This document shows, in pieces, positions 1 through 64,000 of a stretch of DNA of 64,000 nt (within the stretch, counting starts at the first letter, position 1; every line of letters starts with the position of its first letter). The notes below the pieces were generated by a model, which did no database searches, was not told where the DNA came from, and was given only the letters and a program-made list of their open reading frames with translations. The translations under genes were made by a program, and so were the position numbers. Where the stretch lies: contig MFDN01000005.1 of assembly GCA_001776935.1 (NCBI GenBank), positions 2,505 to 66,504 of the forward strand, read 5' to 3'. The stretch is from Candidatus Daviesbacteria bacterium RIFCSPLOWO2_01_FULL_39_23 (GTDB lineage Bacteria; Patescibacteriota; Microgenomatia; Daviesbacterales; UBA10151).

Positions 1-182
1 TTTAAAGGAAGGCTCAATTGTATTCTGTCGCAAGCTGACTGATGATTTTCTCTGGCCGGCTGAAAAAATAAATCAGGAACCTAAATATCTGGTTATTTTA
101 AAAGACCTATTCTCAGATACCCTGCAAAAATGGTCGGAGATTCAATGAATAGCTTTCAGCTTTCAGTCATCAGTCGTCAGAC

Positions 183-548
183 ATGAATACTCACAAATTC
201 AGGAAACTTACAGTATGGCAAAGATCAATACAGTTTGTCTCATTAATCTATAATATAACTTCTAGATTTCCAAAAGAAGAAAAATTCGGTTTAATAGATC
301 AAATTAGACGAGCTGCAGTCAGCATCTGTTTAAATATAGCAGAAGGCACAGGAGCCGGATCAGATGCTGAATTTATTAGATTTTTAAGGATGGCTCAACG
401 TTCTGCTTATGAGGTAATCGCAGCTTTAGAAATAGCTATCAATCTAAAAATGGCAAATTATACAAGTATAAATGACGCTATCAGCGAGGCTGATCAATTG
501 AGTGCTATGCTTAGCGGTCTTATTAAAAGTCTGAAAGCTGATAGCTGA
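183..548 (+). CDS. Four-helix-bundle protein (23S rRNA intervening-sequence protein family, Avd-like)
   Basis: 121 aa. Conserved IxQIRRAAxSIxxNIAEG and RSAxEV motifs of the PF05635/TIGR02436 family. Flanked by imperfect inverted heptamer repeats (tcagtcatcagtcgtcag / ctgacgactgacgact). Confidence 0.75.
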   Translation: MNTHKFRKLTVWQRSIQFVSLIYNITSRFPKEEKFGLIDQIRRAAVSICLNIAEGTGAGSDAEFIRFLRMAQRSAYEVIAALEIAINLKMANYTSINDAISEADQLSAMLSGLIKSLKADS

Positions 549-558
549 CGACTGACGA

Positions 559-1257
559 CTATTTACCAAAATTACGCCTTTGCTCCTGATACCAGGCAAC
601 TGCTTTTTTAAGTTCACCCGCATCAAAATCCGGCCAAAGCGTTGTAGTGAAATAGAATTCCGAATAGGCTGTTTGCCAAAGCAGAAAATTGGAAAGCCTT
701 GACCTGCCTCCTGTCCGAATTACCAATTCAGGGTCATTTTGACCATTAGTATATAAATGTCTTTCCACAATAGTTTCATTAATTTTTTTCACCTCAATAC
801 CCTCTTTAACAATATCTTTGATCGCTTCAATCAGTTCCTTTTTCCCTCCATAATTTAAAGCAATATTTAATTTGATTGACTCATTTTTAATATATGTTTT
901 TCTGATTTGATCAATCAGTTTGGTGATAGTAGCCGGGAGTCCGTGCATTTCCCCTAAAATAGTGATCCTGACTCCTTTTTGCATCATTTTCTTAAGTCTT
1001 TTATGATAGCCCCTTCTAATCAAGCTGAACAGACTTAAAACTTCTCTTTTTGCCCGCTCTTTGATATTTTCAGTAGAAAGCGCATAAACCGTAACAGTTT
1101 CCACCCCTAATTTCTCAGCCGCTTCCACCACCTTTTCTAAGGTCTCTGAGCCTTTTTCGTGCCCTTTTATATCAGGCAAACCCTTCCCTCTTGCCCATCT
1201 CCTGTTTCCATCCATAATTATGGCGATATGTTGGGGGATATTTTGTTTACTAATCAT
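559..1257 (-). CDS. uppS: Isoprenyl transferase / undecaprenyl-diphosphate synthase
   Basis: 232 aa. HIAIIMDGNRRWA N-terminal motif. cis-prenyltransferase family throughout. Confidence 0.88.
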   Translation of the reverse strand: MISKQNIPQHIAIIMDGNRRWARGKGLPDIKGHEKGSETLEKVVEAAEKLGVETVTVYALSTENIKERAKREVLSLFSLIRRGYHKRLKKMMQKGVRITILGEMHGLPATITKLIDQIRKTYIKNESIKLNIALNYGGKKELIEAIKDIVKEGIEVKKINETIVERHLYTNGQNDPELVIRTGGRSRLSNFLLWQTAYSEFYFTTTLWPDFDAGELKKAVAWYQEQRRNFGK

Positions 1258-1359
1258 ATTTTTGCTATTAGCTTTTAGCTGTTAGCTATTTGCTGCTAAA
1301 AGCGAACAGCCTGCCCGCAATGCTACGCATAGCGTCGCAGGCGGGCCAATAGCGAATAG

Positions 1360-2211
1360 CTACTTAGTCCTTTCTACTAAATACTCTGCCATCTGCTGTA
1401 ATAATTTCCTCATTTTTATATCTTTAGTAATTTCCGGCAACATTTTCTTAGTTTGACTTATATATTTATCCGCTTCATTTTGTGCCGCAGTCATCCCTCC
1501 AATCCAACCCGCCTCATTGTCTAAAATATCATCCTTTATCTGAAAAGCAATCCCGATTTTTTCCCCAAATTTAGCCAAATGTTTCAACCATTGTTCGCCT
1601 GCCCCGGCCAAAGTTGCCCCCAAAACAAGCGGCCCGGAGACAGAATACTGCGCAGTCTTGTATTTAGCAACTACCAGGCTATCCCCTTTCTCCACATCCA
1701 GCATCTGTCCTATGGCAGTATTGAGCAGGATACCGGAGAGATATTTTAAAACTTCATTCTTCTTGCTATCCGGAAACCTGCTTTCCGCAATAATTCTTGT
1801 TGCCAGGAAAAACCCCCCGTCTCCAAGACAAATAGTCCGGGATATGCCTTTATGATCAGCCCCAAGAGCCTTATAGAGCGAAGGCTTGCCCCGCCTGACT
1901 TCACTCTGATCTATAACATCATCATGAGCCAAAAATGCGCTGTGAAATATTTCATAAGCTGCAGCAATTTTAATAATAGAGCTTTCAATCTGAGGACTGA
2001 TGACTGACGACTCCTTCCCTATCTCATATCCCAAAACCACTAACATCCCTCTAATCCTCTTTCCCCCGCGGCAACTGTCAATAAATTTATCAACCAATGG
2101 TAATAAACCATTGCTGATTACGCTAATTTCTGTTCTCCAGACAGCTAAAATCTTATTCAGCTCTTCATTAATCTTTGTAATATTTTTTTGGTAAAATTCC
2201 TCAAAATCCAT
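1360..2211 (-). CDS. Polyprenyl diphosphate synthase (FPP/GGPP synthase family)
   Basis: 283 aa. Two Asp-rich motifs (FLAHDDVID and FQIKDDILD) typical of trans-prenyltransferases. Contains an in-frame ctgatgactgacgac heptamer repeat. Confidence 0.85.
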   Translation of the reverse strand: MDFEEFYQKNITKINEELNKILAVWRTEISVISNGLLPLVDKFIDSCRGGKRIRGMLVVLGYEIGKESSVISPQIESSIIKIAAAYEIFHSAFLAHDDVIDQSEVRRGKPSLYKALGADHKGISRTICLGDGGFFLATRIIAESRFPDSKKNEVLKYLSGILLNTAIGQMLDVEKGDSLVVAKYKTAQYSVSGPLVLGATLAGAGEQWLKHLAKFGEKIGIAFQIKDDILDNEAGWIGGMTAAQNEADKYISQTKKMLPEITKDIKMRKLLQQMAEYLVERTK

Positions 2212-2240
2212 TTTTCTAATTTAACACATTCCGGGTAAAA

Positions 2241-3437
2241 GTGGTAAAATCCAAGCTTATGCGCACTAAAATTAATCTTCGCGATTTTAACTCTGCCCAA
2301 AACAGGCGGGAATTTCTGGAAAAAGAACTGGATATTAGACTGGATAATATTGGCTGTTTCAGTTTTCCGGAAGATCAGGCTGTAGACAGAAACATCGAGA
2401 ACCTGATCGGAGCCACTCAAATCCCCTTGGGAGTTGCCGGACCATTATTGTTAGCGAAAAGCGAAAAGCGAAAAGCGAAAAGCTATTTTATTCCCCTTGC
2501 TACCACCGAAGGTGCCCTTGTAGCTTCGGTTTCCAGGGGATGCAAGGCAGTAAACGAGGCTGGCGGAGCAATGGTATTTGTGGAAAATACCGGGATTACG
2601 CGGGGCCCTGTTTTTAAAGCAGATAATTTAGAAAAATCCTTTAAAGCAAAAGCCTGGATCGAAAAAAATTTTAAAACCCTGGCCAAAGCAGCTGAAAGCA
2701 CTTCATCTCACCTGAAACTGCTTAAAGCAGAATACCAAATAACAGGCAGGAATTTATTTGTCAGGTTTTATTTTGATACTGCTGATGCCATGGGCATGAA
2801 TATGGCAACCATTGCCACTGGAGAAATGGTGAAAATAATTGAAAACAAAACAGGCGTCAAATGCATATCTTTATCAGGCAACTTTTGTATTGACAAAAAA
2901 CCTTCATATTTAAATTTTATTCTGGGAAGGGGCAAAAAGGTTTGGGCCGAAAGCATCTTACCTAAAAAGCTGGTTATTGATACTTTAAAAGTTACTCCTC
3001 AGGAAATTGCGGAAGTAGTTGAAAGAAAATGCCACATAGGCTCTATCATATCCGGATCTTTAGGCTACAACTCTCATTTCGCTAACATCGTTGCCGCTAT
3101 TTTTGCCGCCACCGGTCAGGACCTGGCTCATGTAGTAGAAGCAAGTATGGGAGTTACTTCAGCTGAGGTGCTGGAAAATGGGGACCTTTATTTTTCCATC
3201 TATCTCCCCTCTTTGGTAGTCGGCACTGTAGGAGGAGGCACGCATTTACCTACCCAGCAGGAAGCTTTAAAAATAATGCAGGTTTGTGATGTGCTAGAAT
3301 ATTCTCAAGTTGTCGGGGCAGCAGTATTGGCAGGCGAGCTTTCACTTTTGGCCTCACTAGCAGAAGGCTCGCTGATAAAAGCACATAGACAATTAGGAAG
3401 GAAGGAGCGAAGTCGCGAGTCAACCAAAGCAATTTGA
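2241..3437 (+). CDS. HMG-CoA reductase (class I-like)
   Basis: 398 aa. ENLIGxxQIPLGVAGPL and DAMGMN motifs. In-frame (agcgaaa)x4 repeat encoding AKSEKRKAKS at 2455-2486. Confidence 0.85.
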   Translation: MVKSKLMRTKINLRDFNSAQNRREFLEKELDIRLDNIGCFSFPEDQAVDRNIENLIGATQIPLGVAGPLLLAKSEKRKAKSYFIPLATTEGALVASVSRGCKAVNEAGGAMVFVENTGITRGPVFKADNLEKSFKAKAWIEKNFKTLAKAAESTSSHLKLLKAEYQITGRNLFVRFYFDTADAMGMNMATIATGEMVKIIENKTGVKCISLSGNFCIDKKPSYLNFILGRGKKVWAESILPKKLVIDTLKVTPQEIAEVVERKCHIGSIISGSLGYNSHFANIVAAIFAATGQDLAHVVEASMGVTSAEVLENGDLYFSIYLPSLVVGTVGGGTHLPTQQEALKIMQVCDVLEYSQVVGAAVLAGELSLLASLAEGSLIKAHRQLGRKERSRESTKAI

Positions 3438-3554
3438 GGATTTTGTGTGCAGTCCTACTTCACAAAATTCTCATATAGCAAGGCTAGAGAGAACTATCAT
3501 GTTGCAGTATTAACTAACCGAGCGGTGCTTTGTGACCGCGACGAGCGACCATCT

Positions 3555-4598
3555 ATGACTGGAATTGTTTCATACGGAGTTTACATACCAAAATACAGAA
3601 TAAAGCCCTCACAAGTGGCTCATGCCTGGGGCAAAGAAGTCAAAGGGGTAGAAAACTCTTTGGGAGTTTTTGAAAAAGCAGTAGCATCCGTAGATGAAGA
3701 TGCAGTAACTTTAGCAGTTGAGTCAAGTTTTAGAGCCTTAACAAACGGGCAAATTGAACCGGAAAAAATTGGCGCTATCACAATTGGTTCTGAATCACAC
3801 CCTTATGCTGTTAAACCCTCCTCTACCACAGTAGCCGGCATTTTAGGTATGCAGGGTGAATATCTGGCAGTTGATTTGGAATTTGCCTGTAAAGCCGGCA
3901 CTGCCGGAATACAACTCCTTTCCTCTTTGGTTGAAGCCAAAAAAGCCCAATATTGCCTGGCTATAGGTTCAGATGTGGCACAGGCCAAGCCTTCGGATGT
4001 TTTGGAATATACTGCCGGATCTGCTGCTGCAGCTTTTATCTTAGGCCGTGATAACTTGATTGCCGAGCTTTTAGATTTTACCTCTTATTCATCTGATACC
4101 CCTGATTTTTGGAGAAAAGACAACGAAAAATTCCCTTCCCATGCCGGCAGGTTTACCGGCGGTCCGGCTTATTTTGCCCATGTTGGCAAAGCCTCAGAGC
4201 TTATATTTGAAAAAACTAAAATGAAACCTTCTGATTTTGATTATGCTGTTTTTCATATGCCAAACGGAAAATTCCCCAAAGAGGCAGCCAGAAAATTAGG
4301 CTTCAGTGAACAACAGCTTAAACCAGGCTTTGTGGTACCTTTTATCGGTAACCCCTACTCTGCCTCATCAATGGTAGGACTTGCAGCTACTCTGGATATT
4401 GCCAAAAATGGTGATAAGATTTTTGTCTGTTCCTACGGCTCAGGAGCAGGTGCTGATGCTTTTGTTTTTGAAGTAACAAAAAATATTACCGCTCACCAGA
4501 CTAAAAACAAAGAAAGTGTGGCAAAACAGATTAAGAATAAACAATATATAGACTATTCATTGCTGGCTAAGAATATTATTAGCAAGTATAGGATTTAA
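3555..4598 (+). CDS. HMG-CoA synthase, archaeal type
   Basis: Starts MTGIVSYGVYIPKYRI. Thiolase-fold condensing enzyme. The ORF-track start at 3447 is a GTG inside a 150-bp interspersed repeat, so the ATG at 3555 is preferred. Confidence 0.8.
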   Translation: MTGIVSYGVYIPKYRIKPSQVAHAWGKEVKGVENSLGVFEKAVASVDEDAVTLAVESSFRALTNGQIEPEKIGAITIGSESHPYAVKPSSTTVAGILGMQGEYLAVDLEFACKAGTAGIQLLSSLVEAKKAQYCLAIGSDVAQAKPSDVLEYTAGSAAAAFILGRDNLIAELLDFTSYSSDTPDFWRKDNEKFPSHAGRFTGGPAYFAHVGKASELIFEKTKMKPSDFDYAVFHMPNGKFPKEAARKLGFSEQQLKPGFVVPFIGNPYSASSMVGLAATLDIAKNGDKIFVCSYGSGAGADAFVFEVTKNITAHQTKNKESVAKQIKNKQYIDYSLLAKNIISKYRI

Positions 4599-4742
4599 GA
4601 AGAGTCAAGAGACTAGCAACTAGAGTCAAGGAAAATAATACTTGACCCATTCGGCTTCGCCAAATCTGACTTGGCTTCGCTCAGGGTCATCCTGAGTATA
4701 GTCGAAGGATTGACTCTAGACTCTAGCGACTAGTCACTAATT

Positions 4743-5894
4743 ATGAAGATTAAAGTTTTAGGTACCGGTTTAACAAAATTTGGAGAGCTTTGGGACAAAT
4801 CACTTTTTGATTTGGCACAGGAGGCAGCTTTGGAAGCTATTGGCGATTCGCATTTAGCTGTTAACCAAATTGAAGCTGTCTTTGTGGCTAATATGTTATC
4901 CGGGAAATTATCCGGACAAGATCACCTGGGAGCAGTCGTAGCTTCTAATTTAGGCTTATCCGGCGCCTCTTTTAGAATAGAAGCAGCCTGCGCTTCCGGG
5001 GGCCTGGCAGTACACTTGGCCATCCAATCACTTCTTTCAGGCACTTATAAAAAGGTCCTGGTTGTGGGAGTGGAAAAAATGACTGATTCCCCTGCTTCAG
5101 AGATTACTTCTGCTTTAATGGGCGCTGGCTCGCAGACAGAAAGGCTGGCCGGCTTAACTTTTCCCGGCCTGTATGCTTTGATGGCCAAAGCCCATATGCA
5201 AAAATACGGCACCACCAAAAATGAACTGGCTCAGGTGGCTGTTAAAAACCACTATCATGCTTCTTTAAACGATAAAGCCCAATTTCCCTATGAAGTTACA
5301 GAAGAAAAGGTCCTGGAAAGTTCCTGTATCTGCACCCCTTTTACCCTGTTTGATGCCTCCCCTGTTTCAGACGGCGCAGGAGCTTTGGTTTTATCAGCAG
5401 ATGATGAACCTGGGAGCCTGCCGGCCGGCAGGCAGGTTTTCATCAGCGGGTCAGCTGTTGCAACCGACACCATTGACCTTGCCAACAGAAAATCATTGAC
5501 AGAAATTACAGCAACTCAAACAGCTTCTCAGAAAGCCTTAAAACAGGCAGGAGTGGAAATAAAAGATATTAAAGTGGCAGAAGTTCACGATTGCTTTACC
5601 ATCGCGGAAATTTTGGCCATGGAAGATTTGGGTTTTTGCCAAAAAGGCGAAGGAGGCAGGTTTATTGCCAAAGGCACCACTAAACTGGGAGGGAAATTAC
5701 CCGTAAACACCTCAGGAGGCTTAAAAGCCTGCGGTCATCCGGTGGGAGCTACCGGTGTTAAACAAATTGTAGAAATAACTAATCAATTAAGGGGAAATTT
5801 GGGCAAAAGGCAGGTCAAAGGAGCCAATGTCGGCCTAACTCAAAATGTGGGCGGAACAGGCGCAACAGTAGTAGTACATGTACTACAAAATTAA
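4743..5894 (+). CDS. Acetyl-CoA C-acetyltransferase (archaeal-type thiolase)
   Basis: 383 aa. Thiolase fold with catalytic Cys in the EAACASGG region. Sits next to HMG-CoA synthase and DUF35, as in archaeal mevalonate clusters. Confidence 0.8.
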   Translation: MKIKVLGTGLTKFGELWDKSLFDLAQEAALEAIGDSHLAVNQIEAVFVANMLSGKLSGQDHLGAVVASNLGLSGASFRIEAACASGGLAVHLAIQSLLSGTYKKVLVVGVEKMTDSPASEITSALMGAGSQTERLAGLTFPGLYALMAKAHMQKYGTTKNELAQVAVKNHYHASLNDKAQFPYEVTEEKVLESSCICTPFTLFDASPVSDGAGALVLSADDEPGSLPAGRQVFISGSAVATDTIDLANRKSLTEITATQTASQKALKQAGVEIKDIKVAEVHDCFTIAEILAMEDLGFCQKGEGGRFIAKGTTKLGGKLPVNTSGGLKACGHPVGATGVKQIVEITNQLRGNLGKRQVKGANVGLTQNVGGTGATVVVHVLQN

Positions 5895-5998
5895 CAATTT
5901 ACAATGTACAATTTACAATTGAATTCACAATCTATATTTTTGTTTTCTGCTTTGTACATTCTACATTTTACATTGTACATTGAAGGCAACGCCGACCT

Positions 5999-6298
5999 AT
6001 GAACAGCCCGGTACAAATTTGGAGATCGCATAAAAACTTACATAACTACCTTGGGAAACAAGGCAGGCTTTTGGTGTGGACTAAAATATTCATTGCCCCC
6101 TCCGGTTTTGAGCATCAAACTCCCTATATTGTTGGAATTGTAGAATTTGCTGACAAAGAAAAATTGCCTTTGCAGATTGTAGATTGCGAAGAAGAATCGT
6201 TAAAACCAAATCAAAAAGTTAAAGTAGTTATTAGAAAAATAGGCAAAGTAAAATCAGAAGATGTGATTGAATACGGGCTCAAAGCAAAACCTTTATGA
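5999..6298 (+). CDS. DUF35 OB-fold scaffold protein of the thiolase/HMG-CoA synthase complex
   Basis: 99 aa, OB-fold-like. Its stop overlaps the mvk start by 4 nt. Its position matches the archaeal thiolase-HMGCS-DUF35 trio. Confidence 0.55.
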   Translation: MNSPVQIWRSHKNLHNYLGKQGRLLVWTKIFIAPSGFEHQTPYIVGIVEFADKEKLPLQIVDCEEESLKPNQKVKVVIRKIGKVKSEDVIEYGLKAKPL

Positions 6299-7308
6299 AG
6301 ACCTCCGGCAGGACAATTACAGTTTCTGCCCCGGGAAAAATACACCTGCTTGGCGAACATTCTGTAGTATATGGGAAGCCTGCTTTGCTTACGGCTATAA
6401 ATCTCAGGACCAATGTCATCCTGACGGCAAAACCCGAAGGATCTCTCGCGAATGCAAGCTCCTCAGATGAACTGAGAGATTCTTCTCCGCCCACAGCTAC
6501 GCAGTTGCTGGCGGATCAGAATGACAAAATAAAGGCAATAATTGAACCTATCGTTAAAAAATATCTGAAAATAAAACAAATCCCGCCCTATAAATTGGAA
6601 ATTTCCTCAGAATTTCCTTTAGGAGCAGGGCTTGGCTCTTCTGCTGCCATATCTTCGGCATACATCGGCGCGCTCTTAACTTTTCTTAAAATTAAATGGG
6701 ACTTACACCTTATCAATAAACTTTCCTTTGAGGCTGAAAAAGCTTTTCATGGAAATCCTTCGGGCGCAGATAATGCCGCAGTAGTGTTTGGGGGCTTAAT
6801 CTGGTTTAGAAAAGAAACTACTGATTTAAAAATAATCCAACCGATTAACTCCCCTGTCCCTGCCAATATAGCTGGAAATTTTATACTGATTAACACCGGA
6901 AAACCAAAAGAAACTACCAAAGAAATGGTGGGATTAGTAAAATTAAGAGTCAAGAGTCAAGAGTCAAGAGTCAAGAAAATATTTGATCATCAGGAACAAT
7001 TAGTTAAAGAGCTTTTACTGACCATTCAATGCGGGAATGAAAAGGAATTAATCAAAATTATCAGGGCAGGAGAGAAAAACTTGGAAAAGATGGGTGTAGT
7101 TTCTTGGTATGTTCAATCTATTATCAGAAAAATAGAAAAAGCCGGAGGTGCTGCAAAAGTGTGCGGAGGAGGAGGAAAAACCAAAGCAACAGGTGTACTT
7201 TTGGCTTATCATCCGGAAAAATCAGTACTGGAAAAAATTGCAAAATCATATGATCTACCTTATTATACGGTTGTCTTGGGAGCCGAAGGCCTGCGAAAGG
7301 AAATATAA
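6295..7308 (+). CDS. mvk: Mevalonate kinase (GHMP kinase)
   Basis: N-terminal SAPGKIHLLGEHSVVYG and PLGAGLGSSAA GHMP motifs. Carries an in-frame MITE-like insertion (6414-6526) encoding ...SSPPTATQLLADQND..., and an (agagtca)x4 repeat. Confidence 0.8.
   Translation: MKTSGRTITVSAPGKIHLLGEHSVVYGKPALLTAINLRTNVILTAKPEGSLANASSSDELRDSSPPTATQLLADQNDKIKAIIEPIVKKYLKIKQIPPYKLEISSEFPLGAGLGSSAAISSAYIGALLTFLKIKWDLHLINKLSFEAEKAFHGNPSGADNAAVVFGGLIWFRKETTDLKIIQPINSPVPANIAGNFILINTGKPKETTKEMVGLVKLRVKSQESRVKKIFDHQEQLVKELLLTIQCGNEKELIKIIRAGEKNLEKMGVVSWYVQSIIRKIEKAGGAAKVCGGGGKTKATGVLLAYHPEKSVLEKIAKSYDLPYYTVVLGAEGLRKEI
6414..6526. mobile_element. MITE-like repeat (tgtcatYctga...tcaggatgaca family) inserted in-frame in mvk
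   Basis: Terminal motifs tgtcatcctgacg ... tcagaatgaca. Internal gccagcaactgcgtagctgtgggcggagaag is shared with the copies at 17271-17370 and 17685-17812. Confidence 0.7.
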
Positions 7309-7356
7309 CCACTTGATTGTACGATCGCACACTAAAATGATAAAAATGAAGCTAAA

Positions 7357-8358
7357 ATGAAAAGAGAAATAACAATATCAGCCCCCGGAAAATTAATGTT
7401 ACTTGGTGAACATGCTGTTGTTTATAACAGGCCCTGTATTGTTACAGCAGTCGGACAAAGAATGAGAGCTACAGTTGAGCTAACAGAGAAATCAACTTTC
7501 CAGCTTAATGCCCCGGATGTACAAATTGCAAATTATCAAAAGCCAATGGATCAATTAGGAATTGGCGATCTTCCCAAAGGAGCTAAATTTGTAGAAATTG
7601 CAGTGGTGAATTTCTTAAGGTCACTCCTTGAGTACTCAAGGAGTGACCTTGTAAAACCGGGAGTCAAGGTTTCTACGACCTCAGAATTTTCTTCCCAATT
7701 CGGTTTTGGCTCTTCCTCCGCCTCTACTGTTTGCGTAATTAAAGCCTTATCAGAAATTACAGAAGCAAATCTTAATAACAAAGAGATCTTTGATCTCGCG
7801 TACAAGACAGTGCTTGATATACAGGGCAAAGGTTCGGGATTTGATGCAGCAGCAGCCACCTTTGGAGGCACACTTTATTTTGTAACCGGAGGAAAAACAA
7901 TTGAACCTTTAAACATTGACTCCCTTCCTTTAATAGTTGGTTACAGCGGCATTAAAGCAGATACTGTCACCTTAATAAATCAGGTAAAAGAAAAAGCCGG
8001 GGGAAACCCCCAAGCTGTAGAAGATATTTATGACAATATTGGCAAGCTGGTAGAACAAGCCAAACTCGCTCTTTTGGGTAAAGATTGGCAAAGCTTAGGT
8101 GAGCTTATGAATGAAAACCAAAAACTACTAACCAAACTTGGAGTAAGCATAAACAAGCTTGATGATATGATTGCTGCCGCCCTTAAAGCAGGGGCATATG
8201 GGGCAAAGCTGTCCGGCGCCGGCGGCGGAGACTGTATGATAGCTTTAGCGCCGGAGGATAAGGTGCAAGCCGTCAAAGATGGAATAACCTCTGTCGGCGG
8301 CCAGATAATTGAGGTAGAAACGAATGCAGAAGGAGCTAGAATAGAGACGAGGGACTAG
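7357..8358 (+). CDS. GHMP kinase, probable phosphomevalonate kinase
   Basis: ISAPGKLMLLGEHAVVY and GFGSSSA motifs. Lies between mvk and mvd. Contains a perfect 34-bp palindrome in-frame (7617-7650). Confidence 0.65.
   Translation: MKREITISAPGKLMLLGEHAVVYNRPCIVTAVGQRMRATVELTEKSTFQLNAPDVQIANYQKPMDQLGIGDLPKGAKFVEIAVVNFLRSLLEYSRSDLVKPGVKVSTTSEFSSQFGFGSSSASTVCVIKALSEITEANLNNKEIFDLAYKTVLDIQGKGSGFDAAAATFGGTLYFVTGGKTIEPLNIDSLPLIVGYSGIKADTVTLINQVKEKAGGNPQAVEDIYDNIGKLVEQAKLALLGKDWQSLGELMNENQKLLTKLGVSINKLDDMIAAALKAGAYGAKLSGAGGGDCMIALAPEDKVQAVKDGITSVGGQIIEVETNAEGARIETRD
7617..7650. repeat. Perfect 34-bp palindrome within a coding region
   Basis: aaggtcactccttgagtactcaaggagtgacctt equals its own reverse complement. 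Encodes LRSLLEYSRSDLV in-frame, and the same peptide appears in the antisense ORF. Confidence 0.9.
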
Positions 8359-8373
8359 AGTCAAGAGACAAGT

Positions 8374-8730
8374 ATGAGAAACAACAACGGCTACAGAAAT
8401 TTAATCGCTTGGCAAAAAAGTAATCTACTAGCCCATTTTATTTATGATTTAACTGCAAAATTCCCCAAGGATGAGCTTTTTGGAATGACTTCACAAATGC
8501 GTCGCGCAGCTCTATCAGTTTGTGCTAATATTGCAGAGGGTTATAGCCGAAGAGGCTTAAAGGATAGAAGACATTTCTATCAAATGGCAATGGGATCTTT
8601 AACGGAACTGGAATTTTTTATTGATTTTGCTTATGAAAGAAAATTTATTAGTCATGTTGATTATGAGAAAATATTAGAGATACATATGGAAACAGCTCGA
8701 GTTTTAAGCGGCTTGTTAAAATCCACTTGA
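8374..8730 (+). CDS. Four-helix-bundle protein (23S rRNA IVS protein family, Avd-like), second copy
   Basis: 118 aa with QMRRAALSVCANIAEGYSR. Paralog of 183..548. Flanked by gagtcaag-family inverted repeats. Inserted between the PMK-like kinase and mvd. Confidence 0.75.
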   Translation: MRNNNGYRNLIAWQKSNLLAHFIYDLTAKFPKDELFGMTSQMRRAALSVCANIAEGYSRRGLKDRRHFYQMAMGSLTELEFFIDFAYERKFISHVDYEKILEIHMETARVLSGLLKST

Positions 8731-8758
8731 CTCTAGACTCTAGCGACTAGTCACTACT

Positions 8759-9739
8759 ATGAAAGCAACAGCCATTGCGCCGTCAAACATTGCTTTTACA
8801 AAATATTGGGGCCGCAAGGATGAAACCTTAAGATTGCCTGAAAATGGCAGCATTTGTATGTGTTTAAGCAATCTCCTGACCACTACTACTGTAGAATTTT
8901 CCCAAGGCTACCAGCAAGATGAAGTTACCATCAACGGAGGGGGGCTTGAGGCGGGTGAAGCTAAGCGGATTATCAAACATCTGGATAGAATCAGAAAACC
9001 GGCTGGCATTGACCGGAAAGCCAAAGTGGTATCAAATAATAATTTTCCCACTGGTACAGGTCTTTCTTCATCTGCTTCCGGTTTTGCCGCTTTAACTCTT
9101 GCTGCCAGCAAAGCCGCTGGTTTAGAGCTATCCGAGAAAGAATTATCAATACTGGCCCGCCAGGGCTCCGGCTCAGCTTGCAGATCTATCCCTTCAGGGT
9201 TTGTGGAATGGTTGGATGGAGACACCTCTGAGACTTCCTACGCTATCCAAATCTTCCCTCCTGGCCATTGGGCTATCATAGACATAGTGGCAGTTGTCTC
9301 AGAAGGAAAAAAAGAAGTTCCAACTTCGCAAGGAATGCAAAAAACACATTCTTCTCCATTTATGGCTGTCAGACTTTCCAAAATGAAAGAAAAAAATGAA
9401 AAAGTCAAAAAACTTATCAAAGAAAAAAATTTCAAAGAATTTGGGGAATTACTGGAACAGGAAGCCTTAGAACTTCACACCATTATGCTCACTCAAATTC
9501 CTCCGCTTATTTATTGGACTCCCGGGACTTTAAGGATAATGAAATTAACACCCTTTTGGAGACAGGAAGGAATACCTGTTTATTTTACCATCAATACCGG
9601 ACAGGATATTCACTTAATTTGTGAGTCAAAAAATGTTGAAAAAGTTAAATCCAAATTATCAGGGCTGGATTTTGTCAAAGATATTATTGTTAATGCTCCC
9701 GGAGAAGGCGCCAGACTTTCAAAAACCCACCTTTTTTAA
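8759..9739 (+). CDS. mvd: Diphosphomevalonate decarboxylase
   Basis: 326 aa. AFTKYWGRKDETLRLPENGSICM N-terminus and GTGLSSSASGFAAL GHMP motif. Confidence 0.8.
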   Translation: MKATAIAPSNIAFTKYWGRKDETLRLPENGSICMCLSNLLTTTTVEFSQGYQQDEVTINGGGLEAGEAKRIIKHLDRIRKPAGIDRKAKVVSNNNFPTGTGLSSSASGFAALTLAASKAAGLELSEKELSILARQGSGSACRSIPSGFVEWLDGDTSETSYAIQIFPPGHWAIIDIVAVVSEGKKEVPTSQGMQKTHSSPFMAVRLSKMKEKNEKVKKLIKEKNFKEFGELLEQEALELHTIMLTQIPPLIYWTPGTLRIMKLTPFWRQEGIPVYFTINTGQDIHLICESKNVEKVKSKLSGLDFVKDIIVNAPGEGARLSKTHLF

Positions 9740-10252
9740 AAGTTTCAAACCTTCCAAAGCCCATGGAGAATAGTTTTGCGGATTTTGTTCCATATCAGCA
9801 ACAACCTGCTGTTTATCCACCCATTTACATTCATAAGCTGTGTCCGGATTAAGGTCTATTTCCCCGTTATATTCCCCTACAAGCAAGGCATCATGTTCAT
9901 TTTCGCAATATTCCCCGAATTTGGCAAAATAATTAAAAAATCCCATATTCTTAAGAGGTATTTTTCCCTTAATGCCATACTCAACCTCTAAACTTCTATA
10001 TGTGGCCTCTTCCAAACTCTCACTGGTGCCGTCATTTTTGCGCAAGGGATGAGTTGAAGCTGTAAAATCCCAGATATTGTCAAAAATTTTATGCTTTCTC
10101 CTTTGCAAAAGCACTTGACCTTTGGAATTAAAAAGAAGCACGGTAATGGCCAAATGCCTTTTTCCTTCTCCGCTGTGTCCTGTCTCTTTTGGGATATATC
10201 CCAAAAAACTACCATTATCATCTACTGCTAAAATTGTTTGCCTCTTGCTCAT
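9719..10252 (-). CDS. idi: Isopentenyl-diphosphate isomerase type 1 (Nudix)
   Basis: Nudix-like hydrolase. The track ORF starts at a TTG overlapping the ZIP gene, so the ATG (MSKRQTILAV...) at 10252 is preferred. Confidence 0.65.
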   Translation of the reverse strand: MSKRQTILAVDDNGSFLGYIPKETGHSGEGKRHLAITVLLFNSKGQVLLQRRKHKIFDNIWDFTASTHPLRKNDGTSESLEEATYRSLEVEYGIKGKIPLKNMGFFNYFAKFGEYCENEHDALLVGEYNGEIDLNPDTAYECKWVDKQQVVADMEQNPQNYSPWALEGLKLLKKVGF

Positions 10253-10262
10253 GAGGAAAATT

Positions 10263-11036
10263 TTAAACCCGGCCCTCCAATAAAGATATAACCAAATATA
10301 CAACAAAAACTCCTGAAACAAGCATCACAGTTTCCCAGAAAGCAATTTTTTGGTTCTCCCGCAGATGTATTTCAGGGATCAAATTGGCAACCGCAATATA
10401 GATAAAAAATCCTGAGGTTAAAGCTAAAACTGCCGGCAATAATCCTTGTAAAAAATCTTTTGCCAAATAAGTTAATATTGCACCCCCCAAAGCTGCCGCT
10501 GCGCTGTACAAATTAATCCAAATCACCTTTTTGCGGGGAATTCCTTTATTCAACATCAATCCAAAATCTCCTATCTCCTGCGGGATTTCGTGGGTTGCAA
10601 CAGCCAAAGATGTGACTATTCCCAAAGGGATGCTTACCAGAAAAGTAGCTGCTATAGCCACTCCGTCAATGAAGTTATGCAGGCTGTCGCCAATGATCAA
10701 AAGCGGCACGACTGCTTCTTTGTGTTCATGATCTTTTCCGTGATCATGGTGATTATGATGACTATGGTGATGAATAAATCTTTCCAAAAGAAAAAATATT
10801 AAAATTCCAATTAAAGCCCAAAGGAAAATATTGGCCCCCCTTCCGTCTGCTGCTTCCTGCGCCTCCGGCAAAAGGTCAAAAAATGCGGTCCCAAGTAAAG
10901 TTCCTGCTGCAAAGGATGTTAGAAAATGGGAAATTTTAATGGTGAATTTTTCTTTAATAAGGAGCAAAACTCCCCCAATCAAAGAAACTATGCTTCCTAT
11001 TAAAGTAAAAATAATAATATATCCCAGGGTTTCCAT
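10263..11036 (-). CDS. ZIP family metal transporter (ZupT-like)
   Basis: 257 aa with multiple TM segments. His-rich loop HHHSHHNHHDHGKDHEHKE. HNFxDG-like motif. Confidence 0.8.
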   Translation of the reverse strand: METLGYIIIFTLIGSIVSLIGGVLLLIKEKFTIKISHFLTSFAAGTLLGTAFFDLLPEAQEAADGRGANIFLWALIGILIFFLLERFIHHHSHHNHHDHGKDHEHKEAVVPLLIIGDSLHNFIDGVAIAATFLVSIPLGIVTSLAVATHEIPQEIGDFGLMLNKGIPRKKVIWINLYSAAAALGGAILTYLAKDFLQGLLPAVLALTSGFFIYIAVANLIPEIHLRENQKIAFWETVMLVSGVFVVYLVISLLEGRV

Positions 11037-11102
11037 TCCTCAATGATAGATGCAACTCAGTCGCAATGCAACAGGATTAAAACTGTATAAAGGGGTAAGA
11101 AG

Positions 11103-11918
11103 TTATATTCCTAACGCGCTTTTTATTGCCGGTTCCATGTCTGCATAACTGTATGCGCCGGAAAACGGAGTTGTATTAATATAAAATCCGGGGGTTCCTG
11201 AAATGCCAAGACTTTGGGCAAGCGCTGTATCCTCTGCTAATTTACCGTCATATTTACCGCTGTCAAGACAGGCTTTCATAGCAGCCGGATCAATAGCTTC
11301 TTTCAAAAAGTCCGCAATCTCTCCTGATTTGCTTTTATCATTTTTAACAGCCGTATTTAAAACATCATACCCTTTTGAATTCATCAGTAAATCATGCACT
11401 TCCCAGAATTTACCCTTTTCAAAAGCACAATACATTGCCTTTGTTCCCATTTCTCCATTACCATGACCCGGTGTGTAAATCCAGGCAAAAGATGCTTTAC
11501 CCTCTTTAACCAGCCTTGCTATCTCAGGAACCGGGGCCACATATGTTCCCCCATCAGAAACAAGAGTAAAACGGGAGCCTATTTCTTTATTTAAGGAAGG
11601 ATTTTTTCCGGCGGCCACATGGCAAAACGGACAAGACGGATCAGCTGCTTCTATTACAATCAACTTTTTGTTGGCATCTCCAAATTTAATCAAACTTTTG
11701 GCAAACACATCTTTTACCTGTTCAATCGTGGCTTGCGGTTGCTGAGGCGCTTGCTGTTGCTGCGCAGCCGGTGAAGGCTGAACAGTATTGGTTGTTGTAT
11801 TAGTTGCCTTAGGGCCTATTTTAATTATTCCCCCGCTGATTAACACAGAAACAGCAATCAACGAACATCCTGCAATGATAGCAATCGGGGTAGTTAAAAA
11901 TGGTTTCGGATGCTCCAT
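11103..11918 (-). CDS. DsbA-like thioredoxin-fold protein (thiol:disulfide oxidoreductase)
   Basis: N-terminal TM segment, Q/P-rich linker, CPFC active-site motif, and FxxSLGISGTPGFYIN near the C-terminus. Confidence 0.65.
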   Translation of the reverse strand: MEHPKPFLTTPIAIIAGCSLIAVSVLISGGIIKIGPKATNTTTNTVQPSPAAQQQQAPQQPQATIEQVKDVFAKSLIKFGDANKKLIVIEAADPSCPFCHVAAGKNPSLNKEIGSRFTLVSDGGTYVAPVPEIARLVKEGKASFAWIYTPGHGNGEMGTKAMYCAFEKGKFWEVHDLLMNSKGYDVLNTAVKNDKSKSGEIADFLKEAIDPAAMKACLDSGKYDGKLAEDTALAQSLGISGTPGFYINTTPFSGAYSYADMEPAIKSALGI

Positions 11919-11984
11919 CAGACTTTAAGTCTAAAGATAAAAAGCAGTCTTGTCAATATTTAGAAAGGAGCGAAGTCACAAACT

Positions 11985-12059
11985 AACAAAAAAAATAAAA
12001 CACAAGCGAGTAAGTCTCTACCGTACGAGCGATTTTTTGTAGTGTGACAAGCGACACTT
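11985..12059. other. Conserved intergenic motif (copy 1 of 2)
   Basis: About 60 nt, acgagYaagtctctRccgtRcgagYgRttttttg...gacaag..cact. The second copy lies at 54440-54505 in the equivalent position, directly 3' of a minus-strand gene stop. Confidence 0.6.
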
Positions 12060-12652
12060 TAATTAAACTGCCTTTGAGCAGCTTCTAATCCCTGATCAAA
12101 TATTATTTCAATTGCTTTAAGCGCCTGTTTGATCATAGATTTAACCTCTGATTTATCTTTTGTCAAAAATTCTTCAGTAACAAAGTTTTCTGCGGAAAAA
12201 GAAATTCTCTTGTGCTCGCCACTGTGGGATTTCTCATTTCCTATCCCCAGCCTCACCCTGATAAATTGATCAGTACCAAGCGTATTAATAATTGACTCGA
12301 CTCCGTGATGTCCGGCTCCTGACCCACCCAGCCTTACTTTAATTTTTCCCAAAGGTAAATCCAAATCATCATGGATAATAATCAGATCAGTAGTATGTAT
12401 ATTGTAGTATGCAGTAAGCATCTTTACAGCTAAACCTGAGTTATTCATGTATGTTTGCGGCTTAACAAGGGTTAAGGGTGAAGCGAAAAGGGTAAAGTCT
12501 AGTAATTCAGCCTTAAATTTCTTTTCAAATTTCCAACTTTCGCCTTGCCCCTTTACCTTTTTCCCTAGCTTATCCACCACCACAAACCCCAAATTATGCC
12601 GGGTATTTTTGTATTTTTCACCCGGATTTCCCAAACCTACCACCAGTTTCAT
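12059..12652 (-). CDS. pth: Peptidyl-tRNA hydrolase
   Basis: MKLVVGLGNPGEKYKNTRHNLGF. Full-length Pth family. Confidence 0.88.
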   Translation of the reverse strand: MKLVVGLGNPGEKYKNTRHNLGFVVVDKLGKKVKGQGESWKFEKKFKAELLDFTLFASPLTLVKPQTYMNNSGLAVKMLTAYYNIHTTDLIIIHDDLDLPLGKIKVRLGGSGAGHHGVESIINTLGTDQFIRVRLGIGNEKSHSGEHKRISFSAENFVTEEFLTKDKSEVKSMIKQALKAIEIIFDQGLEAAQRQFN

Positions 12653-13425
12653 TTAAGCGCCTCCAGAATTTGGTTGTGTATTAAACCATTAGAAGCAACA
12701 ATAGACAATCTTTCTTTAGTCCAATCAGGATTATTACCTTCAAAATCTGTCACAACCCCTCCGGCTTCTCTAACTATAACCACACCTGCTGCAAAATCCC
12801 AAATCCAGGCCTGGCAGATATATGCTTCCAGCACACCCTTGCCGACTAACCCCAGCGTTGCAACCCCTGAACCAAACGAGTAAGGATAACCGACTTTATT
12901 TATGAGGGGACTTACATATCTTTCTACTTTCTCCAGTCTTTTATTTTTATGTCCGAAATCCATACTGCAAGCTGCCTCTCCAAGGGTATTTATTTTACTG
13001 ACATGGATTTTTTCTCCATTTAAATAGCTTCCCTTTCCTGCCTCTGCCCAATAAAGCTCATTAAAACTTACAATATTAATAACCCCTAAAACAGGTTTAT
13101 TGTCTTCCAGCAGGCCTATGGAAACAGAATAGTAAGGAACGCCATGCGCAAAAGAAATAGTCCCGTCCATCGGGTCAATCACCCAGGTATATTTGGAATT
13201 TTTACTGATTCTACCGCTTTCTTCTGCAACAATATTATGGTCAGGAAAATCTTTGGTTAAAATACTGATAATTTTTTCCTCTGCCTTCAAATCTGCATCT
13301 GTTGCAAAATCAGTTACATCCCCATATTTAATATTTTTCCGGTAGGTTTGGCTGGAATATTTTTGGATAATTTCCCCTGCCTCTTTAGCAGCCTGTTTTG
13401 CTATTTTTAAAAAATCATTTTCCAT
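12649..13425 (-). CDS. Inositol monophosphatase family protein
   Basis: 258 aa. DPMDGT and metal-binding motifs of the IMPase/SuhB family. Confidence 0.8.
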   Translation of the reverse strand: MENDFLKIAKQAAKEAGEIIQKYSSQTYRKNIKYGDVTDFATDADLKAEEKIISILTKDFPDHNIVAEESGRISKNSKYTWVIDPMDGTISFAHGVPYYSVSIGLLEDNKPVLGVINIVSFNELYWAEAGKGSYLNGEKIHVSKINTLGEAACSMDFGHKNKRLEKVERYVSPLINKVGYPYSFGSGVATLGLVGKGVLEAYICQAWIWDFAAGVVIVREAGGVVTDFEGNNPDWTKERLSIVASNGLIHNQILEALK

Positions 13426-13440
13426 AATCTAGTCAATCTC

Positions 13441-13592
13441 AAAAGCGAGTCGCGAGTCTATCAAAGCAATCTGAAGATTTTATGTGCAGATAATCATCAT
13501 AAAATCTCCACATAGCGAGGCTAGAGAATATTGTAAATGTTACAGATATTACTAGCCGAGCGGTGCTTTGTGACCGCGACGAGCGATCATTA
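13441..13592. repeat. About 150-bp interspersed repeat (copy 2; copy 1 at 3403-3554)
   Basis: High identity to 3403-3554 (gcgagtcgcgagtc...catagcRaggctagaga...ccgagcggtgctttgtgaccgcgacgagcga). Contains the gcggt-gctttgtg-accgc hairpin. Confidence 0.8.
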
Positions 13593-13610
13593 CTTTTGTG
13601 ACGAGCCATC

Positions 13611-14228
13611 TCAATTTAGTAATTGTATCACTTCCTCATCTTCTACAGGCTCAAATTGATAATAAAATTGGCCGACTGATTGGAAATATTCCGGTACTTC
13701 CAACACTATACACTCGCTTGCCTCATTTTGTACCTTTTCCAAAGCCTCTGTACTGGCAACAGGCAAAGCCAAGATCACCTTTGCCTCATGTCTTTTTAGG
13801 AACTTTAAAGCAGCCAAAACTGTTGCGCCGGTAGCCATACCATCATCTACTAAGATGACTGTTTTAGTGTCTATATCAAGAAATTCTTTACCTTGACGAT
13901 AAAGCTCTTCCCGTCTTTTAATCTCCTTTATTTCGTCATCAATTTTCAATTTTAAATTTTCAATTTTCAATTTAAATTGCTTTAGCAAGTCCTGATCCCA
14001 GACTGCTTCTCCCTCAGGGTCAATTGCCCCTAAAGCCAATTCCGGCTGGTCCGGTGCGCCGATTTTTCTGGTAATTAAAACATCCAAAGGTAAATTTGAT
14101 TCTTTGGCAATTTCATAAGCCACCACCACCCCGCCTCTTGGTATTCCTAAAACCAAATCGGCTCGAAAGTCTTTCAATCTGTTAGCTAATAATTTCCCTG
14201 CAGACTGCCTATCTTTGAAAAGCTTCAT
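13611..14228 (-). CDS. Predicted phosphoribosyltransferase
   Basis: 205 aa with VILVDDGMATGAT PRTase motif (COG1926-like). In-frame (aattttc)n heptamer insertion encoding KLKIENLKLKID. Confidence 0.65.
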   Translation of the reverse strand: MKLFKDRQSAGKLLANRLKDFRADLVLGIPRGGVVVAYEIAKESNLPLDVLITRKIGAPDQPELALGAIDPEGEAVWDQDLLKQFKLKIENLKLKIDDEIKEIKRREELYRQGKEFLDIDTKTVILVDDGMATGATVLAALKFLKRHEAKVILALPVASTEALEKVQNEASECIVLEVPEYFQSVGQFYYQFEPVEDEEVIQLLN

Positions 14229-14347
14229 GGATTAAATTAAAAATTAAAATTTAAAGATCAAAATGACATATTAAAATTAAAAATGTTTTCTAAATCTTTA
14301 CATTTTACATTGTCATTTTACATTTTAATTTTTGATATTTGATATTT

Positions 14348-15661
14348 CTAATCAAACAGCCCCAACTGCGGCACTCCTTCTGCTTCTTTAACCGACCCTT
14401 CTCCGTGGTTCCAGATCTTAACTACTCCATACACCCCGTCATACCCCGGATCAATCACCACCTCCCCTTTCCTTACTTTTTCCACCCCCTCTGCCACCCT
14501 GGAATCCGATACTTTTACAATTTCTGCTGTATCAACTTTGGTTAAAATCTTTATTTCCGATCCTAAAACACCAGTTAACTTTTTATATTCATTTAAGACT
14601 TTTTGGGTTGTTGGAGCAGTCCCAAAAGCTTCTGCAATCACTTGCAAAAGCGGCACTAACATTCTATATCCAGCTCTATTTGGAAAAGCTTGAGTTTTAA
14701 TTAACCCTTTGTCATTTGAAATTTGTAATTTGTCATTTCCTCGCGAAGCGAGACTTTCCACCCTTTCCATCACCCCAACAGTTAATCCCCTGCCGCAAAC
14801 AGGGCACTTGGTACCTTTTGCTTTAGTATCTTTTGGTGAGTATTTTACATTGCAATTTCTGTGCCCTGTATAATGGTATTTGCCTTCCTCAGGATGAAAT
14901 TCTATAGTACCGGCAATCTTTTGCTCTTTAATGGCTTCAAATAACCCCAAATACCCTGTTTGCACTTCTCCTCCAATTACTGTTGCTTCTCTGCCTAAAT
15001 TCGGCAAAGAATGTGCATCAGAACAGGATATTATTGACCTTTGATCCAACTCAGAAATTCTCCAGTTCATGGCCGGATCAGAAGAAAGCCCGGTTTCTAC
15101 GCCGTATATATATTCTGTTAAATCCTCAAAGCAGTCCTCCAGGCTGTCATATCCTGACTGGGAACCAAACACCCCAAACCAGGGAGTCCAAATGTGAGCC
15201 GGAATAAAAATAGCTTTTTGGTCTGTCTCAAGACACATCCTTAAAAGCTCTTTGGAAGGGATACCTACAATCGGACGTCCGTCAGAGGATAAATTGGCGT
15301 GTTTAGCAAGCAAAGCTTTTTGCAATTTTTCTGCTGACTCAAATGAGGGCAAAATTATGACATTATGAATCCGGCACCCTGCGCCTTTATGGGAATAAAT
15401 AGAAGCCACTTCCACTGTTAGGACAAACCTGACTTCATTTCCAGCCAGAGGCTGGTCGTCCTTTGGACGAAAGAATCCTGAGCCGTCTTCTTTTAACTGG
15501 CTTTTTAATTCTGCAAGCCAAAGAGGATGCAGAAAATCTCCTGTCCCCAAAACATCAATCCCCTTAAGTTTTGCCCACATGGCTAAATTAGGAACATTTA
15601 ATTGGGGTGAGCAAGCCCGGGAGAATCTGGAGTGAATATGCAAATCTGCAATATACGCCAT
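14348..15661 (-). CDS. PHP-domain nuclease, endonuclease Q-like (TIGR00375 family)
   Basis: N-terminal IADLHIHSRFSRA PHP motif. CPVCGR zinc-finger-like motif. The 437 aa length matches EndoQ. Small in-frame heptamer insertion (NDKLQISNDKG). Confidence 0.55.
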   Translation of the reverse strand: MAYIADLHIHSRFSRACSPQLNVPNLAMWAKLKGIDVLGTGDFLHPLWLAELKSQLKEDGSGFFRPKDDQPLAGNEVRFVLTVEVASIYSHKGAGCRIHNVIILPSFESAEKLQKALLAKHANLSSDGRPIVGIPSKELLRMCLETDQKAIFIPAHIWTPWFGVFGSQSGYDSLEDCFEDLTEYIYGVETGLSSDPAMNWRISELDQRSIISCSDAHSLPNLGREATVIGGEVQTGYLGLFEAIKEQKIAGTIEFHPEEGKYHYTGHRNCNVKYSPKDTKAKGTKCPVCGRGLTVGVMERVESLASRGNDKLQISNDKGLIKTQAFPNRAGYRMLVPLLQVIAEAFGTAPTTQKVLNEYKKLTGVLGSEIKILTKVDTAEIVKVSDSRVAEGVEKVRKGEVVIDPGYDGVYGVVKIWNHGEGSVKEAEGVPQLGLFD

Positions 15662-15692
15662 GGGCTGATTCTATCATACCAGTAAAAAATTA

Positions 15693-15830
15693 TGCGAGGG
15701 GTGGCAGCGAAGAGGGGATCCCGGCGCGTAGCCGGAAGAGCGAAGCGATCGAGGATGCACGACGGGAAGCCGAGCTGACAGGACCCCGAGCACATACTGT
15801 TAATGGTTTTGCGCACCGACGAGCCGCAAA
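15693..15830. repeat. GC-rich interspersed element (intergenic copy)
   Basis: cgaggggtggcagcgaagaggggatcccggcgcgtagccgg...gaggatgcacgacgg...ccgagctgacaggaccccgagc. Homologous to 43501-43642 inside polA. Roughly 60% GC in an AT-rich background. Confidence 0.7.
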
Positions 15831-15834
15831 AAAG

Positions 15835-17673
15835 CTACTTCTTGTATTGCTGCTTATACATCTCTATTAACTCTTTCACAGTTGTTGCATCCTCAGCTTT
15901 TTTGTCCGCTTCCCTAAATTGAACAAGTCTTGGAAATCTCAAAGCATAGCCGGGTTCTGTCTCTGTTTTTCCTGCAGTATGCACCGGCGAACGGGTTATT
16001 TCATCAGCCAATACCTCTATAACAAGTCTTGGCTCCACCCAAACACTGGGAATGATTAAAGAATTCACCCTGGCCGGCTTACTTTTTACTTTTAACTTTT
16101 GACTTTTTACTTCAATACCCCTCCACTCCTCATCAGAGAGTCCTGTGCCGATTTTAGAAACTGTCACAAATTCGTCTTTTTTATCATCATAAACTCCCAC
16201 CAAAAGCGACCCTGCCCCAAATCCCGATCTTTTGCCTTTACCAAAAATATATCCCAAAATTACACAATCTATAGTATCTTTTAATTCCCCTGAAGAATGC
16301 CTTTTTAGTTTAACCCAGTTAAAATTCCTGGCTCCTGCTTCATATTTTGAGTCAGGTCTTTTAACCACCAATCCCTCAAGCCCCAAAGATATTGCCTCAT
16401 CCAAAAGATCCTGCAATCTTTGCGCTTCACTCACCATCTCCCCTTCTTCCACTACTAAAGTGTCTCCATCTGCCACTACAGCTTTTAGCTCTTTTAATCT
16501 TTCAGTAAGCGGTAAATCAATTAAAGATATCCCATCTTTATATAAGATATCAAAACAAAAAGCCCTCAGAGGAATCTTTTTTGTCATTTCTGCGATTCCA
16601 TACTTTCTGCGTCTTTGTGTAGTCTCCTGAAAAGGCAAAAACTCATCCGAAGCAGGGTTATAGCCTATGGCTTCACAATCCAAGATGGCTGATTTTGCTT
16701 TAATTTGTTTTATTGCCCCTTCGGCAATTTCCGGAAACATCGGGGTAGTTTCTTCCAGGTTTCTCGAAAACAATCTTACTGTCTGATGACTGACAGCTGA
16801 CGACTGACGTCTATCTATGTGTATTTGTACCCTAAAACCATCCAATTTTCTTTGGGCATTTACTTCTCCCAGCTTTTCAATTACTGTCTTGCCGGAAGGT
16901 AATCTTTCAGCAAGCTGCGACCGAATCGGCCTGCCTACTTGTATTTCCAGCTTTTCTACAGCTTCCAATCCGCCCTGCCATAAAGTTTCTCCAATTAAGC
17001 CTAAATCAGATACCCTGTTATAGCCTCCCTCTAAAAGTTTACGCTTTGACCTGTCCCCCAGCTTTAATTTGGCAAAAGCATCCAAAATAGTCGGGTCTCC
17101 GATCCCTAAACGGGAAACTCCCAAAGGAATCCTGACTAAATGCTTTGCAGACACCGCATCCATTTGTTTTAATAGTCCTACCAAAAGTTGTTGTTTTTTC
17201 TCTACAGTTCCCTCCCCTGTTGTTTTGGCAATCTGAGTTAGAATATGAAACACCTGACTTACGTTTAATTTGTCATTCCGATCCGCCAGCAACTGCGTAG
17301 CTGTGGGCGGAGAAGAATCTCTAGATTTACTTTTTGAATCTTGAGATCCTTCGCTACGCTCAGGATGACACTTTATATCACTAAGTTGCTGGACTACTAA
17401 TCCCAAATCCCCTACTTTTCCATATTCTTTTAAAACTTCTTCCCTCCCGATGCCGTAGGCTTTGGCAATACTTGCAGCCACTGTTTTTTCTGCCATCCCC
17501 ATTTCCAAAGGTTCATAAAACGGAGCAACTCTGCCTTGAATTAAATAGGAAACTTTGCCAATTTCTTCTGTTTTAATTTCTCTAAACAACTCGGTTAAAA
17601 TATCAATCAATAAAAGCCTTGAGGAAGTTGCTTCTAGTTTTTCAAAATATTCTGCTAGTTTAGAAAATAACAT
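15835..17673 (-). CDS. ATP-dependent DNA ligase (archaeal/eukaryotic type)
   Basis: MLFSKLAEYFEKLEATSSR N-terminus, KLDGFR adenylation motif, and EGLVVK and OB-domain motifs. The track start at 17739 is a GTG inside a MITE, so the ATG at 17673 is preferred. Two in-frame repeat insertions. Confidence 0.85.
   Translation of the reverse strand: MLFSKLAEYFEKLEATSSRLLLIDILTELFREIKTEEIGKVSYLIQGRVAPFYEPLEMGMAEKTVAASIAKAYGIGREEVLKEYGKVGDLGLVVQQLSDIKCHPERSEGSQDSKSKSRDSSPPTATQLLADRNDKLNVSQVFHILTQIAKTTGEGTVEKKQQLLVGLLKQMDAVSAKHLVRIPLGVSRLGIGDPTILDAFAKLKLGDRSKRKLLEGGYNRVSDLGLIGETLWQGGLEAVEKLEIQVGRPIRSQLAERLPSGKTVIEKLGEVNAQRKLDGFRVQIHIDRRQSSAVSHQTVRLFSRNLEETTPMFPEIAEGAIKQIKAKSAILDCEAIGYNPASDEFLPFQETTQRRRKYGIAEMTKKIPLRAFCFDILYKDGISLIDLPLTERLKELKAVVADGDTLVVEEGEMVSEAQRLQDLLDEAISLGLEGLVVKRPDSKYEAGARNFNWVKLKRHSSGELKDTIDCVILGYIFGKGKRSGFGAGSLLVGVYDDKKDEFVTVSKIGTGLSDEEWRGIEVKSQKLKVKSKPARVNSLIIPSVWVEPRLVIEVLADEITRSPVHTAGKTETEPGYALRFPRLVQFREADKKAEDATTVKELIEMYKQQYKK
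17271..17370. mobile_element. MITE-like repeat inserted in-frame in the DNA ligase gene
   Basis: tgtcattccgatccgccagcaactgcgtagctgtgggcggagaagaatctctagat...gagatccttcgctacgctcaggatgaca. Encodes ...SRDSSPPTATQLLADRNDK... Confidence 0.75.
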
Positions 17674-17684
17674 AAAAACCTCTC

Positions 17685-17812
17685 TGTCATTCTGATCCGC
17701 CAGCAACTGCGTAGCTGTGGGCGGAGAAGAACCTCCCACGAATGTGGGTATTAGGTATCCAGAATAAATCTGGAGATCCTTCGTCCCGATTAAATCAGGA
17801 CTCAGGATGACA
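17685..17812. mobile_element. MITE-like repeat immediately upstream of the ligase start codon
   Basis: Same family (tgtcattctgatccgccagcaactgcgtagctgtgggcggagaaga ... ctcaggatgaca). Its end lies 11 nt from the ATG, next to a GAGAGG Shine-Dalgarno-like sequence. Confidence 0.7.
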
Positions 17813-17881
17813 TTTGCGGTATCTGGATTGTATTAAATTCAGAGAGTATTGTAAAATAAATCACAGATACTTTTAACTTAT

Positions 17882-18922
17882 ATGGCAGAAGCAGCACCAA
17901 GTCAGGAACCTTCAGGGACTCCCAAAGCACCTATTGATTCTCGAATCCCTATTTATGCAGATGAAGAATTTATGAAGTTTGCAAAAACTGATCCTAATGC
18001 TAGCCCAGAACAAGTGCACCAATATATGACTCAATCATTGACTAATGCTGAAAAAAGAGTCCGATACGAGGACTTACTTGCTCAAAATTTAAGTACAGGT
18101 GATGCAATTAAATCAGGAGAGCTTTCCCCTGAACAATTTGCAGACGAAGCAACAGAAAGACAATTAGCGCAAGAAAGAGAAATTGCTGAATTGAAAAGAG
18201 AAAAGGCCGCTATGGAACAATTAGTAGACAGGGATCCGTATAATCCTGAAGTTCTTTCGTATAATGGCTTTTACAGAGCCATGAAGATAAGATTAGCAAT
18301 CTGCAGGCGAAATAATATTCAATATATGGTGATGTACGCTATGGATATAGACGGTTTCGGAGAATACAACAATAGGAACGATACATTTGATGAAGAAGGG
18401 CAATCTGTTGTTTCCGGAAATCACGTTGAAGGAGATAAAGCGCTCGGTCTGGCCGGAGGTCTTATAAAGAACGCAGTCAGAGTAGAAGATATTGTAGCCA
18501 GATTACACGGAGATGAATATGTCGTAGTGACAAATAATATGCATCGTGACGAGAGAGTTATGGTAGCAGAAAGAATGAGAGAAGCTATTGCCGAAATGCC
18601 AACCTTGCTGGGGACACCCATACCACTCACAGCCAGCATAGGAATGATTATAATAGGTCCGGAATTGACACAGAGGAATTTCAAGTCAGATGAAGAACTC
18701 AAGGAGGCAGTCGATAAGGCGTATGCATTGGCGGATCGAGTTCAATATGTAGGAGCAAAACATGCCGGCAAAAACAGAATAGGGGTTGGGGATTACGAAA
18801 CCGGCAAAATTCAAACTGTCGTTTTTAATAAACGATTCACCTCACCGCCCTTCGACTATGAAGACCCTGCCCCTATTCCTCAATCCCGGGAAGCTATTTT
18901 AAAACATACAAGGCCTTCTTAG
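17882..18922 (+). CDS. GGDEF-domain protein with degenerate active site (HGDEY) and N-terminal coiled-coil region
   Basis: MDIDGFGEYN...GDKALGL...ARLHGDEYVVV...ASIGMII...LADRVQYVGAKHAGKNRIGV matches the GGDEF fold. The RxGGDEF motif is replaced by LHGDEY. Confidence 0.6.
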   Translation: MAEAAPSQEPSGTPKAPIDSRIPIYADEEFMKFAKTDPNASPEQVHQYMTQSLTNAEKRVRYEDLLAQNLSTGDAIKSGELSPEQFADEATERQLAQEREIAELKREKAAMEQLVDRDPYNPEVLSYNGFYRAMKIRLAICRRNNIQYMVMYAMDIDGFGEYNNRNDTFDEEGQSVVSGNHVEGDKALGLAGGLIKNAVRVEDIVARLHGDEYVVVTNNMHRDERVMVAERMREAIAEMPTLLGTPIPLTASIGMIIIGPELTQRNFKSDEELKEAVDKAYALADRVQYVGAKHAGKNRIGVGDYETGKIQTVVFNKRFTSPPFDYEDPAPIPQSREAILKHTRPS

Positions 18923-19970
18923 TGCCGCCACTCTTTTTAACTAAACCCTTTTGCCTTAGGAATTTAAGTTCACGCAAAACTGTATCATCAGAATGATCCG
19001 GAAAAATCTTCCTGAAATCTTTATTGGATAAGCCTTTGTGACGGTGAATATATTCCATAATCATCATTTGCCGCTCATTTAACATAATCTGTGACCCCAG
19101 CTTATCTTTGATCCTGGCATCCACAGAAATCCTTTGCACTTTTTCTTTGACCCTGTTTAGCTCTATTGCCACCCCTTCTGTAAAATATTCAAGCCAGGGG
19201 GTTAAATCACGCTCATGTGTATCCAGTACGAGCTGGTTTGATACAGCTTGTAGTGTTAAGTAATAGTTCATCGGATTTTCATCAAAATACTCCTCAAAAG
19301 AGAAAAACTTTCTTATATCATAGCCATCCAAAAATAAAATCAGCGTGGCAGTTGCCCTTGCTACCCTGCCATTTCCGTCCACAAAAGGGTGAATTCTTGC
19401 CAGCTCATAATGGATGATCCCTGCTTTGATAATTGGATGAATTTCTCTTGCCTCATCTGAGTTAATCCAGTTAACCAGATCCTCCACCAGATACGGCACC
19501 TCAACTGCCGGAGGAGGAGTATAGGAAATTTGTCCGGTTTTGGTATTTTTTACAACCACCTGCCTTAATCTAAACTTACCGGATGATTCAGGCGGCAAAA
19601 TCTTCTCCGTAGTCAGTTTGTGCATTTCTAAAATTGTTTCTATTGTGAAAGAGTAGCTGCCTGAGGGGCCGATTTGCGTAAACACTGCCTCAATAAACTT
19701 TAAAACATTCCGGTAATTTATAACCTCCTGCACATCTCTGTCCCGGGCAATAACTTCAGTGCCTTCTAAAACATCCCTCACTTCCTCCGAGGATAAAGGG
19801 TTTCCTTCCAGATGAGTTCCATGATGGATAGTCCGCTCAATTGCTTCTTTCCTAAACTTGGCTTCCCATGCCGGCACCAAAGGCGCATTCATGATGATTT
19901 CGCGACTGGCCTCCACTACGCCGATATCTTTTAATATCTTGTTTGTGATTGTGTATTTGGGGATAAACAT
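18894..19970 (-). CDS. Fic family protein (Fido domain) with C-terminal winged-helix domain
   Basis: HPFVDGNGRVARA Fic motif and N-terminal THLEGN-type motif. 358 aa. Confidence 0.8.
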   Translation of the reverse strand: MFIPKYTITNKILKDIGVVEASREIIMNAPLVPAWEAKFRKEAIERTIHHGTHLEGNPLSSEEVRDVLEGTEVIARDRDVQEVINYRNVLKFIEAVFTQIGPSGSYSFTIETILEMHKLTTEKILPPESSGKFRLRQVVVKNTKTGQISYTPPPAVEVPYLVEDLVNWINSDEAREIHPIIKAGIIHYELARIHPFVDGNGRVARATATLILFLDGYDIRKFFSFEEYFDENPMNYYLTLQAVSNQLVLDTHERDLTPWLEYFTEGVAIELNRVKEKVQRISVDARIKDKLGSQIMLNERQMMIMEYIHRHKGLSNKDFRKIFPDHSDDTVLRELKFLRQKGLVKKSGGTKKALYVLK

Positions 19971-20077
19971 TTTGTTAGCGTTTAGCGTATAGATAATAGC
20001 GTATAGTTGAATTTTAACTACACGCTATACGCTACCCACTATACCCTATTATTACCCATTTCCCGCAAAAAATCTAA

Positions 20078-20581
20078 TCATGTTGTAATGTCGCAGGTCA
20101 AGCGATTAATTTCCATCACGATCACCCACTTCTCTATTCCCAAATCTTTGATGTAGCTTTCTAATTTATCAAAGACACTTCTTTTACTAATCCAGACACT
20201 CTTTTGTAAATGTTTAAAACCCCATTTCTTAAGATTCCTTCTAAAAAGATTTCTTATTATTCTTTTTTCTTCCGGAATATCAAATATCACTACTCTCCAC
20301 TTCCCGTCCCATTTCTTTTCTTCAGATTGATTATCAACAAGGTCTTTTCCTGCTTCTGTTAACTTAATTAAAACATCATTTTTAAGCTTAATTTGTTCAA
20401 TTAACCCGCCTTCTCTTAATCTTTTTAATGCTTGAGACAGAGAAGATTTTTTTAAATCCGGAATACCGTGGTGATAGCGGTAATGGTGATAGGCAAAATC
20501 TTCCAAGCGGATATAACCATCTATTGTTTTTTCTAGAGCAAACAAAATTGCATTTGTTAAACTCTTTTTATAAACCCTCAT
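20078..20581 (-). CDS. PaaX-like transcriptional regulator (small, wHTH + WDGKW domain), paralog 1
   Basis: WDGKWRVVIFDIPEEKRIIRNLFRRNLKKWGFKHLQKSVWISK resembles the WDGKW region of E. coli PaaX. The N-terminus is wHTH-like. Highly similar to 34375..34893. Confidence 0.55.
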   Translation of the reverse strand: MRVYKKSLTNAILFALEKTIDGYIRLEDFAYHHYRYHHGIPDLKKSSLSQALKRLREGGLIEQIKLKNDVLIKLTEAGKDLVDNQSEEKKWDGKWRVVIFDIPEEKRIIRNLFRRNLKKWGFKHLQKSVWISKRSVFDKLESYIKDLGIEKWVIVMEINRLTCDITT

Positions 20582-20591
20582 ACCAATTCAT

Positions 20592-20605
20592 TGTACGATC
20601 GTACA
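20592..20605. promoter_or_regulatory. Perfect palindrome tgtacgatcgtaca (candidate operator)
   Basis: 14-bp perfect palindrome 11 bp upstream of the PaaX-like gene start, in the divergent intergenic region. The CACGATCG core recurs at 7318-7331, 34349-34383 and 34896-34927. Confidence 0.4.
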
Positions 20606-20742
20606 CCAAAATGTCAATAATATAGATTATATAAGACAACCCTATTTTGCAGGCAATCCCTTGTTTGTGAAGTTTTAACTTAAAAAGACCTACCCCTCAA
20701 GACTTGCCAAGCTAAATACAAAGGCTTAATATAACTATAATC

Positions 20743-21045
20743 ATGAGGATAGTACAAACAAGTGTAATTATTATTGGAAGCTTTGCAGCAACTATTCTTA
20801 GTGTCTATTCGCCTCTTAATGGCATTAAAATGCCAAATGCAATCTATTGCGGACCACCAGCAGGTCTACCTTTTGCTTTTATTTTAGCGAAATGGAAACT
20901 ACCTCCAAATACTGTAACTTGTATGGCTGTACTATCTCCTCAAATGGCTTTAATTGCGTTACTGCTGGACTTAATTATTTGGTTAATAATTCTAATAATT
21001 ATTAGTTGGGGCTTAAACCTCTTGGTGAGACTACGCAGTCATTAA
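20743..21045 (+). CDS. Hypothetical small membrane protein
   Basis: 100 aa with two hydrophobic segments, divergent from the PaaX-like gene. No recognisable family. Confidence 0.3.
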   Translation: MRIVQTSVIIIGSFAATILSVYSPLNGIKMPNAIYCGPPAGLPFAFILAKWKLPPNTVTCMAVLSPQMALIALLLDLIIWLIILIIISWGLNLLVRLRSH

Positions 21046-21152
21046 TGAACTACTCAGTAGTTACTGCCGAGTATCCCTTCGGGCAAGTTCTTCTGTAAAC
21101 TATCCATCTCCCCAGTGGCGGGAGGTATTCTGGTTCAAGAATAAACTCAATC

Positions 21153-24100
21153 CTAGTTTCCGACATACTCATCCCAACTTTTAATTTGTAGATCTTCTAC
21201 TTTTTTGCTAGCCAGGCTGGTTATTAAAAGCTCTGCTGCCTGCAGGTTAGTTATCAAAGGAATACCCAAATCCACACAATTCCTTCTTAAAATAAATCCG
21301 TCAGTTTCGCCTTTTTCCACCCCTCCCTCAGATATATTTATCACAAGATCAATCCCCTCGTTTAGAAGACTTAGCACAGAAGGTTCTCTTTTTTCTGCAA
21401 TTTTATAGATTCTGGTATTTTCAATGCCATGACTTTTTAGAAACTCTGAAGTATGGTGGGTGGCATATATTTTTAAACCTAAATTAATAAGCTGTTTTGC
21501 AGAAAGCAGCAAATCAAGTTTATTTTTATCCCCTCCCAAAGACAGCAATACTCCTTTTTTGGGTATTTTAAACCCAACAGCCAAAATGGCTTTAAGATAA
21601 GCCTCCTGCAGGTCATCCCCAAAACAAGCCACCTCCCCTGTTGAGGACATTTCCACCCGGAGTCTCGGATCCGCTCCTTTAATCCGGGAAAAAGAAAACT
21701 GCGGAGCTTTAACTCCCACATAATCTAAATCTATGGTCTTAAATCCATTGGTAAGTTTTTCTCCCATCATAACTTTTGTGGCCAATTCCACAAAGTTATA
21801 TCCTGTTACTTTGGAGACAAAAGGGAAAGACCTGGAAGCCCGGAGGTTTAATTCAATCACCTGTATTTTATTGTCTTTTGCCAAAAATTGAATATTGAAA
21901 GGGCCATTGATATTTAAAGCCTGAATAATCTTTTTGGTGGCCTCTTTTACCTTCCTGACAGTCTCAAGATAAAGCCTTTGAGGCGGCAAAACAATGGTGG
22001 CATCACCTGAGTGTACGCCGGCATTTTCCACATGTTCTGAGATGGCATAAATCAAAAGTTCCCCGCTTTGCCCTACTCCGTCAACTTCAATTTCTTTCGC
22101 CCCTTCTACAAACTTGGAAATTACCACCGGATGTTCGGGAGAAATATCCGAGGCGCTTTTTAAGTGCTTGGTTAGCTCAATAGAAGAATATGCCACATTC
22201 ATGGCAGAACCGGATAACACATAAGACGGCCTGACTAAAACCGGGTAACCGATTTTCTTGGCAAATGTTAAAGCCTCATCTACTCCTTTTAAGCTCTGCC
22301 ATCCCGGCTGTTCTATTCCTAGTGTGTCTAAAAGCTTAGAAAACTTATTACGGTCTTCTGCCCGGTCAATATTTTCAGGGGAAGTTCCCAGTATTTTATA
22401 ACCGGCCTTAAAACAAGCGATTGCCAAATTGTTGGGTACCTGTCCCCCAAAACTTAAAACAAGGTTGGCATTTTCTTCAATATCATAAATGTCACTAACT
22501 CGCTCAAAGGTCAGCTGTTCAAAATACAATTTATCCGCGCTGTCAAAATCTGTAGAAACTGTTTCCGGATTACAATTTATAATAATTGTTTCTAACCCTT
22601 TTTCCCTTAATGTTTTGGCTGCTGTTACACAGCACCAATCAAATTCCACAGAAGAACCAATCCTGTAAGGGCCGGAGCCAAGGACAATTGCTTTTTCGCT
22701 TTTCGCTATTAGCTTTTCGCTGTTAGCTTCTGATTCTTCTCCATGATATGTCAGATATAAATAATTTGTTTTAGCCGGGAATTCTCCTGCTAAAGTATCA
22801 ATATGTTTTACAACCGGTACTATGCCATGTTTCTTTCTGAATTCTCTAACTTTTTCTTGGGTGGTTTTAAATGCTTTAGCCAGTACTTTATCTGAAAAAC
22901 CTAATCTTTTTGCATCAAGAACGCTTTTCGCTGTTAACCCGCCTGCGACGCTATGCGTAGCATTGCGGGCAGGCTGTTGGCTTTTAGCTGCTAATGGCGA
23001 ATGGCCAATAGCTAATAGCTTTTTCTCAAACTCCACCATCTCTTTTATCTGATACAAAAACCATGGATCAATCCCTGTGGCCTGATAAATATCTTCTACT
23101 GATTCACCTTTACTAAGCCTTTTGGCAATGGCAAAAAGCCGCTCTGTGGTGGGCAAAAGCTGTGTATCATCTGTACCGTTTTCTAAAAGCCCATCCTGCC
23201 CTGTTTCAAGCATCCTGATGGCTTTTTGCAACACTTCCGGAAAAGATCTGCCTATTGCCATCACCTCTCCCACGCTTTTCATCTCCGAACCGATCGCTTC
23301 TTTTGCTCCCGCAAACTTTTGCAAATCCCACCTTGGAAGCTTAATCACAATATAATCCAAAGCCGGCTCAAAAAAGGCTGAAGTCGATAAAGTAACTCTA
23401 TTTTTAAGCTGCGGCAGATTGTAACCCAAGGCAATTTTGGCAGCAATATAAGCCAAAGGATAACCTGTGGCTTTAGAGGCTAAAGCTGAAGAACGCGACA
23501 ACCTGGCATTAACCTCTATCACCCGGTAATCATTATTCTCCGGATTTAGGGCAAATTGGATATTGCACTCCCCTACAATCCCCAAATACTCAATCACTTG
23601 TAGAGATAACTTGCGTAAAAAATGATACTGGTAATTATTTAAAGTTTGCGAAGGAGCTACCACAATACTCTCACCGGTATGAATCCCCAAAGGATCCATA
23701 TTTTCCATATTACAAACAGTGATTTTATTACCCTTATTATCCCGGACCACTTCATACTCCACCTCTTTCCAATGTTTTAAATATTCTTCAATAGCAATCT
23801 GCGGAGCCTGACTCAAAGCACTGGTGACCATTTTAATAAATTCCTCCTTACTTTCAACTACTCCTGAACCTAAACCTCCTAAAGAAAAACCGGATCGTAT
23901 AAGAAGCGGATACTCTAACTTCTCAGCAATTTCCAGAGCCTGATTCAAACTTTTGGCAAAACCGCCGACGGGAACTTTGACGCCAATTTTTGCAAGTTCC
24001 CCGGCAAAAAGCTCCCGGTCTTCCGTAATTTCTATACTTTTTACAGGAGTACCTAAAACCTTAACGCCATACTTTTTAAAAATCCCGTTCTTTTCCAAAG

Positions 24101-24383
24101 CCAAACCGCAATTTAAGGCAGTCTGCCCGCCAAAACTTAAAAGTATCGCATCGGGTTTTTCCTTTTTTATCACTTTTTCAACAAATAATGGAGTTACCGG
24201 TAAAAAATAAATCTTACGCGCAAGCTCTTTGGAGGTTTGAATAGTGGCAATATTAGGGTTTATTAAAACCGATTCAATGCCTTCTTCTTTTAGGGCTTTT
24301 AAAGCTTGCGAGCCTGAATAATCAAACTCGCCTGCTTCCCCGATTTTTAATGCTCCTGAACCTAAAACTAGTACTTTTTTCAT
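21153..24383 (-). CDS. carB: Carbamoyl-phosphate synthase large subunit
   Basis: 1076 aa with two ATP-grasp halves and an MGS-like C-terminal domain. In-frame repeat insertions at about 22680-22735 and 22920-23035 (encoding ...GHSPLAAKSQQPARNATHSVAGGLTA...). Confidence 0.95.
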   Translation of the reverse strand: MKKVLVLGSGALKIGEAGEFDYSGSQALKALKEEGIESVLINPNIATIQTSKELARKIYFLPVTPLFVEKVIKKEKPDAILLSFGGQTALNCGLALEKNGIFKKYGVKVLGTPVKSIEITEDRELFAGELAKIGVKVPVGGFAKSLNQALEIAEKLEYPLLIRSGFSLGGLGSGVVESKEEFIKMVTSALSQAPQIAIEEYLKHWKEVEYEVVRDNKGNKITVCNMENMDPLGIHTGESIVVAPSQTLNNYQYHFLRKLSLQVIEYLGIVGECNIQFALNPENNDYRVIEVNARLSRSSALASKATGYPLAYIAAKIALGYNLPQLKNRVTLSTSAFFEPALDYIVIKLPRWDLQKFAGAKEAIGSEMKSVGEVMAIGRSFPEVLQKAIRMLETGQDGLLENGTDDTQLLPTTERLFAIAKRLSKGESVEDIYQATGIDPWFLYQIKEMVEFEKKLLAIGHSPLAAKSQQPARNATHSVAGGLTAKSVLDAKRLGFSDKVLAKAFKTTQEKVREFRKKHGIVPVVKHIDTLAGEFPAKTNYLYLTYHGEESEANSEKLIAKSEKAIVLGSGPYRIGSSVEFDWCCVTAAKTLREKGLETIIINCNPETVSTDFDSADKLYFEQLTFERVSDIYDIEENANLVLSFGGQVPNNLAIACFKAGYKILGTSPENIDRAEDRNKFSKLLDTLGIEQPGWQSLKGVDEALTFAKKIGYPVLVRPSYVLSGSAMNVAYSSIELTKHLKSASDISPEHPVVISKFVEGAKEIEVDGVGQSGELLIYAISEHVENAGVHSGDATIVLPPQRLYLETVRKVKEATKKIIQALNINGPFNIQFLAKDNKIQVIELNLRASRSFPFVSKVTGYNFVELATKVMMGEKLTNGFKTIDLDYVGVKAPQFSFSRIKGADPRLRVEMSSTGEVACFGDDLQEAYLKAILAVGFKIPKKGVLLSLGGDKNKLDLLLSAKQLINLGLKIYATHHTSEFLKSHGIENTRIYKIAEKREPSVLSLLNEGIDLVINISEGGVEKGETDGFILRRNCVDLGIPLITNLQAAELLITSLASKKVEDLQIKSWDEYVGN

Positions 24384-24394
24384 AATGTCCCTTC

Positions 24395-24477
24395 TGTCAT
24401 TCTGAGCGTAGCGAAGAATCTCTTGACTTGTTCAAGGTTCCAAACTAGATCCTTCGGCTAATCGCCTCAGGATGACA
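24395..24477. mobile_element. MITE-like repeat filling the carA-carB intergenic region
   Basis: tgtcattctgagcgtagcgaagaatctc...gatccttcggctaatcgcctcaggatgaca. Abuts the carA stop codon and ends 11 nt from the carB start. Confidence 0.75.
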
Positions 24478-25572
24478 CTAAAGAAAGCTAATAAATTCAT
24501 CAAACAAGTATCCACCATCAACCGGCCCCGGATTTGCTTCCGGATGAAACTGCACAGCCATAAATGGTTTTTTCTTATGCCTGATCCCCTCATTCGTGCC
24601 GTCATTTAAATTCACAAACCATTCCTGCCAACCTGAACCCATAGACTTGATATCTACTGCAAAACCATGATTTTGAGAAGTAATAATAGCCTTCTTTGTA
24701 ATTTGATCTTGTATGGGTTGATTTTGGCCCCGATGGCCAAATTTCAGTTTGTATGTATTTCCACCTGCTGCTAAAGATAAAATCTGACTGCCTAAACAGA
24801 TTCCAAAAGTAGGGATATTTTTGTTTAGAATCTGCTCTACATTTTCTATGGTTTGTTTTGCCTGTTTTGGGTCTCCGGGACCATTGGAAATAAGCACCCC
24901 GTCAAAATCAATTTTTGCATCCAGTGGATTAAAATCCCAAGGCACCCGGGTAACTTTCACCCCTCTTTTCACCAAACTCCTGATGATATTTTCCTTCGCC
25001 CCGCAATCTATTAAAACAATGTTTTTCTTCCCTGATCCATAAACTTCTACCTCTTTACAGCTTACATAAGGCAGGATATTTTCTTTGTTGGGATCATAAG
25101 TAAAGTCGCCAGTCGCTAGAGTCGAGAGTCTAGACTTTGTGTTACTTGACTCTTGACTCTTGACTCTTGACTCTACCTCTATCCGGCCCAGCATCACTCC
25201 ATGTTCCCGGAGCTTTATAGTCAAAGCCCGGGTGTCAATGCCTTGCAAAGCCGGGATTTTTTCCTCTCTTAACCATTCTCCTAATGTTTTTTCACTTTCA
25301 AAATGCGACGGATGATCAATATAATTTTGCACAATCAATCCTTTTACCTGTATCTTTTTCGATTCCCAAAAATCCTTTTTTGGAACCCCGTAATTGCCTT
25401 GCAAAGGATAGGTTAAAACCAAAATCTGACCAAAATAAGAAGGATCTGTTAAAGCTTCAGGATAACCCACCATACTGGTATTAAATACCACTTCACCAGA
25501 CGTGCTGCCTTCAAATCCAAAACTTTTTCCTAAAAAAACTGTCCCATCGGACAGTGTCAGTTTACCATCCAT
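24478..25572 (-). CDS. carA: Carbamoyl-phosphate synthase small subunit (glutamine amidotransferase)
   Basis: 364 aa. GICLGSQ amidotransferase Cys motif. In-frame (gagtcaa)n insertion encoding VESRVKSQESSNTKSRLSTLA. Confidence 0.9.
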   Translation of the reverse strand: MDGKLTLSDGTVFLGKSFGFEGSTSGEVVFNTSMVGYPEALTDPSYFGQILVLTYPLQGNYGVPKKDFWESKKIQVKGLIVQNYIDHPSHFESEKTLGEWLREEKIPALQGIDTRALTIKLREHGVMLGRIEVESRVKSQESSNTKSRLSTLATGDFTYDPNKENILPYVSCKEVEVYGSGKKNIVLIDCGAKENIIRSLVKRGVKVTRVPWDFNPLDAKIDFDGVLISNGPGDPKQAKQTIENVEQILNKNIPTFGICLGSQILSLAAGGNTYKLKFGHRGQNQPIQDQITKKAIITSQNHGFAVDIKSMGSGWQEWFVNLNDGTNEGIRHKKKPFMAVQFHPEANPGPVDGGYLFDEFISFL

Positions 25573-25586
25573 AATATTTAAAATTC

Positions 25587-26519
25587 TTACAGTCTACCCA
25601 AAACTAAAGCCAATAATGCTTCCCGAATATATAAACCATTCTTTGCCTGCTTAAAATAAATGGCATTTTCATGACTATCCAAAGCCGGATCGATCTCGTT
25701 CACCCGGGGCAAAGGATGCATCAGTTTTACACCTTTATCCAGATATTTTCTAAAAGGGGCTCCCAGCACAAACAAATCTTTTACTTTTTCATACTCTTTT
25801 AAATCATCAAACCTTTCTTTTTGCACACGGGTTTGATACAAAAAATCCGCATCCAAATCATCCGGAAGTTTCTCAAATTCCTCAAACTCTACTCTTCTTT
25901 CTTTTAATATTTTTAAAAATTCCTCCGGCATTTTAAGCTTCGGGTGAGAAATAAAAATCTGCTTAACCTTAAATTGACTTAAAGCCAAAGATAACGCATG
26001 AACAGTCCTGCCATATTTTAAATCTCCCATCAAAGCTACTTTAATTCCGTCAATCTTGCCTGCTTCTTTCATAATGGTGTATAAATCCAGCATTGTTTGG
26101 GTAGGATGCTGGTTAGGCCCGTCTCCGGCATTTATCACCGGAATATCTGCCACCTCTGCTGCTTCTTTGGCAGCGCCGGACTCCGGATGCCGCATAATTA
26201 AAACATCGGCATAGGCGTTCATAATCCGAATCGTATCTCGGAAACTTTCGCCTTTATGAATAGAGGTAGATTCAGGGTCATTAAAACCGATTATTCCCAT
26301 GCCGATTTTTTGGGAAGCAGAGCGGAAAGATTGTTCTGTGCGGGTGGATTGTTCAAAAAACAAAACAGCGGCGATTTTACCCTGGGCAATTTCATAATTG
26401 GACCTGTCCCTTTTAACAAAAGTCGGATCAAATCTCTTGGCTTCAGAAAGCACGTATAATAATTCTTCCCTTGAGAAGTCGTTTATATCTATAATATCTC
26501 TGCCTTTAAATGTTTTCAT
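25587..26519 (-). CDS. pyrB: Aspartate carbamoyltransferase catalytic subunit
   Basis: STRTR and HPLP motifs. 310 aa. Confidence 0.9.
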   Translation of the reverse strand: MKTFKGRDIIDINDFSREELLYVLSEAKRFDPTFVKRDRSNYEIAQGKIAAVLFFEQSTRTEQSFRSASQKIGMGIIGFNDPESTSIHKGESFRDTIRIMNAYADVLIMRHPESGAAKEAAEVADIPVINAGDGPNQHPTQTMLDLYTIMKEAGKIDGIKVALMGDLKYGRTVHALSLALSQFKVKQIFISHPKLKMPEEFLKILKERRVEFEEFEKLPDDLDADFLYQTRVQKERFDDLKEYEKVKDLFVLGAPFRKYLDKGVKLMHPLPRVNEIDPALDSHENAIYFKQAKNGLYIREALLALVLGRL

Positions 26520-26520
26520 A

Positions 26521-26669
26521 TGTCATTCTGGCCTGTCCAGAATCCTTTCTGTCATTTTGTTGTCATTCTGATCCCGATGTATATCGGGAGAAGAATCTCT
26601 AGATTAATTCTAGATACATCTTAAACAAGTTAAGAGATCCTTCTGGTCCAATGGACCATCAGGATGACA
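26521..26669. mobile_element. Composite or nested MITE-like repeats directly upstream of the pyrB start codon
   Basis: tgtcattctggcc..., ctgtcattttg..., tgtcattctgatcccgatgt...agaagaatctctagat...gagatccttctggtccaatggaccatcaggatgaca. Begins 1 nt from the pyrB ATG. Confidence 0.7.
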
Positions 26670-26705
26670 ATTTACGTTTTAATCATTTTACGTAAATTGT
26701 CAAAA

Positions 26706-26740
26706 AAAACCGCCCCTCCAAGGCGGTGTTAAATTCTATT
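26706..26740 (-). terminator. Rho-independent terminator (minus strand)
   Basis: The minus strand reads aacaccgccttggaggggcgg followed by a T8 run. Lies downstream of orf 26876..27805. Confidence 0.55.
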
Positions 26741-26875
26741 AAACTCTACATTAAAAATGCGTTTTACCATAACTAAATACTCAAACTTATTGCTAGTTTA
26801 GGTTAAAACTCCCCTTCTGTCAATACTGAGTGAAACCGAATGTGTCAAGTTTTTAAATACGTTTGACTAATCACC

Positions 26876-27805
26876 TCATTTTAAAACTATTGGTCTGGAA
26901 GCGGGTTTTTCAACACCTGAGGGATTTGGAATTAATTTCAACTTTTGATCTTCATAATTCGTATAAAATTGAGGGTCAACCCTGCGTGCATAAAAAGTTA
27001 AGGTGTCACATTTGCGTCCATTTCGTGTTCCTGATCCATCTACCATGCCTACATGCGGCAGATTTTGGAAATTTAGTCCATAAACTAACCTTAAAGCTCT
27101 ATTGATCATTCTTGCATGTTCAATTGTTTGTTTAACAACCTCAGGTCTTTGAGCTTCAGTCATATTAGTGTAAGATTGATTTCCTCTCATGCCTATTAAC
27201 AGTTGGTCGATTCCTTTAGTATACAAACCTCCTTTATTGTTAGTTACGTCATCATCATCAGTCATATAGCGAACAACAGATAAAGCATATAAAAGCTGGC
27301 GTTGTTCTTGAGCGTTCACTGGTCTCCCCTCAGGCATAAAATCAAACCTTAACAAAGATTTTAAATCTGCAGTGCGCTTGGCAAAAAATTCCTCTGTTCC
27401 GCGCGTATAATCAATATCCGGCTGTTCTTCCAATATTTTTACTATATTTGCCACTACTTGAGGCATAAGCTCTTTTAAAATAAAACCAGCCTCTTTAACC
27501 ACTAAATCCCGGCTATATGGATCTTCTCCCAACCGGATGGTACCCGGATCTAGCGTTGGTCTCCCTCCAAATTCTTTTCCTTTGCGTTCTTCAACAGCTT
27601 TTCCCCATTGCTCCCACTTAGCTTCTACCGGTTCATAATAATCTCTTAGTTGCTTGCGTTCCTCTAAAGAAGGTAGCTCAAGAGTATCAAGAAATCTCTC
27701 TAACCCTGATCTTTTTTGTTCGGCTGAAGGCGGAATATCCTTTTGCAACCCTGTATGTCCAGCTGATAGCTGTATACCTAATTCAATTGCATTTGAATCA
27801 TTCAT
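26876..27805 (-). CDS. Hypothetical protein (309 aa), third gene of the mntA-hepT operon
   Basis: No recognisable motif. Start lies 3 nt after the hepT stop. Contains a DDDD run. Followed by an intrinsic terminator. Confidence 0.5.
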   Translation of the reverse strand: MNDSNAIELGIQLSAGHTGLQKDIPPSAEQKRSGLERFLDTLELPSLEERKQLRDYYEPVEAKWEQWGKAVEERKGKEFGGRPTLDPGTIRLGEDPYSRDLVVKEAGFILKELMPQVVANIVKILEEQPDIDYTRGTEEFFAKRTADLKSLLRFDFMPEGRPVNAQEQRQLLYALSVVRYMTDDDDVTNNKGGLYTKGIDQLLIGMRGNQSYTNMTEAQRPEVVKQTIEHARMINRALRLVYGLNFQNLPHVGMVDGSGTRNGRKCDTLTFYARRVDPQFYTNYEDQKLKLIPNPSGVEKPASRPIVLK

Positions 27806-27808
27806 ATT

Positions 27809-28153
27809 TTAAGTATACTCTTTTAACATTTCTTTAATTTGCTTCCTAAGAAACGGTAAATCTTCCTGTATGGTTTTCCATAGTATTTCCAAATCAACTC
27901 CAAAATACTCATGAAGCACTTTATTTCTCATACTAATCATCCTGCTCCAGGGAATATCCGGATATTCCTCTACAAGTTCTTCCGGCATATTCCGGGCTGC
28001 TTCACCCAAAATTTCCAAATTTCTCACCACCGCATCTATTGTTTTCCAGTCATCATTAAGATCATCAAAAGACAAATTTCTAGTATAATCTTCAATCCTT
28101 AAAAGCGAGGTTAGAATATCCTGAAGATACAAAAGCGGCTTTCTTTTAGACAT
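27809..28153 (-). CDS. hepT: HepT-like toxin (DUF86, HEPN fold)
   Basis: 114 aa. RNKVLHEY equals the Rx4HxY HEPN motif. Overlaps mntA by 8 nt. Confidence 0.75.
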   Translation of the reverse strand: MSKRKPLLYLQDILTSLLRIEDYTRNLSFDDLNDDWKTIDAVVRNLEILGEAARNMPEELVEEYPDIPWSRMISMRNKVLHEYFGVDLEILWKTIQEDLPFLRKQIKEMLKEYT

Positions 28154-28436
28154 AACTTACTTCTTGCAATATTTCATTCTTAATAGCTGGCTTTAATGCC
28201 TTTTTGGTCACCAGATCTACTTTTTTGCCGGTTAACTTACCTAAGAATTCTTCCAACTCAATAAATTTGAAAAACCCCACTGGTTTTGAGAACTCCACCA
28301 GCATATCAATATCGCTGCCCCCTCTTTCATCCCCTCTGCTAAATGACCCGAAAACGCCAATAGTTTTTACTCCATACTGGCTTTTTAAAATGTCCATATT
28401 TTTCTGTAAAACACCTTTAATTTGATTGATTTTCAT
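28146..28436 (-). CDS. mntA: MntA-like nucleotidyltransferase antitoxin
   Basis: 96 aa. GSFSRGDERGGSDIDMLV minimal nucleotidyltransferase motif. Confidence 0.8.
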   Translation of the reverse strand: MKINQIKGVLQKNMDILKSQYGVKTIGVFGSFSRGDERGGSDIDMLVEFSKPVGFFKFIELEEFLGKLTGKKVDLVTKKALKPAIKNEILQEVSYV

Positions 28437-28443
28437 ACAAATA

Positions 28444-29526
28444 TTATATCACCTTTCCATATGGGCCGAAGATGTTTTGGCCATCGTATACCAGCTGCTC
28501 CCTTAGCACTACTTTTTTCACCCTGCCGGTAACTTCCATGCCGTTAAAGGGAGTCCAGCCGCATTTGGTAAATAAGCGTTCAGCGTTTAGCGTATAGCGT
28601 ATAGCTGGATCAACTTCTACAAAGGTATTTTCCTGCTCAGGTAAAGAAAAGATTCTTTTTGGATTTGTGTGTGTCAATTCAATTAATCTGTCTAAACTCA
28701 ACCTGCCATCATTTACAGCTGTTAAAAGCAGCGGTAATGTAGTTTCAAGTCCCGGCACCCCAAACATTGGTTTTTCTCCCATCTTTTCCTCTCTAGTGTG
28801 AGGCGCATGATCAGAAGCTACTATATCTATAGTTCCATCAATGACTGCCTGCCACAGCACTTCCTGATCCTCTTTGCTTTCAAGAGGCGGTTTCATCATG
28901 CCATATGATCCCAGCCTTTCAACATCAGTATCTTTTAAAAACAAATGATGGCAAGCCACTTCACAGCTTATTTTCATACCCTCTGCTTTGGCGGCTTTGA
29001 TCAATTCAATTTCTCTTTTTAAGGACACATGACAAACATGCAGTTTAAGATCTCCAGATCGCAAGCTTTGCTTATTTCCAAACCTTTTAGCCAAACTTAT
29101 GGCTTTTTCTAAAGTCTCCCCTTCTGCATGCACCATTAATACTTTTTCTTTTGGCCAGGAAGAAAAAACTTTCTCTAAAACCTGATCATCGCTCATCAAT
29201 AAATCCCCGGTGGTTTGATTCATATAAACTTTCAGTCCAAAAACTTGCTCTGCCACCTGAGGAAAGTATTGGACACTGCTTTCACTGGCCCCAAAATGAA
29301 ATCCAATATCACAATACACCCTACCCTCAGCCAGTTTCTTTTTCGATGATAAAGCTTCCGGGTTAATTGTGGCAATTGGATTATTGGGCATATCCAAAAC
29401 TTGGGTAAAACCGCCGGCAATAGCTGCTTTGGTGCCTGTTTGAAAATCCTCTTTTTGGGTGGCTCCCGGTTCCCGTAGGTGTACATGAGTATCAATAAGG
29501 CCGGGCAAAGTAATTATCTTTGACAT
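28444..29526 (-). CDS. pyrC: Dihydroorotase
   Basis: PGLIDTHVHLREPG metal-binding N-terminus. Amidohydrolase fold. In-frame agcgtat heptamer insertion near the C-terminus. Confidence 0.8.
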   Translation of the reverse strand: MSKIITLPGLIDTHVHLREPGATQKEDFQTGTKAAIAGGFTQVLDMPNNPIATINPEALSSKKKLAEGRVYCDIGFHFGASESSVQYFPQVAEQVFGLKVYMNQTTGDLLMSDDQVLEKVFSSWPKEKVLMVHAEGETLEKAISLAKRFGNKQSLRSGDLKLHVCHVSLKREIELIKAAKAEGMKISCEVACHHLFLKDTDVERLGSYGMMKPPLESKEDQEVLWQAVIDGTIDIVASDHAPHTREEKMGEKPMFGVPGLETTLPLLLTAVNDGRLSLDRLIELTHTNPKRIFSLPEQENTFVEVDPAIRYTLNAERLFTKCGWTPFNGMEVTGRVKKVVLREQLVYDGQNIFGPYGKVI

Positions 29527-29560
29527 AAAGATAATTATACATGTATATTAAGTAGGCACA

Positions 29561-29830
29561 ATGACTGAATCTAAACAACAAGAAAGAAAGTTTCATCAAG
29601 AACTTCTCCAGCAACTTGTAACTTTATCCACCTCTGGTTTTGGTCTGGTGGCAGCATTAGCCTGGAATGAAGCCATCCAAAGCTTTGTCAAGGTCAATAT
29701 TGAACCATACTTTCCTTCCCAAACCGGCGTGATTTCCAAATTCTTTTATGCTCTTTTAATTACCTTTTTTGCAGTCTTAATTACCTATCAGCTCTCCCGT
29801 TTAGCCTCCCGCTGGGGAATTAAGAAGTAA
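29561..29830 (+). CDS. Hypothetical small membrane protein
   Basis: 89 aa with two hydrophobic helices. Confidence 0.35.
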   Translation: MTESKQQERKFHQELLQQLVTLSTSGFGLVAALAWNEAIQSFVKVNIEPYFPSQTGVISKFFYALLITFFAVLITYQLSRLASRWGIKK

Positions 29831-30875
29831 TTTGCCCATCCTCTACTTTTAATATCCTGGCTGAATCTAAAAATTCCTGCGGGATGTGTTCAAGCTCCAC
29901 TGTCGCAATCACTGTTTGCTGTTTTGAGACCACTTCCACTACGTGCGCCCTGTGCGCAGCGTCCAGTTCTGAGAAAACATCATCAAGTAAAAGTATCGGC
30001 CTTTTGCCCATTATCTTGGCCATATATTCAAGCTGGGCAAGCTTAAAAGCCAAAGTTGCCGTCCTTTGCTCCCCTCTGGAGCCGAAACGAGCAATATTAC
30101 GGTCTTCCAGAAAAAATGAAAAATCATCCCTGTGAGGTCCTATCATGGTTGCAGCTGCAGCAACTTCCCTGCCGTTTGTCTCCGCCAGCCTTTTTTCACT
30201 TACTGCACTGGGCTTATATTCAAATATAAATTCTCCCAGCGGCTTTTCCAAAACATTGATAAATTCAAAAAAACTTTGCCTTTTATCAGTTATTTTCAGC
30301 CCCTGCGCTATTAAACCATCTGTCCAAAAAGTAAGCTCGGAAAGCTTGCCATGCCCCTCCCTTATGCTTTTTAAAACCCTGTTTCTGGCTGTTAAGAACT
30401 GTTCGTAAGCAGTCAAAACCTTTTTATAATTCACATCAATTTGGGCAAGGCACAAATCCAAATGCCATCTCCTAAGTGTTGGCGGGCCGCTTACCATATT
30501 TATATCAGAAGGGTAAAAAATAACTGCAGGTAAGTTGCCAATAAAATCTGCAGCTCTGCGGGGAATCCCGTTAACAAGCACTTTCTTTTTAAAAAAAACT
30601 TCTTCTGTAGGTTTGTTTATAATCACCAAAAGCTCACTGTCTCCCCCGTTTGTTAGGAATCCTTCAACCCTTGCAAAATCTGTATCTTTTTTTATTAGTT
30701 CATCCTCTGTCTCAGCCCGTAATGATTTTGTGGTGGAAAGAAGATATATAGCCTCCAGCAAATTAGATTTACCGGCAGCATTGTTGCCGATTAAAAGCGT
30801 TGGGCGCTGGTCGAATTGTAACTCCAGCTGTGAATAATTCCGAAAGTTTGTTAAATTAATTTGCTTAAGAAACAT
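29820..30875 (-). CDS. recF: DNA replication and repair protein RecF
   Basis: MFLKQINLTNFRNY N-terminus. Walker A GNNAAGKSN. SMC-like signature LLLDDVFSELD. Confidence 0.85.
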   Translation of the reverse strand: MFLKQINLTNFRNYSQLELQFDQRPTLLIGNNAAGKSNLLEAIYLLSTTKSLRAETEDELIKKDTDFARVEGFLTNGGDSELLVIINKPTEEVFFKKKVLVNGIPRRAADFIGNLPAVIFYPSDINMVSGPPTLRRWHLDLCLAQIDVNYKKVLTAYEQFLTARNRVLKSIREGHGKLSELTFWTDGLIAQGLKITDKRQSFFEFINVLEKPLGEFIFEYKPSAVSEKRLAETNGREVAAAATMIGPHRDDFSFFLEDRNIARFGSRGEQRTATLAFKLAQLEYMAKIMGKRPILLLDDVFSELDAAHRAHVVEVVSKQQTVIATVELEHIPQEFLDSARILKVEDGQITS

Positions 30876-30960
30876 CCCTTAGTAAGTATTAAGTAGTATG
30901 TAGTAGGTATTATGGGTAAAAAGCATTAAACCCTTAATACATTCTACTTGATACTGAATA

Positions 30961-32334
30961 CTATTTCCCCTCCCAATGCCCTAGTCCTAAAAACTCTCTG
31001 ACTTTGTAGGACAGATCTTCTTTCTTGAAAAAAAGGCTTGGCTTTAACCCAAACATTCCCACCACTATTATTACCAATCCTAACGCAATAAAAATTGGAG
31101 TTGTCCCAAAAATATCAGCTAAAATACCTGTTAAAAAAATCGGGATCAAAGATAAGCCGGACATAGCCACCCCGAGCACTGAAAATACTTTTCCCCTGTC
31201 CTCTTCCGGAGTGTTTTCCTGCAGGACTGTTTGCGAGGGAATTAAAATTGAAACCAAAGCTACTCCCATTAAAAATGATCCTACAATCAGTACCTTTGAA
31301 AGCGGCAGTTGATACAAAAAAGGTACCGGCCTGGGATTGCCAAAATAATGAACTGCGGGAGATATAAGCGGAGCAACACCCACTAAAAGAAGCAGTAATC
31401 CTGCAAAAAGGATTGCCCTAGAAACCAACCTTCTTTTAATTAAACTGCTGCCAAACTTGCCTAGAACTACGCCTCCTATGACAATTCCAAGCCCCAAAGG
31501 TATAACCAATACATAAGAGGCGTCTGTTGCCTTAATCTGCAATGATTTTTCCAAAAATCCCGGAGCAAGCACTGCCATAATGCCTATTCCCATCTGCACC
31601 CCTGCCAAAATGACTATGGATGATAAAACAAGCAGCTTACCTCTTATAAGTCCTATCGTTTCTTTAATCTCAAAAACTCCTATCCTCCACATCCTTGAAT
31701 ATTTCTTGTGTACAAGAGCCCAGATCAATTCCTTGCCTTGCGCATCAGGAGTAGATTTTATTGAAGGAAACATTAAAGAAAACAAGAATGCTATTGCAAG
31801 GAATACTCCTCCCAAACCAAATACAAAATTAATACCTACATGATTAATTAAAGGCCCTGCTAGTCCAAATCCCAGTAAAAAGCAGGAATAGAGTGTTGCA
31901 GAAAATAAAGAATTTGCAGCAAGCAGTTGATTTTTCTTAACAACAATAGGGATAGCAGAAGCCTCAGCTGGTGCATAAAATTGGGCCAATGCATTAATCA
32001 GAAAAGTAACCCCTAAGATTGCAGGAAAACTGCCTTTTAGAAAAATCAGGCTGAAAAATAGCAAACAAAGGAAAAAATCTATCATCATGATAATTTTGCG
32101 CCGGTCTGTAATATCCACCAGCACTCCGCTGAATAAACCCAAAATAACTGCCGGAAGATAGATTGCAAAGATTAAAAAAGACACTGCAGTATTGGAGTCT
32201 GTTAATTTAAAAACCCAAATTATAAGGGCAAAATTTAACGAATTAAAAGATAATTGAACTAAAAATTGATTGAACCACAGATTTAAAAAACCCCGATTTC
32301 TTACAACCGAGGCAAATGTAGATTTTTCAGCCAT
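30961..32334 (-). CDS. MFS transporter
   Basis: 457 aa with about 12 predicted TM helices. GxLxDRxGRR-like motif (DITDRRKI). Confidence 0.75.
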   Translation of the reverse strand: MAEKSTFASVVRNRGFLNLWFNQFLVQLSFNSLNFALIIWVFKLTDSNTAVSFLIFAIYLPAVILGLFSGVLVDITDRRKIIMMIDFFLCLLFFSLIFLKGSFPAILGVTFLINALAQFYAPAEASAIPIVVKKNQLLAANSLFSATLYSCFLLGFGLAGPLINHVGINFVFGLGGVFLAIAFLFSLMFPSIKSTPDAQGKELIWALVHKKYSRMWRIGVFEIKETIGLIRGKLLVLSSIVILAGVQMGIGIMAVLAPGFLEKSLQIKATDASYVLVIPLGLGIVIGGVVLGKFGSSLIKRRLVSRAILFAGLLLLLVGVAPLISPAVHYFGNPRPVPFLYQLPLSKVLIVGSFLMGVALVSILIPSQTVLQENTPEEDRGKVFSVLGVAMSGLSLIPIFLTGILADIFGTTPIFIALGLVIIVVGMFGLKPSLFFKKEDLSYKVREFLGLGHWEGK

Positions 32335-32376
32335 AATACAACGCTTTGTATGATTATTATAGCAGTTTCAGAAAGT

Positions 32377-33321
32377 TCACTTTTGACAATGGAGACAAAA
32401 GTATGTGCCGCGGCCTGCTAAGGCAATTTTTTTAATTTCTGTTTTGCACATTTTGCAAGGATGTTTGTCCCGCCAATACACATAGGCGTAATCTAAAAAA
32501 TAGCCTTTGTGGCCTTCCGGATCTACAAAATGCGCCCGGGTGGACCCGCCGCGTTTTATCCCCTCTTTTAAAGCTTTAATAATGCCCTCAAAAAGTGATT
32601 TAAACTGTTTATCAGTTAAATCCCCGACTTTTGTTCGCGGATCAATTTTAGCATTAAAACAAGCTTCATTTGAATAAATATTCCCTATTCCGGAAACAGC
32701 ACTTTGATCCATAATCGCCACCTTAACCGGCATAGATTTATGCCTTAATAAATTCTGTTTCAAAACCTCCCAGGTAAATCCTTTTTCCAACGGCTCAGGT
32801 CCTAAATTTTTCAGAGAATTGTCAATTGCCAATTGTCCATTGTCAATTACCTTCACCCATCCAAAACGACGCTGGTCATTAAAATAAAGATGGGAGTTAT
32901 TCGAAAACGTAAATATAACTCTAGTGTGAGGATTCGGCATAGTTCCCAGCATATCTTCTGTGGGGTGCCCACCTATAAAACGCTTTTCGCTACTGGCTAT
33001 TCGCTTTTCGCTTGGAATATAAATAAGTTGGCCGGACATTTTTAGATGGAATAGAAGAGTTATTTGCTGTTCGCTATTGGCTGTTAGCTTTTTGCTTTTG
33101 GCTATTAGCGAACGGCGAATAGCTAATAGCTTTTCCCCTACGAGGTCTATACCGAGCAGTTTAGCTCTTCTCCATATTTTGAGTACATTTTTACCCTGGG
33201 CTAAATTAGGGTTCCCGATAAAGGATTTAGGAGAAAGAATTTGGATTTTTTGGATTTTCAACCCGATGATTTTTTTGGTCAACCCCAAACGGATAACTTC
33301 CACTTCCGGTAATTCAGGCAT
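32377..33321 (-). CDS. mutM: Formamidopyrimidine-DNA glycosylase (Fpg/Nei family)
   Basis: MPELPEVE N-terminus, H2TH region, and C-terminal C4 zinc finger (CKMCKTEIKK...CLHCQK). Several in-frame heptamer-repeat insertions (PSEKRIASSEKRF etc.) lengthen it to 314 aa. Confidence 0.8.
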   Translation of the reverse strand: MPELPEVEVIRLGLTKKIIGLKIQKIQILSPKSFIGNPNLAQGKNVLKIWRRAKLLGIDLVGEKLLAIRRSLIAKSKKLTANSEQQITLLFHLKMSGQLIYIPSEKRIASSEKRFIGGHPTEDMLGTMPNPHTRVIFTFSNNSHLYFNDQRRFGWVKVIDNGQLAIDNSLKNLGPEPLEKGFTWEVLKQNLLRHKSMPVKVAIMDQSAVSGIGNIYSNEACFNAKIDPRTKVGDLTDKQFKSLFEGIIKALKEGIKRGGSTRAHFVDPEGHKGYFLDYAYVYWRDKHPCKMCKTEIKKIALAGRGTYFCLHCQK

Positions 33322-33349
33322 ATTAGTATTTTAACATTTATACATTAGC

Positions 33350-34306
33350 TCAAGCTTTACTGGATAGTAAAAATTCCTTAAGACCAATAGCAGATTCATA
33401 ATCTCCAATCCAATACCCCCTCACTTCTTTATTTATCCACCTTAAAAGTCTCGTCAAAACAGGCTCCGGTCCAAATTCCAAGAAATTCCTAATTCCAGAA
33501 TTAATCATTAATTCCACCTCTTTCTGCCAGTAAACGGGTTTTCTAATTTGCTCCCTTAAACTTTGCTGTATTTCTGATCCTAATTTGGAAAATCTCGGCT
33601 CTTCACCATTAATAACGAAAGGCACTTCAGAATCCATGAATTCTATATTAGATAATTCTTTCTCATCAAACTTATCCGAGGCAACTGCCATCAGTTTTGG
33701 ATGATGAGCAGCTAAAGGTACTGCAATTGCTGTTGCCCTTGCTCCAACTTTAGGCGCTTCAGCTATGACTAGTTTGATTTCTTCTTGGCTACCACTGAAA
33801 ACTGTTTGTTTCGAACTGTTAAAATTTACCGGCACAGCATTTGACCTGCGATGAAGTTCTTCAATAACTTGCGGATCTCTATATCCCATTACAACTGCCA
33901 TTCCACCCACTCCGCCAAATTTCTCCATTATCTCCCCTCTTCGTCGAACCAAATAAATTACATCTTCCAACCTTACCTTCCTTGCTGCTGCGGAAGCAGC
34001 ATATTTCCCCAAACTATGTCCTGTTGCTGCATCAGGATCTTCTGCAAAAAATTCCCCATACATCTCTTTAGCAGCAGCTAGAGCTGCAATGCTGTAAACT
34101 CCAGTATAAAGTTGTATCTTGCTGGATTTTGCCAAATCTTCTACCGGACCATCTTTCACTAAACCCGAAAAAGAATAGCCTAACACTTTATCTGCCTTTG
34201 CAAAAACCTTCTGAGCTGCCGGAGACCAGGCTAATTTATCCCACAGACCAATTTGCGGCTCTAATCCTTGACCGGGAAATATATATGCGACCTTCATTCT
34301 CTCCAT
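33350..34306 (-). CDS. Malonyl-CoA:ACP transacylase-like acyltransferase (FabD family)
   Basis: IFPGQG N-terminus and GHSLG active-site motif. 318 aa. Confidence 0.7.
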   Translation of the reverse strand: MERMKVAYIFPGQGLEPQIGLWDKLAWSPAAQKVFAKADKVLGYSFSGLVKDGPVEDLAKSSKIQLYTGVYSIAALAAAKEMYGEFFAEDPDAATGHSLGKYAASAAARKVRLEDVIYLVRRRGEIMEKFGGVGGMAVVMGYRDPQVIEELHRRSNAVPVNFNSSKQTVFSGSQEEIKLVIAEAPKVGARATAIAVPLAAHHPKLMAVASDKFDEKELSNIEFMDSEVPFVINGEEPRFSKLGSEIQQSLREQIRKPVYWQKEVELMINSGIRNFLEFGPEPVLTRLLRWINKEVRGYWIGDYESAIGLKEFLLSSKA

Positions 34307-34374
34307 ACCGGCTATCTTATAGCAGAATTAAAGATGCTAAGTCAATTCATCTGACAAAATATGTCACGATCGTA

Positions 34375-34893
34375 TCATATTTTGTCGCTGGGGCCATACT
34401 TATCTGATTCAAAAACCCAAACCCACTTCTCTACCCCCAAATCTTTAATGTAAGCAAATAATTTATCCGTAATATTTTTTTTAGAAATCCAGACACTTTT
34501 TTGGAAGTGCTTAAAACCCCACTTTTTGAGATTCCTTCTAAACAAATCCCTTATTAATCTTTTTTGTTCCGGAATATCAAAAATAACTACCCGCCACTTG
34601 CCATCCCACTGATCAGTCTCAACGTCAGAAAAAAGTATTTGAGTTCTACCTTCATCTGTTAATTTTAAAATAATCTCTCCGGAATTAATTTTCTCTTCCT
34701 TAATATAACCCTTTTCTCTTAATCTTTTGATTGCTATTGATAATGATGATTTGTTTAAAGGATATTCCCAGCCGCTGCCATCGTAGTAGTAATGAGTATT
34801 AAACATAACATCCTCAAACCTGATATAACCATCCGCCGCTTTTTCTAAAGCCAACAGCACCCACCAACCGGCACTCTTCTTTTGCAATCCCAT
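34375..34893 (-). CDS. PaaX-like transcriptional regulator, paralog 2
   Basis: WDGKWRVVIFDIPEQKRLIRDLFRRNLKKWGFKHFQKSVWISK, near-identical core to 20078..20581. The track start at 34899 is a TTG, so the ATG at 34893 is preferred. Flanked on both sides by CACGATCG-core palindromes. Confidence 0.55.
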   Translation of the reverse strand: MGLQKKSAGWWVLLALEKAADGYIRFEDVMFNTHYYYDGSGWEYPLNKSSLSIAIKRLREKGYIKEEKINSGEIILKLTDEGRTQILFSDVETDQWDGKWRVVIFDIPEQKRLIRDLFRRNLKKWGFKHFQKSVWISKKNITDKLFAYIKDLGVEKWVWVFESDKYGPSDKI

Positions 34894-34895
34894 GC

Positions 34896-34927
34896 ACAAA
34901 ACATTACACGATCGTTGAATGTTTTGT
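34896..34927. promoter_or_regulatory. Inverted repeat acaaaacatt-acacgatcgttg-aatgttttgt (candidate operator)
   Basis: 10-bp perfect arms around a CACGATCG core. Overlaps the start region of PaaX-like paralog 2. A related IR gacaaaatatg-tcacgatcgtatc-catattttgtc lies at 34349-34383. Confidence 0.4.
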
Positions 34928-35005
34928 CAATTAGTCAGCCTGAGGGAATTGATTAGATTCTTTATCGACTTAATTGTTTATCAAAAGTGATGCTATACTC
35001 AAAGC

Positions 35006-35593
35006 ATGATCAATGAAAACTTTGTAATATTGGGCATTTTGATACAAATACTCGGCAGCCTAAAGTATCTAATCGAAACTATCCAGGGAAAAATAAAACC
35101 TAATAGAGTGACATTCTTCCTGTGGACTTTGGCACCCCTCATTGCTTTTGCTGCCCAGGTTACGCAAGGCGTCGGGATGTCATCACTGATCACTTTTGGT
35201 TTTGGATTTTCTCCCCTGCTGATTCTTATAGCCTCTTTTGTTAGCAAAAAAGCATACTGGAAGCTTGGCTTATTTGATTTTACCTGTGGCTTTCTGTCTG
35301 TATTAGGCTTACTCTTGTGGTATCTGACACAAGTAGGGAATATTGCCATAATATTTGCCATTCTGGCAGACGCGCTGGCAGCCTTACCGACTATGGTGAA
35401 AGCTTTTAAGTACCCTGAGACTGAAGATGGATGGTATTATATGGCTTTTGCTGTTAGTATAATTTTGAGCTTATTAACCATCAAAACTTGGGATTTTGCG
35501 CACCTAGGTTTCCCTGTTTATGGATTAGCACTTGATTTGACCATTTTCTCGTTTGCTTATTTTAAATTGGGAAAACTTCTTAAATCAGCTTAA
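35006..35593 (+). CDS. Hypothetical integral membrane protein
   Basis: 195 aa with about 6 TM helices, divergent from PaaX-like paralog 2. Confidence 0.4.
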   Translation: MINENFVILGILIQILGSLKYLIETIQGKIKPNRVTFFLWTLAPLIAFAAQVTQGVGMSSLITFGFGFSPLLILIASFVSKKAYWKLGLFDFTCGFLSVLGLLLWYLTQVGNIAIIFAILADALAALPTMVKAFKYPETEDGWYYMAFAVSIILSLLTIKTWDFAHLGFPVYGLALDLTIFSFAYFKLGKLLKSA

Positions 35594-36362
35594 CTAATCT
35601 CCCGCTTTTCAGGGCTTTTTTCAACGTAAAGGCAAAAAAGACAACCGAGGCAGAAAAATAAACAATATTTAAAACAAGTGCCACCCAAAAAGAGTTCACA
35701 TCAAATTGTCCGGTTTTTAGGGCATACCTCATCCCCTCAAAAACATGCGAGATAGGGATAAAAAAGGCAATTTTTTGGAAAAACGGCGGTAAAATACTAA
35801 TCGGATAAAATACAGCGGCAAAAGGCTGAACAAAAAACGGCAATATCCAGGTTAAGGGCCCAATGGAGTGACCATATTTTAAGACCAAAGAGACATTAAA
35901 AATCCCAAAGCTGGCTGCAAAAATAAACAAATTAATCCAAAGCAAAGCCAACCCAAACCCCAAAGCAGTAATCTGAAAATGATAAAAGATGCCTGCCATA
36001 AGTATCATAGAAGTAAAAGCGATTAAGATTTTTACTAAGCTAATACCAATAAGTGCCCCTAAGTATTCTGCAAATGTGATCGGAGATGCCAAAAGATTGA
36101 TGATATTACGGTCCCACACCTCATACATAAAATTAACCCCGATGTCGGTACTGACTTTTTCAAAAATTACCCACAACATCATCCCCCCGAGCAAAAATGC
36201 CGCCAGAGTTTGAGACTGGATATTTTGAACATATTGCGACAAAAATCCCCACAAAACTAACACCAGTATTGGCGAGATAATCACATCAAAAAACCTTTCC
36301 AGCTGATGCATGGTTGTAAAAATATGCCTTAAAATTATTGCAAAAACGCGGTTAAAATTCAT
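35580..36362 (-). CDS. ABC-2 type transporter permease
   Basis: 260 aa with 6 TM helices. Its start overlaps the ATPase gene stop. Confidence 0.7.
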   Translation of the reverse strand: MNFNRVFAIILRHIFTTMHQLERFFDVIISPILVLVLWGFLSQYVQNIQSQTLAAFLLGGMMLWVIFEKVSTDIGVNFMYEVWDRNIINLLASPITFAEYLGALIGISLVKILIAFTSMILMAGIFYHFQITALGFGLALLWINLFIFAASFGIFNVSLVLKYGHSIGPLTWILPFFVQPFAAVFYPISILPPFFQKIAFFIPISHVFEGMRYALKTGQFDVNSFWVALVLNIVYFSASVVFFAFTLKKALKSGRLVKLI

Positions 36363-37105
36363 ACTCCTCCTCTTGATAAATGGATAAACACATCCCGTAA
36401 ATTGGCCTCCCCGGCTTCCAAATTCAACACTTTTTGGGTCAGTTCTAAAGGGCTGCCCTGGGCAATAATTTTTCCGTGATTAATAAAAATCACATTACCA
36501 GCTATTTCTTCTATCTCCCACATATTATGCGAGGTATAAAGAATCGTCATCCCTTCTTTTTTTTGAATCTGTTTTAACAAACGAATCCCTTTATCAACCA
36601 CATCAGGATCCATGGAAGCCATAGGCTCATCCAGCAACAAGAGTTTGGGTTTATTCAGCAGCGCCTTACAAAGATTAACCCGGGCCCGCTGGCCGGTAGA
36701 AAGATCACGGATGAGCTTATTTTTTACATCAGTCATCTCAAAAATTTCCAGCAGTTCTGTAATCCTTTTTTTATCATTCAACACTTCATATAATTTGGCA
36801 TAAACCAGTAAATTTTCCCAAATAGACAAAGTCCAGGGTAGATTAAAATCTGCCGAAGCATAATTTACATCTTTAAAAATCTCACTCCTGCCTTTTGCCA
36901 CATTTGTGCCGAAAATATTTATTTGGCCCCGGTCAGGACTGATCAGGCCTAAAATACAATAAATTGTGGTTGATTTGCCTGCTCCGTTAGGACCCAAAAA
37001 CCCCATGATCTGCCCTTCTTCAACAGAGAAAGAAATATCTTTGATTGCTTCAAAACCATTAAACTTTTTGGCCAGATTTTTAACTTCTAAAATGACATTA
37101 CTCAT
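36359..37105 (-). CDS. ABC transporter ATP-binding protein
   Basis: Walker A GPNGAGKST, signature LSTGQRARV, and Walker B LLLLDEP. Confidence 0.88.
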   Translation of the reverse strand: MSNVILEVKNLAKKFNGFEAIKDISFSVEEGQIMGFLGPNGAGKSTTIYCILGLISPDRGQINIFGTNVAKGRSEIFKDVNYASADFNLPWTLSIWENLLVYAKLYEVLNDKKRITELLEIFEMTDVKNKLIRDLSTGQRARVNLCKALLNKPKLLLLDEPMASMDPDVVDKGIRLLKQIQKKEGMTILYTSHNMWEIEEIAGNVIFINHGKIIAQGSPLELTQKVLNLEAGEANLRDVFIHLSRGGV

Positions 37106-37126
37106 ACTTCTCTAATATCATCCTGA

Positions 37127-37242
37127 TAGTCCATTGGACCAGAAGGATCTCTCAACCCGCCGAAGGCGAGGCTCGCCTCTGGCGGCTTATTTGAGATACT
37201 ACTGACATTCGTCAGAGATTCTTCGCTACGCTCAGAATGACA
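37127..37242. mobile_element. MITE-like repeat (intergenic, between ABC ATPase and aldolase)
   Basis: tcatcctgatag...ggaccagaaggatctctc...ccgccgaaggcgaggctcgcctctggcgg...cttcgctacgctcagaatgaca. Internal GC-rich hairpin. Confidence 0.7.
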
Positions 37243-37274
37243 ATTAATATTGTAGATTAATTTGAGGCTAAATA

Positions 37275-38276
37275 CTAGACAGATTTTGCAGAGCGTGCAG
37301 AAGAAACTTTTCTAAGTCTTTCCAAAAATACTTTTTGGGCCTCTAAAACATTTTCTTCTTTTCCTGCCCATACCTTTAATGCTTCATCCTGCAAAGCCCG
37401 GCCATAGGAAAAGCTTAATTGCCATCCGCCGGCTGGCGGACTAATCTTATTAATAGCAGCCAGATTTACCGTGGCTTCATCAGGGGTTTGGCCGCCGGAG
37501 AGGAAAACTATTCCCGGCACCTCTTTTGGTACCGCTTCCAAAAATGTTTCTACTGTGGCTTTGGCAATCTCTTGCGGATTAGCTTTCACTGCAAAATCTT
37601 TACCGGAAATCACCATATTAGGTTTTAAGAGCATTCCTTCTAACGCAACTCTATGTGCTTCTAATTTCTCAAAAACTATTTTCAAAGTTTTGGTTGTGAC
37701 TTCCCGACATTTTTCAAGATCGTGTTCTCCGTCCATCAGAACTTCCGGCTCCACAATCGGCACAATATCCTGTTCCTGACACAAAGCAGCATATTGGGCT
37801 AAGCTTTCAGCGTTGGCTTCGATACAAATATCTGTTGGAATATTTTCCCCAATTGTAATGACTGCCCTCCATTTGGCAAACTTTGCTCCCAATTCTTTGT
37901 ATTCTTTAAGGCGTTCTTCTAACCCTTCCATGCCTTTCGTAATCTTTTCTCCCGGACTATTTGGCAAGTCTTCTGTTCCCTGATCAACTTTTATCCCCGG
38001 CAAGATTCCTCTGTCTTCCAGATACTTAGGAATTGTCACACCATCAATAGATTGCCTGATTGTTTCATCATATAAAATCACCCCTGATAAAAATTCTTCT
38101 ATTCCCGGAGTGGTAAAAAGCATTTTTCTGTAAGCCAGATTAGTTTCAGGCACAGACTGTAAATTTATTTTATCAAACCGTTTTTGAATGGTTTTAGAAG
38201 ATTCATCAGCTGCCAGGATTCCTTTTCCCGGCGCTACCAAGGTTTGTGCTGTTTGTTTTAATAAAATAATATCCAT
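37275..38276 (-). CDS. Fructose-bisphosphate aldolase class I
   Basis: GKGILAADES motif and conserved Schiff-base Lys region. 333 aa. Confidence 0.8.
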   Translation of the reverse strand: MDIILLKQTAQTLVAPGKGILAADESSKTIQKRFDKINLQSVPETNLAYRKMLFTTPGIEEFLSGVILYDETIRQSIDGVTIPKYLEDRGILPGIKVDQGTEDLPNSPGEKITKGMEGLEERLKEYKELGAKFAKWRAVITIGENIPTDICIEANAESLAQYAALCQEQDIVPIVEPEVLMDGEHDLEKCREVTTKTLKIVFEKLEAHRVALEGMLLKPNMVISGKDFAVKANPQEIAKATVETFLEAVPKEVPGIVFLSGGQTPDEATVNLAAINKISPPAGGWQLSFSYGRALQDEALKVWAGKEENVLEAQKVFLERLRKVSSARSAKSV

Positions 38277-38306
38277 TATATCGGGACTTGTCGCCTCAGA
38301 ATAACA

Positions 38307-39293
38307 CTAATGGTGAACCCGTTTCTCTATCTTTACACCCATATCCGATACTGTCAAGGTAGTCACCTCATAACCTTCAGGCGTTAATCTTACTTTAGGC
38401 AGATTGAACCAAGTATCCTCTGTTATAGCAGAAATTGACACCAGACACTCTTCTCTCTTTCCGGAAATAAGTTCATCCAAACTCCAAAAGCTTGAATATT
38501 TTTTGTTTGTTTCCAAGTCTGCAGACCAACCTCTCCCTTCACCTACAGCTCCCAAAGCTTTGGCGGCCACAGCAGAAAGTATTCCTTCTTCAAATCCGCC
38601 AATACCCATTACTAAAAATATTCCCTTTTTATGCTTAATAGGATCTGTACAAGCCAATACAGCCGGCATAAGATCGCCTGCCTTAATAAGTATCAGCTTA
38701 ACCCCGAATCTTTGACAAGCATTGATCAAATGCGCATTTCTATCACGATCCATCACCACGACATTTATTTTGGAAGGTTTAACCCCGAAAGTAATCACAA
38801 CCTGCATTAAATTCTCCTCAATGCTTTTTTGAAAAGAAATTTTCCCCCTAAGCTGCGGGGGGCCAAATAATTTATCCATGTAGTCGATATCTTTGGGTGT
38901 CGCCATCAGACCCTTATCAGAACTTACTGCAATTATAGAAACTGCTCCCGGAGAATTTAACTTAGCAGCTTTTGATCCTTCTACCACATCGTTAACCATA
39001 TCCATCTTACGACTGCCTGATCCGAATACTCCCTCCAGGGTCGGCAAAGCCTCGCCGTATTGATGAACATGTTTTCTGCCTTCTGACCCCACTACTTTTA
39101 AAGTAAATGGAATATCAGTCAAAGCAGCGCGCATAGTGTCTGCGCCTGTTTGATCAATCAGCTTTTCGCGACTCTTTGACTCTTCTTCTGTTAAAAGGTC
39201 AGTTGAAGCAAATCTTTTTTCCACAATCAGTTTCCAAACATTTATGGCAGTCAATTCAGTTGCGCGAATAATATAGTCTCTAACTTTTACCAT
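38307..39293 (-). CDS. glpX: Fructose-1,6-bisphosphatase class II (GlpX family)
   Basis: 328 aa. FLVMGIGGFEEGILSAVA aligns with E. coli GlpX LYGIGGAPEGVVSAVA, plus other GlpX motifs. Confidence 0.7.
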   Translation of the reverse strand: MVKVRDYIIRATELTAINVWKLIVEKRFASTDLLTEEESKSREKLIDQTGADTMRAALTDIPFTLKVVGSEGRKHVHQYGEALPTLEGVFGSGSRKMDMVNDVVEGSKAAKLNSPGAVSIIAVSSDKGLMATPKDIDYMDKLFGPPQLRGKISFQKSIEENLMQVVITFGVKPSKINVVVMDRDRNAHLINACQRFGVKLILIKAGDLMPAVLACTDPIKHKKGIFLVMGIGGFEEGILSAVAAKALGAVGEGRGWSADLETNKKYSSFWSLDELISGKREECLVSISAITEDTWFNLPKVRLTPEGYEVTTLTVSDMGVKIEKRVHH

Positions 39294-40437
39294 AATGATT
39301 TTTTACCAATTCTAAAATCTCTTTTTTGAATCTTTCTTTGGAAAACTTTTCAGCATTTTTTATACAGTCTTCCGGATCCCATCCAGAGGATGGTCCGCCT
39401 TGGGCGGAAAATTTTTGTAAAGCTTCCATTAAATCATCTGCTGTTGCTACACCAGGACCTCCATATAAAACGCCTGTTTTACCATCAATAACAGTTTCCA
39501 AAAAACCCCCTGAGGCAGGCGCTATTACCGGCGTACCAACAGCTTGTGCCTCAATTGAGGTAATCCCAAAATCCTCATCTTCTGCCGCGACTATCAGGGC
39601 TTTGGCATTTTGCAAAAGTTGAATTCTTTCTTCATCGCTCACCCATCCCAGAAATTCAGTGCTTTTAGCTTTTAGCTTTTCACTATTAGCTTTTAGCTCA
39701 TCTAATTGCGGACCTGTGCCAGCCACCTTAAGCGGCAAGCCCAACTTTCCGCAAGCCTCCACTACCACCTCCACTCCTTTCCCTCTTACCAGTCTACTCA
39801 ATACCAAAAAATAGCTTTTCGCTGCTAATGGCGAATGGCCAACAGCGAATAGCTCTAAATCCACTGGCGGGTAAATCACCACACTATCTCTTCTGTAGAA
39901 CTTTTTAATCCTTGCGGCGATATTTTTGGAATTGGCTATTAAAATATCCGGCCGCTGGGAAACTTCAAAATCATAAATCCGCATAAAATGATTAATAATC
40001 TCCCCACTTATTCTGGTCCACCAGTGTTTTTTGTAATTAAAGCTTGTGACGTAACCATACAAAAATCTGGGAGGGGTATGAATGTAACTTAAATGCAGAG
40101 TTTCGGGCTTGGTGATAACAGCTTTAGCTAAGTGAGTAGCAGATGAAGATGAAATCACCAAGTCGTATTCTGACAAATCAAAGCTTTCAAACATCATCGG
40201 TCCAAAAATCCGGAAAGGAGAAAGTAACCGGTTGGCAAAAGGAAATTTCTGAAACCAGGAAGTTCTAATGTCCCAACCTGCAAATCTTTTTCCATTTTCT
40301 CCCAGTTTCTCAGGATTATAATAAGCAGTAAAAAGGGGTGCCTGGGGAAAAATTTCATGCAAAACCTCCAAGACTCTTTCTGCTCCGCCGTACTCCCTTA
40401 AATAATCATGCACTAAAGCAACTTTTAAATTTTTCAT
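39280..40437 (-). CDS. Glycosyltransferase family 4
   Basis: GT-B fold with C-terminal E-x7-E region (EDFGITSIEAQAVGTPVIA). In-frame heptamer insertions encoding GHSPLAAKS and ELKANSEKLKAKS. Confidence 0.75.
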   Translation of the reverse strand: MKNLKVALVHDYLREYGGAERVLEVLHEIFPQAPLFTAYYNPEKLGENGKRFAGWDIRTSWFQKFPFANRLLSPFRIFGPMMFESFDLSEYDLVISSSSATHLAKAVITKPETLHLSYIHTPPRFLYGYVTSFNYKKHWWTRISGEIINHFMRIYDFEVSQRPDILIANSKNIAARIKKFYRRDSVVIYPPVDLELFAVGHSPLAAKSYFLVLSRLVRGKGVEVVVEACGKLGLPLKVAGTGPQLDELKANSEKLKAKSTEFLGWVSDEERIQLLQNAKALIVAAEDEDFGITSIEAQAVGTPVIAPASGGFLETVIDGKTGVLYGGPGVATADDLMEALQKFSAQGGPSSGWDPEDCIKNAEKFSKERFKKEILELVKNHYGKS

Positions 40438-40470
40438 AAATTTACCCTGAGCGTAGTCGAAGGGCTACCA

Positions 40471-41286
40471 TCATATTGCTTTAGCTGCTTCAATCAACTC
40501 GTCAAAACTTAATTTGGTGGGTTTACTGTCCGGGGCAGAAGCAGAACCGCAAATAACCATATGATGGGATTGATGCAAAAACCAGGAAGCGTCAGGATCC
40601 AAAGCTTTCACTTTGTCATAAATCGGTTCTAAATCAATCTCAAAAGAAGGAGTAAAAAATTGCACCCCGTGGTGTTTAGGGTGGTATATTAAGAATAAAT
40701 CCCCTTCCTGTTCCCTGCAGAACTCCCTATCTACAGTTTCTGAAACTACTGCAAAAGATTTACCTAATTTGGTTTGAAACTCAACTTTCTTTTCCCAATC
40801 TATAACAGATTGCTGTTTTCTTTTTAAAACGGATAAAATCCTGTCTAAAATCACAATCCCTAAATCAACTGATTTTTGGGAATTTTCTGCTGTTGAATCT
40901 TTACACCTGATAAAAGCCTGCACGCTAAATTCATCAAACTGGCTGTCCGGCGCCCTGCCTGTATCAATTAACCGGTTCCACTCCGTTAACGTGTCTAAAG
41001 CAGCTCTTAAGATTTCATCTTTGGGGATATAATTTTTCTTTTTTAAGTATTCATAAACCAGGGTTCCTGCACAGGTATTATCAAGATCTTCTTTGTGCTC
41101 ATCAAATTTGCCTCCGCCTGTACCTAAAAAAATTTTATCTTCATTTTCTTCCTTTTGGGCAGCATCACGGGAGGCGGATATAAACTCAATCTTCGCATCT
41201 TTAAAATCAGGATGATATTTTTTAAAAAGCCAGATGGCAGCAATATCATCCAGGTGCGGGTTTATATGCGTGACTAATGTTTTCAT
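40471..41286 (-). CDS. Metal-dependent hydrolase-like protein (MYG1/UPF0160-like?)
   Basis: THINPHLDDIAA resembles the His/Asp-rich N-terminal metal motif of UPF0160. Assignment is tentative. The ATG at 41286 is preferred over the longer track ORF. Confidence 0.35.
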   Translation of the reverse strand: MKTLVTHINPHLDDIAAIWLFKKYHPDFKDAKIEFISASRDAAQKEENEDKIFLGTGGGKFDEHKEDLDNTCAGTLVYEYLKKKNYIPKDEILRAALDTLTEWNRLIDTGRAPDSQFDEFSVQAFIRCKDSTAENSQKSVDLGIVILDRILSVLKRKQQSVIDWEKKVEFQTKLGKSFAVVSETVDREFCREQEGDLFLIYHPKHHGVQFFTPSFEIDLEPIYDKVKALDPDASWFLHQSHHMVICGSASAPDSKPTKLSFDELIEAAKAI

Positions 41287-41302
41287 GTATAATGATTCTA
41301 CC

Positions 41303-42235
41303 ATGATCATGCTTAAAAAACTTACTTTTGCCCCTTTTTTCCTGATAGCTTTTTCTTTACTGATCCCGCAGATTAATTCCCTTCTTGCTTCTTATGATTT
41401 TATTTTTTCCTTATCAGCAAACAGTTTAATTCAGCTTATTAAAATTGCCTTTCTCATATCCCTTGCCTGTTTATTCTTTTCCCTGTTTGTTACTTTGGCA
41501 TCAGACTTAAAAATAATCCTTCCAGTCATTATTCTGTCTGCTCTTTTACCGTTACTTTTCCTAAATACCAGCCTTGCTATTATTTTAGTTGTAACCATAA
41601 CAATTAGTTTATTTCTGACTTATCTGTCTCTTCAAAGCACGCTAAAAAGCTATCTGACATTTCAACCTGCTGCTCTTTTAGGGCCGGCTGTCAGGCATTT
41701 ATCAGGCTTTTTAATCTTATCTTTTTGTTTAATCTATTTTTTCTCAAGCAGTAAAATTATCGCCCAAAACGGCTTTCAAATCCCTGATTCATTAATTGAT
41801 ACAGCCCTCAAAATGACTCCTCTTCCGGCCCAGAACCAATCAGGACAAACGGAACAAACCCAATTGCCTGCCATTTCCTCTGATCAAATCAAACTGCTGA
41901 AAAACAACCCTGAATTGTTAAAACAATCAGGCATCGACCCAAAACTGCTGGATAGTTTATCTGTTCCCCAAGAAGCTATTGAAGCGCCGGCAGATTTAAT
42001 TAAAGACACCATCAAACAAACAGTCAAAGACCAGGTTCAAAATTTTATTAAACCCTATGCCTCTTTTATTCCGGCTGTTCTAACCGTGCTTTTATTTATT
42101 ACCCTGCAATCTATTACTTCTTTTATCAATCTATTAATCTATCCCTTGATTTGGTTAACTTTTTTGATTTTGGAAAAAGTAGGCTTTACAAAATTCACAA
42201 CAGAAATGAGGCCGGTAAAAAAACTTATGGTTTAA
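41303..42235 (+). CDS. Hypothetical polytopic membrane protein
   Basis: Multiple TM helices plus a hydrophilic Q/P-rich segment. The start was chosen to avoid overlap with the divergent gene. Confidence 0.4.
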   Translation: MIMLKKLTFAPFFLIAFSLLIPQINSLLASYDFIFSLSANSLIQLIKIAFLISLACLFFSLFVTLASDLKIILPVIILSALLPLLFLNTSLAIILVVTITISLFLTYLSLQSTLKSYLTFQPAALLGPAVRHLSGFLILSFCLIYFFSSSKIIAQNGFQIPDSLIDTALKMTPLPAQNQSGQTEQTQLPAISSDQIKLLKNNPELLKQSGIDPKLLDSLSVPQEAIEAPADLIKDTIKQTVKDQVQNFIKPYASFIPAVLTVLLFITLQSITSFINLLIYPLIWLTFLILEKVGFTKFTTEMRPVKKLMV

Positions 42236-44532
42236 ATTTTCAGAAGCTTCATTTCTCCCCAGTTTGGGCCGACTTTTAAATCAACAACCACCGGCACAGA
42301 CAACTTTAAAGCATCTTCCATTCTACCTTTAACCATTTTGGCTACATCCTCAACGCATTTTGGATCACATTCAAACAAAAGCTCATCATGAACCTGCAAA
42401 ATTAGTCGGCAGCTTTTAGCTATTGGCTGTTGGATATTAGCTGCCAATTGCGAACCGCTAACAGCTAACAGCTCCTTATCTATCTCCACCATTGCCTTTT
42501 TAATCATATCCGCCGCCGTACCCTGTACCGGATGATTAACAGCTGCCCGCTCGCCTGCTGATTTAATCATCCTGTTGTCTGCTTTCAGTTCCGGAATATA
42601 CCTTTTCCTGCCCCAGATTGTCTCAACAAAACCTCTTTCATATCCAAATGCCAAAGTTTGCTCCATCCACTCCTTAACTTTTGGAAATTGCGCAAAATAT
42701 TCTAAAATATATTGCTGGGCAATCTCAAACGGGACACTTAATTGCCTGGATAGCGCCCGCGGGCCCTGACCGTAAAGGGTGGCAAAATTTATGGTTTTAC
42801 CAACCATCCTTTGTTCTTTTGTCACCTTGCCCAAAGGGATGCTGAAAACTTTAGAAGCTGTGGCAGTATGTATATCCACTCCTTTTTTGAAAGCTTCTTT
42901 TAAACCCGGGTCATCTGCCAAATGCGCCATTATCCGGAGCTCTATCTGCGAATAATCAGCTGCCAGTAAAATTTTACCTTTGGGAGCAATGAAAGCTTTG
43001 CGTATTTCCGAACCAGCTTCGCCTTTAACCGGGATATTTTGTAAATTTGGATCTTTGGAAGAAATCCTGCCTGTAGCAGCTCCTTCCACATTAAAGGTGG
43101 AATGAATCCGTCCATCTTCCGCCACTGCTTTTGGCAAAGCATCAATATATGTGGAAACCAGTTTAAAAAGCTGCCGGTATTGGAGCAGTAACGATATTGC
43201 AGGATGAGCAGATGAAAGTTCGCGCAAAGTATCTTCATCAGTGGAACGGCCGGTTTTAGTTTTTCTGACAACCGGCAACTTTAATTCATCAAAAAGCACC
43301 TCAGAAAGTTGTTTTGGACTGTTCAGATTTATCTCATGCCCTATTTCTGAGTAAATATTCTCCTCAAGCTTTGACAATTTGGCTTTCAGTTCCTTGCCAA
43401 ACTTATTTAAAAACTTAAGATCAACCAACACTCCGGCTTTTGACATTTTTTGCAGAACTTGCCCAACTTCCTTATCCAAATCGGTTGTAGTTTCATTCTG
43501 CATCGCTCGGGGGCCTGTCAGCTCGGTTAGGGAGTCGTTTAGACTCCCGCTCGCCGTATTCCGCGAGCCCCGCCGTGCATCCTCGTTCGTTTCACTCACT
43601 GCGGCTACGCGTCGGGATCCCTCCTCGCTGCCACCCCTCGCTACTCCATCCAGTCTTCCTATCAGGCTCTTAAACTCCAATTCTTCAAATAGTTGAACAA
43701 CTTTTTCCCTGTCAAAATCATGCACCTTGCATTTCCCCAGGTCGAGCTTAATCGGAGCCTTCAGATCTAGAGTAGCCAGTTTTTTACTCATCACGGCAGA
43801 TTCTGCGCCTTCGGCGAGTAAAGCCTGGGTTCGGGCGGGCAGAGTTTTTAAATTTTCCGGTTTGTATATCCCTTCAATTGTTTCAAATTGATGGATCAAT
43901 TTAGTAGCTGTAACATCCCCAATCCCTGCAACCCCCGGGATATTATCCGATGCATCCCCTGCCAAACCCTTATAATCAGTAAGTTGCGCCGGATAAAAAC
44001 CATACTTTGCTACAAATTCCTCAACTCCATATAAACCCACATCAGCAATGGTTTTTTTAGGCATAAAAATTTTGGTGCGCTCATCAATAAGCTGCATAAT
44101 ATCTCTATCCCCTGTCACGATAATAATTTCCAATTTACAATCCGCCAGCTGGCGGACAATTTTCAATTTTCTTGCCTGCACAGTCAGGGTGCCAATCAAA
44201 TCATCTGCTTCATATCCGGATAATCTAAACTCCGGAATATTGAAAGCATGAACCACCTCGTGAACCCTTTTATATTGGCCGGATAAACCGTCATCAGCAG
44301 GCCCCCGGGTGGCTTTATATTGGGTATAGGCCTGGTGCCGGAACGTCGGACCCTTTTCATCCCAGGCAACAGCGATAAACTGCGGCACAAGCTCTGAAAT
44401 TGCTTTTAAAATCATTGAAGAAAATCCATAAACTGCATTAACCAGCTCACCCTTTGAGGTGGTGAAAGGAGGAACAGCATGATAGGCCCTATGAAGCAAA
44501 GCATTACCGTCAACCAAAACCAATCGTTTCAT
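42232..44532 (-). CDS. polA: DNA polymerase I (5'-3' exonuclease + polymerase domains, no 3'-5' exonuclease domain)
   Basis: The 5'-nuclease N-terminus (LVDGNALLHRAYHA, GDRD) is followed directly by the polymerase domain (RSTDEDTLREL, HTATAS, QVHDEL). A 47-aa in-frame GC-rich repeat insertion lies at the domain junction. A heptamer insert lies near the C-terminus. Confidence 0.9.
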   Translation of the reverse strand: MKRLVLVDGNALLHRAYHAVPPFTTSKGELVNAVYGFSSMILKAISELVPQFIAVAWDEKGPTFRHQAYTQYKATRGPADDGLSGQYKRVHEVVHAFNIPEFRLSGYEADDLIGTLTVQARKLKIVRQLADCKLEIIIVTGDRDIMQLIDERTKIFMPKKTIADVGLYGVEEFVAKYGFYPAQLTDYKGLAGDASDNIPGVAGIGDVTATKLIHQFETIEGIYKPENLKTLPARTQALLAEGAESAVMSKKLATLDLKAPIKLDLGKCKVHDFDREKVVQLFEELEFKSLIGRLDGVARGGSEEGSRRVAAVSETNEDARRGSRNTASGSLNDSLTELTGPRAMQNETTTDLDKEVGQVLQKMSKAGVLVDLKFLNKFGKELKAKLSKLEENIYSEIGHEINLNSPKQLSEVLFDELKLPVVRKTKTGRSTDEDTLRELSSAHPAISLLLQYRQLFKLVSTYIDALPKAVAEDGRIHSTFNVEGAATGRISSKDPNLQNIPVKGEAGSEIRKAFIAPKGKILLAADYSQIELRIMAHLADDPGLKEAFKKGVDIHTATASKVFSIPLGKVTKEQRMVGKTINFATLYGQGPRALSRQLSVPFEIAQQYILEYFAQFPKVKEWMEQTLAFGYERGFVETIWGRKRYIPELKADNRMIKSAGERAAVNHPVQGTAADMIKKAMVEIDKELLAVSGSQLAANIQQPIAKSCRLILQVHDELLFECDPKCVEDVAKMVKGRMEDALKLSVPVVVDLKVGPNWGEMKLLKI
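43501..43642. repeat. GC-rich interspersed element inserted in-frame in polA
   Basis: Reverse-complement homolog of 15693-15830 with an extra internal segment. Encodes GVARGGSEEGSRRVAAVSETNEDARRGSRNTASGSLNDSLTELTGPRA. Confidence 0.75.
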
Positions 44533-44552
44533 GATGGAGAAATTTTAGCATA

Positions 44553-45575
44553 TTACTTAAACAAAGTTTTGGCATAATTTAAATACTCCGGATGGCCATT
44601 TTCAGCCATGAAATACCACCACTCGACCCCCCAAAGATAAGCCTCATCAAAGCCGGTTTTTTGAAAAAAATTAATGTAATTTTTTAAATCTTTGGTTGTA
44701 AAAAATTGCGCCTGTTGCACAGGTGGAATAAATTTGCCGTGTGCAAGCCATGGTTCAGCCTGCAGTTCCACCACAATAGTTTTTTTGTTACCGGGAGCAA
44801 AAAATTTCCTTATAAGAACTGACTTGATATTGTAAAGATATGGCGGTATCGGATAAGTTGCATACCTCAAAAACCTATCGTATACTTGCCTGTACAAAGT
44901 TGTCCCAAATACATCCGAAAGACGCATGGATGTAACCCAAAGGCCCAGTTCCCCTGAATCTGTTAAAATAACAGTCTTATCGCTAAGACTTCTGACAAGC
45001 TCAACCTCTTCTCTTAAAAAGTTTTTATCCGGTTGATCGCAACCCTCCCCAAAAACCTGCAAAAGCGGTTCATTCTCTACCTGCCAGGCTGCTATTGCAG
45101 GATTATTTTCGTATCTTTCCACCACAGTGCGGACCAACTGCAAAAGCTCCTTTTTTCTGCTCTCAACGCTTAATTTTTTTGCCCAGGAAGGAATATGGCA
45201 TTCAGGCCAGCGCGGCTGCCTGGCGCCTACTACTAAAATCACCTCTGCGCCCTTTTCCTCAGCCTCCTTCAGCATAAAATCTGTCTCTGAAAAGTTATAT
45301 TCAGAAGGTGCAGGCTCCAAAATCTCCCAATAAGTTGGGATTCTTATCCTGCTTACTTTAAGCTCATCTAAAATCCTAATATAAGTTTTTTGCCAATCAA
45401 GCTTTAAATATTTTGCATATTTTGGAGAAAATGTGACTCCTAAATTGACCTCAGTTGGAAAACTATAAAATTTTTCAAACGCCATCTCCCCCACCAGTAT
45501 TACCACCAAAATAACTAATAAACTAATTACGGCAATAATAGTTGGTAATTTAAGATGCAGGAAAAATTTATCCAC
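44553..45575 (-). CDS. Membrane-anchored glycoside hydrolase (clan GH-A, TIM barrel)
   Basis: N-terminal TM helix. VENEP catalytic acid/base motif typical of GH5/GH113-like enzymes. Confidence 0.5.
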   Translation of the reverse strand: MDKFFLHLKLPTIIAVISLLVILVVILVGEMAFEKFYSFPTEVNLGVTFSPKYAKYLKLDWQKTYIRILDELKVSRIRIPTYWEILEPAPSEYNFSETDFMLKEAEEKGAEVILVVGARQPRWPECHIPSWAKKLSVESRKKELLQLVRTVVERYENNPAIAAWQVENEPLLQVFGEGCDQPDKNFLREEVELVRSLSDKTVILTDSGELGLWVTSMRLSDVFGTTLYRQVYDRFLRYATYPIPPYLYNIKSVLIRKFFAPGNKKTIVVELQAEPWLAHGKFIPPVQQAQFFTTKDLKNYINFFQKTGFDEAYLWGVEWWYFMAENGHPEYLNYAKTLFK

Positions 45576-46358
45576 ATTCTAACTATATCTTATTGTATAA
45601 TCGAATCAAATATGTACGCTAAAAAACTTAAAATAGCTTCAATTATTGTGACATACAACCGGGTTGAAGAAGCAAAAGCCCAAATGGATATCATACGCGA
45701 GCTATGGCAGCCAATGTTTGAAAGCGTTGATATCTACCATGAATTCAACGGCGAAAAGCTCTGGCACCCTCAAAAGTATAAGGAAGATTTCCTTCACCGC
45801 CACAAGCCGATGCCTCATTTTGTAGGCGCAAATCATATGTTAAATCAGGGTATTAAGCATGTTTTAGAATCGGGTAACAAATATGATTATATTATTGCCA
45901 GTTCAGCTGATGTATGGTTTTATGATCCGAAAAAAATCAAAGAAGTTATTTTAAAATGCCATAAAAAACAATCACAGCTTGCAACATCATTATGGTTTGG
46001 AGTAATTTTATCTACGGAATTTTTTATCATTACGCCGAATCTGGCTAAAAGAGTTTTCCCTTTGCACTTTACAAATATTATTAATAAATATAAACCTTTA
46101 AAATGGGCTTACTCCAAAGTCTCCATCTTTGAAAATATCTTCACCCTACAGGTGATGCGGATGCTAAAAAATCCCGCTAAAATTTACCTTATCCCGGGAA
46201 GAAGAACTATCTGGCCTCAAAACAGATATTCTTCTGCCAATTTTTATGCCTCCCATCACGACCGGAATCAGAGAAAAAGAGATATTTCTATAAAAATGAA
46301 AGATATCCTGGGAAATAAAATTAAAAATATGCCAAGCTTAACTAAGTTTCTGAGTTAA
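45555..46358 (+). CDS. Glycosyltransferase family 2-like protein
   Basis: IASIIVTYNR N-terminal GT-A motif. An alternative start at 45609 would avoid the divergent overlap. Confidence 0.4.
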   Translation: MQEKFIHILTISYCIIESNMYAKKLKIASIIVTYNRVEEAKAQMDIIRELWQPMFESVDIYHEFNGEKLWHPQKYKEDFLHRHKPMPHFVGANHMLNQGIKHVLESGNKYDYIIASSADVWFYDPKKIKEVILKCHKKQSQLATSLWFGVILSTEFFIITPNLAKRVFPLHFTNIINKYKPLKWAYSKVSIFENIFTLQVMRMLKNPAKIYLIPGRRTIWPQNRYSSANFYASHHDRNQRKRDISIKMKDILGNKIKNMPSLTKFLS

Positions 46359-47097
46359 AATGCCCAAACTCATATTCAACTTTGCTTTTCCTACGGCCCC
46401 AAAGCAAAATTTTCAACCCAAAAAGAAGCATTTTTAAAACATATTTTCTCCTGCCCTCATGTTTTATTCTTCTGACAGATGTATGCATCCTGACATTTTT
46501 AAGCCAAATCAGCTTACCGCCCTTTTTGATAATCCGATGTACCAAATCCTGGTCCTCCGCCACAATCACAGTTTCATCAAAGCCTCCTGCTTTTTCAAAA
46601 ATTTCCCGTCTTATACATAAATTCCGGGCCGGGATCACAGGCCAGATGTATTGAGAAAGCTTAAACCCTAAATCTTCCGCTTTAAAATATAAAATATCTT
46701 TCCAGTAGTTTGAATCAGGCACGGAGCTGGCTGCAGCTACATCCGGCTTCCTGATAAGAATATCTGCAAAATATTTTTCTAAAGTATCTGGCTGCCCCAA
46801 AATCATGTCAGCATCCAGAAATAACAGGTGTCCCGAGGTAGTTTTTTTGACTCCTAAATTACGCTGCCTGGAAATGGTGGATTTGGGGATACGAAAATAA
46901 CGCAGTCCGGCAAACTGCTTTTGTCTCTTTTTAACCTCTTCAATTGTTTTATCTTTTGAGAATGCATCAACTACTACCAGCTCTTTTGGCCGAACTGTCT
47001 GTTTGATAAGTGAATCCAGCAGCCTCCCGATGAAATGTTCTTCGTTTAATGTGGGTATGATAATAGCCAAATCAACTACTGCTTTACCGTCTGACAT
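46342..47097 (-). CDS. Glycosyltransferase family 2
   Basis: LAIIIPTLNEE...VVVDAFSKDKT...FLDADM (DxD) motifs. Confidence 0.75.
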   Translation of the reverse strand: MSDGKAVVDLAIIIPTLNEEHFIGRLLDSLIKQTVRPKELVVVDAFSKDKTIEEVKKRQKQFAGLRYFRIPKSTISRQRNLGVKKTTSGHLLFLDADMILGQPDTLEKYFADILIRKPDVAAASSVPDSNYWKDILYFKAEDLGFKLSQYIWPVIPARNLCIRREIFEKAGGFDETVIVAEDQDLVHRIIKKGGKLIWLKNVRMHTSVRRIKHEGRRKYVLKMLLFGLKILLWGRRKSKVEYEFGHFNSET

Positions 47098-47738
47098 TTT
47101 TGAGCCCTTTCCGAATAAACCATTCTTTCAACTTCATTCAAAGCCGAAGAGCTGGCTTCTTTTGATAAAAATGTACATGCAGAAAGCTTTGATATATTAA
47201 GCTCATTAGCAACAAGAGGATGCATCTGGCTAATTTTATCAATAAATTTACCTTCCCACTCTGACAATCTGCTTATCGCAAGCCTGATAGACATACGCGC
47301 ATTTGGATTTGAAATTTGATCATAAACTGTTTGCAAAGTGCTCATCTGCAAGACAATTTCACCAGCGGCCTTCCCTGCAAAACCGCTATCTAAGGGACTC
47401 AGTAAATTGGCAATTTCCTGTAAATGCCAACTGTATCTTTCCAAGGTGGGCAGAATTAAATCCGCGCGGGATACAGAAACTAAGCTCTTCACTTCTCTTA
47501 TCCTTCGGGTTGAAAACTCTATCTGTCTTAGAGCCTTTATGTTTGTGGTACCGGCAAACTTAAGTTCCAAATTTTCCCGGATTGATTTCAAAAAGTACAA
47601 AGGCGAAGCCGGATGAATCCTAGCCTGCCCAATGGCATCAGCTTGGGCATAGGCAGGAAAAATGTAAAATGTAAAATGTAAAATGTAAAATGTAAAAAGC
47701 AGAAGAATCAATCTAATTGTAAATTGTACATTGTACAT
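47076..47738 (-). CDS. Hypothetical secreted protein
   Basis: Predicted signal peptide (MYNVQFTIRLILLLFTFYILHFTFYIFPAYAQA) partly encoded by the aatgtaa heptamer repeat. The track ORF extends further from a GTG. Confidence 0.3.
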   Translation of the reverse strand: MYNVQFTIRLILLLFTFYILHFTFYIFPAYAQADAIGQARIHPASPLYFLKSIRENLELKFAGTTNIKALRQIEFSTRRIREVKSLVSVSRADLILPTLERYSWHLQEIANLLSPLDSGFAGKAAGEIVLQMSTLQTVYDQISNPNARMSIRLAISRLSEWEGKFIDKISQMHPLVANELNISKLSACTFLSKEASSSALNEVERMVYSERAQKCQTVKQ

Positions 47739-47775
47739 TGTAAATTTCCTTACCGTCTTATTATATAATACTCCA

Positions 47776-50109
47776 ATGACACCCTGGGATTTAGAAAAAA
47801 ACGGACAAAAAACAGAGTTTGATCCGCCTTTTCCTTCTGCTTTTGCTTTGCTTGCACATTTTGCCAAAACAACAGGCGGAAAAGAGGCGGTAATATTTGA
47901 TGATTTTGATAACGGAAATACTATTTCCCTCACCTATCTATCCCTTCTGAACTTAGTAAAACAAACTGCCGATTTTTTGACAAAACAATTAGGTGTTGAA
48001 AAAACATTTGCCTACGCTTTTACCAATAGGCCGGAAATAATAGTTTTGAATTTGGCAGCGATGATTGCCGGCAAAATCTTTGTTCCTTTAGATGTGAAGA
48101 GAGATAGTCTTGAGCAAAAAGCCTACAAACTTAAACTGGCGAACGCAAAACTGTTAATATTACCCTCCGCCGGTCAGGAAGAAGCGCAAAAACTTCAGAA
48201 CCTTCTGCCTAAGCTGCAGGTGGTTGAAATAGAAAATTTTGCTGATTTTCAGAAAAAGATCGAAACCTTTCCCGCAGGCGCCCTGCACAATCCCAAACTT
48301 GAAGAGGACTGCTTAATCCTGTTTACTTCCGGCACCACCAGCCTGCCAAAGGGAGTCAGGCTTACTGCTAAAAGCCTGCTTGCAAACGCTGATTCAATTG
48401 CCAAGTGGCTTGAGTTTAACGAAAATGACCGCTTTAACATATTATTGCCGCTTCATCACATTAATTCCACCACATTTTCCTTAACCACCCTGCTTTGCGG
48501 CGCCACCATTGTTCTTTCTCCCCGCTACTCCAAATCCAATTTTTGGAAAACCTTGGCAAATTACTTCTGCACCGGAGCCTCAATCGTTCCCACAATTGCC
48601 TATGATTTATTATCCGAAACAGAAAATTTCCAAATACACAAAAACAAATTAAAAGAGGTCCGCAGGTTTCAAATAGGATCTGCGCCTGTTAATCCGTCAA
48701 TCGCTAAAAAGTTTATTGATCAATACGGAATCCCCCTGATACAGGGTTATGGTCAAACTGAAACATCGCTTCGTTCTGCCGGCGTCCCAATGGATTTACC
48801 AAAAGATGAGTACCGGAAAATAATTGACCTTAATAGTGTTGGCACAGAACTGAAATGGACTAATGTCACAATATTAAAAGAAGACGGCACCGAATGCGCG
48901 GAAGAAGAAAACGGAGAAATATGCGTTCGCGGCCCGGTTATTACCCCCGGGTATTTAGATAATCCAAACGAGAACAAAAAAGCCTTTGCCTATAACTGGT
49001 TTCATTCAGGCGACCGCGGATATTTTAAAATGCTTTTTGGCAAAAAATACTTCTTTCTAACAGGCAGAATGGCGGAAATTATCAAAAAAGGAGGAGTCTT
49101 AATTTCTCCAACCGCCATAGAAAATACTCTTTTAAAAAACTATCCTGATCTTAAACAAGTTTTTGTTGTAGGCTTTCCTGATCCCAGGTTCGGAGAAGAA
49201 GTTGGATTTGTGTCAATATCTTCAGAAAGCATGGTGGGAAAAGTTTTGGAAGATGCAAAAATGGGAAAAATTAAAGGCCTTTCTGCATACGAAACACCAA
49301 AAGCCGGTCTCGCAATATCTGAAAATGATCTTCCTAAAACCTCAACCGGCAAAATTATACGGACAAAAATTAAGGAAATTTTTGGGCAAAAGCTTTGGGA
49401 AAACTCCCACACCGTTTTCTCCGCCGCAGATTTTGACTTTAAAATAATATCTCCTGAGGAAACTGAATTATTAAAACAGGCAACCCAAATAAACAACCTT
49501 GCCTGGGGCAAAAACATGGAAAGCAGTCTGGATGAATTTACATCCCGTGCAGGAAACGGGATTTTAATTGGAGCAGTTGATCATGGAGGCAAACTGCAAG
49601 GCTCAATCAGCGCCTTAAAAACTACCAAAGAAGAGCTTGAAAAATATCCGAGTTATCAAGAAACAACCGGAAATGGTACTTTAAAAACCCACAACCGCAA
49701 AGGGGATATCTTAATCTGCGTAGCCATTTCCACTCCCCCTGCAAAAACCCATGAAGCAAATAGCATCGTCAGGGAAAAATTAACACCGGAAGGATTCGAA
49801 AATTATATTAACTCCTTAAAAGATTATGTTATCCGTTTTCACTCAAAACCTAAAGGAGGATTTGAAAAAGGAGCAGAGGTTATTAAAATCTTGCCTGACT
49901 TCCGTCCCCAGGATCAGGATGCTTTAGGGTTCAATGTCTTAATGAAATACCCAACCTTAAGCCAAAAGCCGGCGATCAACCCGGATGCATCCACAGGCAC
50001 TCAGCTCATTGAAGCAGCATTATTGTATGCATATTATCAGAAAATTAAAGACGTTTATGTGCTGACCCGCCCTGCCCAGGCTTCAGAGTATTTTGAAAAG
50101 TCAACTTAA
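47776..50109 (+). CDS. ANL-superfamily adenylate-forming enzyme (acyl-CoA synthetase-like) fused to a C-terminal domain of unknown function
   Basis: LFTSGTTSLPKGV AMP-binding motif, GYGQTE, and GDRGYF. A 240-aa C-terminal extension is possibly GNAT-like. The ATG at 47776 is preferred over the track TTG at 47731. Confidence 0.7.
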   Translation: MTPWDLEKNGQKTEFDPPFPSAFALLAHFAKTTGGKEAVIFDDFDNGNTISLTYLSLLNLVKQTADFLTKQLGVEKTFAYAFTNRPEIIVLNLAAMIAGKIFVPLDVKRDSLEQKAYKLKLANAKLLILPSAGQEEAQKLQNLLPKLQVVEIENFADFQKKIETFPAGALHNPKLEEDCLILFTSGTTSLPKGVRLTAKSLLANADSIAKWLEFNENDRFNILLPLHHINSTTFSLTTLLCGATIVLSPRYSKSNFWKTLANYFCTGASIVPTIAYDLLSETENFQIHKNKLKEVRRFQIGSAPVNPSIAKKFIDQYGIPLIQGYGQTETSLRSAGVPMDLPKDEYRKIIDLNSVGTELKWTNVTILKEDGTECAEEENGEICVRGPVITPGYLDNPNENKKAFAYNWFHSGDRGYFKMLFGKKYFFLTGRMAEIIKKGGVLISPTAIENTLLKNYPDLKQVFVVGFPDPRFGEEVGFVSISSESMVGKVLEDAKMGKIKGLSAYETPKAGLAISENDLPKTSTGKIIRTKIKEIFGQKLWENSHTVFSAADFDFKIISPEETELLKQATQINNLAWGKNMESSLDEFTSRAGNGILIGAVDHGGKLQGSISALKTTKEELEKYPSYQETTGNGTLKTHNRKGDILICVAISTPPAKTHEANSIVREKLTPEGFENYINSLKDYVIRFHSKPKGGFEKGAEVIKILPDFRPQDQDALGFNVLMKYPTLSQKPAINPDASTGTQLIEAALLYAYYQKIKDVYVLTRPAQASEYFEKST

Positions 50110-50489
50110 GATCCAAAAACTTTAGCCAACTTTATATCAAAAGTTTTAAAATCTTGCGCCCCTTTTGCCCTGGCAATAGTCAAATTATAACAGTCTTCTA
50201 AACTTAAGTTTATCTGTTTAAACAGATGGACACTTTCCGCTAAAAATTGATGTTGGTCAAATACAATATTTAAACCCAGTATCATCTCTAATTTCTCAAC
50301 CAGCGCCTGTTTATCTTTTTTATATGTTGAACGCAATACCCAGAAAATCTCAAAAAACACAACTGTTGAGCTGAAAAGCTTTGTTTCTCCTCTTACGGCC
50401 TGTAGAAAAAGTTTTTTTGCGTCTTGATATTGATTTTCCACATCTTTGAGAAGAAAGCGTAGAAAGTAGTTAGTATCGACAAAAATCAT
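50106..50489 (-). CDS. vapC: PIN-domain toxin VapC
   Basis: MIFVDTNYFLRFL N-terminus with conserved acidic residues. 127 aa. Overlaps vapB by 4 nt. Confidence 0.75.
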   Translation of the reverse strand: MIFVDTNYFLRFLLKDVENQYQDAKKLFLQAVRGETKLFSSTVVFFEIFWVLRSTYKKDKQALVEKLEMILGLNIVFDQHQFLAESVHLFKQINLSLEDCYNLTIARAKGAQDFKTFDIKLAKVFGS

Positions 50490-50746
50490 TTCAAATTATA
50501 CTTTTTTGAAAAATATTCGTCTTTGACCTGCTCAATAATAGTGTCTATGCTTTTGCCTTTCCATTCTTTGGGGCGAGGCACAGATCCTGCCAGCTCCATA
50601 ACCAGTTTTTCGGCAGGGGTAAGTATCAATCGGCCATTATCTTCTGAAACTATGACTTTTTGACCAATCTTAAGTCCTGCCTTGCGGAAAATCTCCGCCG
50701 GCAGAGTGAGTTGTTTTTTGCTGGTAATGGTAGCCATTTGTGTCAT
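50486..50746 (-). CDS. vapB: AbrB/MazE/SpoVT-type antitoxin VapB
   Basis: 86 aa with swapped-hairpin-like N-terminus (KQLTLPAEIFRKAGLKIGQKVIV). Confidence 0.65.
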   Translation of the reverse strand: MTQMATITSKKQLTLPAEIFRKAGLKIGQKVIVSEDNGRLILTPAEKLVMELAGSVPRPKEWKGKSIDTIIEQVKDEYFSKKYNLK

Positions 50747-50799
50747 ACAAGGATATTATACCATATACAAGGAAGGTTTTTAAAAACAAGGAGAAATCT

Positions 50800-53700
50800 T
50801 TAACTTCTCTTTTTCCCTACAATGCTTTCGAATTCATCCCCTTCCAAAGTCTCTTTCTCAAGTAATGCTTTGGCAACTTTGTCAAGCTTTACTTTATTTT
50901 TCTTTAAAAGATCTTGCGCTTCTTTATAACAGGCATCCATTATCTTTTTTATTTCCGCATCCACCGCATCATGCAGCTTTGGCGACAGACCTTCTCCTTC
51001 TTCCATCCCCCGCCAAACTCCAAACATGGGGCGGGGATTTATACTTAAAGGCCCAAGCGAAGACATGCCGTATTGGGTCACCATCGCCCTGGCAATATTG
51101 GTGGCAACTTCAATATCAGAAGCTGCGCCTGTTGAAATATCACGGAAGACCAATTCTTCCGCTGCTTGTCCGCCCAAAGCCGCAGTTATTTGTTCTAAAA
51201 GACGGGACTTGCTTTCATTTGACCTGTCTTCTGTCGGAGGAAATAAAGTATGCCCCCCGGACATACCTCTTGAGACAATTGAAATTCTGTGTACCGGATC
51301 TACCTTTTTCAGGAAATGTCCCACAATTGCATGACCTGCTTCATGATAAGCCGCCAGCTTCCTGTCATGTTCTGATTGCATTCTTTTCCTTTGCGGCCCT
51401 AATTTTTCTTTGGTGGCTGCTTCCTCCAAATCCTTGCTGTCTATGGCAGTTTTACCCTCTCTGGCAGCCAGAATGGCTGCTTCATTTAACATATTTGCCA
51501 AATCCGCTCCGGAAAACCCAACCGTACGCCGGGCCAGCTTTTCGATTGACACATCTTTGACAAAAGGCTTGCCTTTCATATGAAGTTCAATGATGGCTTT
51601 TCTTTCTTCCAAATCAGGAAGGGACAAAACCACCCGTCTGTCAAAACGTCCCGGCCGAACCAGGGCCGCATCCAAAAGATCAGGCCTGTTAGTCGCTGCC
51701 AGCACGATGACATGATCAGTCTGTGTAAAACCATCCATCTCCACTAAAATTTGATTTAAGGTTTGCTCTCTTTCATCATGACCTCCGGAAATTCCCATTC
51801 CCCGTTGCCTGCCGATTGATTCAATCTCATCTACAAAAATTATGGCCGGGGCTGCTTTTTTTGCCTGGGCAAACATATCCCGCACTCTTGCTGCACCCAC
51901 ACCCACCAGCATTTCCATAAATTCCGAACCGGCTATAGAGAAAAACGGCACTCCTGCTTCTCCTGCCACTGCGCGGGAAAGTAAAGTATTGTGATTAATA
52001 AAACCATTTCCCAAAAAACTATGTGTTTCAGGCACAGTGAAATCATATACATTAGCCTGACCCTCGGTTTTCTTAACTACTCTGGAGAAAAAAAGATTAG
52101 CTTCCAATAAGCTACGCAAATATTCCAAATGCGGAATTTCCACTTCAAGCAAACCGACATACTTCAAATACTCTTTTAGAGTTTCTCTGGTAACCCTACC
52201 TCTTCTTTTTACCTTATCAATAGTTTTTGATAATTTCTCATTACTTAATTTTTTTAAAGAAATAACCTTCCAAGATTCTACTACTATGCTGGCTATCAGA
52301 GGAATCACATCAATGTTTGTATTGACTCTGCCCATTCGTTTTGTATGAGCTTTAAGCAATCTTTGTTTTCTACTAAGACGGAAACCAACTATGTTGCTAA
52401 AGTTAACTAAAGATGAACCAGTCATAGTCAATCTATATACTGGACGATAATATCCATTTTCGGTTGTTCCTTTTACATTAAGACTTGCCACAACCCCTAA
52501 ATTTAAAAGCATCATTTGTACTTGTGTTACGATCTTTTTGCTAACTGTAGTATATTCGAACTCTGCCCGAGCCTTACCAACAGAAGCATCCGTATCAAAA
52601 AGTCCCTGCAGAAACGCTATTTGCACATTTCCCGGAGCTTGTAGAATAGTTGGGGGAATTGTTTTGTCGTATGATAATAAATACGACATACCCAATTGGT
52701 ACAATTGCTTCTTAAAATCCCAATTCGAGACAAGGAAAGACTGACCGTTAGCGCTGGTAGATATCATTCCTTTTGGATAATGAGTTGCAAGATACTTCTT
52801 ATAAAAGTCAATAGTTTCCGGCTCAACATTGGTAAGCCCCACTCTGGAAGCGTGGCTTAAATTACCATCACCCGTGAGAAGACCCATGAGGTATGCTGTT
52901 TCCTCATCTACTAAATCTAGGTCGCCAAAGATTCTTCTTCCGAACTGAATTGCTACATAATCCCCTTCTTGTAAGTGCTCAATCTTGCGGAAACGCAATT
53001 TACCAGTACTATCCATTACTACTACCGGATGTTCCGGTGTTCCTTCCAGAGAAAATCCCTGTGCCAGGCTAACCTTAATAGTTTTCTGCTCTCCTAAATT
53101 GAACCAATGGGAAGCAAAATTCTTGTTGGAAATTACGTCATCTGTACTAAACCCCGGCAACTGTGCCCCATAGACCTGATGAGATTTTGGATCAACATAG
53201 TAGTAACGCGGCACCTCCCGGATTTCCATTAATCCTTTATTAGTCCAAATGATAGTATCCCCGGTCACGCATTTCCCTGTTCCGGCAGGGCCAACCATCA
53301 GCACCCCTTTGGGAATCCTTGCCCCCAATGCCTTAAATTTTTCAGGGGTTTTGAGAAATTCCACAACTTCGGAAAGCTCTCTTTTTGCCTCTTCTGCCCC
53401 TGCCACATCTGTAAATTTGATTTGCGGCTGATCCTTGGTAAAAAGCCTTGCCCGGGATTGAGCAAAAGAAAATATTCCCTGCCCTGCGTCTCTGGCATTC
53501 TTAAACAGAAAAAACATTAGTCCAACCAGAAGCAGTATAGGCAAAACTGCTGACAGGATACCCACCCAAGCCTGCTGTATAGACAAATCTCTCACTTCAA
53601 TAGTAACTGTTTTAGGGTCTACGCCGGATGATTCCAGTATTTTATAGATGGACTCTCCTGCTTCTTTATGAGAAGTGAGCTTTTGGTCGGAATTTTTGAT

Positions 53701-53928
53701 CTCGGCAGTAACTTTATCGCCTTCCAAAGAAATTTTTTGGATTTTTCCATCTTTTACGTCATTTACAATTTGTGAAATAGGCACATCATTTGCAGAAGTC
53801 TGAGGTCCGCCGGAAACCTGATAGAAAAAAATCAACGCTGCTAAAGCAATTAGAATATAGACAAGTAAACCCTTAAACAAACCAAAGAATTTTTTATTTA
53901 TATTAACTTTTCTTTTACCATTTGCCAT
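50800..53928 (-). CDS. ftsH: ATP-dependent zinc metalloprotease FtsH, interrupted by an intein
   Basis: TM region and Walker A split as GPAGTGK | intein | TLLSRAVAGEAGVPFF. Walker B IIFVDEIE, SRH region and HEAGHA zinc motif are present. The extein totals about 614 aa. Confidence 0.9.
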   Translation of the reverse strand: MANGKRKVNINKKFFGLFKGLLVYILIALAALIFFYQVSGGPQTSANDVPISQIVNDVKDGKIQKISLEGDKVTAEIKNSDQKLTSHKEAGESIYKILESSGVDPKTVTIEVRDLSIQQAWVGILSAVLPILLLVGLMFFLFKNARDAGQGIFSFAQSRARLFTKDQPQIKFTDVAGAEEAKRELSEVVEFLKTPEKFKALGARIPKGVLMVGPAGTGKCVTGDTIIWTNKGLMEIREVPRYYYVDPKSHQVYGAQLPGFSTDDVISNKNFASHWFNLGEQKTIKVSLAQGFSLEGTPEHPVVVMDSTGKLRFRKIEHLQEGDYVAIQFGRRIFGDLDLVDEETAYLMGLLTGDGNLSHASRVGLTNVEPETIDFYKKYLATHYPKGMISTSANGQSFLVSNWDFKKQLYQLGMSYLLSYDKTIPPTILQAPGNVQIAFLQGLFDTDASVGKARAEFEYTTVSKKIVTQVQMMLLNLGVVASLNVKGTTENGYYRPVYRLTMTGSSLVNFSNIVGFRLSRKQRLLKAHTKRMGRVNTNIDVIPLIASIVVESWKVISLKKLSNEKLSKTIDKVKRRGRVTRETLKEYLKYVGLLEVEIPHLEYLRSLLEANLFFSRVVKKTEGQANVYDFTVPETHSFLGNGFINHNTLLSRAVAGEAGVPFFSIAGSEFMEMLVGVGAARVRDMFAQAKKAAPAIIFVDEIESIGRQRGMGISGGHDEREQTLNQILVEMDGFTQTDHVIVLAATNRPDLLDAALVRPGRFDRRVVLSLPDLEERKAIIELHMKGKPFVKDVSIEKLARRTVGFSGADLANMLNEAAILAAREGKTAIDSKDLEEAATKEKLGPQRKRMQSEHDRKLAAYHEAGHAIVGHFLKKVDPVHRISIVSRGMSGGHTLFPPTEDRSNESKSRLLEQITAALGGQAAEELVFRDISTGAASDIEVATNIARAMVTQYGMSSLGPLSINPRPMFGVWRGMEEGEGLSPKLHDAVDAEIKKIMDACYKEAQDLLKKNKVKLDKVAKALLEKETLEGDEFESIVGKKRS
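51988..53271 (-). mobile_element. Intein with LAGLIDADG homing endonuclease (in ftsH P-loop)
   Basis: 428 aa. N-terminal Cys (CVTGDTIIW), C-terminal ...GFINHN followed by a +1 Thr. Two LAGLIDADG-like motifs (YLMGLLTGDGN and AFLQGLFDTDASV). Confidence 0.8.
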
Positions 53929-53996
53929 ACAATTATGGGAATTTTAGCACAAGTGGCCTGAAATTGCCAGCTCAATAAATCAGGATGACAATTATT

Positions 53997-54347
53997 TTAA
54001 CGGATTTTTGATCCCGGAGGAACTTTTACTGAAGGTTTTAAAGGAATCGGTTTTCCTTGCCCTGAGCCTGTCGAAGGGTTACCATCGGCACACATAATCA
54101 TGCCATTTGATTCCAGGCCCATCATTACTCTTGGCTCTAAATTTGTCACAAAAACAAACTGTTTGCCAACTAATTTTTCAGGCTTGTACCATTCTTTTAT
54201 ACCCGAAAGAATTTGTCTTGGTTTTTCTTCTCCCAGATCTACCAGCAGTTTCAGTAATTTATCAGCTCCCAGAACTTCCTCTGCATTAAGCACAGTACCT
54301 ATTTTTATTTCAATCTTCGCAAAATCATCTATATATATCATAGTCAC
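53997..54347 (-). CDS. tRNA-binding domain protein (CsaA/Trbp111-like)
   Basis: 116 aa. OB-fold tRNA-binding motif IKIGTVLNAEEV...KLLKLLVDLGEE. Confidence 0.7.
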   Translation of the reverse strand: MTMIYIDDFAKIEIKIGTVLNAEEVLGADKLLKLLVDLGEEKPRQILSGIKEWYKPEKLVGKQFVFVTNLEPRVMMGLESNGMIMCADGNPSTGSGQGKPIPLKPSVKVPPGSKIR

Positions 54348-54439
54348 TTTTAAAAGGCAGCTAAGTCTGAGTCAGTCAAAAAATGTTGTTTGTTTTGTGC
54401 AGACTGATTTAAAAGTCAGTTTGACACTTAATCACAAAA

Positions 54440-54505
54440 CAAACACCAAACGAGCAAGTCTCTGCCGTGCGAGTGGTTTTTTGCGACCAGACAAGCTGCA
54501 CTATT
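54440..54505. other. Conserved intergenic motif (copy 2 of 2)
   Basis: aaacaccaaacgagcaagtctctgccgtgcgagtggttttttgcgaccagacaagctgcact. Related to 11985-12059 and in the same position relative to the flanking genes. Confidence 0.6.
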
Positions 54506-55496
54506 CAAAATAATCCAACTTCATAGCCTTTTTAACTTCATTTAATGTCTTTTGGGCTTCCTCCCTCATCTTTCGGGTGCCTTCTTTTAGAATACTATCC
54601 ACCAGTTCTGGTTTGCCTTCATATTCTGCCCTTTTTTGCCTGATCGGATCCAGGAAATTATTTAAAATCCCAGCCAAGTACTTTTTTACCTCAATATCAC
54701 CCACCTGGCCTTTTGCATATTGATCCTTGTGCTTTGCAACTTGCAACTTATCACTTTCTGTACCAAAGGCATCCAAATAAATAAATACCGGGTTACCCTC
54801 TACTCTTCCCGGATCTGTTGCATGTATTCTATTTGGATCTGTATACATACTCATGACCTTTTTCTCCACTTCCTCCTGCGAATCTGTTAAAAAAATGGCA
54901 TTGCCGGAAGACTTCCCCATCTTGGCCTGCCCGTCTATGCCGGGCAAAGTCGGCACTTCCCCTATTAAAGGCTCCGGTATTGGAAAAACCTGGCCAAATA
55001 AATTATTAAATTTAATGGCAATATCGCGGGCAAATTCAACGTGTGATTTTTGATCCTTGCCAACCGGTACCAGGTTTGCTCTTGGGGATAAAATATCTGC
55101 AGCCATCAGGATCGGATAATAGAATAAACCTACTGTATCCTGAGCCCCTGAGTCCAGCTTGTCTTTCAAAGCAGGCTGTCTGGCAATTAAGGGGCGCGAA
55201 GTCAAAACGCTTAAATAATAGGCAATTTCTGTAATTTCAGAAATCTTAGACTGCAGGAAAAAAGTCACTTTTTTAGGATCAAGGCCAACTGATAAATAAC
55301 CCAGCATCAATCCCCGGATATTTTTCTCCAAATCTTCGGTCTTATCAAAATGGGTAGTTAAAGCATGCAAATCTGCAATAAACACAAATGTGTCATATTC
55401 ATCCTGTAATTTAACCCTGTTTTTTAAGGAACCAATATAGTTTCCCAAATGAAAACTGTCAGAAGTTGGCCTGTCCCCAGTTAAGATTCGTTTCAT
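54501..55496 (-). CDS. trpS: Tryptophanyl-tRNA synthetase
   Basis: TGDRPTSDSFHLGNY (HIGH-like) and KMGKS (KMSKS) motifs. The 331 aa length is typical of TrpS. Confidence 0.85.
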   Translation of the reverse strand: MKRILTGDRPTSDSFHLGNYIGSLKNRVKLQDEYDTFVFIADLHALTTHFDKTEDLEKNIRGLMLGYLSVGLDPKKVTFFLQSKISEITEIAYYLSVLTSRPLIARQPALKDKLDSGAQDTVGLFYYPILMAADILSPRANLVPVGKDQKSHVEFARDIAIKFNNLFGQVFPIPEPLIGEVPTLPGIDGQAKMGKSSGNAIFLTDSQEEVEKKVMSMYTDPNRIHATDPGRVEGNPVFIYLDAFGTESDKLQVAKHKDQYAKGQVGDIEVKKYLAGILNNFLDPIRQKRAEYEGKPELVDSILKEGTRKMREEAQKTLNEVKKAMKLDYFE

Positions 55497-55519
55497 CGGT
55501 TAGATCATATAATATTTTC

Positions 55520-55780
55520 TTAATAAGTGGTAGTTCTTCGAAAATCAATGTCCTCCACTGAGACTTGATGTGAATTTGTATCTAATTGGTAGATGACTCT
55601 GATTTCACTTATCCTTAATCTGTAGCTTCTTTGAGTGCCTGCTAATTTTTTAATATCCAAACCGGCTTGAAACGGATCGCTTTCTAATTTTCTTAAGCCT
55701 TTTAAAACCCTTTCCTGTAACTTTTGTGGTAATTTCGCAAAATGTTTCTCTGCCCTGGGGCGGATGATTAAATTGTACAT
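55520..55780 (-). CDS. RelE/ParE family toxin
   Basis: 86 aa. C-terminal YRLRISEIRVIYQLD pattern. Confidence 0.65.
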   Translation of the reverse strand: MYNLIIRPRAEKHFAKLPQKLQERVLKGLRKLESDPFQAGLDIKKLAGTQRSYRLRISEIRVIYQLDTNSHQVSVEDIDFRRTTTY

Positions 55781-56056
55781 TTAGACGCTGAGGCGATATT
55801 TTTTCGCCAATTGCTCCAAGGCTATTCCACCTTTTTGGGGATTTTCTTCCAATTCTTTACCTTTTAAGCTGTCAAAATAATCTTCCAGCATTTCCATCAT
55901 ATTGGAATATTCTTCAATAGAAAGCATCACGGCTTTAGGCTTGCTGTGATGAAAAATGAAAGTGGGGCCGGATTTTTTTGTATCCTCCAAAAGCTCTATT
56001 GCTTTTTCCCTAAGGTCTGTAATGGTTTTGGTATTTTTAGCAGTCGGTATGATCAT
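55781..56056 (-). CDS. Phd/YefM family antitoxin
   Basis: 91 aa. N-terminal ITDLREKAIELLEDTKKSGPTFIFHHSKPKAVMLSIEEY. Directly abuts the toxin gene. Confidence 0.7.
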   Translation of the reverse strand: MIIPTAKNTKTITDLREKAIELLEDTKKSGPTFIFHHSKPKAVMLSIEEYSNMMEMLEDYFDSLKGKELEENPQKGGIALEQLAKKYRLSV

Positions 56057-56091
56057 AGTAAGATTTTTCTAAGATTATTCTAATCTTTTTC

Positions 56092-56295
56092 TTAGGATTT
56101 GTCAACACCCGGTAAGTTCGGAAAAAATAACATTTCAGGTTCAGGATCCTGTAATGCTCTCTGAATAACTTCCTTGCCCCCGGGAAAAGTCTTAATAACA
56201 GCCTCTATATCACCTGATGTAATAGAAGAACCATCTCCGCTTAAAAGCTCTCTTCTAATATTCTTAATATCCTTTTCTACCATTATTTTTGCCAC
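56092..56295 (-). CDS. Hypothetical protein (67 aa)
   Basis: Tightly packed in a minus-strand operon. No recognisable family. Confidence 0.3.
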   Translation of the reverse strand: MAKIMVEKDIKNIRRELLSGDGSSITSGDIEAVIKTFPGGKEVIQRALQDPEPEMLFFPNLPGVDKS

Positions 56296-56335
56296 AGAAA
56301 AGACACCTCAAAGGGTATCAAAAATGGAACAAAAA

Positions 56336-56530
56336 TCAGCTTATCACGCTAATAGGCACCATCAATCCATTTTTACCTCTTGGTATTATAGTCCTAATCA
56401 TTGCTGTACCTGTAGTTGCATCTACTGAACCAAGCCAACCCACAACACCTCTTCCGTCTGGAAAGTTCACCTCAACAATCCCTTTATCAGAAACAGGCGT
56501 CACTATTACATTTCGTTCAATGTTAGCCAT
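56336..56530 (-). CDS. Hypothetical protein (64 aa)
   Basis: Gly-rich small ORF. Operon context only. Overlapping plus-strand ORFs are judged less likely. Confidence 0.25.
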   Translation of the reverse strand: MANIERNVIVTPVSDKGIVEVNFPDGRGVVGWLGSVDATTGTAMIRTIIPRGKNGLMVPISVIS

Positions 56531-56552
56531 TTTTTAAAAAATCCACCTCCCT

Positions 56553-58094
56553 TCAGATTCCTAATCCATACATGAAAATAGGATTATTCTCTATTGCTAA
56601 ACTCTCTTCTTGAGTTGATTCATCATCTTTATAAGGAGAAGGAAATATTCTTTTTTCTAAACCTAATAAAAGAGCATGCTTATAAGAACTGGCTTTCACG
56701 GATTCTGCAATATTAATACCAAAAGTTTCCGCATCCCAAAACCCGTCTGCTACAGCTACTACTTGCTCAAGTTTATAAAAAGCATGCCCTCTCCCGTCAT
56801 GTCTACCCAAAACCGGATCAAATTTGCCTACTTCGTACTCTGTAGAGATATAATCTGCCAGTGTCAGTGCCCGCATCTCAATAGGCCTTTTTAAGCCTTT
56901 AATAGATATTTTCCTGCCCCTTTGAGGAAACCTGTCAGGCTTACCGTTGCCATTAGTCGGATCAACTTGATCATCTGGTTCAACCTTGTAGCGCTCGCTC
57001 CGCTCGCGCATAACCCGGTCAAACTCGGCAGTAACTTCATCCCTTAAACGTTTTCCTTCTTCCGGATCATTACCTGTATACATAACGACCAGCCTAAAAC
57101 GGTCTTTATCTTCACCGTAAGGCGTAGTTTCTATACGGCTGTCAGGGTGAAATCCGTTTGCTTTTCTTGATCTTTGCATTCCTTTTATAACTCTGGCTCC
57201 GAATTCTTTCCTATCTTGATCATATAAAACTTTTACTGTCTCTACCACGTTCCCTTCCTTGTCTTTAATTCCTACCACTCTTACCGGATATTCAATGTAT
57301 TTTACCCATAATCCTTCTGCAAAGTCTGTATCCAGGTATTGACTACTTAAACCAACCAATTCATTTGTTCTTGGTTTATGATAGGAATATATCGGCATAT
57401 CTATAGGATCGCCTTCTTTCCCTATAAAGAAATTCTTTTCCAAATAGTCATTCATGTCCTCAAGGGCTCCGGTAACCGCCTCGTCGTTATCTACATCTTC
57501 TTTCATCTCGTCTGCACACAATAATCCGACTGCCAATCTTCTGTATTGCTCTGATCTTAATCTGTTACCTATTTTATTCGCCGGTTTAGTTAATCTTTCT
57601 AATATCGAAGAGGGCGTTCTTCTATCCCAATAAGAGTTACCCGTTAATGCCGCTTTTCTATCCTGATCTGCAAAAAGTATTCCGCGTGCAACCCCCACTG
57701 TCTCATCGGCCATCAGCATAACCTGTTTCCAGAATCTTCTTCTCCCCCGCTCTTCGATTCCGTATTCATTTCCCACCTTCTCGTAAATTTCCTGATTTAC
57801 CCGCCTTTTTGCCTCCCGACGTGTTTCTCCTCTTTCGTGACCATCTTTATCAATATACACGAACTCCCCGGTTTTATTTGCCCTTCTAAATTCTTCGTAA
57901 TTCTCCCAGCCAAAAAAATCTCTAATCTCTCCCACCACACCTCTTATACCCATTCCCTTGGCTGTCATTTTGGCAAAATTTACCTCCCATTTTCGTCTTT
58001 CAGGCACTATTTCTCCACCCAATGTTTCACTAGGAAACGGCGCAATGTCTGCTATTGATACTTCTGATATCTCTGATGCTTCAATGTTAATCAT
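56553..58094 (-). CDS. Hypothetical protein (513 aa, highly charged)
   Basis: Long ORF without recognisable motifs. Preceded by a structured leader and terminator. Confidence 0.5.
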   Translation of the reverse strand: MINIEASEISEVSIADIAPFPSETLGGEIVPERRKWEVNFAKMTAKGMGIRGVVGEIRDFFGWENYEEFRRANKTGEFVYIDKDGHERGETRREAKRRVNQEIYEKVGNEYGIEERGRRRFWKQVMLMADETVGVARGILFADQDRKAALTGNSYWDRRTPSSILERLTKPANKIGNRLRSEQYRRLAVGLLCADEMKEDVDNDEAVTGALEDMNDYLEKNFFIGKEGDPIDMPIYSYHKPRTNELVGLSSQYLDTDFAEGLWVKYIEYPVRVVGIKDKEGNVVETVKVLYDQDRKEFGARVIKGMQRSRKANGFHPDSRIETTPYGEDKDRFRLVVMYTGNDPEEGKRLRDEVTAEFDRVMRERSERYKVEPDDQVDPTNGNGKPDRFPQRGRKISIKGLKRPIEMRALTLADYISTEYEVGKFDPVLGRHDGRGHAFYKLEQVVAVADGFWDAETFGINIAESVKASSYKHALLLGLEKRIFPSPYKDDESTQEESLAIENNPIFMYGLGI

Positions 58095-58096
58095 AT

Positions 58097-58140
58097 CTTC
58101 CTTTCCTACAAAAAAAACCGCGCCCGTTTTTGGGTGCGGT
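58097..58140 (-). terminator. Intrinsic terminator or attenuator 15 nt upstream of the orf513 start
   Basis: The minus strand reads accgcacccaaaaacgggcgcgg followed by a T8 run. Confidence 0.5.
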
Positions 58141-58280
58141 TTGTGCAGGATTTATTCCCTTTGTCCGGGATTATCTCCTCCACCACCGCTCCCCCACATG
58201 AGGGGACGATAGCAAATAATAAGTTTTGATACAAATAAGCTCTTCATAAATTAAAAATCCCGGAAAGGGATATTACCTAA

Positions 58281-58310
58281 ATTGTAAACACCCTTTAAGA
58301 TTCTTGTCAA
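58281..58310 (-). promoter_or_regulatory. Sigma70-like promoter (TTGACA-N18-TACAAT) for the leader upstream of orf513
   Basis: The minus strand reads ttgacaagaatcttaaagggtgtttacaat. Confidence 0.35.
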
Positions 58311-58369
58311 GCAGTATTCTACTATGGGGTACAGAAAAAATCAAGCCTGGTTCAAAAATTCTTCCGGGG

Positions 58370-59656
58370 TCAATGCTTCAGCTTGTCCCTGAATTGATCG
58401 TAGGTTGTAGCAGCAGATTCATAATCCTGTTCCTGATATGATTCTTCTTTAATGGTAATCTTTCTTTTTTCCTTTAAGTCTTTTCTTAAAACTACTCCTG
58501 GACCAATAAGCGAATTACCGCCTACCCTGACACCGGGCATAGTCGAAGCATTTACACCCACCCTTACTCCCTGGCCTGCAATCAAACCCAATTTTTCTCT
58601 TTCGCTGTCTAATTTCTCTTCTCCCACCTTAATCGTCTGGTTATCTAATCTTAGATTTGCCAAAACTGCACCTGACCCTGCCCCAAAATCTCCTTCTAAG
58701 ACTGAGTCACCAATATAATTGGTATGAAACCAGGAATTGGCGCCAATATAGGATCTGGTAATGTCAGAAGAAAAACCGGTGACGCAGCCTTCCTCTAAAT
58801 TTGATTCCCTAATCATAGAGTTATTTCCCACAATGCAGTTTTTACCGATATGGCAGGGGCCTTTAATGCAAGCTCCCTCAAACACCTTCACCCCTTCCTC
58901 AATTACCACATTTCCCTCTATAATGGCCTTTTCAGACAATTTTGCAGCCGGGGAAATTTGTTGCTCAAGCTTGGATAAAAAATAAGCTGTAATATCCAAA
59001 ATATGCCAGGGGTATTTAAGCGGAATCCAGACTCCCTCATACCTGGCAAGTCTTATGTTTATTCCATCGGAAATCATTTGGCTTAAAGCCACCTCATAAA
59101 TATCATCCCTTTCAGATTTTGCTTTTTCCAGATATCCGATCAGCTTTTGGCCATCCTTAAAATAATCTGCTACTAATTTAACCATATCTGACGGTTCGTT
59201 GCCTTCCCCCGGCTTCTCAACTATTCCCTTTACGCTTTCTCCTTCTACCTTTATGTACCCTCCGGGGAAGTATTTATCAACTTTTATCCCTGTTAGCATT
59301 ACATCACCCTCATAATTATTTTGAAATACGCTTGCATCCAAAATATCTTCTGCATTAACGATTAATATTTCCCCTGCTATTAAATGTTTGGCAGATAAAA
59401 TTGCATCAGCCATGCCGCTGGGCTCATTTTGTATAACAATTTTATAATCCAATTTTAGTTCTTCTGCTACTTTTTCAACTCCGTCTTTAGTTTGCGGGCT
59501 CGCCACAATTATGAATTCCACACCTGGAAGGCGAGCATTGATTTTTTTTAAATTATGATACAAGAGCGACTTTCCCAAAAAAGGAATCAGACACTTATCC
59601 GTATTAATCGGCCACATCCTTTTGCCTTCACCGCCAGCCAGTACGATTATTTTCAT
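58370..59656 (-). CDS. Sugar-phosphate nucleotidyltransferase with C-terminal left-handed beta-helix domain
   Basis: MKIIVLAGGEGKRMWP NTP-transferase motif. Hexapeptide repeats in the C-terminal third. 428 aa. Confidence 0.75.
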   Translation of the reverse strand: MKIIVLAGGEGKRMWPINTDKCLIPFLGKSLLYHNLKKINARLPGVEFIIVASPQTKDGVEKVAEELKLDYKIVIQNEPSGMADAILSAKHLIAGEILIVNAEDILDASVFQNNYEGDVMLTGIKVDKYFPGGYIKVEGESVKGIVEKPGEGNEPSDMVKLVADYFKDGQKLIGYLEKAKSERDDIYEVALSQMISDGINIRLARYEGVWIPLKYPWHILDITAYFLSKLEQQISPAAKLSEKAIIEGNVVIEEGVKVFEGACIKGPCHIGKNCIVGNNSMIRESNLEEGCVTGFSSDITRSYIGANSWFHTNYIGDSVLEGDFGAGSGAVLANLRLDNQTIKVGEEKLDSEREKLGLIAGQGVRVGVNASTMPGVRVGGNSLIGPGVVLRKDLKEKRKITIKEESYQEQDYESAATTYDQFRDKLKH

Positions 59657-59685
59657 ATAAATTTATATTACTACAAACTAATTAG

Positions 59686-59758
59686 TAGCAGCGATTGGAA
59701 TCGGACCAATGACCTATCGCTTATGAAACGATTGCTCTGCCATTGAGCTACGCTGCCA
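59686..59758 (-). tRNA. tRNA with CAU anticodon (elongator Met or Ile2-type)
   Basis: The minus strand reads GGCAGCG TA GCTC AATGGCA GAGC A ATCGT TTCATAA GCGAT AGGTC ATTGG TCCGATT CCAAT CGCTGCT A. Cloverleaf with U33 and A37. The T-loop is atypical (C at position 55) and 1-72 is a G-U pair. No encoded CCA. Confidence 0.5.
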
Positions 59759-59819
59759 TTCCCACAAATTGTACCAAAAAAGGACAATTTTTGCCTGATT
59801 ATAGTACAATATAGGTTTA

Positions 59820-62048
59820 ATGAAACAAGTTATCATCGCCATTTTGGTAATAGTGACCATCGTCAGTCTTATTGTCATATCTTTTACCGTCAATCAGGTA
59901 GCACAGGAAGAGGTGAGACTCAAAAGCGATATGCAATACCGTTCAACGCTTTTGGCAGACAGCTTAAAAGAAACTGTGGAGCCAAATTTCATCAATAAAT
60001 CCGATGCAAATTTGCAAAATATTGTCAATAGATTTGAAGACAGGGAAAGGCTTGCAGGAATTGCAATTTATGACAATAAAGGAAATACTACGGCTGTTTC
60101 TTCCACTATCCCCCAGGACATCACCCAATCCCAAAAAATTGCCGCAGATGCTATGGATGCAGACAAAACAACCGGAGACTTTATCAGCTTACAAAATTCC
60201 AAATATTATGTTCTAGCCATACCTTTGCATGATGACAAAAGCGTTGTTGGTGCTTTAACTATAGTGCAAAATGCCGGTTATATCGATGCCCGGCTATACG
60301 AGATATGGAGGAATAATTTACTCCGGCTGCTGATTCAGGCCTCCTTAATTTCATTTGCCATGGTTTTGCTTTTGCGCTGGATTATTTATGTGCCGATTAA
60401 AAGTCTTGTTGAATCACTGCAATCAGCAAGGGCCGGCCAGCAAACCTCTAAAAATTTAACAAATTCCCTGCTTTTTAAACCCCTTATTAATGAAGTATCA
60501 AACATCAGGAGAAGTTTGTTTGAGGCAAGGTCTCAAGCCTCCGAGGAAGCCAGGATGAGGCTCGAGGAGCTGGAATCCCCGTGGACTGCCGAAAGACTAA
60601 AAGAATCTTTAAAAGATATCTTAAAAGGCCGGACTCTTTTCATGGTTTCCAACCGGGAACCTTACATTCATACCAAAAATAACGGGAAAATCAGTTATTT
60701 TTTGCCGGCCAGCGGTCCGGTAACAGCAATAGAACCCGTAATGCGATCCTGCGGCGGAGTCTGGATTGCCCACGGCTCAGGTAATGCTGATAAACTGGTT
60801 GTAAATAGAAAAGACAAAATCCAGGTACCGCCCGAGGAACCTAAATATACCCTCCGCCGTATTTGGCTATCTGAAAAGGAAGAACAGGGTTATTATTATG
60901 GTTTTTCCAATGAGGGAATTTGGCCGCTTTGCCATATAGCTCATAACCGGCCAACTTTCAGAAAAGAAGACTGGGAAGAATATGTAAAAGTGAACCAAAA
61001 ATTTGCCGATGCAGTTTTATCAGAGATTAAAAATGAAGAAAAACCGATTGTTTTAGTACAGGATTTTCAACTTGCCTTAGCCCCAAGGATGATAAAATCC
61101 CAAAGACCAGGTGCGCTTGTCGGGATTTTCTGGCATATTCCATGGCCAAACCCCGAATCTTTTTCTATTTGTCCATGGAAAAAAGAAATTTTAGACGGCA
61201 TGCTTGGCGCAGATCTGATCGGTTTCCAAACTCAACTTTACTGCAATAATTTCATCGAAACTGTGGGCAGAGAATTGGAATCACTGATAGATTTTGAACG
61301 GTTTACCATCACTAAAAATAACCATGTCTCTTATATTAAACCCTTCCCTATTTCCATTGCCTTCCCGAACGGTTTTGACCAATCGGAAAATGAAAATGAT
61401 CGTAGCGATAAGGAGAAGCTTTTAAAGAGCTTAAATGTTAAAACCAGATATATCGGATTGGGAATTGAAAGACTTGATTACACCAAAGGCATACTGGAAC
61501 GATTAAAAGCTATCGAAATATTCCTTGACAGGTTTCCTGCATATTGCGGCAATTTTACATTCATCCAAATAGCTGCACCATCAAGGACCAAAATAAAAAA
61601 ATACCAGGATTTTGCCAAAGAAGTGGAAAACGAAGTTGAGAGAATTAATTCTTTATTTAAAAGTAAAAATTGGAAGCCTGTTGTATTTTTGAAAAAACAC
61701 CATAACCACAAAGAAATTCAAATATTTTATAAACTGGCGGATTTTATGCTGGTAACATCTTTGCATGACGGCATGAATTTAGTGGCAAAAGAATTTGTGG
61801 CATCAAGATACGACGAAAAAGGAGTGTTAATTCTTTCTCAATTCACAGGAGCTGCAAGAGAGCTTAAAAAAGCTTTAATTGTTAATCCTTACAACGGCGA
61901 ACAAACAGCAGATGCCATCAAAGAAGCTTTAGAGATGAAACCTTCCGAACAGACAAAAAGGATGCGCAATATGAGAGAAGTCATTAAAAATTATAATGTT
62001 TACCGCTGGTCTGCAGAACTTTTGAAAAGTATAATTAATCTGGGATGA
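59820..62048 (+). CDS. otsA: Trehalose-6-phosphate synthase (GT20) fused to an N-terminal two-TM sensor-like domain
   Basis: The C-terminal 480 aa hold OtsA motifs (FLHIPWP-like HIPWPNPE, LVQDFQLAL, MNLVAKEF). The N-terminus has two hydrophobic helices flanking a roughly 150-aa extracytoplasmic segment and a HAMP-like linker. Confidence 0.8.
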   Translation: MKQVIIAILVIVTIVSLIVISFTVNQVAQEEVRLKSDMQYRSTLLADSLKETVEPNFINKSDANLQNIVNRFEDRERLAGIAIYDNKGNTTAVSSTIPQDITQSQKIAADAMDADKTTGDFISLQNSKYYVLAIPLHDDKSVVGALTIVQNAGYIDARLYEIWRNNLLRLLIQASLISFAMVLLLRWIIYVPIKSLVESLQSARAGQQTSKNLTNSLLFKPLINEVSNIRRSLFEARSQASEEARMRLEELESPWTAERLKESLKDILKGRTLFMVSNREPYIHTKNNGKISYFLPASGPVTAIEPVMRSCGGVWIAHGSGNADKLVVNRKDKIQVPPEEPKYTLRRIWLSEKEEQGYYYGFSNEGIWPLCHIAHNRPTFRKEDWEEYVKVNQKFADAVLSEIKNEEKPIVLVQDFQLALAPRMIKSQRPGALVGIFWHIPWPNPESFSICPWKKEILDGMLGADLIGFQTQLYCNNFIETVGRELESLIDFERFTITKNNHVSYIKPFPISIAFPNGFDQSENENDRSDKEKLLKSLNVKTRYIGLGIERLDYTKGILERLKAIEIFLDRFPAYCGNFTFIQIAAPSRTKIKKYQDFAKEVENEVERINSLFKSKNWKPVVFLKKHHNHKEIQIFYKLADFMLVTSLHDGMNLVAKEFVASRYDEKGVLILSQFTGAARELKKALIVNPYNGEQTADAIKEALEMKPSEQTKRMRNMREVIKNYNVYRWSAELLKSIINLG

Positions 62049-62833
62049 TGCAATATCTATGGCAAGATCCGGATAAAATAATTTCATCGCTAAAAAAATA
62101 CCATCTTAAGCTATTAATCCTGGATTTTGACGGCACCCTGACGCCAATTGCTAAAGCTCCGGAAAAAGCAATACTATCAGAAAGCATTAAGGATTTATTA
62201 CGCCAACTTAGTCAAAAACCAAATTACTTCGTAGCTATATCAAGCGGCAGAGAGTTGGGAGATTTAAAAGCAAAAGTTGGACTGACCAGTATTATTTATG
62301 GTGCAAATCACGGGTTTGAGGGAGAAGTCTTTGGTAAAAAATATTCTTATCCTCTCAATAATAAAACACTTAAAATTTTACAGGAAATCCGCAGACAGCT
62401 TGAAAATAAACTGAGTCAATTTAAAGGAGTATTCATCGAGGACAAAGGCCTAACTTTAAGTTTGCATTACAGATTGGCACATTCAAAACAAATTCATAAG
62501 ATTAAAGCCCTTGCGAAGATAACACTGGATGAATTTATTAAAGATGGAGTTATTTTTACTATTTCGGGGAAGATGGTGATCGATATACTTCCAAAAACAG
62601 ACTGGAACAAAGGTCGTTTCGCTGATTTTATTGTTAAAAGCGTTGCCTCCCAAAATAAATCCCGGCCCCTGATTATCGCTATTGGCGATGATAAAACAGA
62701 TGAGGATACTTTTAATAATTTAAAAAACGGGATTACCATCAAAGTCGGGGGAAAAAATCAGTCCAATGCTAAATATTATGTTAAAAGCACAAAAGAAGTA
62801 ATTCAGTTTCTAAAAACTCTGGTATCATGTTGA
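62045..62833 (+). CDS. otsB: Trehalose-6-phosphate phosphatase (HAD family)
   Basis: LILDFDGTLTP HAD motif I and GDDKTDED motif. Start overlaps the otsA stop (ATGA). Confidence 0.8.
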   Translation: MMQYLWQDPDKIISSLKKYHLKLLILDFDGTLTPIAKAPEKAILSESIKDLLRQLSQKPNYFVAISSGRELGDLKAKVGLTSIIYGANHGFEGEVFGKKYSYPLNNKTLKILQEIRRQLENKLSQFKGVFIEDKGLTLSLHYRLAHSKQIHKIKALAKITLDEFIKDGVIFTISGKMVIDILPKTDWNKGRFADFIVKSVASQNKSRPLIIAIGDDKTDEDTFNNLKNGITIKVGGKNQSNAKYYVKSTKEVIQFLKTLVSC

Positions 62834-62834
62834 T

Positions 62835-64000
62835 ATGCTGAAAAAACTTACAAATGAATACCAAAAACTGCTTCTAAATAACCGAAGGCAGACTGACGGT
62901 TTTTCTTATACCATTCCCTCTCCTGATACATATCCCTATCAATGGCTTTGGGATTCGTGCTTTCATGCCATTATTCTTTCCGGTCTTAATATTGAAGATG
63001 CCAAAGCCGAAATTCTTTCCCTGCTTTCACAACAATTTCAAAACGGCATGATTCCGCATATGATTTATTGGGAAAATCACGAAAAAGTAACTTTTCCCAA
63101 AATCCAATGGGGCAAAGACGTCACAAGTACAATCACCCAGCCGCCGATGATTGCCTATGCAATTTGGCAGATCTTCCAAAAGGATAAAGAGGTGGATTTC
63201 CTAAAAAACACTTACCGCCATCTTTATCACTTTTACCGGTATTTACTTAACGAACGCGATCCCCACGAAAAACACCTCATCGGGATTATGAACCCGGATG
63301 AATCAGGCGAAGATAACTCTCCCAGATTTGATCTGCCTTTAGGCTTGCCACCACAGCATACTTTTGAAGAAAATATTCAAAAAAGACTTAATCTTGTTGC
63401 TCAAAATATAGAATGCAAATTCGATGCCCCGTTTTGCATGAGAAATTTCTTCTGGGTTAAAGATGTCCCTTTCAATGCAATAATGGTGGAAAATCTCCGG
63501 ATTCTTTCTCAAATTGCCTCAAAATTAGACTTTGGCGAAGATGCTTCTTTTTTTGCAGCTGAGGCAGAAAAGATAGTTTTGGCAATGAGAAAGTATATGT
63601 TTGAGGATAATCTTTTCTGGCCTACTTTCGGGGAAAACTATCAAAAAATTAAAATAAAAACCTGGGCAATTTTTGCTCCCCTGTTTGCCCAAATCCTCAC
63701 TAAAAAAGAAGCGGAAGATTTGGTGGAAAAACATTTGCTTAATCCTCGTGAGTTTTGGACTGAGTATAAAATTCCCACAGTTTCAATTGATGAGCCTTCT
63801 TTTGATCCTAAAAGCCTTTGGAGAGGGCCGGTTTGGATTGGAACTAATTGGTTTATCTATAAAGGACTGAAAAATTATGGTTTTTTAGAGATTGCCCAAC
63901 AAATTAAAGACTCTTCGCTTAAACTGCTTTCCAATTCAGGCTTTCGTGAATATTTTAATCCCCAAACAGGTGAAGGGTTGGGAGCCAAAAATTTTACGTG
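62835..64000 (+). CDS. Glycoside hydrolase with (alpha/alpha)6-barrel, GH63/GH15/trehalase-like, partial (runs off window)
   Basis: Open reading frame from the ATG at 62835 to the window end. WLWDSCFHAI and EYFNPQTGEG motifs typical of GH63/glucoamylase-like enzymes. Lies downstream of otsAB. Confidence 0.55.
   Translation, partial: MLKKLTNEYQKLLLNNRRQTDGFSYTIPSPDTYPYQWLWDSCFHAIILSGLNIEDAKAEILSLLSQQFQNGMIPHMIYWENHEKVTFPKIQWGKDVTSTITQPPMIAYAIWQIFQKDKEVDFLKNTYRHLYHFYRYLLNERDPHEKHLIGIMNPDESGEDNSPRFDLPLGLPPQHTFEENIQKRLNLVAQNIECKFDAPFCMRNFFWVKDVPFNAIMVENLRILSQIASKLDFGEDASFFAAEAEKIVLAMRKYMFEDNLFWPTFGENYQKIKIKTWAIFAPLFAQILTKKEAEDLVEKHLLNPREFWTEYKIPTVSIDEPSFDPKSLWRGPVWIGTNWFIYKGLKNYGFLEIAQQIKDSSLKLLSNSGFREYFNPQTGEGLGAKNFT

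Follow-up and report, generated by a model that had tools for sequence, protein, structure and literature searches.

The mevalonate kinase (MVK) gene of Candidatus Daviesbacteria bacterium RIFCSPLOWO2_01_FULL_39_23 contains a perfect 34-bp palindrome that is translated as part of the protein. It is probably a non-autonomous hairpin element of the REP/MITE-like kind which was inserted in frame, similar to the Rickettsia palindromic elements (RPEs), much smaller, and found in a member of the Candidate Phyla Radiation (CPR). The gene lies in a stretch of 64,000 nucleotides (the window), whose relevant features are listed in Table 1. An inserted element had already been suggested in an earlier note on this DNA, on a par with a recombinase or nuclease site and an RNA hairpin. 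The extra length of the loop compared with orthologs and the identical DNA at unrelated intergenic loci bear this out, and presence or absence among orthologs as well as deletion derivatives provide further backing.

The core is fully self-complementary between 7617 and 7650, where the bases next to it (T 7616 and G 7651) are unpaired, and it is located in the coding region of the second GHMP kinase as described before. Its length, which the earlier note considered unusual for coding DNA, is indeed exceptional. It is the longest perfect palindrome of the 64-kb window, followed by one of 20 bp, and in second-order Markov simulations of the window (n=200) the longest palindrome reached up to 26 bp, in 1/200 runs. 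Base-composition arithmetic gives an expected count of ~7e-6 palindromes of this length per 64 kb. A chance palindrome was ruled out by the simulation together with the dispersed identical copies. The predicted folds are stable for RNA (-28.7 kcal/mol, z = -5.1) as well as for DNA (-16.7 kcal/mol, z = -5.7). In Rfam 15 the palindrome had no match at the gathering threshold and only chance-level scores well below it; the sole Rfam match across the whole window was a tRNA. Both strands encode RSLLEYSRSD (R88-SLLEYSRS-D97 in the plus-strand frame), as had been noticed, yet this is an automatic outcome of the symmetry, since a perfect palindrome of even length gives the same peptide on both strands and no independent evidence is added. 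A spurious antisense ORF is uninterrupted there, as the palindrome gives the same reading on both strands.

Table 1. Features of the palindromic repeat, its host gene and the second element family in the window, and copies of the core at other loci.
Feature	Position	Strand	Remarks
Perfect 34-bp palindromic core AAGGTCACTCCTTGAGTACTCAAGGAGTGACCTT	7617..7650	.	17-nt arms; hairpin of a 15-bp stem and a GUAC loop
Full repeat unit, ~46 nt (TTTCTT + core + GTAAAA)	7611..7656	+	orientation 'A'
MVK (GHMP kinase), host gene, 333 aa	7357..8358	+	PF00288 GHMP_kinases_N and PF08544 GHMP_kinases_C
Loop F86-G102 (FLRSLLEYSRSDLVKPG)	7612..7662	+	invariant N85 before; strand toward GFGSSSA motif after
Spurious antisense ORF, 106 aa	7551..7871	-	wholly within MVK ORF; same peptide read there
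Second-family copy	6415-6525		in frame, first GHMP kinase
Second-family copy	17272-17369		in frame, ATP-dependent DNA ligase
Second-family copy	17686-17811		ligase 5' end
Second-family copy	24396-24476		intergenic
Second-family copy	26522-26668		intergenic
Second-family copy	37142-37241		intergenic
Copy of the core, L007 (labelled Daviesbacteria)	8 nt past uppS stop codon		between convergent genes
Copy of the core, L010	~23 nt past gene end		beside tRNA gene
Copy of the core, L011	~8 nt past gene end		
Copy of the core, L012/L016	between Nudix-like gene and next gene's ATG		9 nt before start codon in L016
Copy of the core, L014	6 nt past stop codon		gene for aminoacyl-tRNA synthetase-like protein
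Copy of the core, L015	12 nt past rplL		

The MVK protein matches the mevalonate kinase of Candidatus Daviesbacteria bacterium RIFCSPHIGHO2_01_FULL_40_24 at 100% identity, and the identical protein is encoded on 23 contigs, which stem from assemblies of different samples in NCBI, JGI and ENA. Its gene is the second of two adjoining GHMP kinase genes (the first at 6295..7308) and belongs to a mevalonate-pathway cluster with HMG-CoA reductase, an HMG-CoA synthase-like protein, thiolase, an OB-fold protein, mevalonate diphosphate decarboxylase and a Nudix isomerase-like protein. The phosphate-binding motif GFGSSSAS is invariant in the homolog alignment (A1), as expected for a mevalonate kinase of the GHMP type. 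The host ORF is intact despite the in-frame palindrome and is conserved across several assemblies. We compared the loop in 35 aligned homologs (A1) and catalogued the loops of 120 homologs. The segment from N85 to G102 is the sole hypervariable indel site of MVK in these data. The commonest loop state comprises 11 residues (e.g. FSEKYPIQGGV) and the loop of the window comprises 18 (+7 aa), so that relative to the baseline loop of the orthologs the palindrome segment is an insertion. In the AlphaFold model of MVK (mean pLDDT 86.6 overall) the insert extends the end of helix 74-91 and continues as a low-confidence loop (mean pLDDT 58 for residues 91-100) before the strand 102-109. Judged by this model, the insert is predicted to sit in an exposed and tolerant surface loop outside the conserved enzyme core.

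The same peptide is found in three further MVK lineages (P0002, P0003, P0007). As proposed in the earlier note, orthologs were compared, and this revealed an insertion in the loop with a DNA-identical core in diverged MVK genes. L002/L003 and L004 have the core at 34/34 identity and L001 has it at 33/34, with a change of the loop centre from TA to CA. Outside the loop these orthologs share 73-83% amino-acid identity, third codon positions are identical at a fraction of 0.44-0.52 and synonymous-type sites at 0.38-0.49. By these values, synonymous sites are saturated between the orthologs, and neutral vertical descent cannot explain ~11 third positions that are identical across several lineages. 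What is conserved at the palindrome is the DNA and not the protein. A protein segment conserved in orthologs without palindromic DNA, which according to the earlier note would have spoken for chance, was not seen: the core is identical at 34/34 positions while third positions are ~45% identical. That the core is identical between species with no more than ~75% amino-acid identity could alternatively reflect strong functional constraint. The neighbour-joining tree of the 120 homologs is star-like with all loop types scattered over it, and therefore one ancient insertion and repeated insertions are not separable.

Further copies, for which a search had likewise been proposed, were found at unrelated loci of other genomes and metagenomes, and the window itself has a single copy. 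A scan with the inner 24 nt of the core (CACTCCTTGAGNNCTCAAGGAGTG) returned 4 loci in 185,579 species genomes and 7 loci in the metagenome collection, with 11 exact-core loci over both collections; three of the scanned loci are MVK orthologs (among them L009 and L013). The core is identical in L002, L003, L004, L007, L011, L012, L014, L015 and L016, has one central change in L001, L009 and L013, and shows one compensatory change on both arms in L010 (AAGGCC...GGCCTT). Over all genomes examined the 34-bp stem-loop occupies at least seven distinct loci. At least six unrelated intergenic sites carry copies, in Daviesbacteria or groundwater contigs and 6-24 nt past stop codons, and the majority of the intergenic copies come from metagenome contigs without a taxon label. 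Both labelled Daviesbacteria species genomes that matched have one exact-core copy each, and in the metagenome collection four contigs of one related-sample group carry the core. The uppS gene of the window (562-1257, minus strand) lacks a downstream copy. Since uppS is followed by a copy in L007 (Table 1), this locus is polymorphic between genomes.

A covariance-model search of the 64-kb window with filters off recovered the MVK copy and no diverged ones; among the fetched loci its hits were confined to the copies already known, the remnant in L005 and the core of a Rhizonema cyanobacterium. Two contigs of the latter have only the inner 24-26 nt in common with the element and differ in the flanks. 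These matches are possibly convergent, as a palindrome holds half the independent information of its length. No copy of the core was detected in viral contigs, phage records or plasmid records. A profile search for the peptide RSLLEYSRSDL (A3, padded to 42 columns with random flanks) gave 33 word-sharing candidates, none with E <= 10. The peptide is rare among called proteins, about which the padded profile says little more.

The conserved unit extends beyond the core. In 10 non-redundant copies the consensus is TTTCTT-AAGGTCACTCCTTGAGTACTCAAGGAGTGACCTT-GTAAAA, and conservation of the flanks covers 6 nt on either side and ends there. The outer TTT and AAA are able to pair, and CTT and GTA form a conserved non-complementary 3x3 bubble. 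The folded unit thus consists of a 15-17-bp perfect stem, the 3x3 bubble and three A-U pairs. As the bubble is asymmetric, every copy has an orientation. Each copy scores 9-15 bits better in one orientation with the covariance model, although the model is based on these very copies. With 14/15 core pairs invariant across the long copies, covariation is uninformative on their structure. Relative to the upstream gene both orientations were found. The MVK copies of the window, L004 and L001 share their orientation. The MVK copy of L002/L003 agrees with the inverted consensus at 10/12 positions and with the forward consensus at 4/12, and lies at exactly the same codon position as the unit of L004. 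This would require an inversion of the unit on the spot or else two hits at one and the same nucleotide; a simple recombination event by which the bubble could be flipped is not known to us. Six-frame translations of the unit showed that a single reading frame is open in both orientations, and this is the frame used in MVK.

Shortened forms of the element occur at the same site. L022 (P0047) has the flanks of the L004 type (..AGT TTC TTA | CTT GTA AAA..) minus exactly 30 nt, and its MVK gene is intact. Neither a target-site duplication nor microhomology was found at the L004/L022 junction. L005 reads TTTCTC-AAGGTC-T-GACCTT-GTAAAA, which corresponds to the long form minus the central 21 nt. An alternative MAFFT alignment (A4), which places the mini-hairpins on the right arm, was left out of pair counting because its register needs two substitutions, whereas the 21-nt central deletion needs none. 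In-frame mini-palindromes of the form AAGGNN-N-NNCCTT are present in L005, L017, L018 and L024, and the widespread 'THAR..LAKL' loops are mini-hairpins of the form GCAAGG-NN-N-NN-CCTTGC. Their inner pairs are TC/GA in L017, CC/GG in L018 and TT/AA in L024, and a degraded AG/CG is seen in L023. These double changes keep the arms complementary, and the encoded residues vary (SD, PG, LN). On comparison of these loops, the double changes indicate either that the hairpin is under selection or that it acts as a template for mutation; they hint that the hairpin itself may be maintained. All MVK remnants are in frame because the gene is essential.

The MVK loop of other orthologs contains at least four further palindromic insert types. 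The loops of L019, L020 and L021 harbour long elements of the GTCATCC...GGAATGAC type, which encode HPERSEGS... or ...RFRGND and have predicted folds of -32 to -52 kcal/mol; an EVKKMRLHL type and several others were also found. This variety, as far as the aligned loops can tell, suggests that the MVK loop is a recurrent landing site for palindromic elements. The element in the MVK loop of L021 is a DNA homolog of the in-frame insert in the first GHMP kinase of the window. This insert belongs to a second family, GTCATCCTGA...CAGAATGACA, of which the window has six or more copies, including two in frame (Table 1). With at least two families in three genes (MVK, the first GHMP kinase and DNA ligase), the data suggest that the window genome tolerates in-frame palindromic inserts. 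In addition, the Fpg gene of the window contains two complementary low-complexity arms in frame, FtsH contains an intein, and unrelated hairpins stand past other gene ends.

The following course of events is consistent with these observations. A ~46-nt palindromic repeat of Candidatus Daviesbacteria, whose usual home is a short spacer just past a stop codon, probably entered the MVK gene with one copy at its hypervariable, surface-exposed loop. There it would be tolerated since it is read in the sole frame open in both orientations (..RSLLEYSRSDL..), and also since the loop grows by 7 aa over the baseline, outside the conserved core. An enzyme encoded elsewhere in the genome, e.g. an HUH/Y1-type transposase, could copy or mobilise the unit in the form of single-stranded hairpin DNA; replication template switching might serve as an alternative for the copying. 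HUH/Y1 transposases of the IS200/IS605 and RAYT kind act on folded single strands. In our case, a trans-acting enzyme which may recognise a folded single strand is suggested by the perfect core, the asymmetric bubble, the low copy number and the absence of duplicated target sequence. A Pfam scan of the 62 window ORFs revealed no transposase, including RAYT (Y1/HUH), and no other candidate mobilising enzyme. Recognition by the enzyme, recent spread or hairpin-templated correction might keep the symmetry and the identity across species, and the protein segment in MVK would be a neutral passenger. Points against a mobile element are the lack of such an enzyme among the window ORFs, the missing target-site duplication at the L004/L022 junction and the low copy number, as classical REPs or MITEs have high copy numbers.

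The main rival is a selected cis-acting hairpin, either an RNA element for 3'-end formation, stability or processing, an attenuator of the mevalonate operon or a protein-binding palindrome, for which the peptide would be the price paid. We consider it unlikely. The very stable fold, the core sequence invariant between species and the mini-hairpins in MVK which stay complementary via double changes while the amino acids vary would all fit such a function, and so would the unrelated hairpins past other gene ends. The intergenic copies all lie 6-24 nt past a stop codon, but in the short spacers of CPR genomes any insert is necessarily near one. The majority of MVK orthologs have no hairpin at this site (the FSEKYPIQGGV baseline), and in L022 the gene is intact after the loss of 30 nt of the core. 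Moreover, the element is found in either orientation relative to the upstream gene, a 3' U-tract is absent on both strands, where the 3' flank is A-rich, and there is no Rfam match. A cis-acting hairpin is also compatible with a mobile origin, so that the two do not really exclude each other. A site for a recombinase or nuclease (Xer/dif-like, integrase att or homing-type), with the arms binding a dimer around the central GTAC, is quite improbable. It would account for a perfect 34-bp palindrome with strict sequence conservation instead of structural covariation, for the few copies per genome and for the inverted copy at one fixed position, and by eye an open frame adjoining the L015 copy may resemble an excisionase-type helix-turn-helix protein. 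However, the GC skew of the window goes with gene strand and shows no switch at 7.6 kb, which gives no terminus or dif signature, and several loci with the element, on four contigs, occur in one related metagenome sample group. Besides, the window encodes no recombinase, and the phage, plasmid and viral collections were without a match.

Template switching is a known maker of perfect palindromes. A fold-back or template switch inside the gene, or a coding palindrome that arose by chance, is nevertheless very improbable here: the identical 34 bp with their flanks are present at six or more unrelated loci in several species, and the chance expectation is ~1e-5 per window. The right arm alone encodes SRSDL, which is also present in short-loop orthologs and would agree with a local origin, but L005 is explained by the 21-nt central deletion with zero substitutions in the palindrome and the alternative alignment needs two. 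The identical copies dispersed over other loci contradict a local origin by template switching. An artefact of assembly or amplification such as a chimeric inverted junction is hardly credible, given the same protein on 23 contigs of independent assemblies and the same DNA in independent orthologs; the independent assemblies contradict it directly.

Beyond the preferred reading of a mobile hairpin repeat, a more far-reaching one is conceivable, which we regard as rather doubtful. The MVK hairpin might be an anciently maintained, dual-use DNA/RNA structure in which compensatory changes have preserved the stem in many lineages of Microgenomates. A putative dedicated hairpin-binding enzyme might recognise the intact 46-nt form and either copy, flip and homogenise the unit between gene-end sites and the coding site or use it to tune expression of the mevalonate operon. 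After Rickettsia, Daviesbacteria would be another, independent lineage with several families of protein-coding palindromes that remodel essential enzymes, in this case MVK, the adjacent GHMP kinase and DNA ligase. Three features go beyond the current explanation: the identity across species, the in-place inversion and the covarying mini-hairpins.

In-frame palindromic repeats are known chiefly from Rickettsia, and the present case would extend them to the Daviesbacteria of the CPR. It suggests that small, streamlined CPR genomes also let hairpin repeats colonise the loops of essential enzymes, which bears on the origin of new loops in protein evolution. For annotation, such repeats may be the source of spurious antisense ORFs, of odd peptides with low complexity and of proteins called too long in CPR bacteria. 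With regard to mobile DNA, the 46-nt unit with its perfect core, asymmetric bubble and in-place inversion implies a hairpin-specific mechanism in these organisms.

Strong symmetric hairpins a few nucleotides past stop codons are typical of terminator-like dispersed repeats, such as SPRITE of S. pneumoniae, and bidirectional intrinsic terminators. The Daviesbacteria element resembles them as a symmetric hairpin just past stop codons, sometimes between convergent genes as in L007. However, no T-run follows the stem on either strand, the 3' flanks being GTAAAA and AAGAAA; one copy stands ahead of a start codon (L016) and another within an ORF. Quasipalindrome template-switch mutagenesis could explain the complementary arms and the compensatory changes in L010, L018 and L024. 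Identical copies at unrelated loci are left unexplained by it, which makes it a mechanism of maintenance and not of origin.

REP and REPIN elements carry a GTAG or CGTC tetranucleotide as a tag at one end (PMC3733652), usually occur in more than 100 copies per genome (PMC2817692) and are mobilised by RAYT transposases (PMC3733652, PMC2817692, PMC3116915). Similar to these, the Daviesbacteria element is a 20-40-bp stem-loop past genes, is conserved within a lineage and has an asymmetric feature on the stem side that possibly guides a hairpin-recognising enzyme. It differs in the missing GTAG/CGTC tag, as the flanks are TTTCTT and GTAAAA in the 10 non-redundant copies, and in its perfect stem, since the stems of REPs are imperfect. 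Furthermore, there are one to few copies compared with hundreds (1 copy in 64 kb and only 11 exact-core loci overall), and one Daviesbacteria copy is intragenic. MITEs fused in frame with host ORFs have been described for Coxiella QMITE, ERIC, BOX and Correia elements (PMC5896051, PMC10969869), and SPRITE is named in PMC10969869. In common with MITEs, the Daviesbacteria unit is a non-autonomous repeat able to join coding sequence. It is far smaller, lacks a spacer bounded by separate terminal inverted repeats, and the filled L004 site compared with the shorter L022 site shows no target-site duplication.

In behaviour the element resembles the RPEs reported by Ogata et al. (2000, 2002), which PMC10969869 describes as imperfect palindromes of ~100-150 bp restricted to Rickettsia; a 2002 paper cited there calls the in-frame repeats 'a unique but recurrent feature'. 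A limited literature search returned no description of in-frame palindromic elements in CPR bacteria. Like RPEs, the palindromic repeats of Daviesbacteria are both intergenic and in frame in unrelated housekeeping genes, encode a fold-compatible peptide and form several families per genome; the MVK copy in particular is an in-frame insertion in a surface loop with an intact host ORF. Unlike RPEs, the MVK unit of ~46 nt has about a third of their length, a perfect 34-bp core, a low copy number and no sequence relationship to the Rickettsia families, and it resides in a different phylum, within the CPR. The second family of the window (~100-150 nt) is nearer to RPEs in size. The element thus belongs to the known class of dispersed palindromic repeats that are able to become protein-coding.

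The tendency of the mevalonate kinase (MVK) loop to hold palindromic DNA is also seen in orthologs of the gene. Mini-hairpins of the form GCAAGG-NN-N-NN-CCTTGC lie within the coding loop of five orthologous loci (L005, L017, L018, L023 and L024). Their inner base pairs are altered on both arms (TC/GA, CC/GG and TT/AA) and the residues encoded by these pairs vary alongside (SD, PG and LN). The mini-hairpin is kept in coding DNA without conservation of the protein.

A second palindromic repeat family was observed in the window, structured and, at about 100-150 nt, larger than the unit of about 46 nt found in MVK. It is bounded by the termini TGTCATCCTGA...TCAGAATGACA, has the conserved inner arms GAAGGATCTC/GAGATTCTTC and occurs at least six times within the 64 kb. 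Two copies are read in frame, one in the first GHMP kinase gene adjoining MVK (peptide AKPEGSLANASSSDELRDSSPPTATQLLADQNDK) and one in an ATP-dependent DNA ligase (peptide CHPERSEGSQDSKSKSRDSSPPTATQLLADRNDK). The family is also homologous, at the DNA level, to the sequence inserted into the MVK loop of the ortholog L021.

Peptides of the form (K/Q)SLRS(N/D)DL were noted at the N-termini of three MVK orthologs (P0005, P0011 and P0017) as well as at a second internal insertion site in the orthologs P0019 and P0037 (columns ~197-206 of the alignment of 35 homologs). This recurrence suggests another short repeat that has turned coding; the corresponding DNA in L021 is no obvious palindrome.

Further hairpins of the window are built from short units. 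The formamidopyrimidine-DNA glycosylase (Fpg) gene carries two complementary in-frame arms made of GCTAWTAGC-like units, which flank the conserved HLKMSG strand of the protein on both sides, and similar tandem-unit hairpins are found in two spacers. Two long A/T-rich quasi-palindromes composed of TTTACA/TGTAAA-like units are possibly terminator-like hairpins. Shorter perfect palindromes of 20 and 18 bp occur slightly above the number obtained by simulation (expected 0.115 for the 20-bp length and 0.375 for 18 bp).

Palindromic and other elements by position (window coordinates unless a locus is named)
Feature	Position	Location
Larger repeat family, copy	6415-6525	first GHMP kinase gene
Larger repeat family, copy	17272-17369	DNA ligase gene, N-terminal domain
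Larger repeat family, copy	17686-17811	
Larger repeat family, copy	24396-24476	
Larger repeat family, copy	26522-26668	
Larger repeat family, copy	37142-37241	
Larger repeat family, possible fragments	4686 and 53980	
Fpg arms	32989-33012 and 33107-33130	Fpg ORF 32377-33321, minus strand
Tandem-unit hairpin	1264-1310	spacer after polyprenyl synthase gene
Tandem-unit hairpin	19976-20048	spacer after PaaX/Cas2-like gene (20078-20581), just upstream of Fic-domain gene
A/T-rich quasi-palindrome	5889-5982	spacer after thiolase gene
A/T-rich quasi-palindrome	14234-14343	spacer after unassigned ORF 14348-15661 (minus strand)
20-bp perfect palindrome TTTTGGGATATATCCCAAAA	10187-10206	Nudix gene
18-bp perfect palindrome GCCTGCCGGCCGGCAGGC	5416-5433	thiolase gene
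18-bp perfect palindrome GGAATATCCGGATATTCC	27951-27968	HepT-like gene
FtsH gene with intein	50803-53928	minus strand
23S rRNA intervening sequence protein gene (PF05635)	8374-8730	
23S rRNA intervening sequence protein gene (PF05635)	183-548	
Rhizonema palindrome	L006 4726-4749	
Rhizonema palindrome	L008 1807-1830	

Insertions or possible insertions of other kinds are found in the same window. The intein in FtsH, which carries a LAGLIDADG homing-endonuclease domain, is a further in-frame selfish element. Of the two genes annotated as '23S rRNA intervening sequence protein', one (8374-8730) separates MVK from the diphosphomevalonate decarboxylase gene. Since five orthologous loci (L001, L004, L017, L018 and L021) have either nothing or a Nudix gene at this position, a recent insertion is suggested.

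Outside the Daviesbacteria, the inner 24-26 nt of the core, (G)CACTCCTTGAGTACTCAAGGAGTG(C), were found as an identical palindrome in the genome bin of a cyanobacterium, Rhizonema sp. NSF051, where it sits in a non-coding segment repeated on two contigs (L006 and L008). Its flanks are unrelated to those of the Daviesbacteria unit, and the match may represent convergence or an unrelated repeat.

Follow-up and report, generated by a model that had tools for sequence, protein, structure and literature searches.

A stretch of 64,000 nucleotides from Candidatus Daviesbacteria bacterium RIFCSPLOWO2_01_FULL_39_23, referred to here as the window, contains two copies of a GC-rich hairpin repeat, one (copy A) in an intergenic spacer and the other (copy B) within polA. 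The family to which they belong is, in our judgment, probably a mobile or recently spreading selfish hairpin of Candidatus Daviesbacteria and related Patescibacteria, similar in kind to Rickettsia palindromic elements (RPEs) and MITEs, tolerated in genes and translated. Family membership, a covarying hairpin, strand asymmetry, in-frame occupancy of genes in both orientations, and an identity between copies greater than that between host genes are established here. From its sequence, copy A is best read as an intergenic member of the family and copy B as a member translated in the PolA linker.

A covarying, strand-specific hairpin repeat

The two copies and the internal insertion that distinguishes them are as follows.

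15694-15791, + strand: copy A, hairpin repeat core; 98 nt, 69% GC; covariance model 87 bits, E = 1.4e-18
43505-43641, − strand: copy B, hairpin repeat in polA; 137 nt, 67% GC; covariance model 69 bits, E = 8.6e-12
~43530-43568, − strand: insertion private to copy B; 39 nt (a multiple of three), two extra stem-loops

The first-pass annotation had described two related segments in opposite orientation, and this description holds, with 89% identity between them (97 aligned bases, shared positions). The 138-nt range that it took as the unit does not: the repeat unit is 98 nt, and positions 15792-15830 lie outside it. Copy B is equivalent to copy A with a 39-nt internal insertion in the 3′ arm of the element, which contributes the stem-loops GCTCGC..GCGAGC and GGGAGTC..GACTCCC. 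Pairwise alignment of the two copies gave the identical blocks GCGAGGGGTGGCAGCGA, GGGATCCCG, CGCGTAGCCG, CGAGGATGCACG, and CCGAGCTGACAGG.CCCCGAGC. The window has exactly two occurrences of the 22-nt 3′ motif CCGAGCTGACAGGNCCCCGAGC, compared with none across 100 shuffles, and an unfiltered covariance model search of the full window returned copies A and B only, the next match having E = 0.21. The GC content of the element is 67-69% versus ~40% for the window and genome.

Copy A is located in a 173-nt spacer between the stop of an ATP-dependent ligase gene and the start of an EndoQ gene. Both neighbors are as originally named, the EndoQ gene being identified by its match to PDB 5zb8 (E = 1.7e-43); both are encoded on the − strand, so that the sense strand of copy A runs antisense to the transcription on either side. 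AUAAUUUUUU follows the antisense hairpin on the − strand, and a small hairpin (TTTTGCG..CGCAAAA) is present at 15792-15834. The antisense hairpin and AUAAUUUUUU, with or without this second hairpin, form a possible terminator for the ligase transcript. Simple scans called neither an intrinsic terminator nor a + strand promoter at copy A, and a terminator role is not general to the family, the U-run being absent at other intergenic copies. Other small palindromic repeats are located inside or just upstream of the ligase gene (15835-17739, − strand), at 17271-17370 and 17685-17735; in frame, they contribute the peptide KCHPERSEGSQDSKSKSRDSSPPTATQLLADRND to the N-terminal domain, and a further copy of the 51-nt repeat precedes the probable true start, MLFSKLAEYF.

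The copies fold as one long imperfect hairpin, which was derived by hand and then tested on a MAFFT alignment of 25 distinct copies. Standard pairs occupy 93.5% of 790 pair cells in that alignment, versus 27-46% in controls with the 3′ partners shifted by 1-3 columns, and compensatory (double) changes are found at 12 pairs (44 cells), a score reached in 0 of 500 shuffles. A model-fitted alignment of 32 distinct copies was 94.3% paired, with 16 compensatory pairs. Covariation extends to the outermost pairs (A-U replacing G1-C98 and U-A replacing C2-G97), indicating that the core boundaries are real; the whole element is a single hairpin, the termini of which (GCGAGGGG and CCCCGAGC) base-pair with fixed G.A oppositions. 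Tandem G.A/A.G oppositions at 3-4/95-96, 16-17/79-80, and 45-46/54-55 are kept in 23-25 of the 25 copies, and several single G.A oppositions are conserved in 20-25 of them. A K-turn was considered and discarded because the 3-nt bulge lies four base pairs from the G.A pairs, an unsuitable geometry. The initial suggestion of a structured, RNA-derived element therefore survives in its first part, on the strength of the pairing and covariation; the second is unsupported, in that a search of the window against Rfam 15 at gathering score detected only a tRNA, and a search at E ≤ 10 over both copies detected no credible match.

The fold belongs to one strand, whatever the orientation of the element in its host gene, because G.U cells outnumber A.C cells (39 versus 9) and the sense strand is the more stable in either host orientation: in 28 of 30 copies with RNA parameters and in all 30 with DNA parameters. 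For copy A, the sense fold has an energy of −39.8 kcal/mol (z = −3.0), and the antisense fold has z = −0.7; the sense fold of copy B has an energy of −62.1 kcal/mol (z = −3.5). That the same strand-specific signature is present in both gene orientations argues against a function in host mRNA. The strand asymmetry, and it only, suggests that what is recognized could be the sense strand, folded as single-stranded DNA and acted on in trans by an enzyme whose gene lies elsewhere; we regard this as a tentative proposal, appreciably less likely than its negation. The opposition at 11/85 is G11.A85 in both window copies and in one other copy (L209, from another Daviesbacterium) and A11.G85 in all others, a pattern that hints at conversion, or at in situ flipping of the palindrome with length and frame preserved.

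Further copies were sought with two patterns, chosen as conserved among the first four copies, and about 30 distinct ones were recovered by pattern scans. The exact-pattern scan of GTDB genomes produced five real copies on contigs of 35-41% GC (labeled Daviesbacteria, a Patescibacteria bacterium, and, for three MAG contigs, Gammaproteobacteria) together with five chance matches in high-GC genomes. JGI and other metagenome contigs produced 75 loci, ~30 of them, all low in GC, with the whole element. High-GC pattern matches (L127, L130-L135, and others) were dropped as chance, the rest of the element being absent. All real copies are on contigs of 34-45% GC, from Daviesbacteria or Patescibacteria where named. 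The covariance model confirmed 41 matches, 32 of them distinct, and the usual length is 98 nt. There are 1-3 copies per contig, and a 1.02-Mb contig gave only one exact-pattern match. The Gammaproteobacteria label looks doubtful for the three MAG contigs (L125, L126, and L129, titled "uncultured Gammaproteobacteria" in GTDB) because of their low GC content (35-41%) and because L126 encodes a UvrD that shares 77% identity with its counterpart on a Daviesbacteria-like contig, the element occupying the same site in both.

A viral origin was rejected from scans of three collections: in IMG/VR, a 14-mer matched 120 times, in every case by chance and without a second motif in the vicinity, and a longer pattern did not match; in INPHARED phages, only four marginal 31-nt partial matches were found, in haloviruses, and judged chance; and in PLSDB plasmids there was no copy. 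The proposition that the similarity is due to chance, to an assembly artefact, or to conserved PolA sequence has a negligible probability: set against it are the 89% identity of the window copies, the shuffle counts, the recovery of ~30 independent copies from public assemblies of numerous samples, and PolA orthologues of 696-708 aa that do not have the segment.

Host genes, reading frame, and the PolA linker

Twenty-four of 30 distinct copies are located inside ORFs of at least 148 aa, and the other six are intergenic or in short ORFs. The genic copies comprise 15 in sense and nine in antisense orientation, and the host frame is open in all 24. Most hosts were identified by Pfam; one without a Pfam match (L151) was assigned to L1 through its peptide context. 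The hosts are as follows.

PolA, six copies: sense in the window, L121, and L123; antisense in L209, L189, and L176
UvrD, two copies: L126 and L159
DinB (antisense, L125), GyrB, RadA (antisense), and DnaX
SecA (antisense), L1 (three loci), L10, class-A PBP (PBP1), and WecG (antisense)
PrmC-like methyltransferase (L143), with the copy at or just before the start
Other hosts: a very large MerR-domain protein and an unknown protein at two loci

Genes of DNA replication or repair account for 12 of the 24 genic copies. The encoded segment is ~33 hydrophilic residues. Twelve sense copies share one common frame, ARGDSEEGSRRVAA.SE.SEDARRDTELAGPRA, and the antisense product is ARGPASSVSRRASS...RRDPSSLSPLA, with six of the nine antisense copies beginning at codon position 1. 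Well-bounded genic length variants measure 86, 101, 101, 110, 125, and 137 nt versus the usual 98, and all six differences are multiples of three (calculated chance ~0.0014); intergenic lengths, which include 97 and 100 nt, are not bound by this rule. Because of the open frames and the multiple-of-three lengths, we infer that the element is probably read through by the ribosome rather than excised.

The converse, in which the element is removed from RNA in the manner of an intron with re-ligation, or bypassed by the ribosome, would yield proteins without the extra residues. It has in its favor the base-pairing of the element termini, and some mitochondrial genes have GC-rich hairpin inserts that are bypassed. 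One account describes hairpin-triggered transposon excision from mRNA in animals (PMC12779559). For the Daviesbacteria element, we consider such removal very improbable, and an intron or excised RNA was rejected, given the open host frame of every genic copy, the multiple-of-three rule to which genic but not intergenic copies conform, the occurrence of both orientations, with the nine antisense genic copies giving the mRNA only the weaker complementary fold, and the lack of a match to any ribozyme or intron family in Rfam. Selection for the peptide itself, as a functional 33-residue interaction or charge module shuffled between proteins, is somewhat less remote although still highly unlikely. 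The sense-frame peptide is indeed conserved and highly charged, and 12 genic copies are in that frame; however, antisense copies give an unrelated Ser/Ala/Pro/Arg-rich peptide, intergenic copies are conserved as well as genic ones, the nucleotide pattern is that of pairing covariation and not of synonymous-site drift, and the segment in PolA is predicted to be disordered.

The host of copy B and the linker in which it lies are placed as follows.

42232-44532, − strand: polA, 766 aa; 5′-nuclease and family-A polymerase domains, no 3′-5′ exonuclease domain
43483-43656, − strand: polA linker, residues 293-350 (58 residues), between the 5′-nuclease and polymerase domains

Copy B is in sense orientation and in frame, and encodes ARGGSEEGSRRVAAVSETNEDARRGSRNTASGSLNDSLTELTGPRA, ~46 residues (~297-342) of the 58-residue linker. 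Pfam assigns two 5′-nuclease domains (3-276) and a family-A polymerase domain (374-760) to the protein; residues 3-292 align to Taq 13-283 and residues 351-760 align to Taq 432-829. These alignments confirm what had been reported of the gene from its sequence, that the insert is in frame exactly between the two domains and that the proofreading domain is missing: there was no PF01612 match, Taq ~284-431 is without counterpart, and so are positions ~295-463 of the NCBIfam PolA profile. The closest PolA homologues are all from Candidatus Daviesbacteria or Microgenomates and are 696-777 aa in length, with the exception of two intein-containing proteins of >1,100 aa. A Pfam exonuclease domain is absent from all 120 orthologues listed, with or without the element. 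Because every listed Daviesbacteria orthologue lacks the domain regardless of the element, exonuclease loss is a separate clade-wide trait that created the permissive site and is not linked to the insert.

The orthologue alignment also established that the insert does not correspond to conserved PolA sequence. The linker is hypervariable: orthologues have from 0 to ~75 extra residues between FKSLI and TTDLD, the shortest of them (696 aa) having none. The same element peptide is found in two orthologues (P0002 and P0009) at 75-78% identity, and a third (P0006) has the reverse-complement product; its DNA (L209, 6868-6960) is an antisense copy at the same linker position. Other PolA linker peptides (VIPANAGIQ..LDPRLRGDD, VILSEAKDL, and VIASVAKQS..PRNDD) presumably resemble translated small palindromic repeats of other families. 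In an AlphaFold2 model built with a 28-sequence alignment, residues 296-349 have a pLDDT of ~25 (<50) and no secondary structure, and the linker with its insert is accordingly predicted to be disordered.

Insertion sites in general fall in loops or linkers, as judged by the AlphaFold2 disorder of the PolA linker, by hypervariability of the GyrB loop, and, for other hosts, by alignment context. In Daviesbacteria GyrB (L136 1902-3968; P0121-P0240), the hypervariable loop that precedes IIQRYKGLGE adds 0-50 residues to a basic protein of 646 aa and holds the element in at least two lineages (P0121 and P0125); the GyrB loops of other lineages contain peptides resembling other translated repeat families. 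The closest GyrB orthologues without the insert (646 aa) are only ~85% identical, so the ends of the element are not fixed to the nucleotide.

Several other repeats are present in the window. A heptad-periodic family, D1/D3 (AGCTTTTAGCTATTAGC...), has at least 14 copies, including some inside genes: polA (42411-42473), fpg (32981-33125), and carB (22683-23020). The copy in polA corresponds to an extra SGSQLAANIQQPIAKS loop relative to Taq (pLDDT ~36), and at the repeat in Fpg the N-terminal domain exceeds its Pfam profile by ~39 residues. Short hairpin repeats of the TGTCATTCTGAGCG..GAAGAATCTCT type, in several families, are located at 24395-24423, 37214-37242, 17343-17370, 6414-6444, 26629-26667, and 37118-37156, and peptides similar to what these would encode are found again in the PolA and GyrB loops of other Daviesbacteria. 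An intergenic repeat of ~150-190 nt at 3399-3552 and 13436-13590 (+ strand), with copies 79-87% identical, has an internal hairpin with a compensatory change (GTG/CAC to ATG/CAT) and may represent either a shared leader or a further element, structured or mobile. Repeat D2 (20124-20311 and 34421-34608; 188 nt, 80% identity) is common to two paralogues with PaaX/Cas2-like domains (20078-20581 and 34375-34899, − strand). The ftsH gene (50800-53928, − strand) contains an intein with a LAGLIDADG homing endonuclease, which accounts for a GC bump at 51-52 kb, and some PolA and GyrB orthologues of the clade contain inteins. The region 559-9739 encodes a complete-looking mevalonate cluster (HMG-CoA reductase and synthase, thiolase, two GHMP kinases, and diphosphomevalonate decarboxylase) together with prenyl-chain synthases, and a 23S rRNA IVS protein gene (8374-8730) is among them.

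Probable spread and conservation of the family

Copies at the same site on different contigs were compared with the coding DNA around them (300 nt on each side, one near-identical pair left out). In all nine pairs the element is more conserved than its surroundings, at 79-95% identity versus 67-80% for the flanking coding DNA. Identity is 94-98% between copies from different genes and genomes, and a given copy usually has its nearest relative in another gene and contig. For example, the polA copy of L123 is 98% identical to the methyltransferase copy of L143, the antisense DinB copy of L125 is 97% identical to the L1 copy of L128, and the window polA copy is 92% identical to GyrB, DinB, and L1 copies versus 83-88% to the polA copies of L121 and L123. 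An opposite-orientation copy occupies the same PolA linker position in another Daviesbacterium (P0006/L209). That nearest relatives reside in other genes indicates that copies spread or are replaced, through transposition, horizontal transfer, or gene conversion. Of the two origins put forward in the first-pass annotation, the mobile element is the one favored. On that view, covariation would stem from a need for active lineages to maintain the fold. Because the copies include no filled/empty pair between near-identical strains, mobility is something that we infer.

Under the mobile reading, a selfish imperfect palindrome of ~98 bp and ~68% GC would spread among genes and genomes, landing in intergenic spacers and in coding regions. 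Within a gene, it would survive only where the frame is kept and the segment falls in a tolerant surface loop or inter-domain linker, and the PolA linker left by the clade-wide loss of the exonuclease domain would be one such permissive site. The ribosome would then read through the element, as is thought for RPEs, producing junction-spanning peptides such as ...LDGVARGGSEEGSRR...

Several observations weigh against mobility. No consistent direct repeat indicative of a target-site duplication was detected in 30 flank pairs, and an upstream G-G-R-A bias is weak and confounded with codon phase, with no sharp target motif. Among window ORFs of ≥110 aa, 53 of 54 were scanned with Pfam and no transposase or HUH enzyme was found; pattern scans of GTDB and metagenomes found neither a cargo-bearing relative nor a split 5′/3′ motif pair, the viral and plasmid collections had no copy, and copy number is low. 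The concentration of half of the genic copies in replication or repair genes is not obviously predicted by tolerance filtering, and conservation above that of the host genes, together with the invariant G.A oppositions, would also fit host-level selection; greater conservation of the element than of the host gene could, taken by itself, be explained by such selection.

The main alternative is accordingly a nucleic-acid module maintained by the host, its folded sense strand bound or processed, as single-stranded DNA or an independently made RNA, by a cellular factor of replication, repair, or chromosome organization, with the element under purifying selection and reading-frame tolerance incidental. 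It would accommodate the conservation of every same-site pair above its flanks, including a pair that is antisense in its gene (L196/L182), the near-invariance of G.A oppositions while Watson-Crick pairs covary, strand-specific stability independent of host-gene orientation, the share of copies in replication or repair genes, and a low copy number with no transposase found in the scanned window ORFs. It is less easily reconciled with the finding that same-site copies are not each other's closest relatives and that copies in unrelated genes are 94-98% identical, with the many orthologues of each host gene that are without the element, or with the absence of a fixed neighborhood, of a sense-strand promoter-like site at copy A, and of an Rfam match. 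We therefore think host maintenance unlikely, although it deserves more weight than removal from RNA or selection for the peptide. About as improbable is a strand-specific module under selection stronger than that on essential host genes, for example a single-stranded DNA signal for a replication/repair factor or for an HUH-type mobilizing enzyme; if true, it would explain the near-invariant tandem G.A oppositions, conservation in either orientation, and an intein-like preference for replication and repair genes.

We favor the mobile or recently spreading selfish hairpin, and the family is best read as a new one of protein-coding palindromic selfish DNA in Daviesbacteria. If so, selfish DNA inside protein-coding genes, best known from Rickettsia, would extend to the Candidate Phyla Radiation (CPR), and part of the length variation and hypervariable loops of CPR housekeeping proteins (PolA, GyrB, ligase, Fpg, and others) would be explained. 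Repeat-derived segments would inflate alignments and could pass for lineage-specific domains in pipelines for CPR annotation, structure, and phylogeny. With its covariation, fixed noncanonical pairs, and use of both orientations, the family is well suited to the study of hairpin conservation, and it may lead to an unrecognized mobilization mechanism in genomes nearly without transposases.

Comparison with known systems

Full-text searches of a paper library turned up no earlier account of this kind of element in the CPR; a paper on insertion sequences within rRNA genes of these bacteria (PMC11270868) deals with a different phenomenon. Inteins have a similar host spectrum (PolA, GyrB, DnaX, RadA, and helicases) and occur in the polA, gyrB, and ftsH genes of the clade, but the element is not an intein: its 33 residues are far too short, it has no splicing motifs, and it is found in both orientations.

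MITEs, such as Correia/NEMIS, ERIC, BOX, RUP, and the Coxiella QMITE, are likewise small, dispersed, and largely self-complementary, and encode no transposase. They occasionally form in-frame fusions with host ORFs (PMC10969869). The Daviesbacteria element differs in that most copies are intragenic rather than intergenic and copy number is low, and two features expected of a MITE are lacking: no target duplication was present in the flank pairs, and no parent IS with matching ends was found by pattern scans or in the 53 of 54 window ORFs that were searched.

The REP/BIME-RAYT system and the IS200/IS605-derived PATEs share with the element a strand-specific imperfect hairpin, conserved mismatches, and the lack of target duplication, and the apical mini-hairpin, of the GCGAAGC type, is a classic stable DNA hairpin. 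One account gives REPs as 20-40 nt long, with a terminal GTAG or CGTC tag and a high copy number (PMC3733652). In contrast, the unit here is 98 nt, without a terminal tag, and present in two copies in 64 kb, so that size, tag, and copy number all fail and membership in REP/RAYT was rejected. Unlike the IS200-type systems, no Y1/HUH gene was found in the window, and the two window copies are oppositely oriented with respect to the probable direction of replication.

The optional GC clusters of yeast mitochondria, as in var1, are GC-rich, palindromic, and mobile, and are translated in frame in an AT-rich genome; they differ in belonging to a eukaryotic organelle, in being shorter (~30-50 bp), and in their unrelated sequence.

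RPEs are the closest known phenomenon, a likeness that is functional and carries no claim of membership by descent. They are repeats of 100-150 bp found in intergenic and protein-coding DNA, often as in-frame fusions (PMC1779305; PMC10969869), with families RPE-1 to RPE-10 described by Ogata et al. in 2000 and 2002 (as summarized in PMC10969869 and PMC1779305). The Daviesbacteria element differs from them in its host phylum, in a GC content far above that of its genome, in a low copy number compared with dozens per Rickettsia genome, and in its use of both gene orientations with near-invariant tandem G.A oppositions. RPE families are described as ancient with lineage-specific proliferation, whereas here copies are highly similar across genomes, more so than the host genes. 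In both cases, however, dispersed hairpin repeats of ~100-150 bp in small AT-rich genomes, with no associated transposase and no clear signature of terminal repeats or target duplication, occupy intergenic positions and, in frame, unrelated housekeeping genes, to which they add a peptide at tolerated positions.

Follow-up and report, generated by a model that had tools for sequence, protein, structure and literature searches.

REP-type palindromic dimers beside start codons in a Daviesbacteria genome: anatomy, placement and candidate explanations

CGTC-tagged REPs are described, in their published feature lists, by a terminal tag CGTC (TGTC or CCTC variants allowed), a stem of 8-9 bp that starts with AT, a loop of 4-5 nt and a 3-nt tail with the consensus CCA (PMC3733652). 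The same lists give inverted dimers as the predominant form, in-frame intragenic copies (Rickettsia RPE-4/6, with a DNA ligase case), no dedicated transposase, and a location mainly at most 20 bp from gene 3' ends (PMC3733652). The Correia/NEMIS elements are co-transcribed and form RNase III substrates (PMC10969869).

The repeats described here lie in a stretch of 64,000 nucleotides from a contig of Candidatus Daviesbacteria, a groundwater bacterium with a tiny genome (Microgenomates/CPR lineage); the stretch is referred to as a whole as the window. Judged from their letters, they fit inverted dimers of [C/T]GTC-tagged palindromic units of REP type, within the CGTC superfamily and related to Rickettsia RPE-4/6. 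Membership in that family is judged from the published feature lists (PMC3733652). Six complete copies, A to F, are present; an earlier note on this DNA had called such copies MITEs, a fair structural nickname but the wrong family. Any sequence-level identity with CGTC-1 to CGTC-4 is presumed from the listed features.

Anatomy and family of the repeat units

In the window, 21 occurrences of the terminal motif TGTCATYCTGR compare with an expectation of 3.3, and a gapped search joins twelve head/tail modules into six complete elements, whose ends and inner motifs are invariant in alignment. The elements measure 83-149 nt, encode nothing themselves and are bounded by perfect 11-nt terminal inverted repeats (TGTCATYCTGA / TCAGRATGACA). 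All six are inverted heterodimers. In each of the two inverted units, TGTC is followed by ATyCT-GA, by filler that varies, by GA-AGrAT and finally by a short tail. In the simple unit, TGTC-ATTCTGG-CCTGT-CCAGAAT-CC, a stem of 7 bp closes a loop of 5 nt, and the tail is CC; the canonical unit, ATTCTGAGCGAAGCGAAGAAT, pairs over 5 bp, passes through GA/AG and then pairs over a further 2-3 bp. The loop is larger in many units, at 11-30 nt, and the tails read CTC or CC. With one exception (TATC), every unit in the window begins with TGTC; both CGTC and TGTC are found in the relatives.

Among the metagenome matches listed, the Y/R position of the stem pairs as T-A in 78 cases and as C-G in 59, with 4 mismatched (Fisher 8e-35), in an unbiased sample; the scan pattern permitted all four Y/R combinations. 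This covariation identifies each unit as a hairpin under structural constraint. The stem variants ATTCT/AGAAT, ATCCT/AGGAT, ATTGC/GCAAT, ATGCC/GGCAT and ATCCC/GGGAT all carry matching closings, and related Daviesbacteria loci display the same architecture with the last three of these stems, together with lone single units. L206 carries 21 units in 19 kb, and L211 none. The long cross-unit hairpin preferred by RNAfold was rejected: in heterodimers it puts C·A or G·U at the Y/R position, and within the unit the pairing is perfect and covaries.

Several units contain an extra hairpin nested between CTGA and GAAG. One dimer, located in a loop of the ligase, is common to the window and the relatives L214 and L206. 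Its second unit has, in the window, a 30-nt hairpin, TCCGCC..GGCGGA, in place of the 6-nt loop; this hairpin recurs with 96-100% identity in copies A and C (in copy C within one unit, by reading of the sequence). The old head of this second unit, ATTCC, is retained and mismatches the new closing AGAAT. The replacement looks like conversion between copies, not cut-and-paste movement.

Among the matches listed, none of 64 complete dimers is flanked by a target-site duplication of at least 4 nt; shorter flank repeats accompany 2 of the 64 at 3 nt and 9 of the 64 at 2 nt (about 4 expected by chance). The six window copies also have no target-site duplication, and neither a flank consensus nor a target motif emerges around the 64 complete dimers listed. 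The pattern-scan matches listed come from DNA of 31-70% GC. Unannotated intergenic DNA on Methylocystis and Methylosinus plasmids matches the ATTGC-type unit at 97% identity over 34 nt, and Novosphingobium and cyanobacterial plasmids match it at 85-91%; the window-type unit matches Planktothrix, Calothrix, Granulicella and Phocaeicola plasmids.

The window ORFs scanned with Pfam contain no transposase domain, Y1_Tnp included. In Rfam, tRNA alone rises above the gathering threshold, with no credible sub-threshold match over the elements, and a literature search with the literal element sequences returned unrelated primers only. A cyanobacterial origin or an identity with Nezha/SDR, suspected from heptamer repeats, was rejected, the carA and ligase relatives being Daviesbacteria. 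A hammerhead-like ribozyme with a CUGA...GAAG core was likewise discarded: the core misfits, and Rfam gives no match.

Copies in the window and their distances to start codons

The arrangement is identical in the three independent assemblies shown (NCBI and two ENA), in a comparison of 24 contigs with the same carA protein, and is thus not an assembly artefact. The window matches contig MFDX01000010.1 of GCA_001779775.1, the ligase homologues carry the name Candidatus Daviesbacteria, and at least 47 assemblies of the Rifle time series contain this carA. The genes for the ligase, carB, pyrB and an ABC-ATPase are all on the minus strand, so copies C and D, the block around copy E, and copy F lie upstream of them in the gene sense.

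Copy C (17685-17812, minus strand), an inverted dimer of TGTC-tagged hairpin units, is positioned between the ligase promoter and the ligase ATG. The promoter, TTTACA-17-TACAAT (17827-17855, minus), is kept in every relative examined. The ATP-dependent DNA ligase (Pfam) occupies 15835-17673 on the minus strand, with its true ATG at 17673. The 11-nt spacer between copy C and this ATG, GAGAGGTTTTT, holds an SD-like GAGAGG (17679-17684, minus). Inside the ligase gene, copy B (17271-17370, minus) is a dimer in frame that encodes CHPERSEGSQDSKSKSRDSSPPTATQLLADRND.

Copy D (24395-24477, minus) is a dimer between carA (24478-25572, minus) and carB (21153-24383, minus), both identified by Pfam. It lies 0 nt from the carA stop TAG (24478-24480) and 11 nt from the carB ATG (24383), separated from the latter by GAAGGGACATT, in which an SD-like GAAGGG (24389-24394, minus) precedes carB. 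The copy directly adjoins the carA stop and covers 83 of the 94 nt of the intergenic gap.

Upstream of pyrB (25587-26519, minus; Pfam), copies once taken as nested are in fact arranged in series. A single unit, TGTC ATTCTGG CCTGT CCAGAAT (26521-26543, minus), stands 1 nt from the pyrB ATG (26519), followed by an orphan head, TGTCATTTTGT (26550-26560, minus), and by the full dimer of copy E (26561-26669, minus), the last of these in the pyrB leader. Beyond them, the leader region at 26701-26823 (minus) consists of the promoter TTGACA-17-TAAACT (26795-26823, minus), a leader ORF encoding MVKRIFNVEFNRI and ending in a stop (26729-26770, minus), and a terminator hairpin with T8 (26701-26727, minus).

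Copy F (37116-37242, minus), also a dimer, has the ABC-ATPase ATG (37105) 10 nt downstream and the aldolase stop (37275) 32 nt upstream. It had been overlooked beside the three start-adjacent copies already listed, all of which are real: their distances of 11 nt (ligase), 11 nt (carB) and 1 nt (pyrB) agree with the sequence, the genes agree with Pfam, and the excess of the shared terminal motif, with the six complete elements, bears out their assignment to one family.

Copy A (6414-6526, plus strand) is a dimer in frame within a GHMP (mevalonate-kinase-like) gene at 6295-7308. The reading frame stays open through both intragenic window copies, A and B, and the peptide is also encoded in homologues, which makes a spliced, intron-like element in the coding copies unlikely. 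Two possible decayed units were left out of the statistics. One (TGTTATTCTGAGGCGAC..., 38277-38306, minus) takes up all 30 nt from the stop of FBPase to the ATG of the aldolase gene; the other (TGTCATCCTGA...TCAGG, 53949-53990, minus) has a stop 6 nt upstream and the ftsH ATG about 20 nt downstream. The window also contains another repeat, about 150 nt long and unrelated to these elements, whose two copies end 2 and about 10 nt from start codons.

All four intergenic dimers of the window lie at most 12 nt upstream of a start. Uniform intergenic insertion into the element-free window would place a copy there with P = 0.139, and four of four with P = 3.7e-4, under a null that ignores promoters, leaders and terminators and in a window chosen because of this pattern. 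A Daviesbacteria survey of the window and syntenic loci from seven others, about 200 kb around one syntenic region with crude ORF calls, contains 32 elements, 21 of them intragenic and 11 intergenic. Outside the window, the start-facing distances are 2 nt (pyrB, L204), 12 nt (ligase, L205), and 25, 24 and 17 nt (L206). Counted as independent sites, 5 of 9 are at most 12 nt from the start (P = 0.009) and 8 of 9 at most 25 nt (P = 0.0005); of the five independent sites outside the window, one is at most 12 nt away (not significant) and four are at most 25 nt away (P = 0.03, marginal).

Family-wide, in 58 dimers from unrelated organisms among the metagenome matches listed (crude ORF calls), the distances to a start have a median of about 80 nt, with 7 of 49 at 15 nt or less. 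The start-adjacent placement described earlier as consistent thus exceeds the uniform-intergenic expectation in the window, but distances across the listed matches are broad and about two thirds of the Daviesbacteria copies are intragenic. Several copies adjoin stops (0, 1, 7, 28 and 32 nt), and the same copies are at most 25 nt from the next start. The coding fraction is 0.93-0.94, with a median same-strand gap of 22-28 nt; the window itself is 93% coding, and its median gap is 28 nt.

Leaders, ancestral spacers and occupied sites in relatives

An SD-like motif 6-18 nt upstream is present in 10 of the 58 window genes, and 22 of the 58 show the leaderless signature, a TAnnnT box whose end is 5-9 nt from the start. 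The ligase gene behind copy C and carB behind copy D are among the few with an SD (GAGAGG and GAAGGG); pyrB is without one. The scarcity of SD motifs, together with their absence at pyrB, argues against a target directed by the ribosome-binding site, and the preference for RBS-proximal insertion that the earlier note had suggested finds no flank consensus either. Insertion of a structured leader may create a need for an SD, in which case GAGAGG and GAAGGG, the two cases behind this idea, would be compensatory.

As minus-strand RNA, copy C folds at -63 kcal/mol (z -5.7) and copy D at -36.8 kcal/mol (z -2.95), and copies E and F at -56 and -57 kcal/mol (z -5.8 and -3.8). In the predicted folds of C and D, the SD and the AUG are unpaired. 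With conserved promoters upstream of C and E, and with D and F between same-strand genes, the elements should be transcribed, in agreement with the view that they belong to 5'-UTR or intercistronic RNA. As REP, ERIC and Correia elements do elsewhere, the copies may plausibly influence the stability of the mRNA, its processing or its coupling.

The ligase promoter is close to the start codon in the relatives. Its -10 box lies 6-7 nt from the ATG in L206, L209 and L210, and in the nearest relatives 6 nt (L215) and 11 nt (L214) away; in L213, an inserted upstream ORF begins 6-7 nt after the box. A conserved promoter at 6-11 nt from the ATG in relatives indicates that the ligase was ancestrally leaderless or nearly so. 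The divergent spacer at the ligase measures 44-79 nt in all, with two promoters within it. The junction between the -10 box and the ATG is occupied in the window by a dimer of the ATYCT type and in L205 by one of another subfamily, the ATTGC type, by heptamer repeats in L204 and by 40 nt of other sequence in L211; it is empty in the closer relatives L214 and L215. The flanks of the two dimers, 8+11 nt in the window and 2+12 nt in L205, have no counterpart in the leaderless relatives.

In six of six relatives (L001, L204, L205, L209, L210, L211), carA and carB either overlap or leave a gap of no more than 28 nt. In L001, with a carA identity of 79%, the intergenic DNA is too diverged to map the empty site exactly, and the comparison concerns whether elements are present and how long the spacer is. 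The window copies at the ligase junction and between carA and carB are absent from every relative examined, the nearest included.

At pyrB, all loci have the TTGACA-17-TAAACT promoter, a leader ORF of 12-14 codons and a TCCGCC hairpin followed by 7-8 U, which together look like a leader-peptide attenuator. A PyrR site at the pyrB copy was considered and rejected, with no PyrR match in Rfam. From the U-run to the ATG, the distance is 7-11 nt where measured (the element-free L001, L205 and L211). This ATG-adjacent stretch holds a unit in the window and in L204, where it is 2 nt from the ATG. Elsewhere, a unit in L206 provides a TGGACA -35 box 17 nt upstream of the TACAAT of a leaderless gene, and sites in protein loops, in the ligase and the GHMP kinase, are reused by different subfamilies.

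Explanations for start-codon adjacency and comparison with known systems

The proximity to start codons probably reflects, in the main, the survivorship of REP-type dimers in the few permissive positions of a compact, largely leaderless genome. Units would spread by a duplication-free mechanism and land throughout the genome, with at least some of the change produced by gene conversion between copies. Selection would then retain two classes: in-frame copies where a protein loop tolerates them, which make up about two thirds, and copies in the scarce free bases that separate a promoter, terminator or stop codon from the next start. Many promoters stand directly against the ATG and would yield leaderless mRNAs. 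At each site compared, any copy sparing the promoter, the leader and the coding sequence would have had to lie about 10 nt or less from the ATG. Once resident, it would be co-transcribed and form several hairpins of high stability immediately before the start region; a gene that had been leaderless or translationally coupled would thereby gain a leader. The free space per site is about 6-28 nt and always adjoins the ATG, and the placement is therefore explained without targeting or function.

Three results count against survivorship: the enrichment in the window over the uniform-intergenic null is significant, the same junctions are struck repeatedly (ligase in the window and L205; pyrB in the window and L204), and the unmatched flanks of the two ligase dimers have to be accounted for. 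Repeated use of the same junctions could mean targeting rather than survivorship. The spreading mechanism would then favour the junction from promoter or TSS to start codon, and copies would be placed there, not merely retained, for example in the unwound open-complex DNA of leaderless promoters or in AT-rich DNA beside a hairpin terminator. We regard such a preference as unlikely. It would agree with the independent arrival of different subfamilies at a ligase junction that is empty in L214 and L215, with the other insertions there in L204 and L211, with the filled pyrB site in two genomes, with four of four window copies within 12 nt, and with the protein-loop sites used more than once. Such reuse, however, is equally expected if few sites are tolerated, and the independent sample is tiny. 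The flanks have no sequence consensus, two thirds of the copies in the lineage are intragenic, and the listed matches do not hug starts family-wide. The published REPs, by their feature lists, are found near 3' ends (PMC3733652).

Slightly less likely still is co-option, in which the dimers are kept for a useful RNA structure in the 5'-UTR or intercistronic region, with possible roles in nuclease protection of the mRNA 5' end or the upstream cistron, in translational uncoupling of carA and carB, or in the tuning of initiation. The folds are very stable, with significant z-scores, and are predicted to end just before an exposed SD and AUG. SD-like motifs, rare in the window, follow copies C and D; copies sit downstream of conserved promoters; and the L206 unit furnishes a -35 box to a leaderless gene. 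Precedents exist in Correia/NEMIS, ERIC and REP, which are reported to affect promoters, RNase III/E processing and mRNA stability (PMC10969869; PMC3733652). Against this, the closest relatives do without the ligase and carA-carB copies, the genes concerned are functionally unrelated, no Rfam family matches, and the covariation of the stems, a property of the family that intragenic and distant copies share, is uninformative about local function. With no conservation indicative of a role, the regulatory structure proposed in the earlier note loses ground.

Slightly more doubtful again is a reading in which CGTC-type REP dimers home to leaderless-promoter, terminator or stop-to-start junctions and switch genes to a leadered, SD-dependent state; they would act as a mobile switch of translation-initiation mode, possibly also of mRNA stability, in ultra-compact CPR genomes. 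A classical MITE, that is, an IS deletion derivative moved by a DDE transposase recognising TGTCA...TGACA ends, is highly improbable despite the perfect 11-nt terminal inverted repeats (TG...CA), the length of 83-149 nt, the non-coding content and the multiple copies, since duplications of at least 4 nt are lacking in all 64 dimers among the matches listed, single units stand alone, each unit is an independently covarying hairpin with the anatomy of CGTC/TGTC-tagged REPs, the spread of the listed matches over 31-70% GC is unlike a lineage-bound IS derivative, and the window ORFs scanned hold no transposase domain.

If survivorship is the true explanation, compaction and leaderless organisation dictate where selfish palindromic repeats persist, the CGTC/RPE-type repeats, with their habit of in-frame insertion (ligase, carB, mevalonate-pathway kinases), extend to the Candidate Phyla Radiation, and adjacency to a start codon is no proof of regulation in such genomes. 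If targeting or co-option is true instead, the repeats represent a mobile rewiring of translation initiation and offer a handle on how CGTC REPs, which have no known transposase, spread. CGTC/RPE-type repeats are not known to have been described before in this phylum.

Several known systems share part of this picture. The small dispersed repeats of Nostoc, ascribed to Elhai et al. in 2008, are reportedly very short hairpins within larger repeats, in genomes rich in heptamer tandem repeats. The 30-nt TCCGCC..GGCGGA hairpin that replaces the loop of an existing unit may be a comparable case; organisms and sequences differ. Like the Correia/NEMIS of Neisseria, which can supply promoter boxes, the present elements are small inverted repeats immediately 5' of genes (PMC10969869). 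The Correia elements differ in being flanked by TA target duplications and IS-like in origin. The Rickettsia palindromic elements (Ogata et al. 2000, as summarised in PMC10969869) are likewise palindromic and in frame in housekeeping genes of a reduced genome, at positions resembling surface loops; the family described here belongs to another host phylum and also occupies 5'-UTR and intercistronic spacers.

With REPINs (Bertels & Rainey 2011, PMC3116915), the elements share two inverted hairpin units that form one element, no target duplication, and singlets as remnants. REPINs differ in their GTAG tag and RAYT gene (PMC3116915); here the tag is TGTC/CGTC, and no Y1 transposase was found in the window ORFs scanned. 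The closest likeness in the listed features is to the CGTC-tagged REPs (Di Nocera, De Gregorio & Rocco 2013, PMC3733652), which include RPE-4/RPE-6 and Neisseria dRS3. Both have an unpaired [C/T]GTC tag, a stem starting with AT and a short pyrimidine-rich tail, CTC or CC here against CCA in the published consensus; both are mostly inverted dimers, heterodimers included, with structured spacers and in-frame intragenic copies; and both have a very wide phylogenetic spread and no associated transposase (here in the window ORFs scanned). Compared with the repeats in those published lists, the present ones have a CPR/Microgenomates host, loops enlarged by nested hairpins of 11-30 nt and about two thirds of their copies within genes, and their intergenic copies lie beside start codons, several of them near stops as well, where the lists record mainly 3' ends (PMC3733652).

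Dimers within coding genes

The repeat copies are inverted dimers of C/TGTC-tagged hairpin units of REP type, and across the relatives 21 of 32 are intragenic. In the ligase gene (17271-17370, copy B) and a mevalonate-kinase-like GHMP gene (6414-6526, copy A), the dimers are in frame and translated; the observation also draws on alignment A1 and on L210 (21705-21793). The same ligase loop in other Daviesbacteria homologues carries dimers of different subfamilies, or none, and the ligase contains a second hot spot besides this first loop. In the GHMP kinase, the corresponding position is likewise occupied. The intragenic copies are an RPE-like phenomenon, resembling Rickettsia palindromic elements, within a CPR lineage. 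Elsewhere, carB of L204 holds a 69-nt in-frame dimer (5999-6067), and an SMC-like gene of L206 (6511-6521) takes its stop codon from the TGA inside a unit head (TGTCATCCTGA).

Within the ligase copy, a 30-nt hairpin (TCCGCCAGCAACTGCGTAGCTGTGGGCGGA, 17290-17319) stands in place of the existing unit's 6-nt loop, as seen by comparison with L214 (1801-1868) and L206 (10304-10382). The same hairpin is present in copies A and C, and its replacement of the loop has left a stem mismatch behind. This combination suggests conversion or loop-swapping among copies.

Gene starts and initiation mode

Copy C (17685-17812) lies before the ligase ATG at 17673, and the ligase frame is open across the entire copy (17674-17823; ...NVILSPDLIGTKDLQ...SSPPTATQLLADQNDREVFM). 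Because of this open frame, two of the three gene callers put the ligase start at a GTG within copy C, yielding 634 aa. Copy D, located in the carA-carB gap (24395-24477), has the same 11-nt spacing and frame as copy C (...AQNDRRDIM), with a stop present inside it.

A TAnnnT box resembling a -10 element ends 5-9 nt 5' of the start codon in 22 of the 58 window genes, and a Shine-Dalgarno-like (SD) motif precedes only 10 of the 58. Starts at 28436, 29526, 35006, 44532, 50489, 59820 and 62045 serve as examples, alongside the ligase promoters of L206, L209, L210, L213 and L215. These frequencies suggest that the source organism initiates translation mostly on leaderless mRNAs or without an SD. Separately, a unit in L206 (14877-14958, ...TTCTGGACAAGCCAGAATGACA) provides a -35-like box, TGGACA, at a spacing of exactly 17 nt 5' of a TACAAT box, itself 7 nt 5' of the ATG of a thioredoxin/DsbA-like gene; the pair is a candidate hybrid promoter.

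Other repeats and genes

Tandem heptamer arrays (7/14 nt) fill many spacers directly 5' of start codons (183, 1257, 4743, 5999, 8374, 8759, 19970, 30875) and are also present within coding genes; arrays lie at 1256-1360, 22683-22743, 22923-23020, 32977-33131, 39660-39854 and 42411-42473. The intergenic 97-nt array (1264-1360) shows 87% complementarity with a carB-internal stretch (22923-23019). A two-copy repeat of ~150 nt with internal hairpins (3399-3552 and 13436-13590, 79-87% identity) has no match in Rfam. Its first copy ends 2 nt 5' of the probable HMG-CoA synthase ATG (3555), and its second is on the opposite strand, ~10 nt away from the ATG (13425) of the inositol-monophosphatase gene.

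The mevalonate-pathway cluster (2241-9739) is complete, comprising HMG-CoA reductase, HMG-CoA synthase, thiolase, two GHMP kinases and a decarboxylase, and is flanked by two members of the 23S-rRNA-IVP/bAvd-like four-helix-bundle gene family (183-548 and 8374-8730). An intein bearing a LAGLIDADG endonuclease domain sits within the FtsH gene (50800-53928, 1042 aa).

The pyrB leader

The pyrB leader is conserved (window 26701-26823; L001 8920-9040; L204 2390-2510; L205 1410-1540; also L209, L210 and L211), with a TTGACA-17-TAAACT promoter in each locus whose examined sequence extended sufficiently 5'. An ORF of 12-14 codons ends at a TCCGCC..GGCGGA hairpin, followed by seven to eight U residues. 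This leader from CPR bacteria resembles a leader-peptide attenuator of the E. coli pyrBI type.
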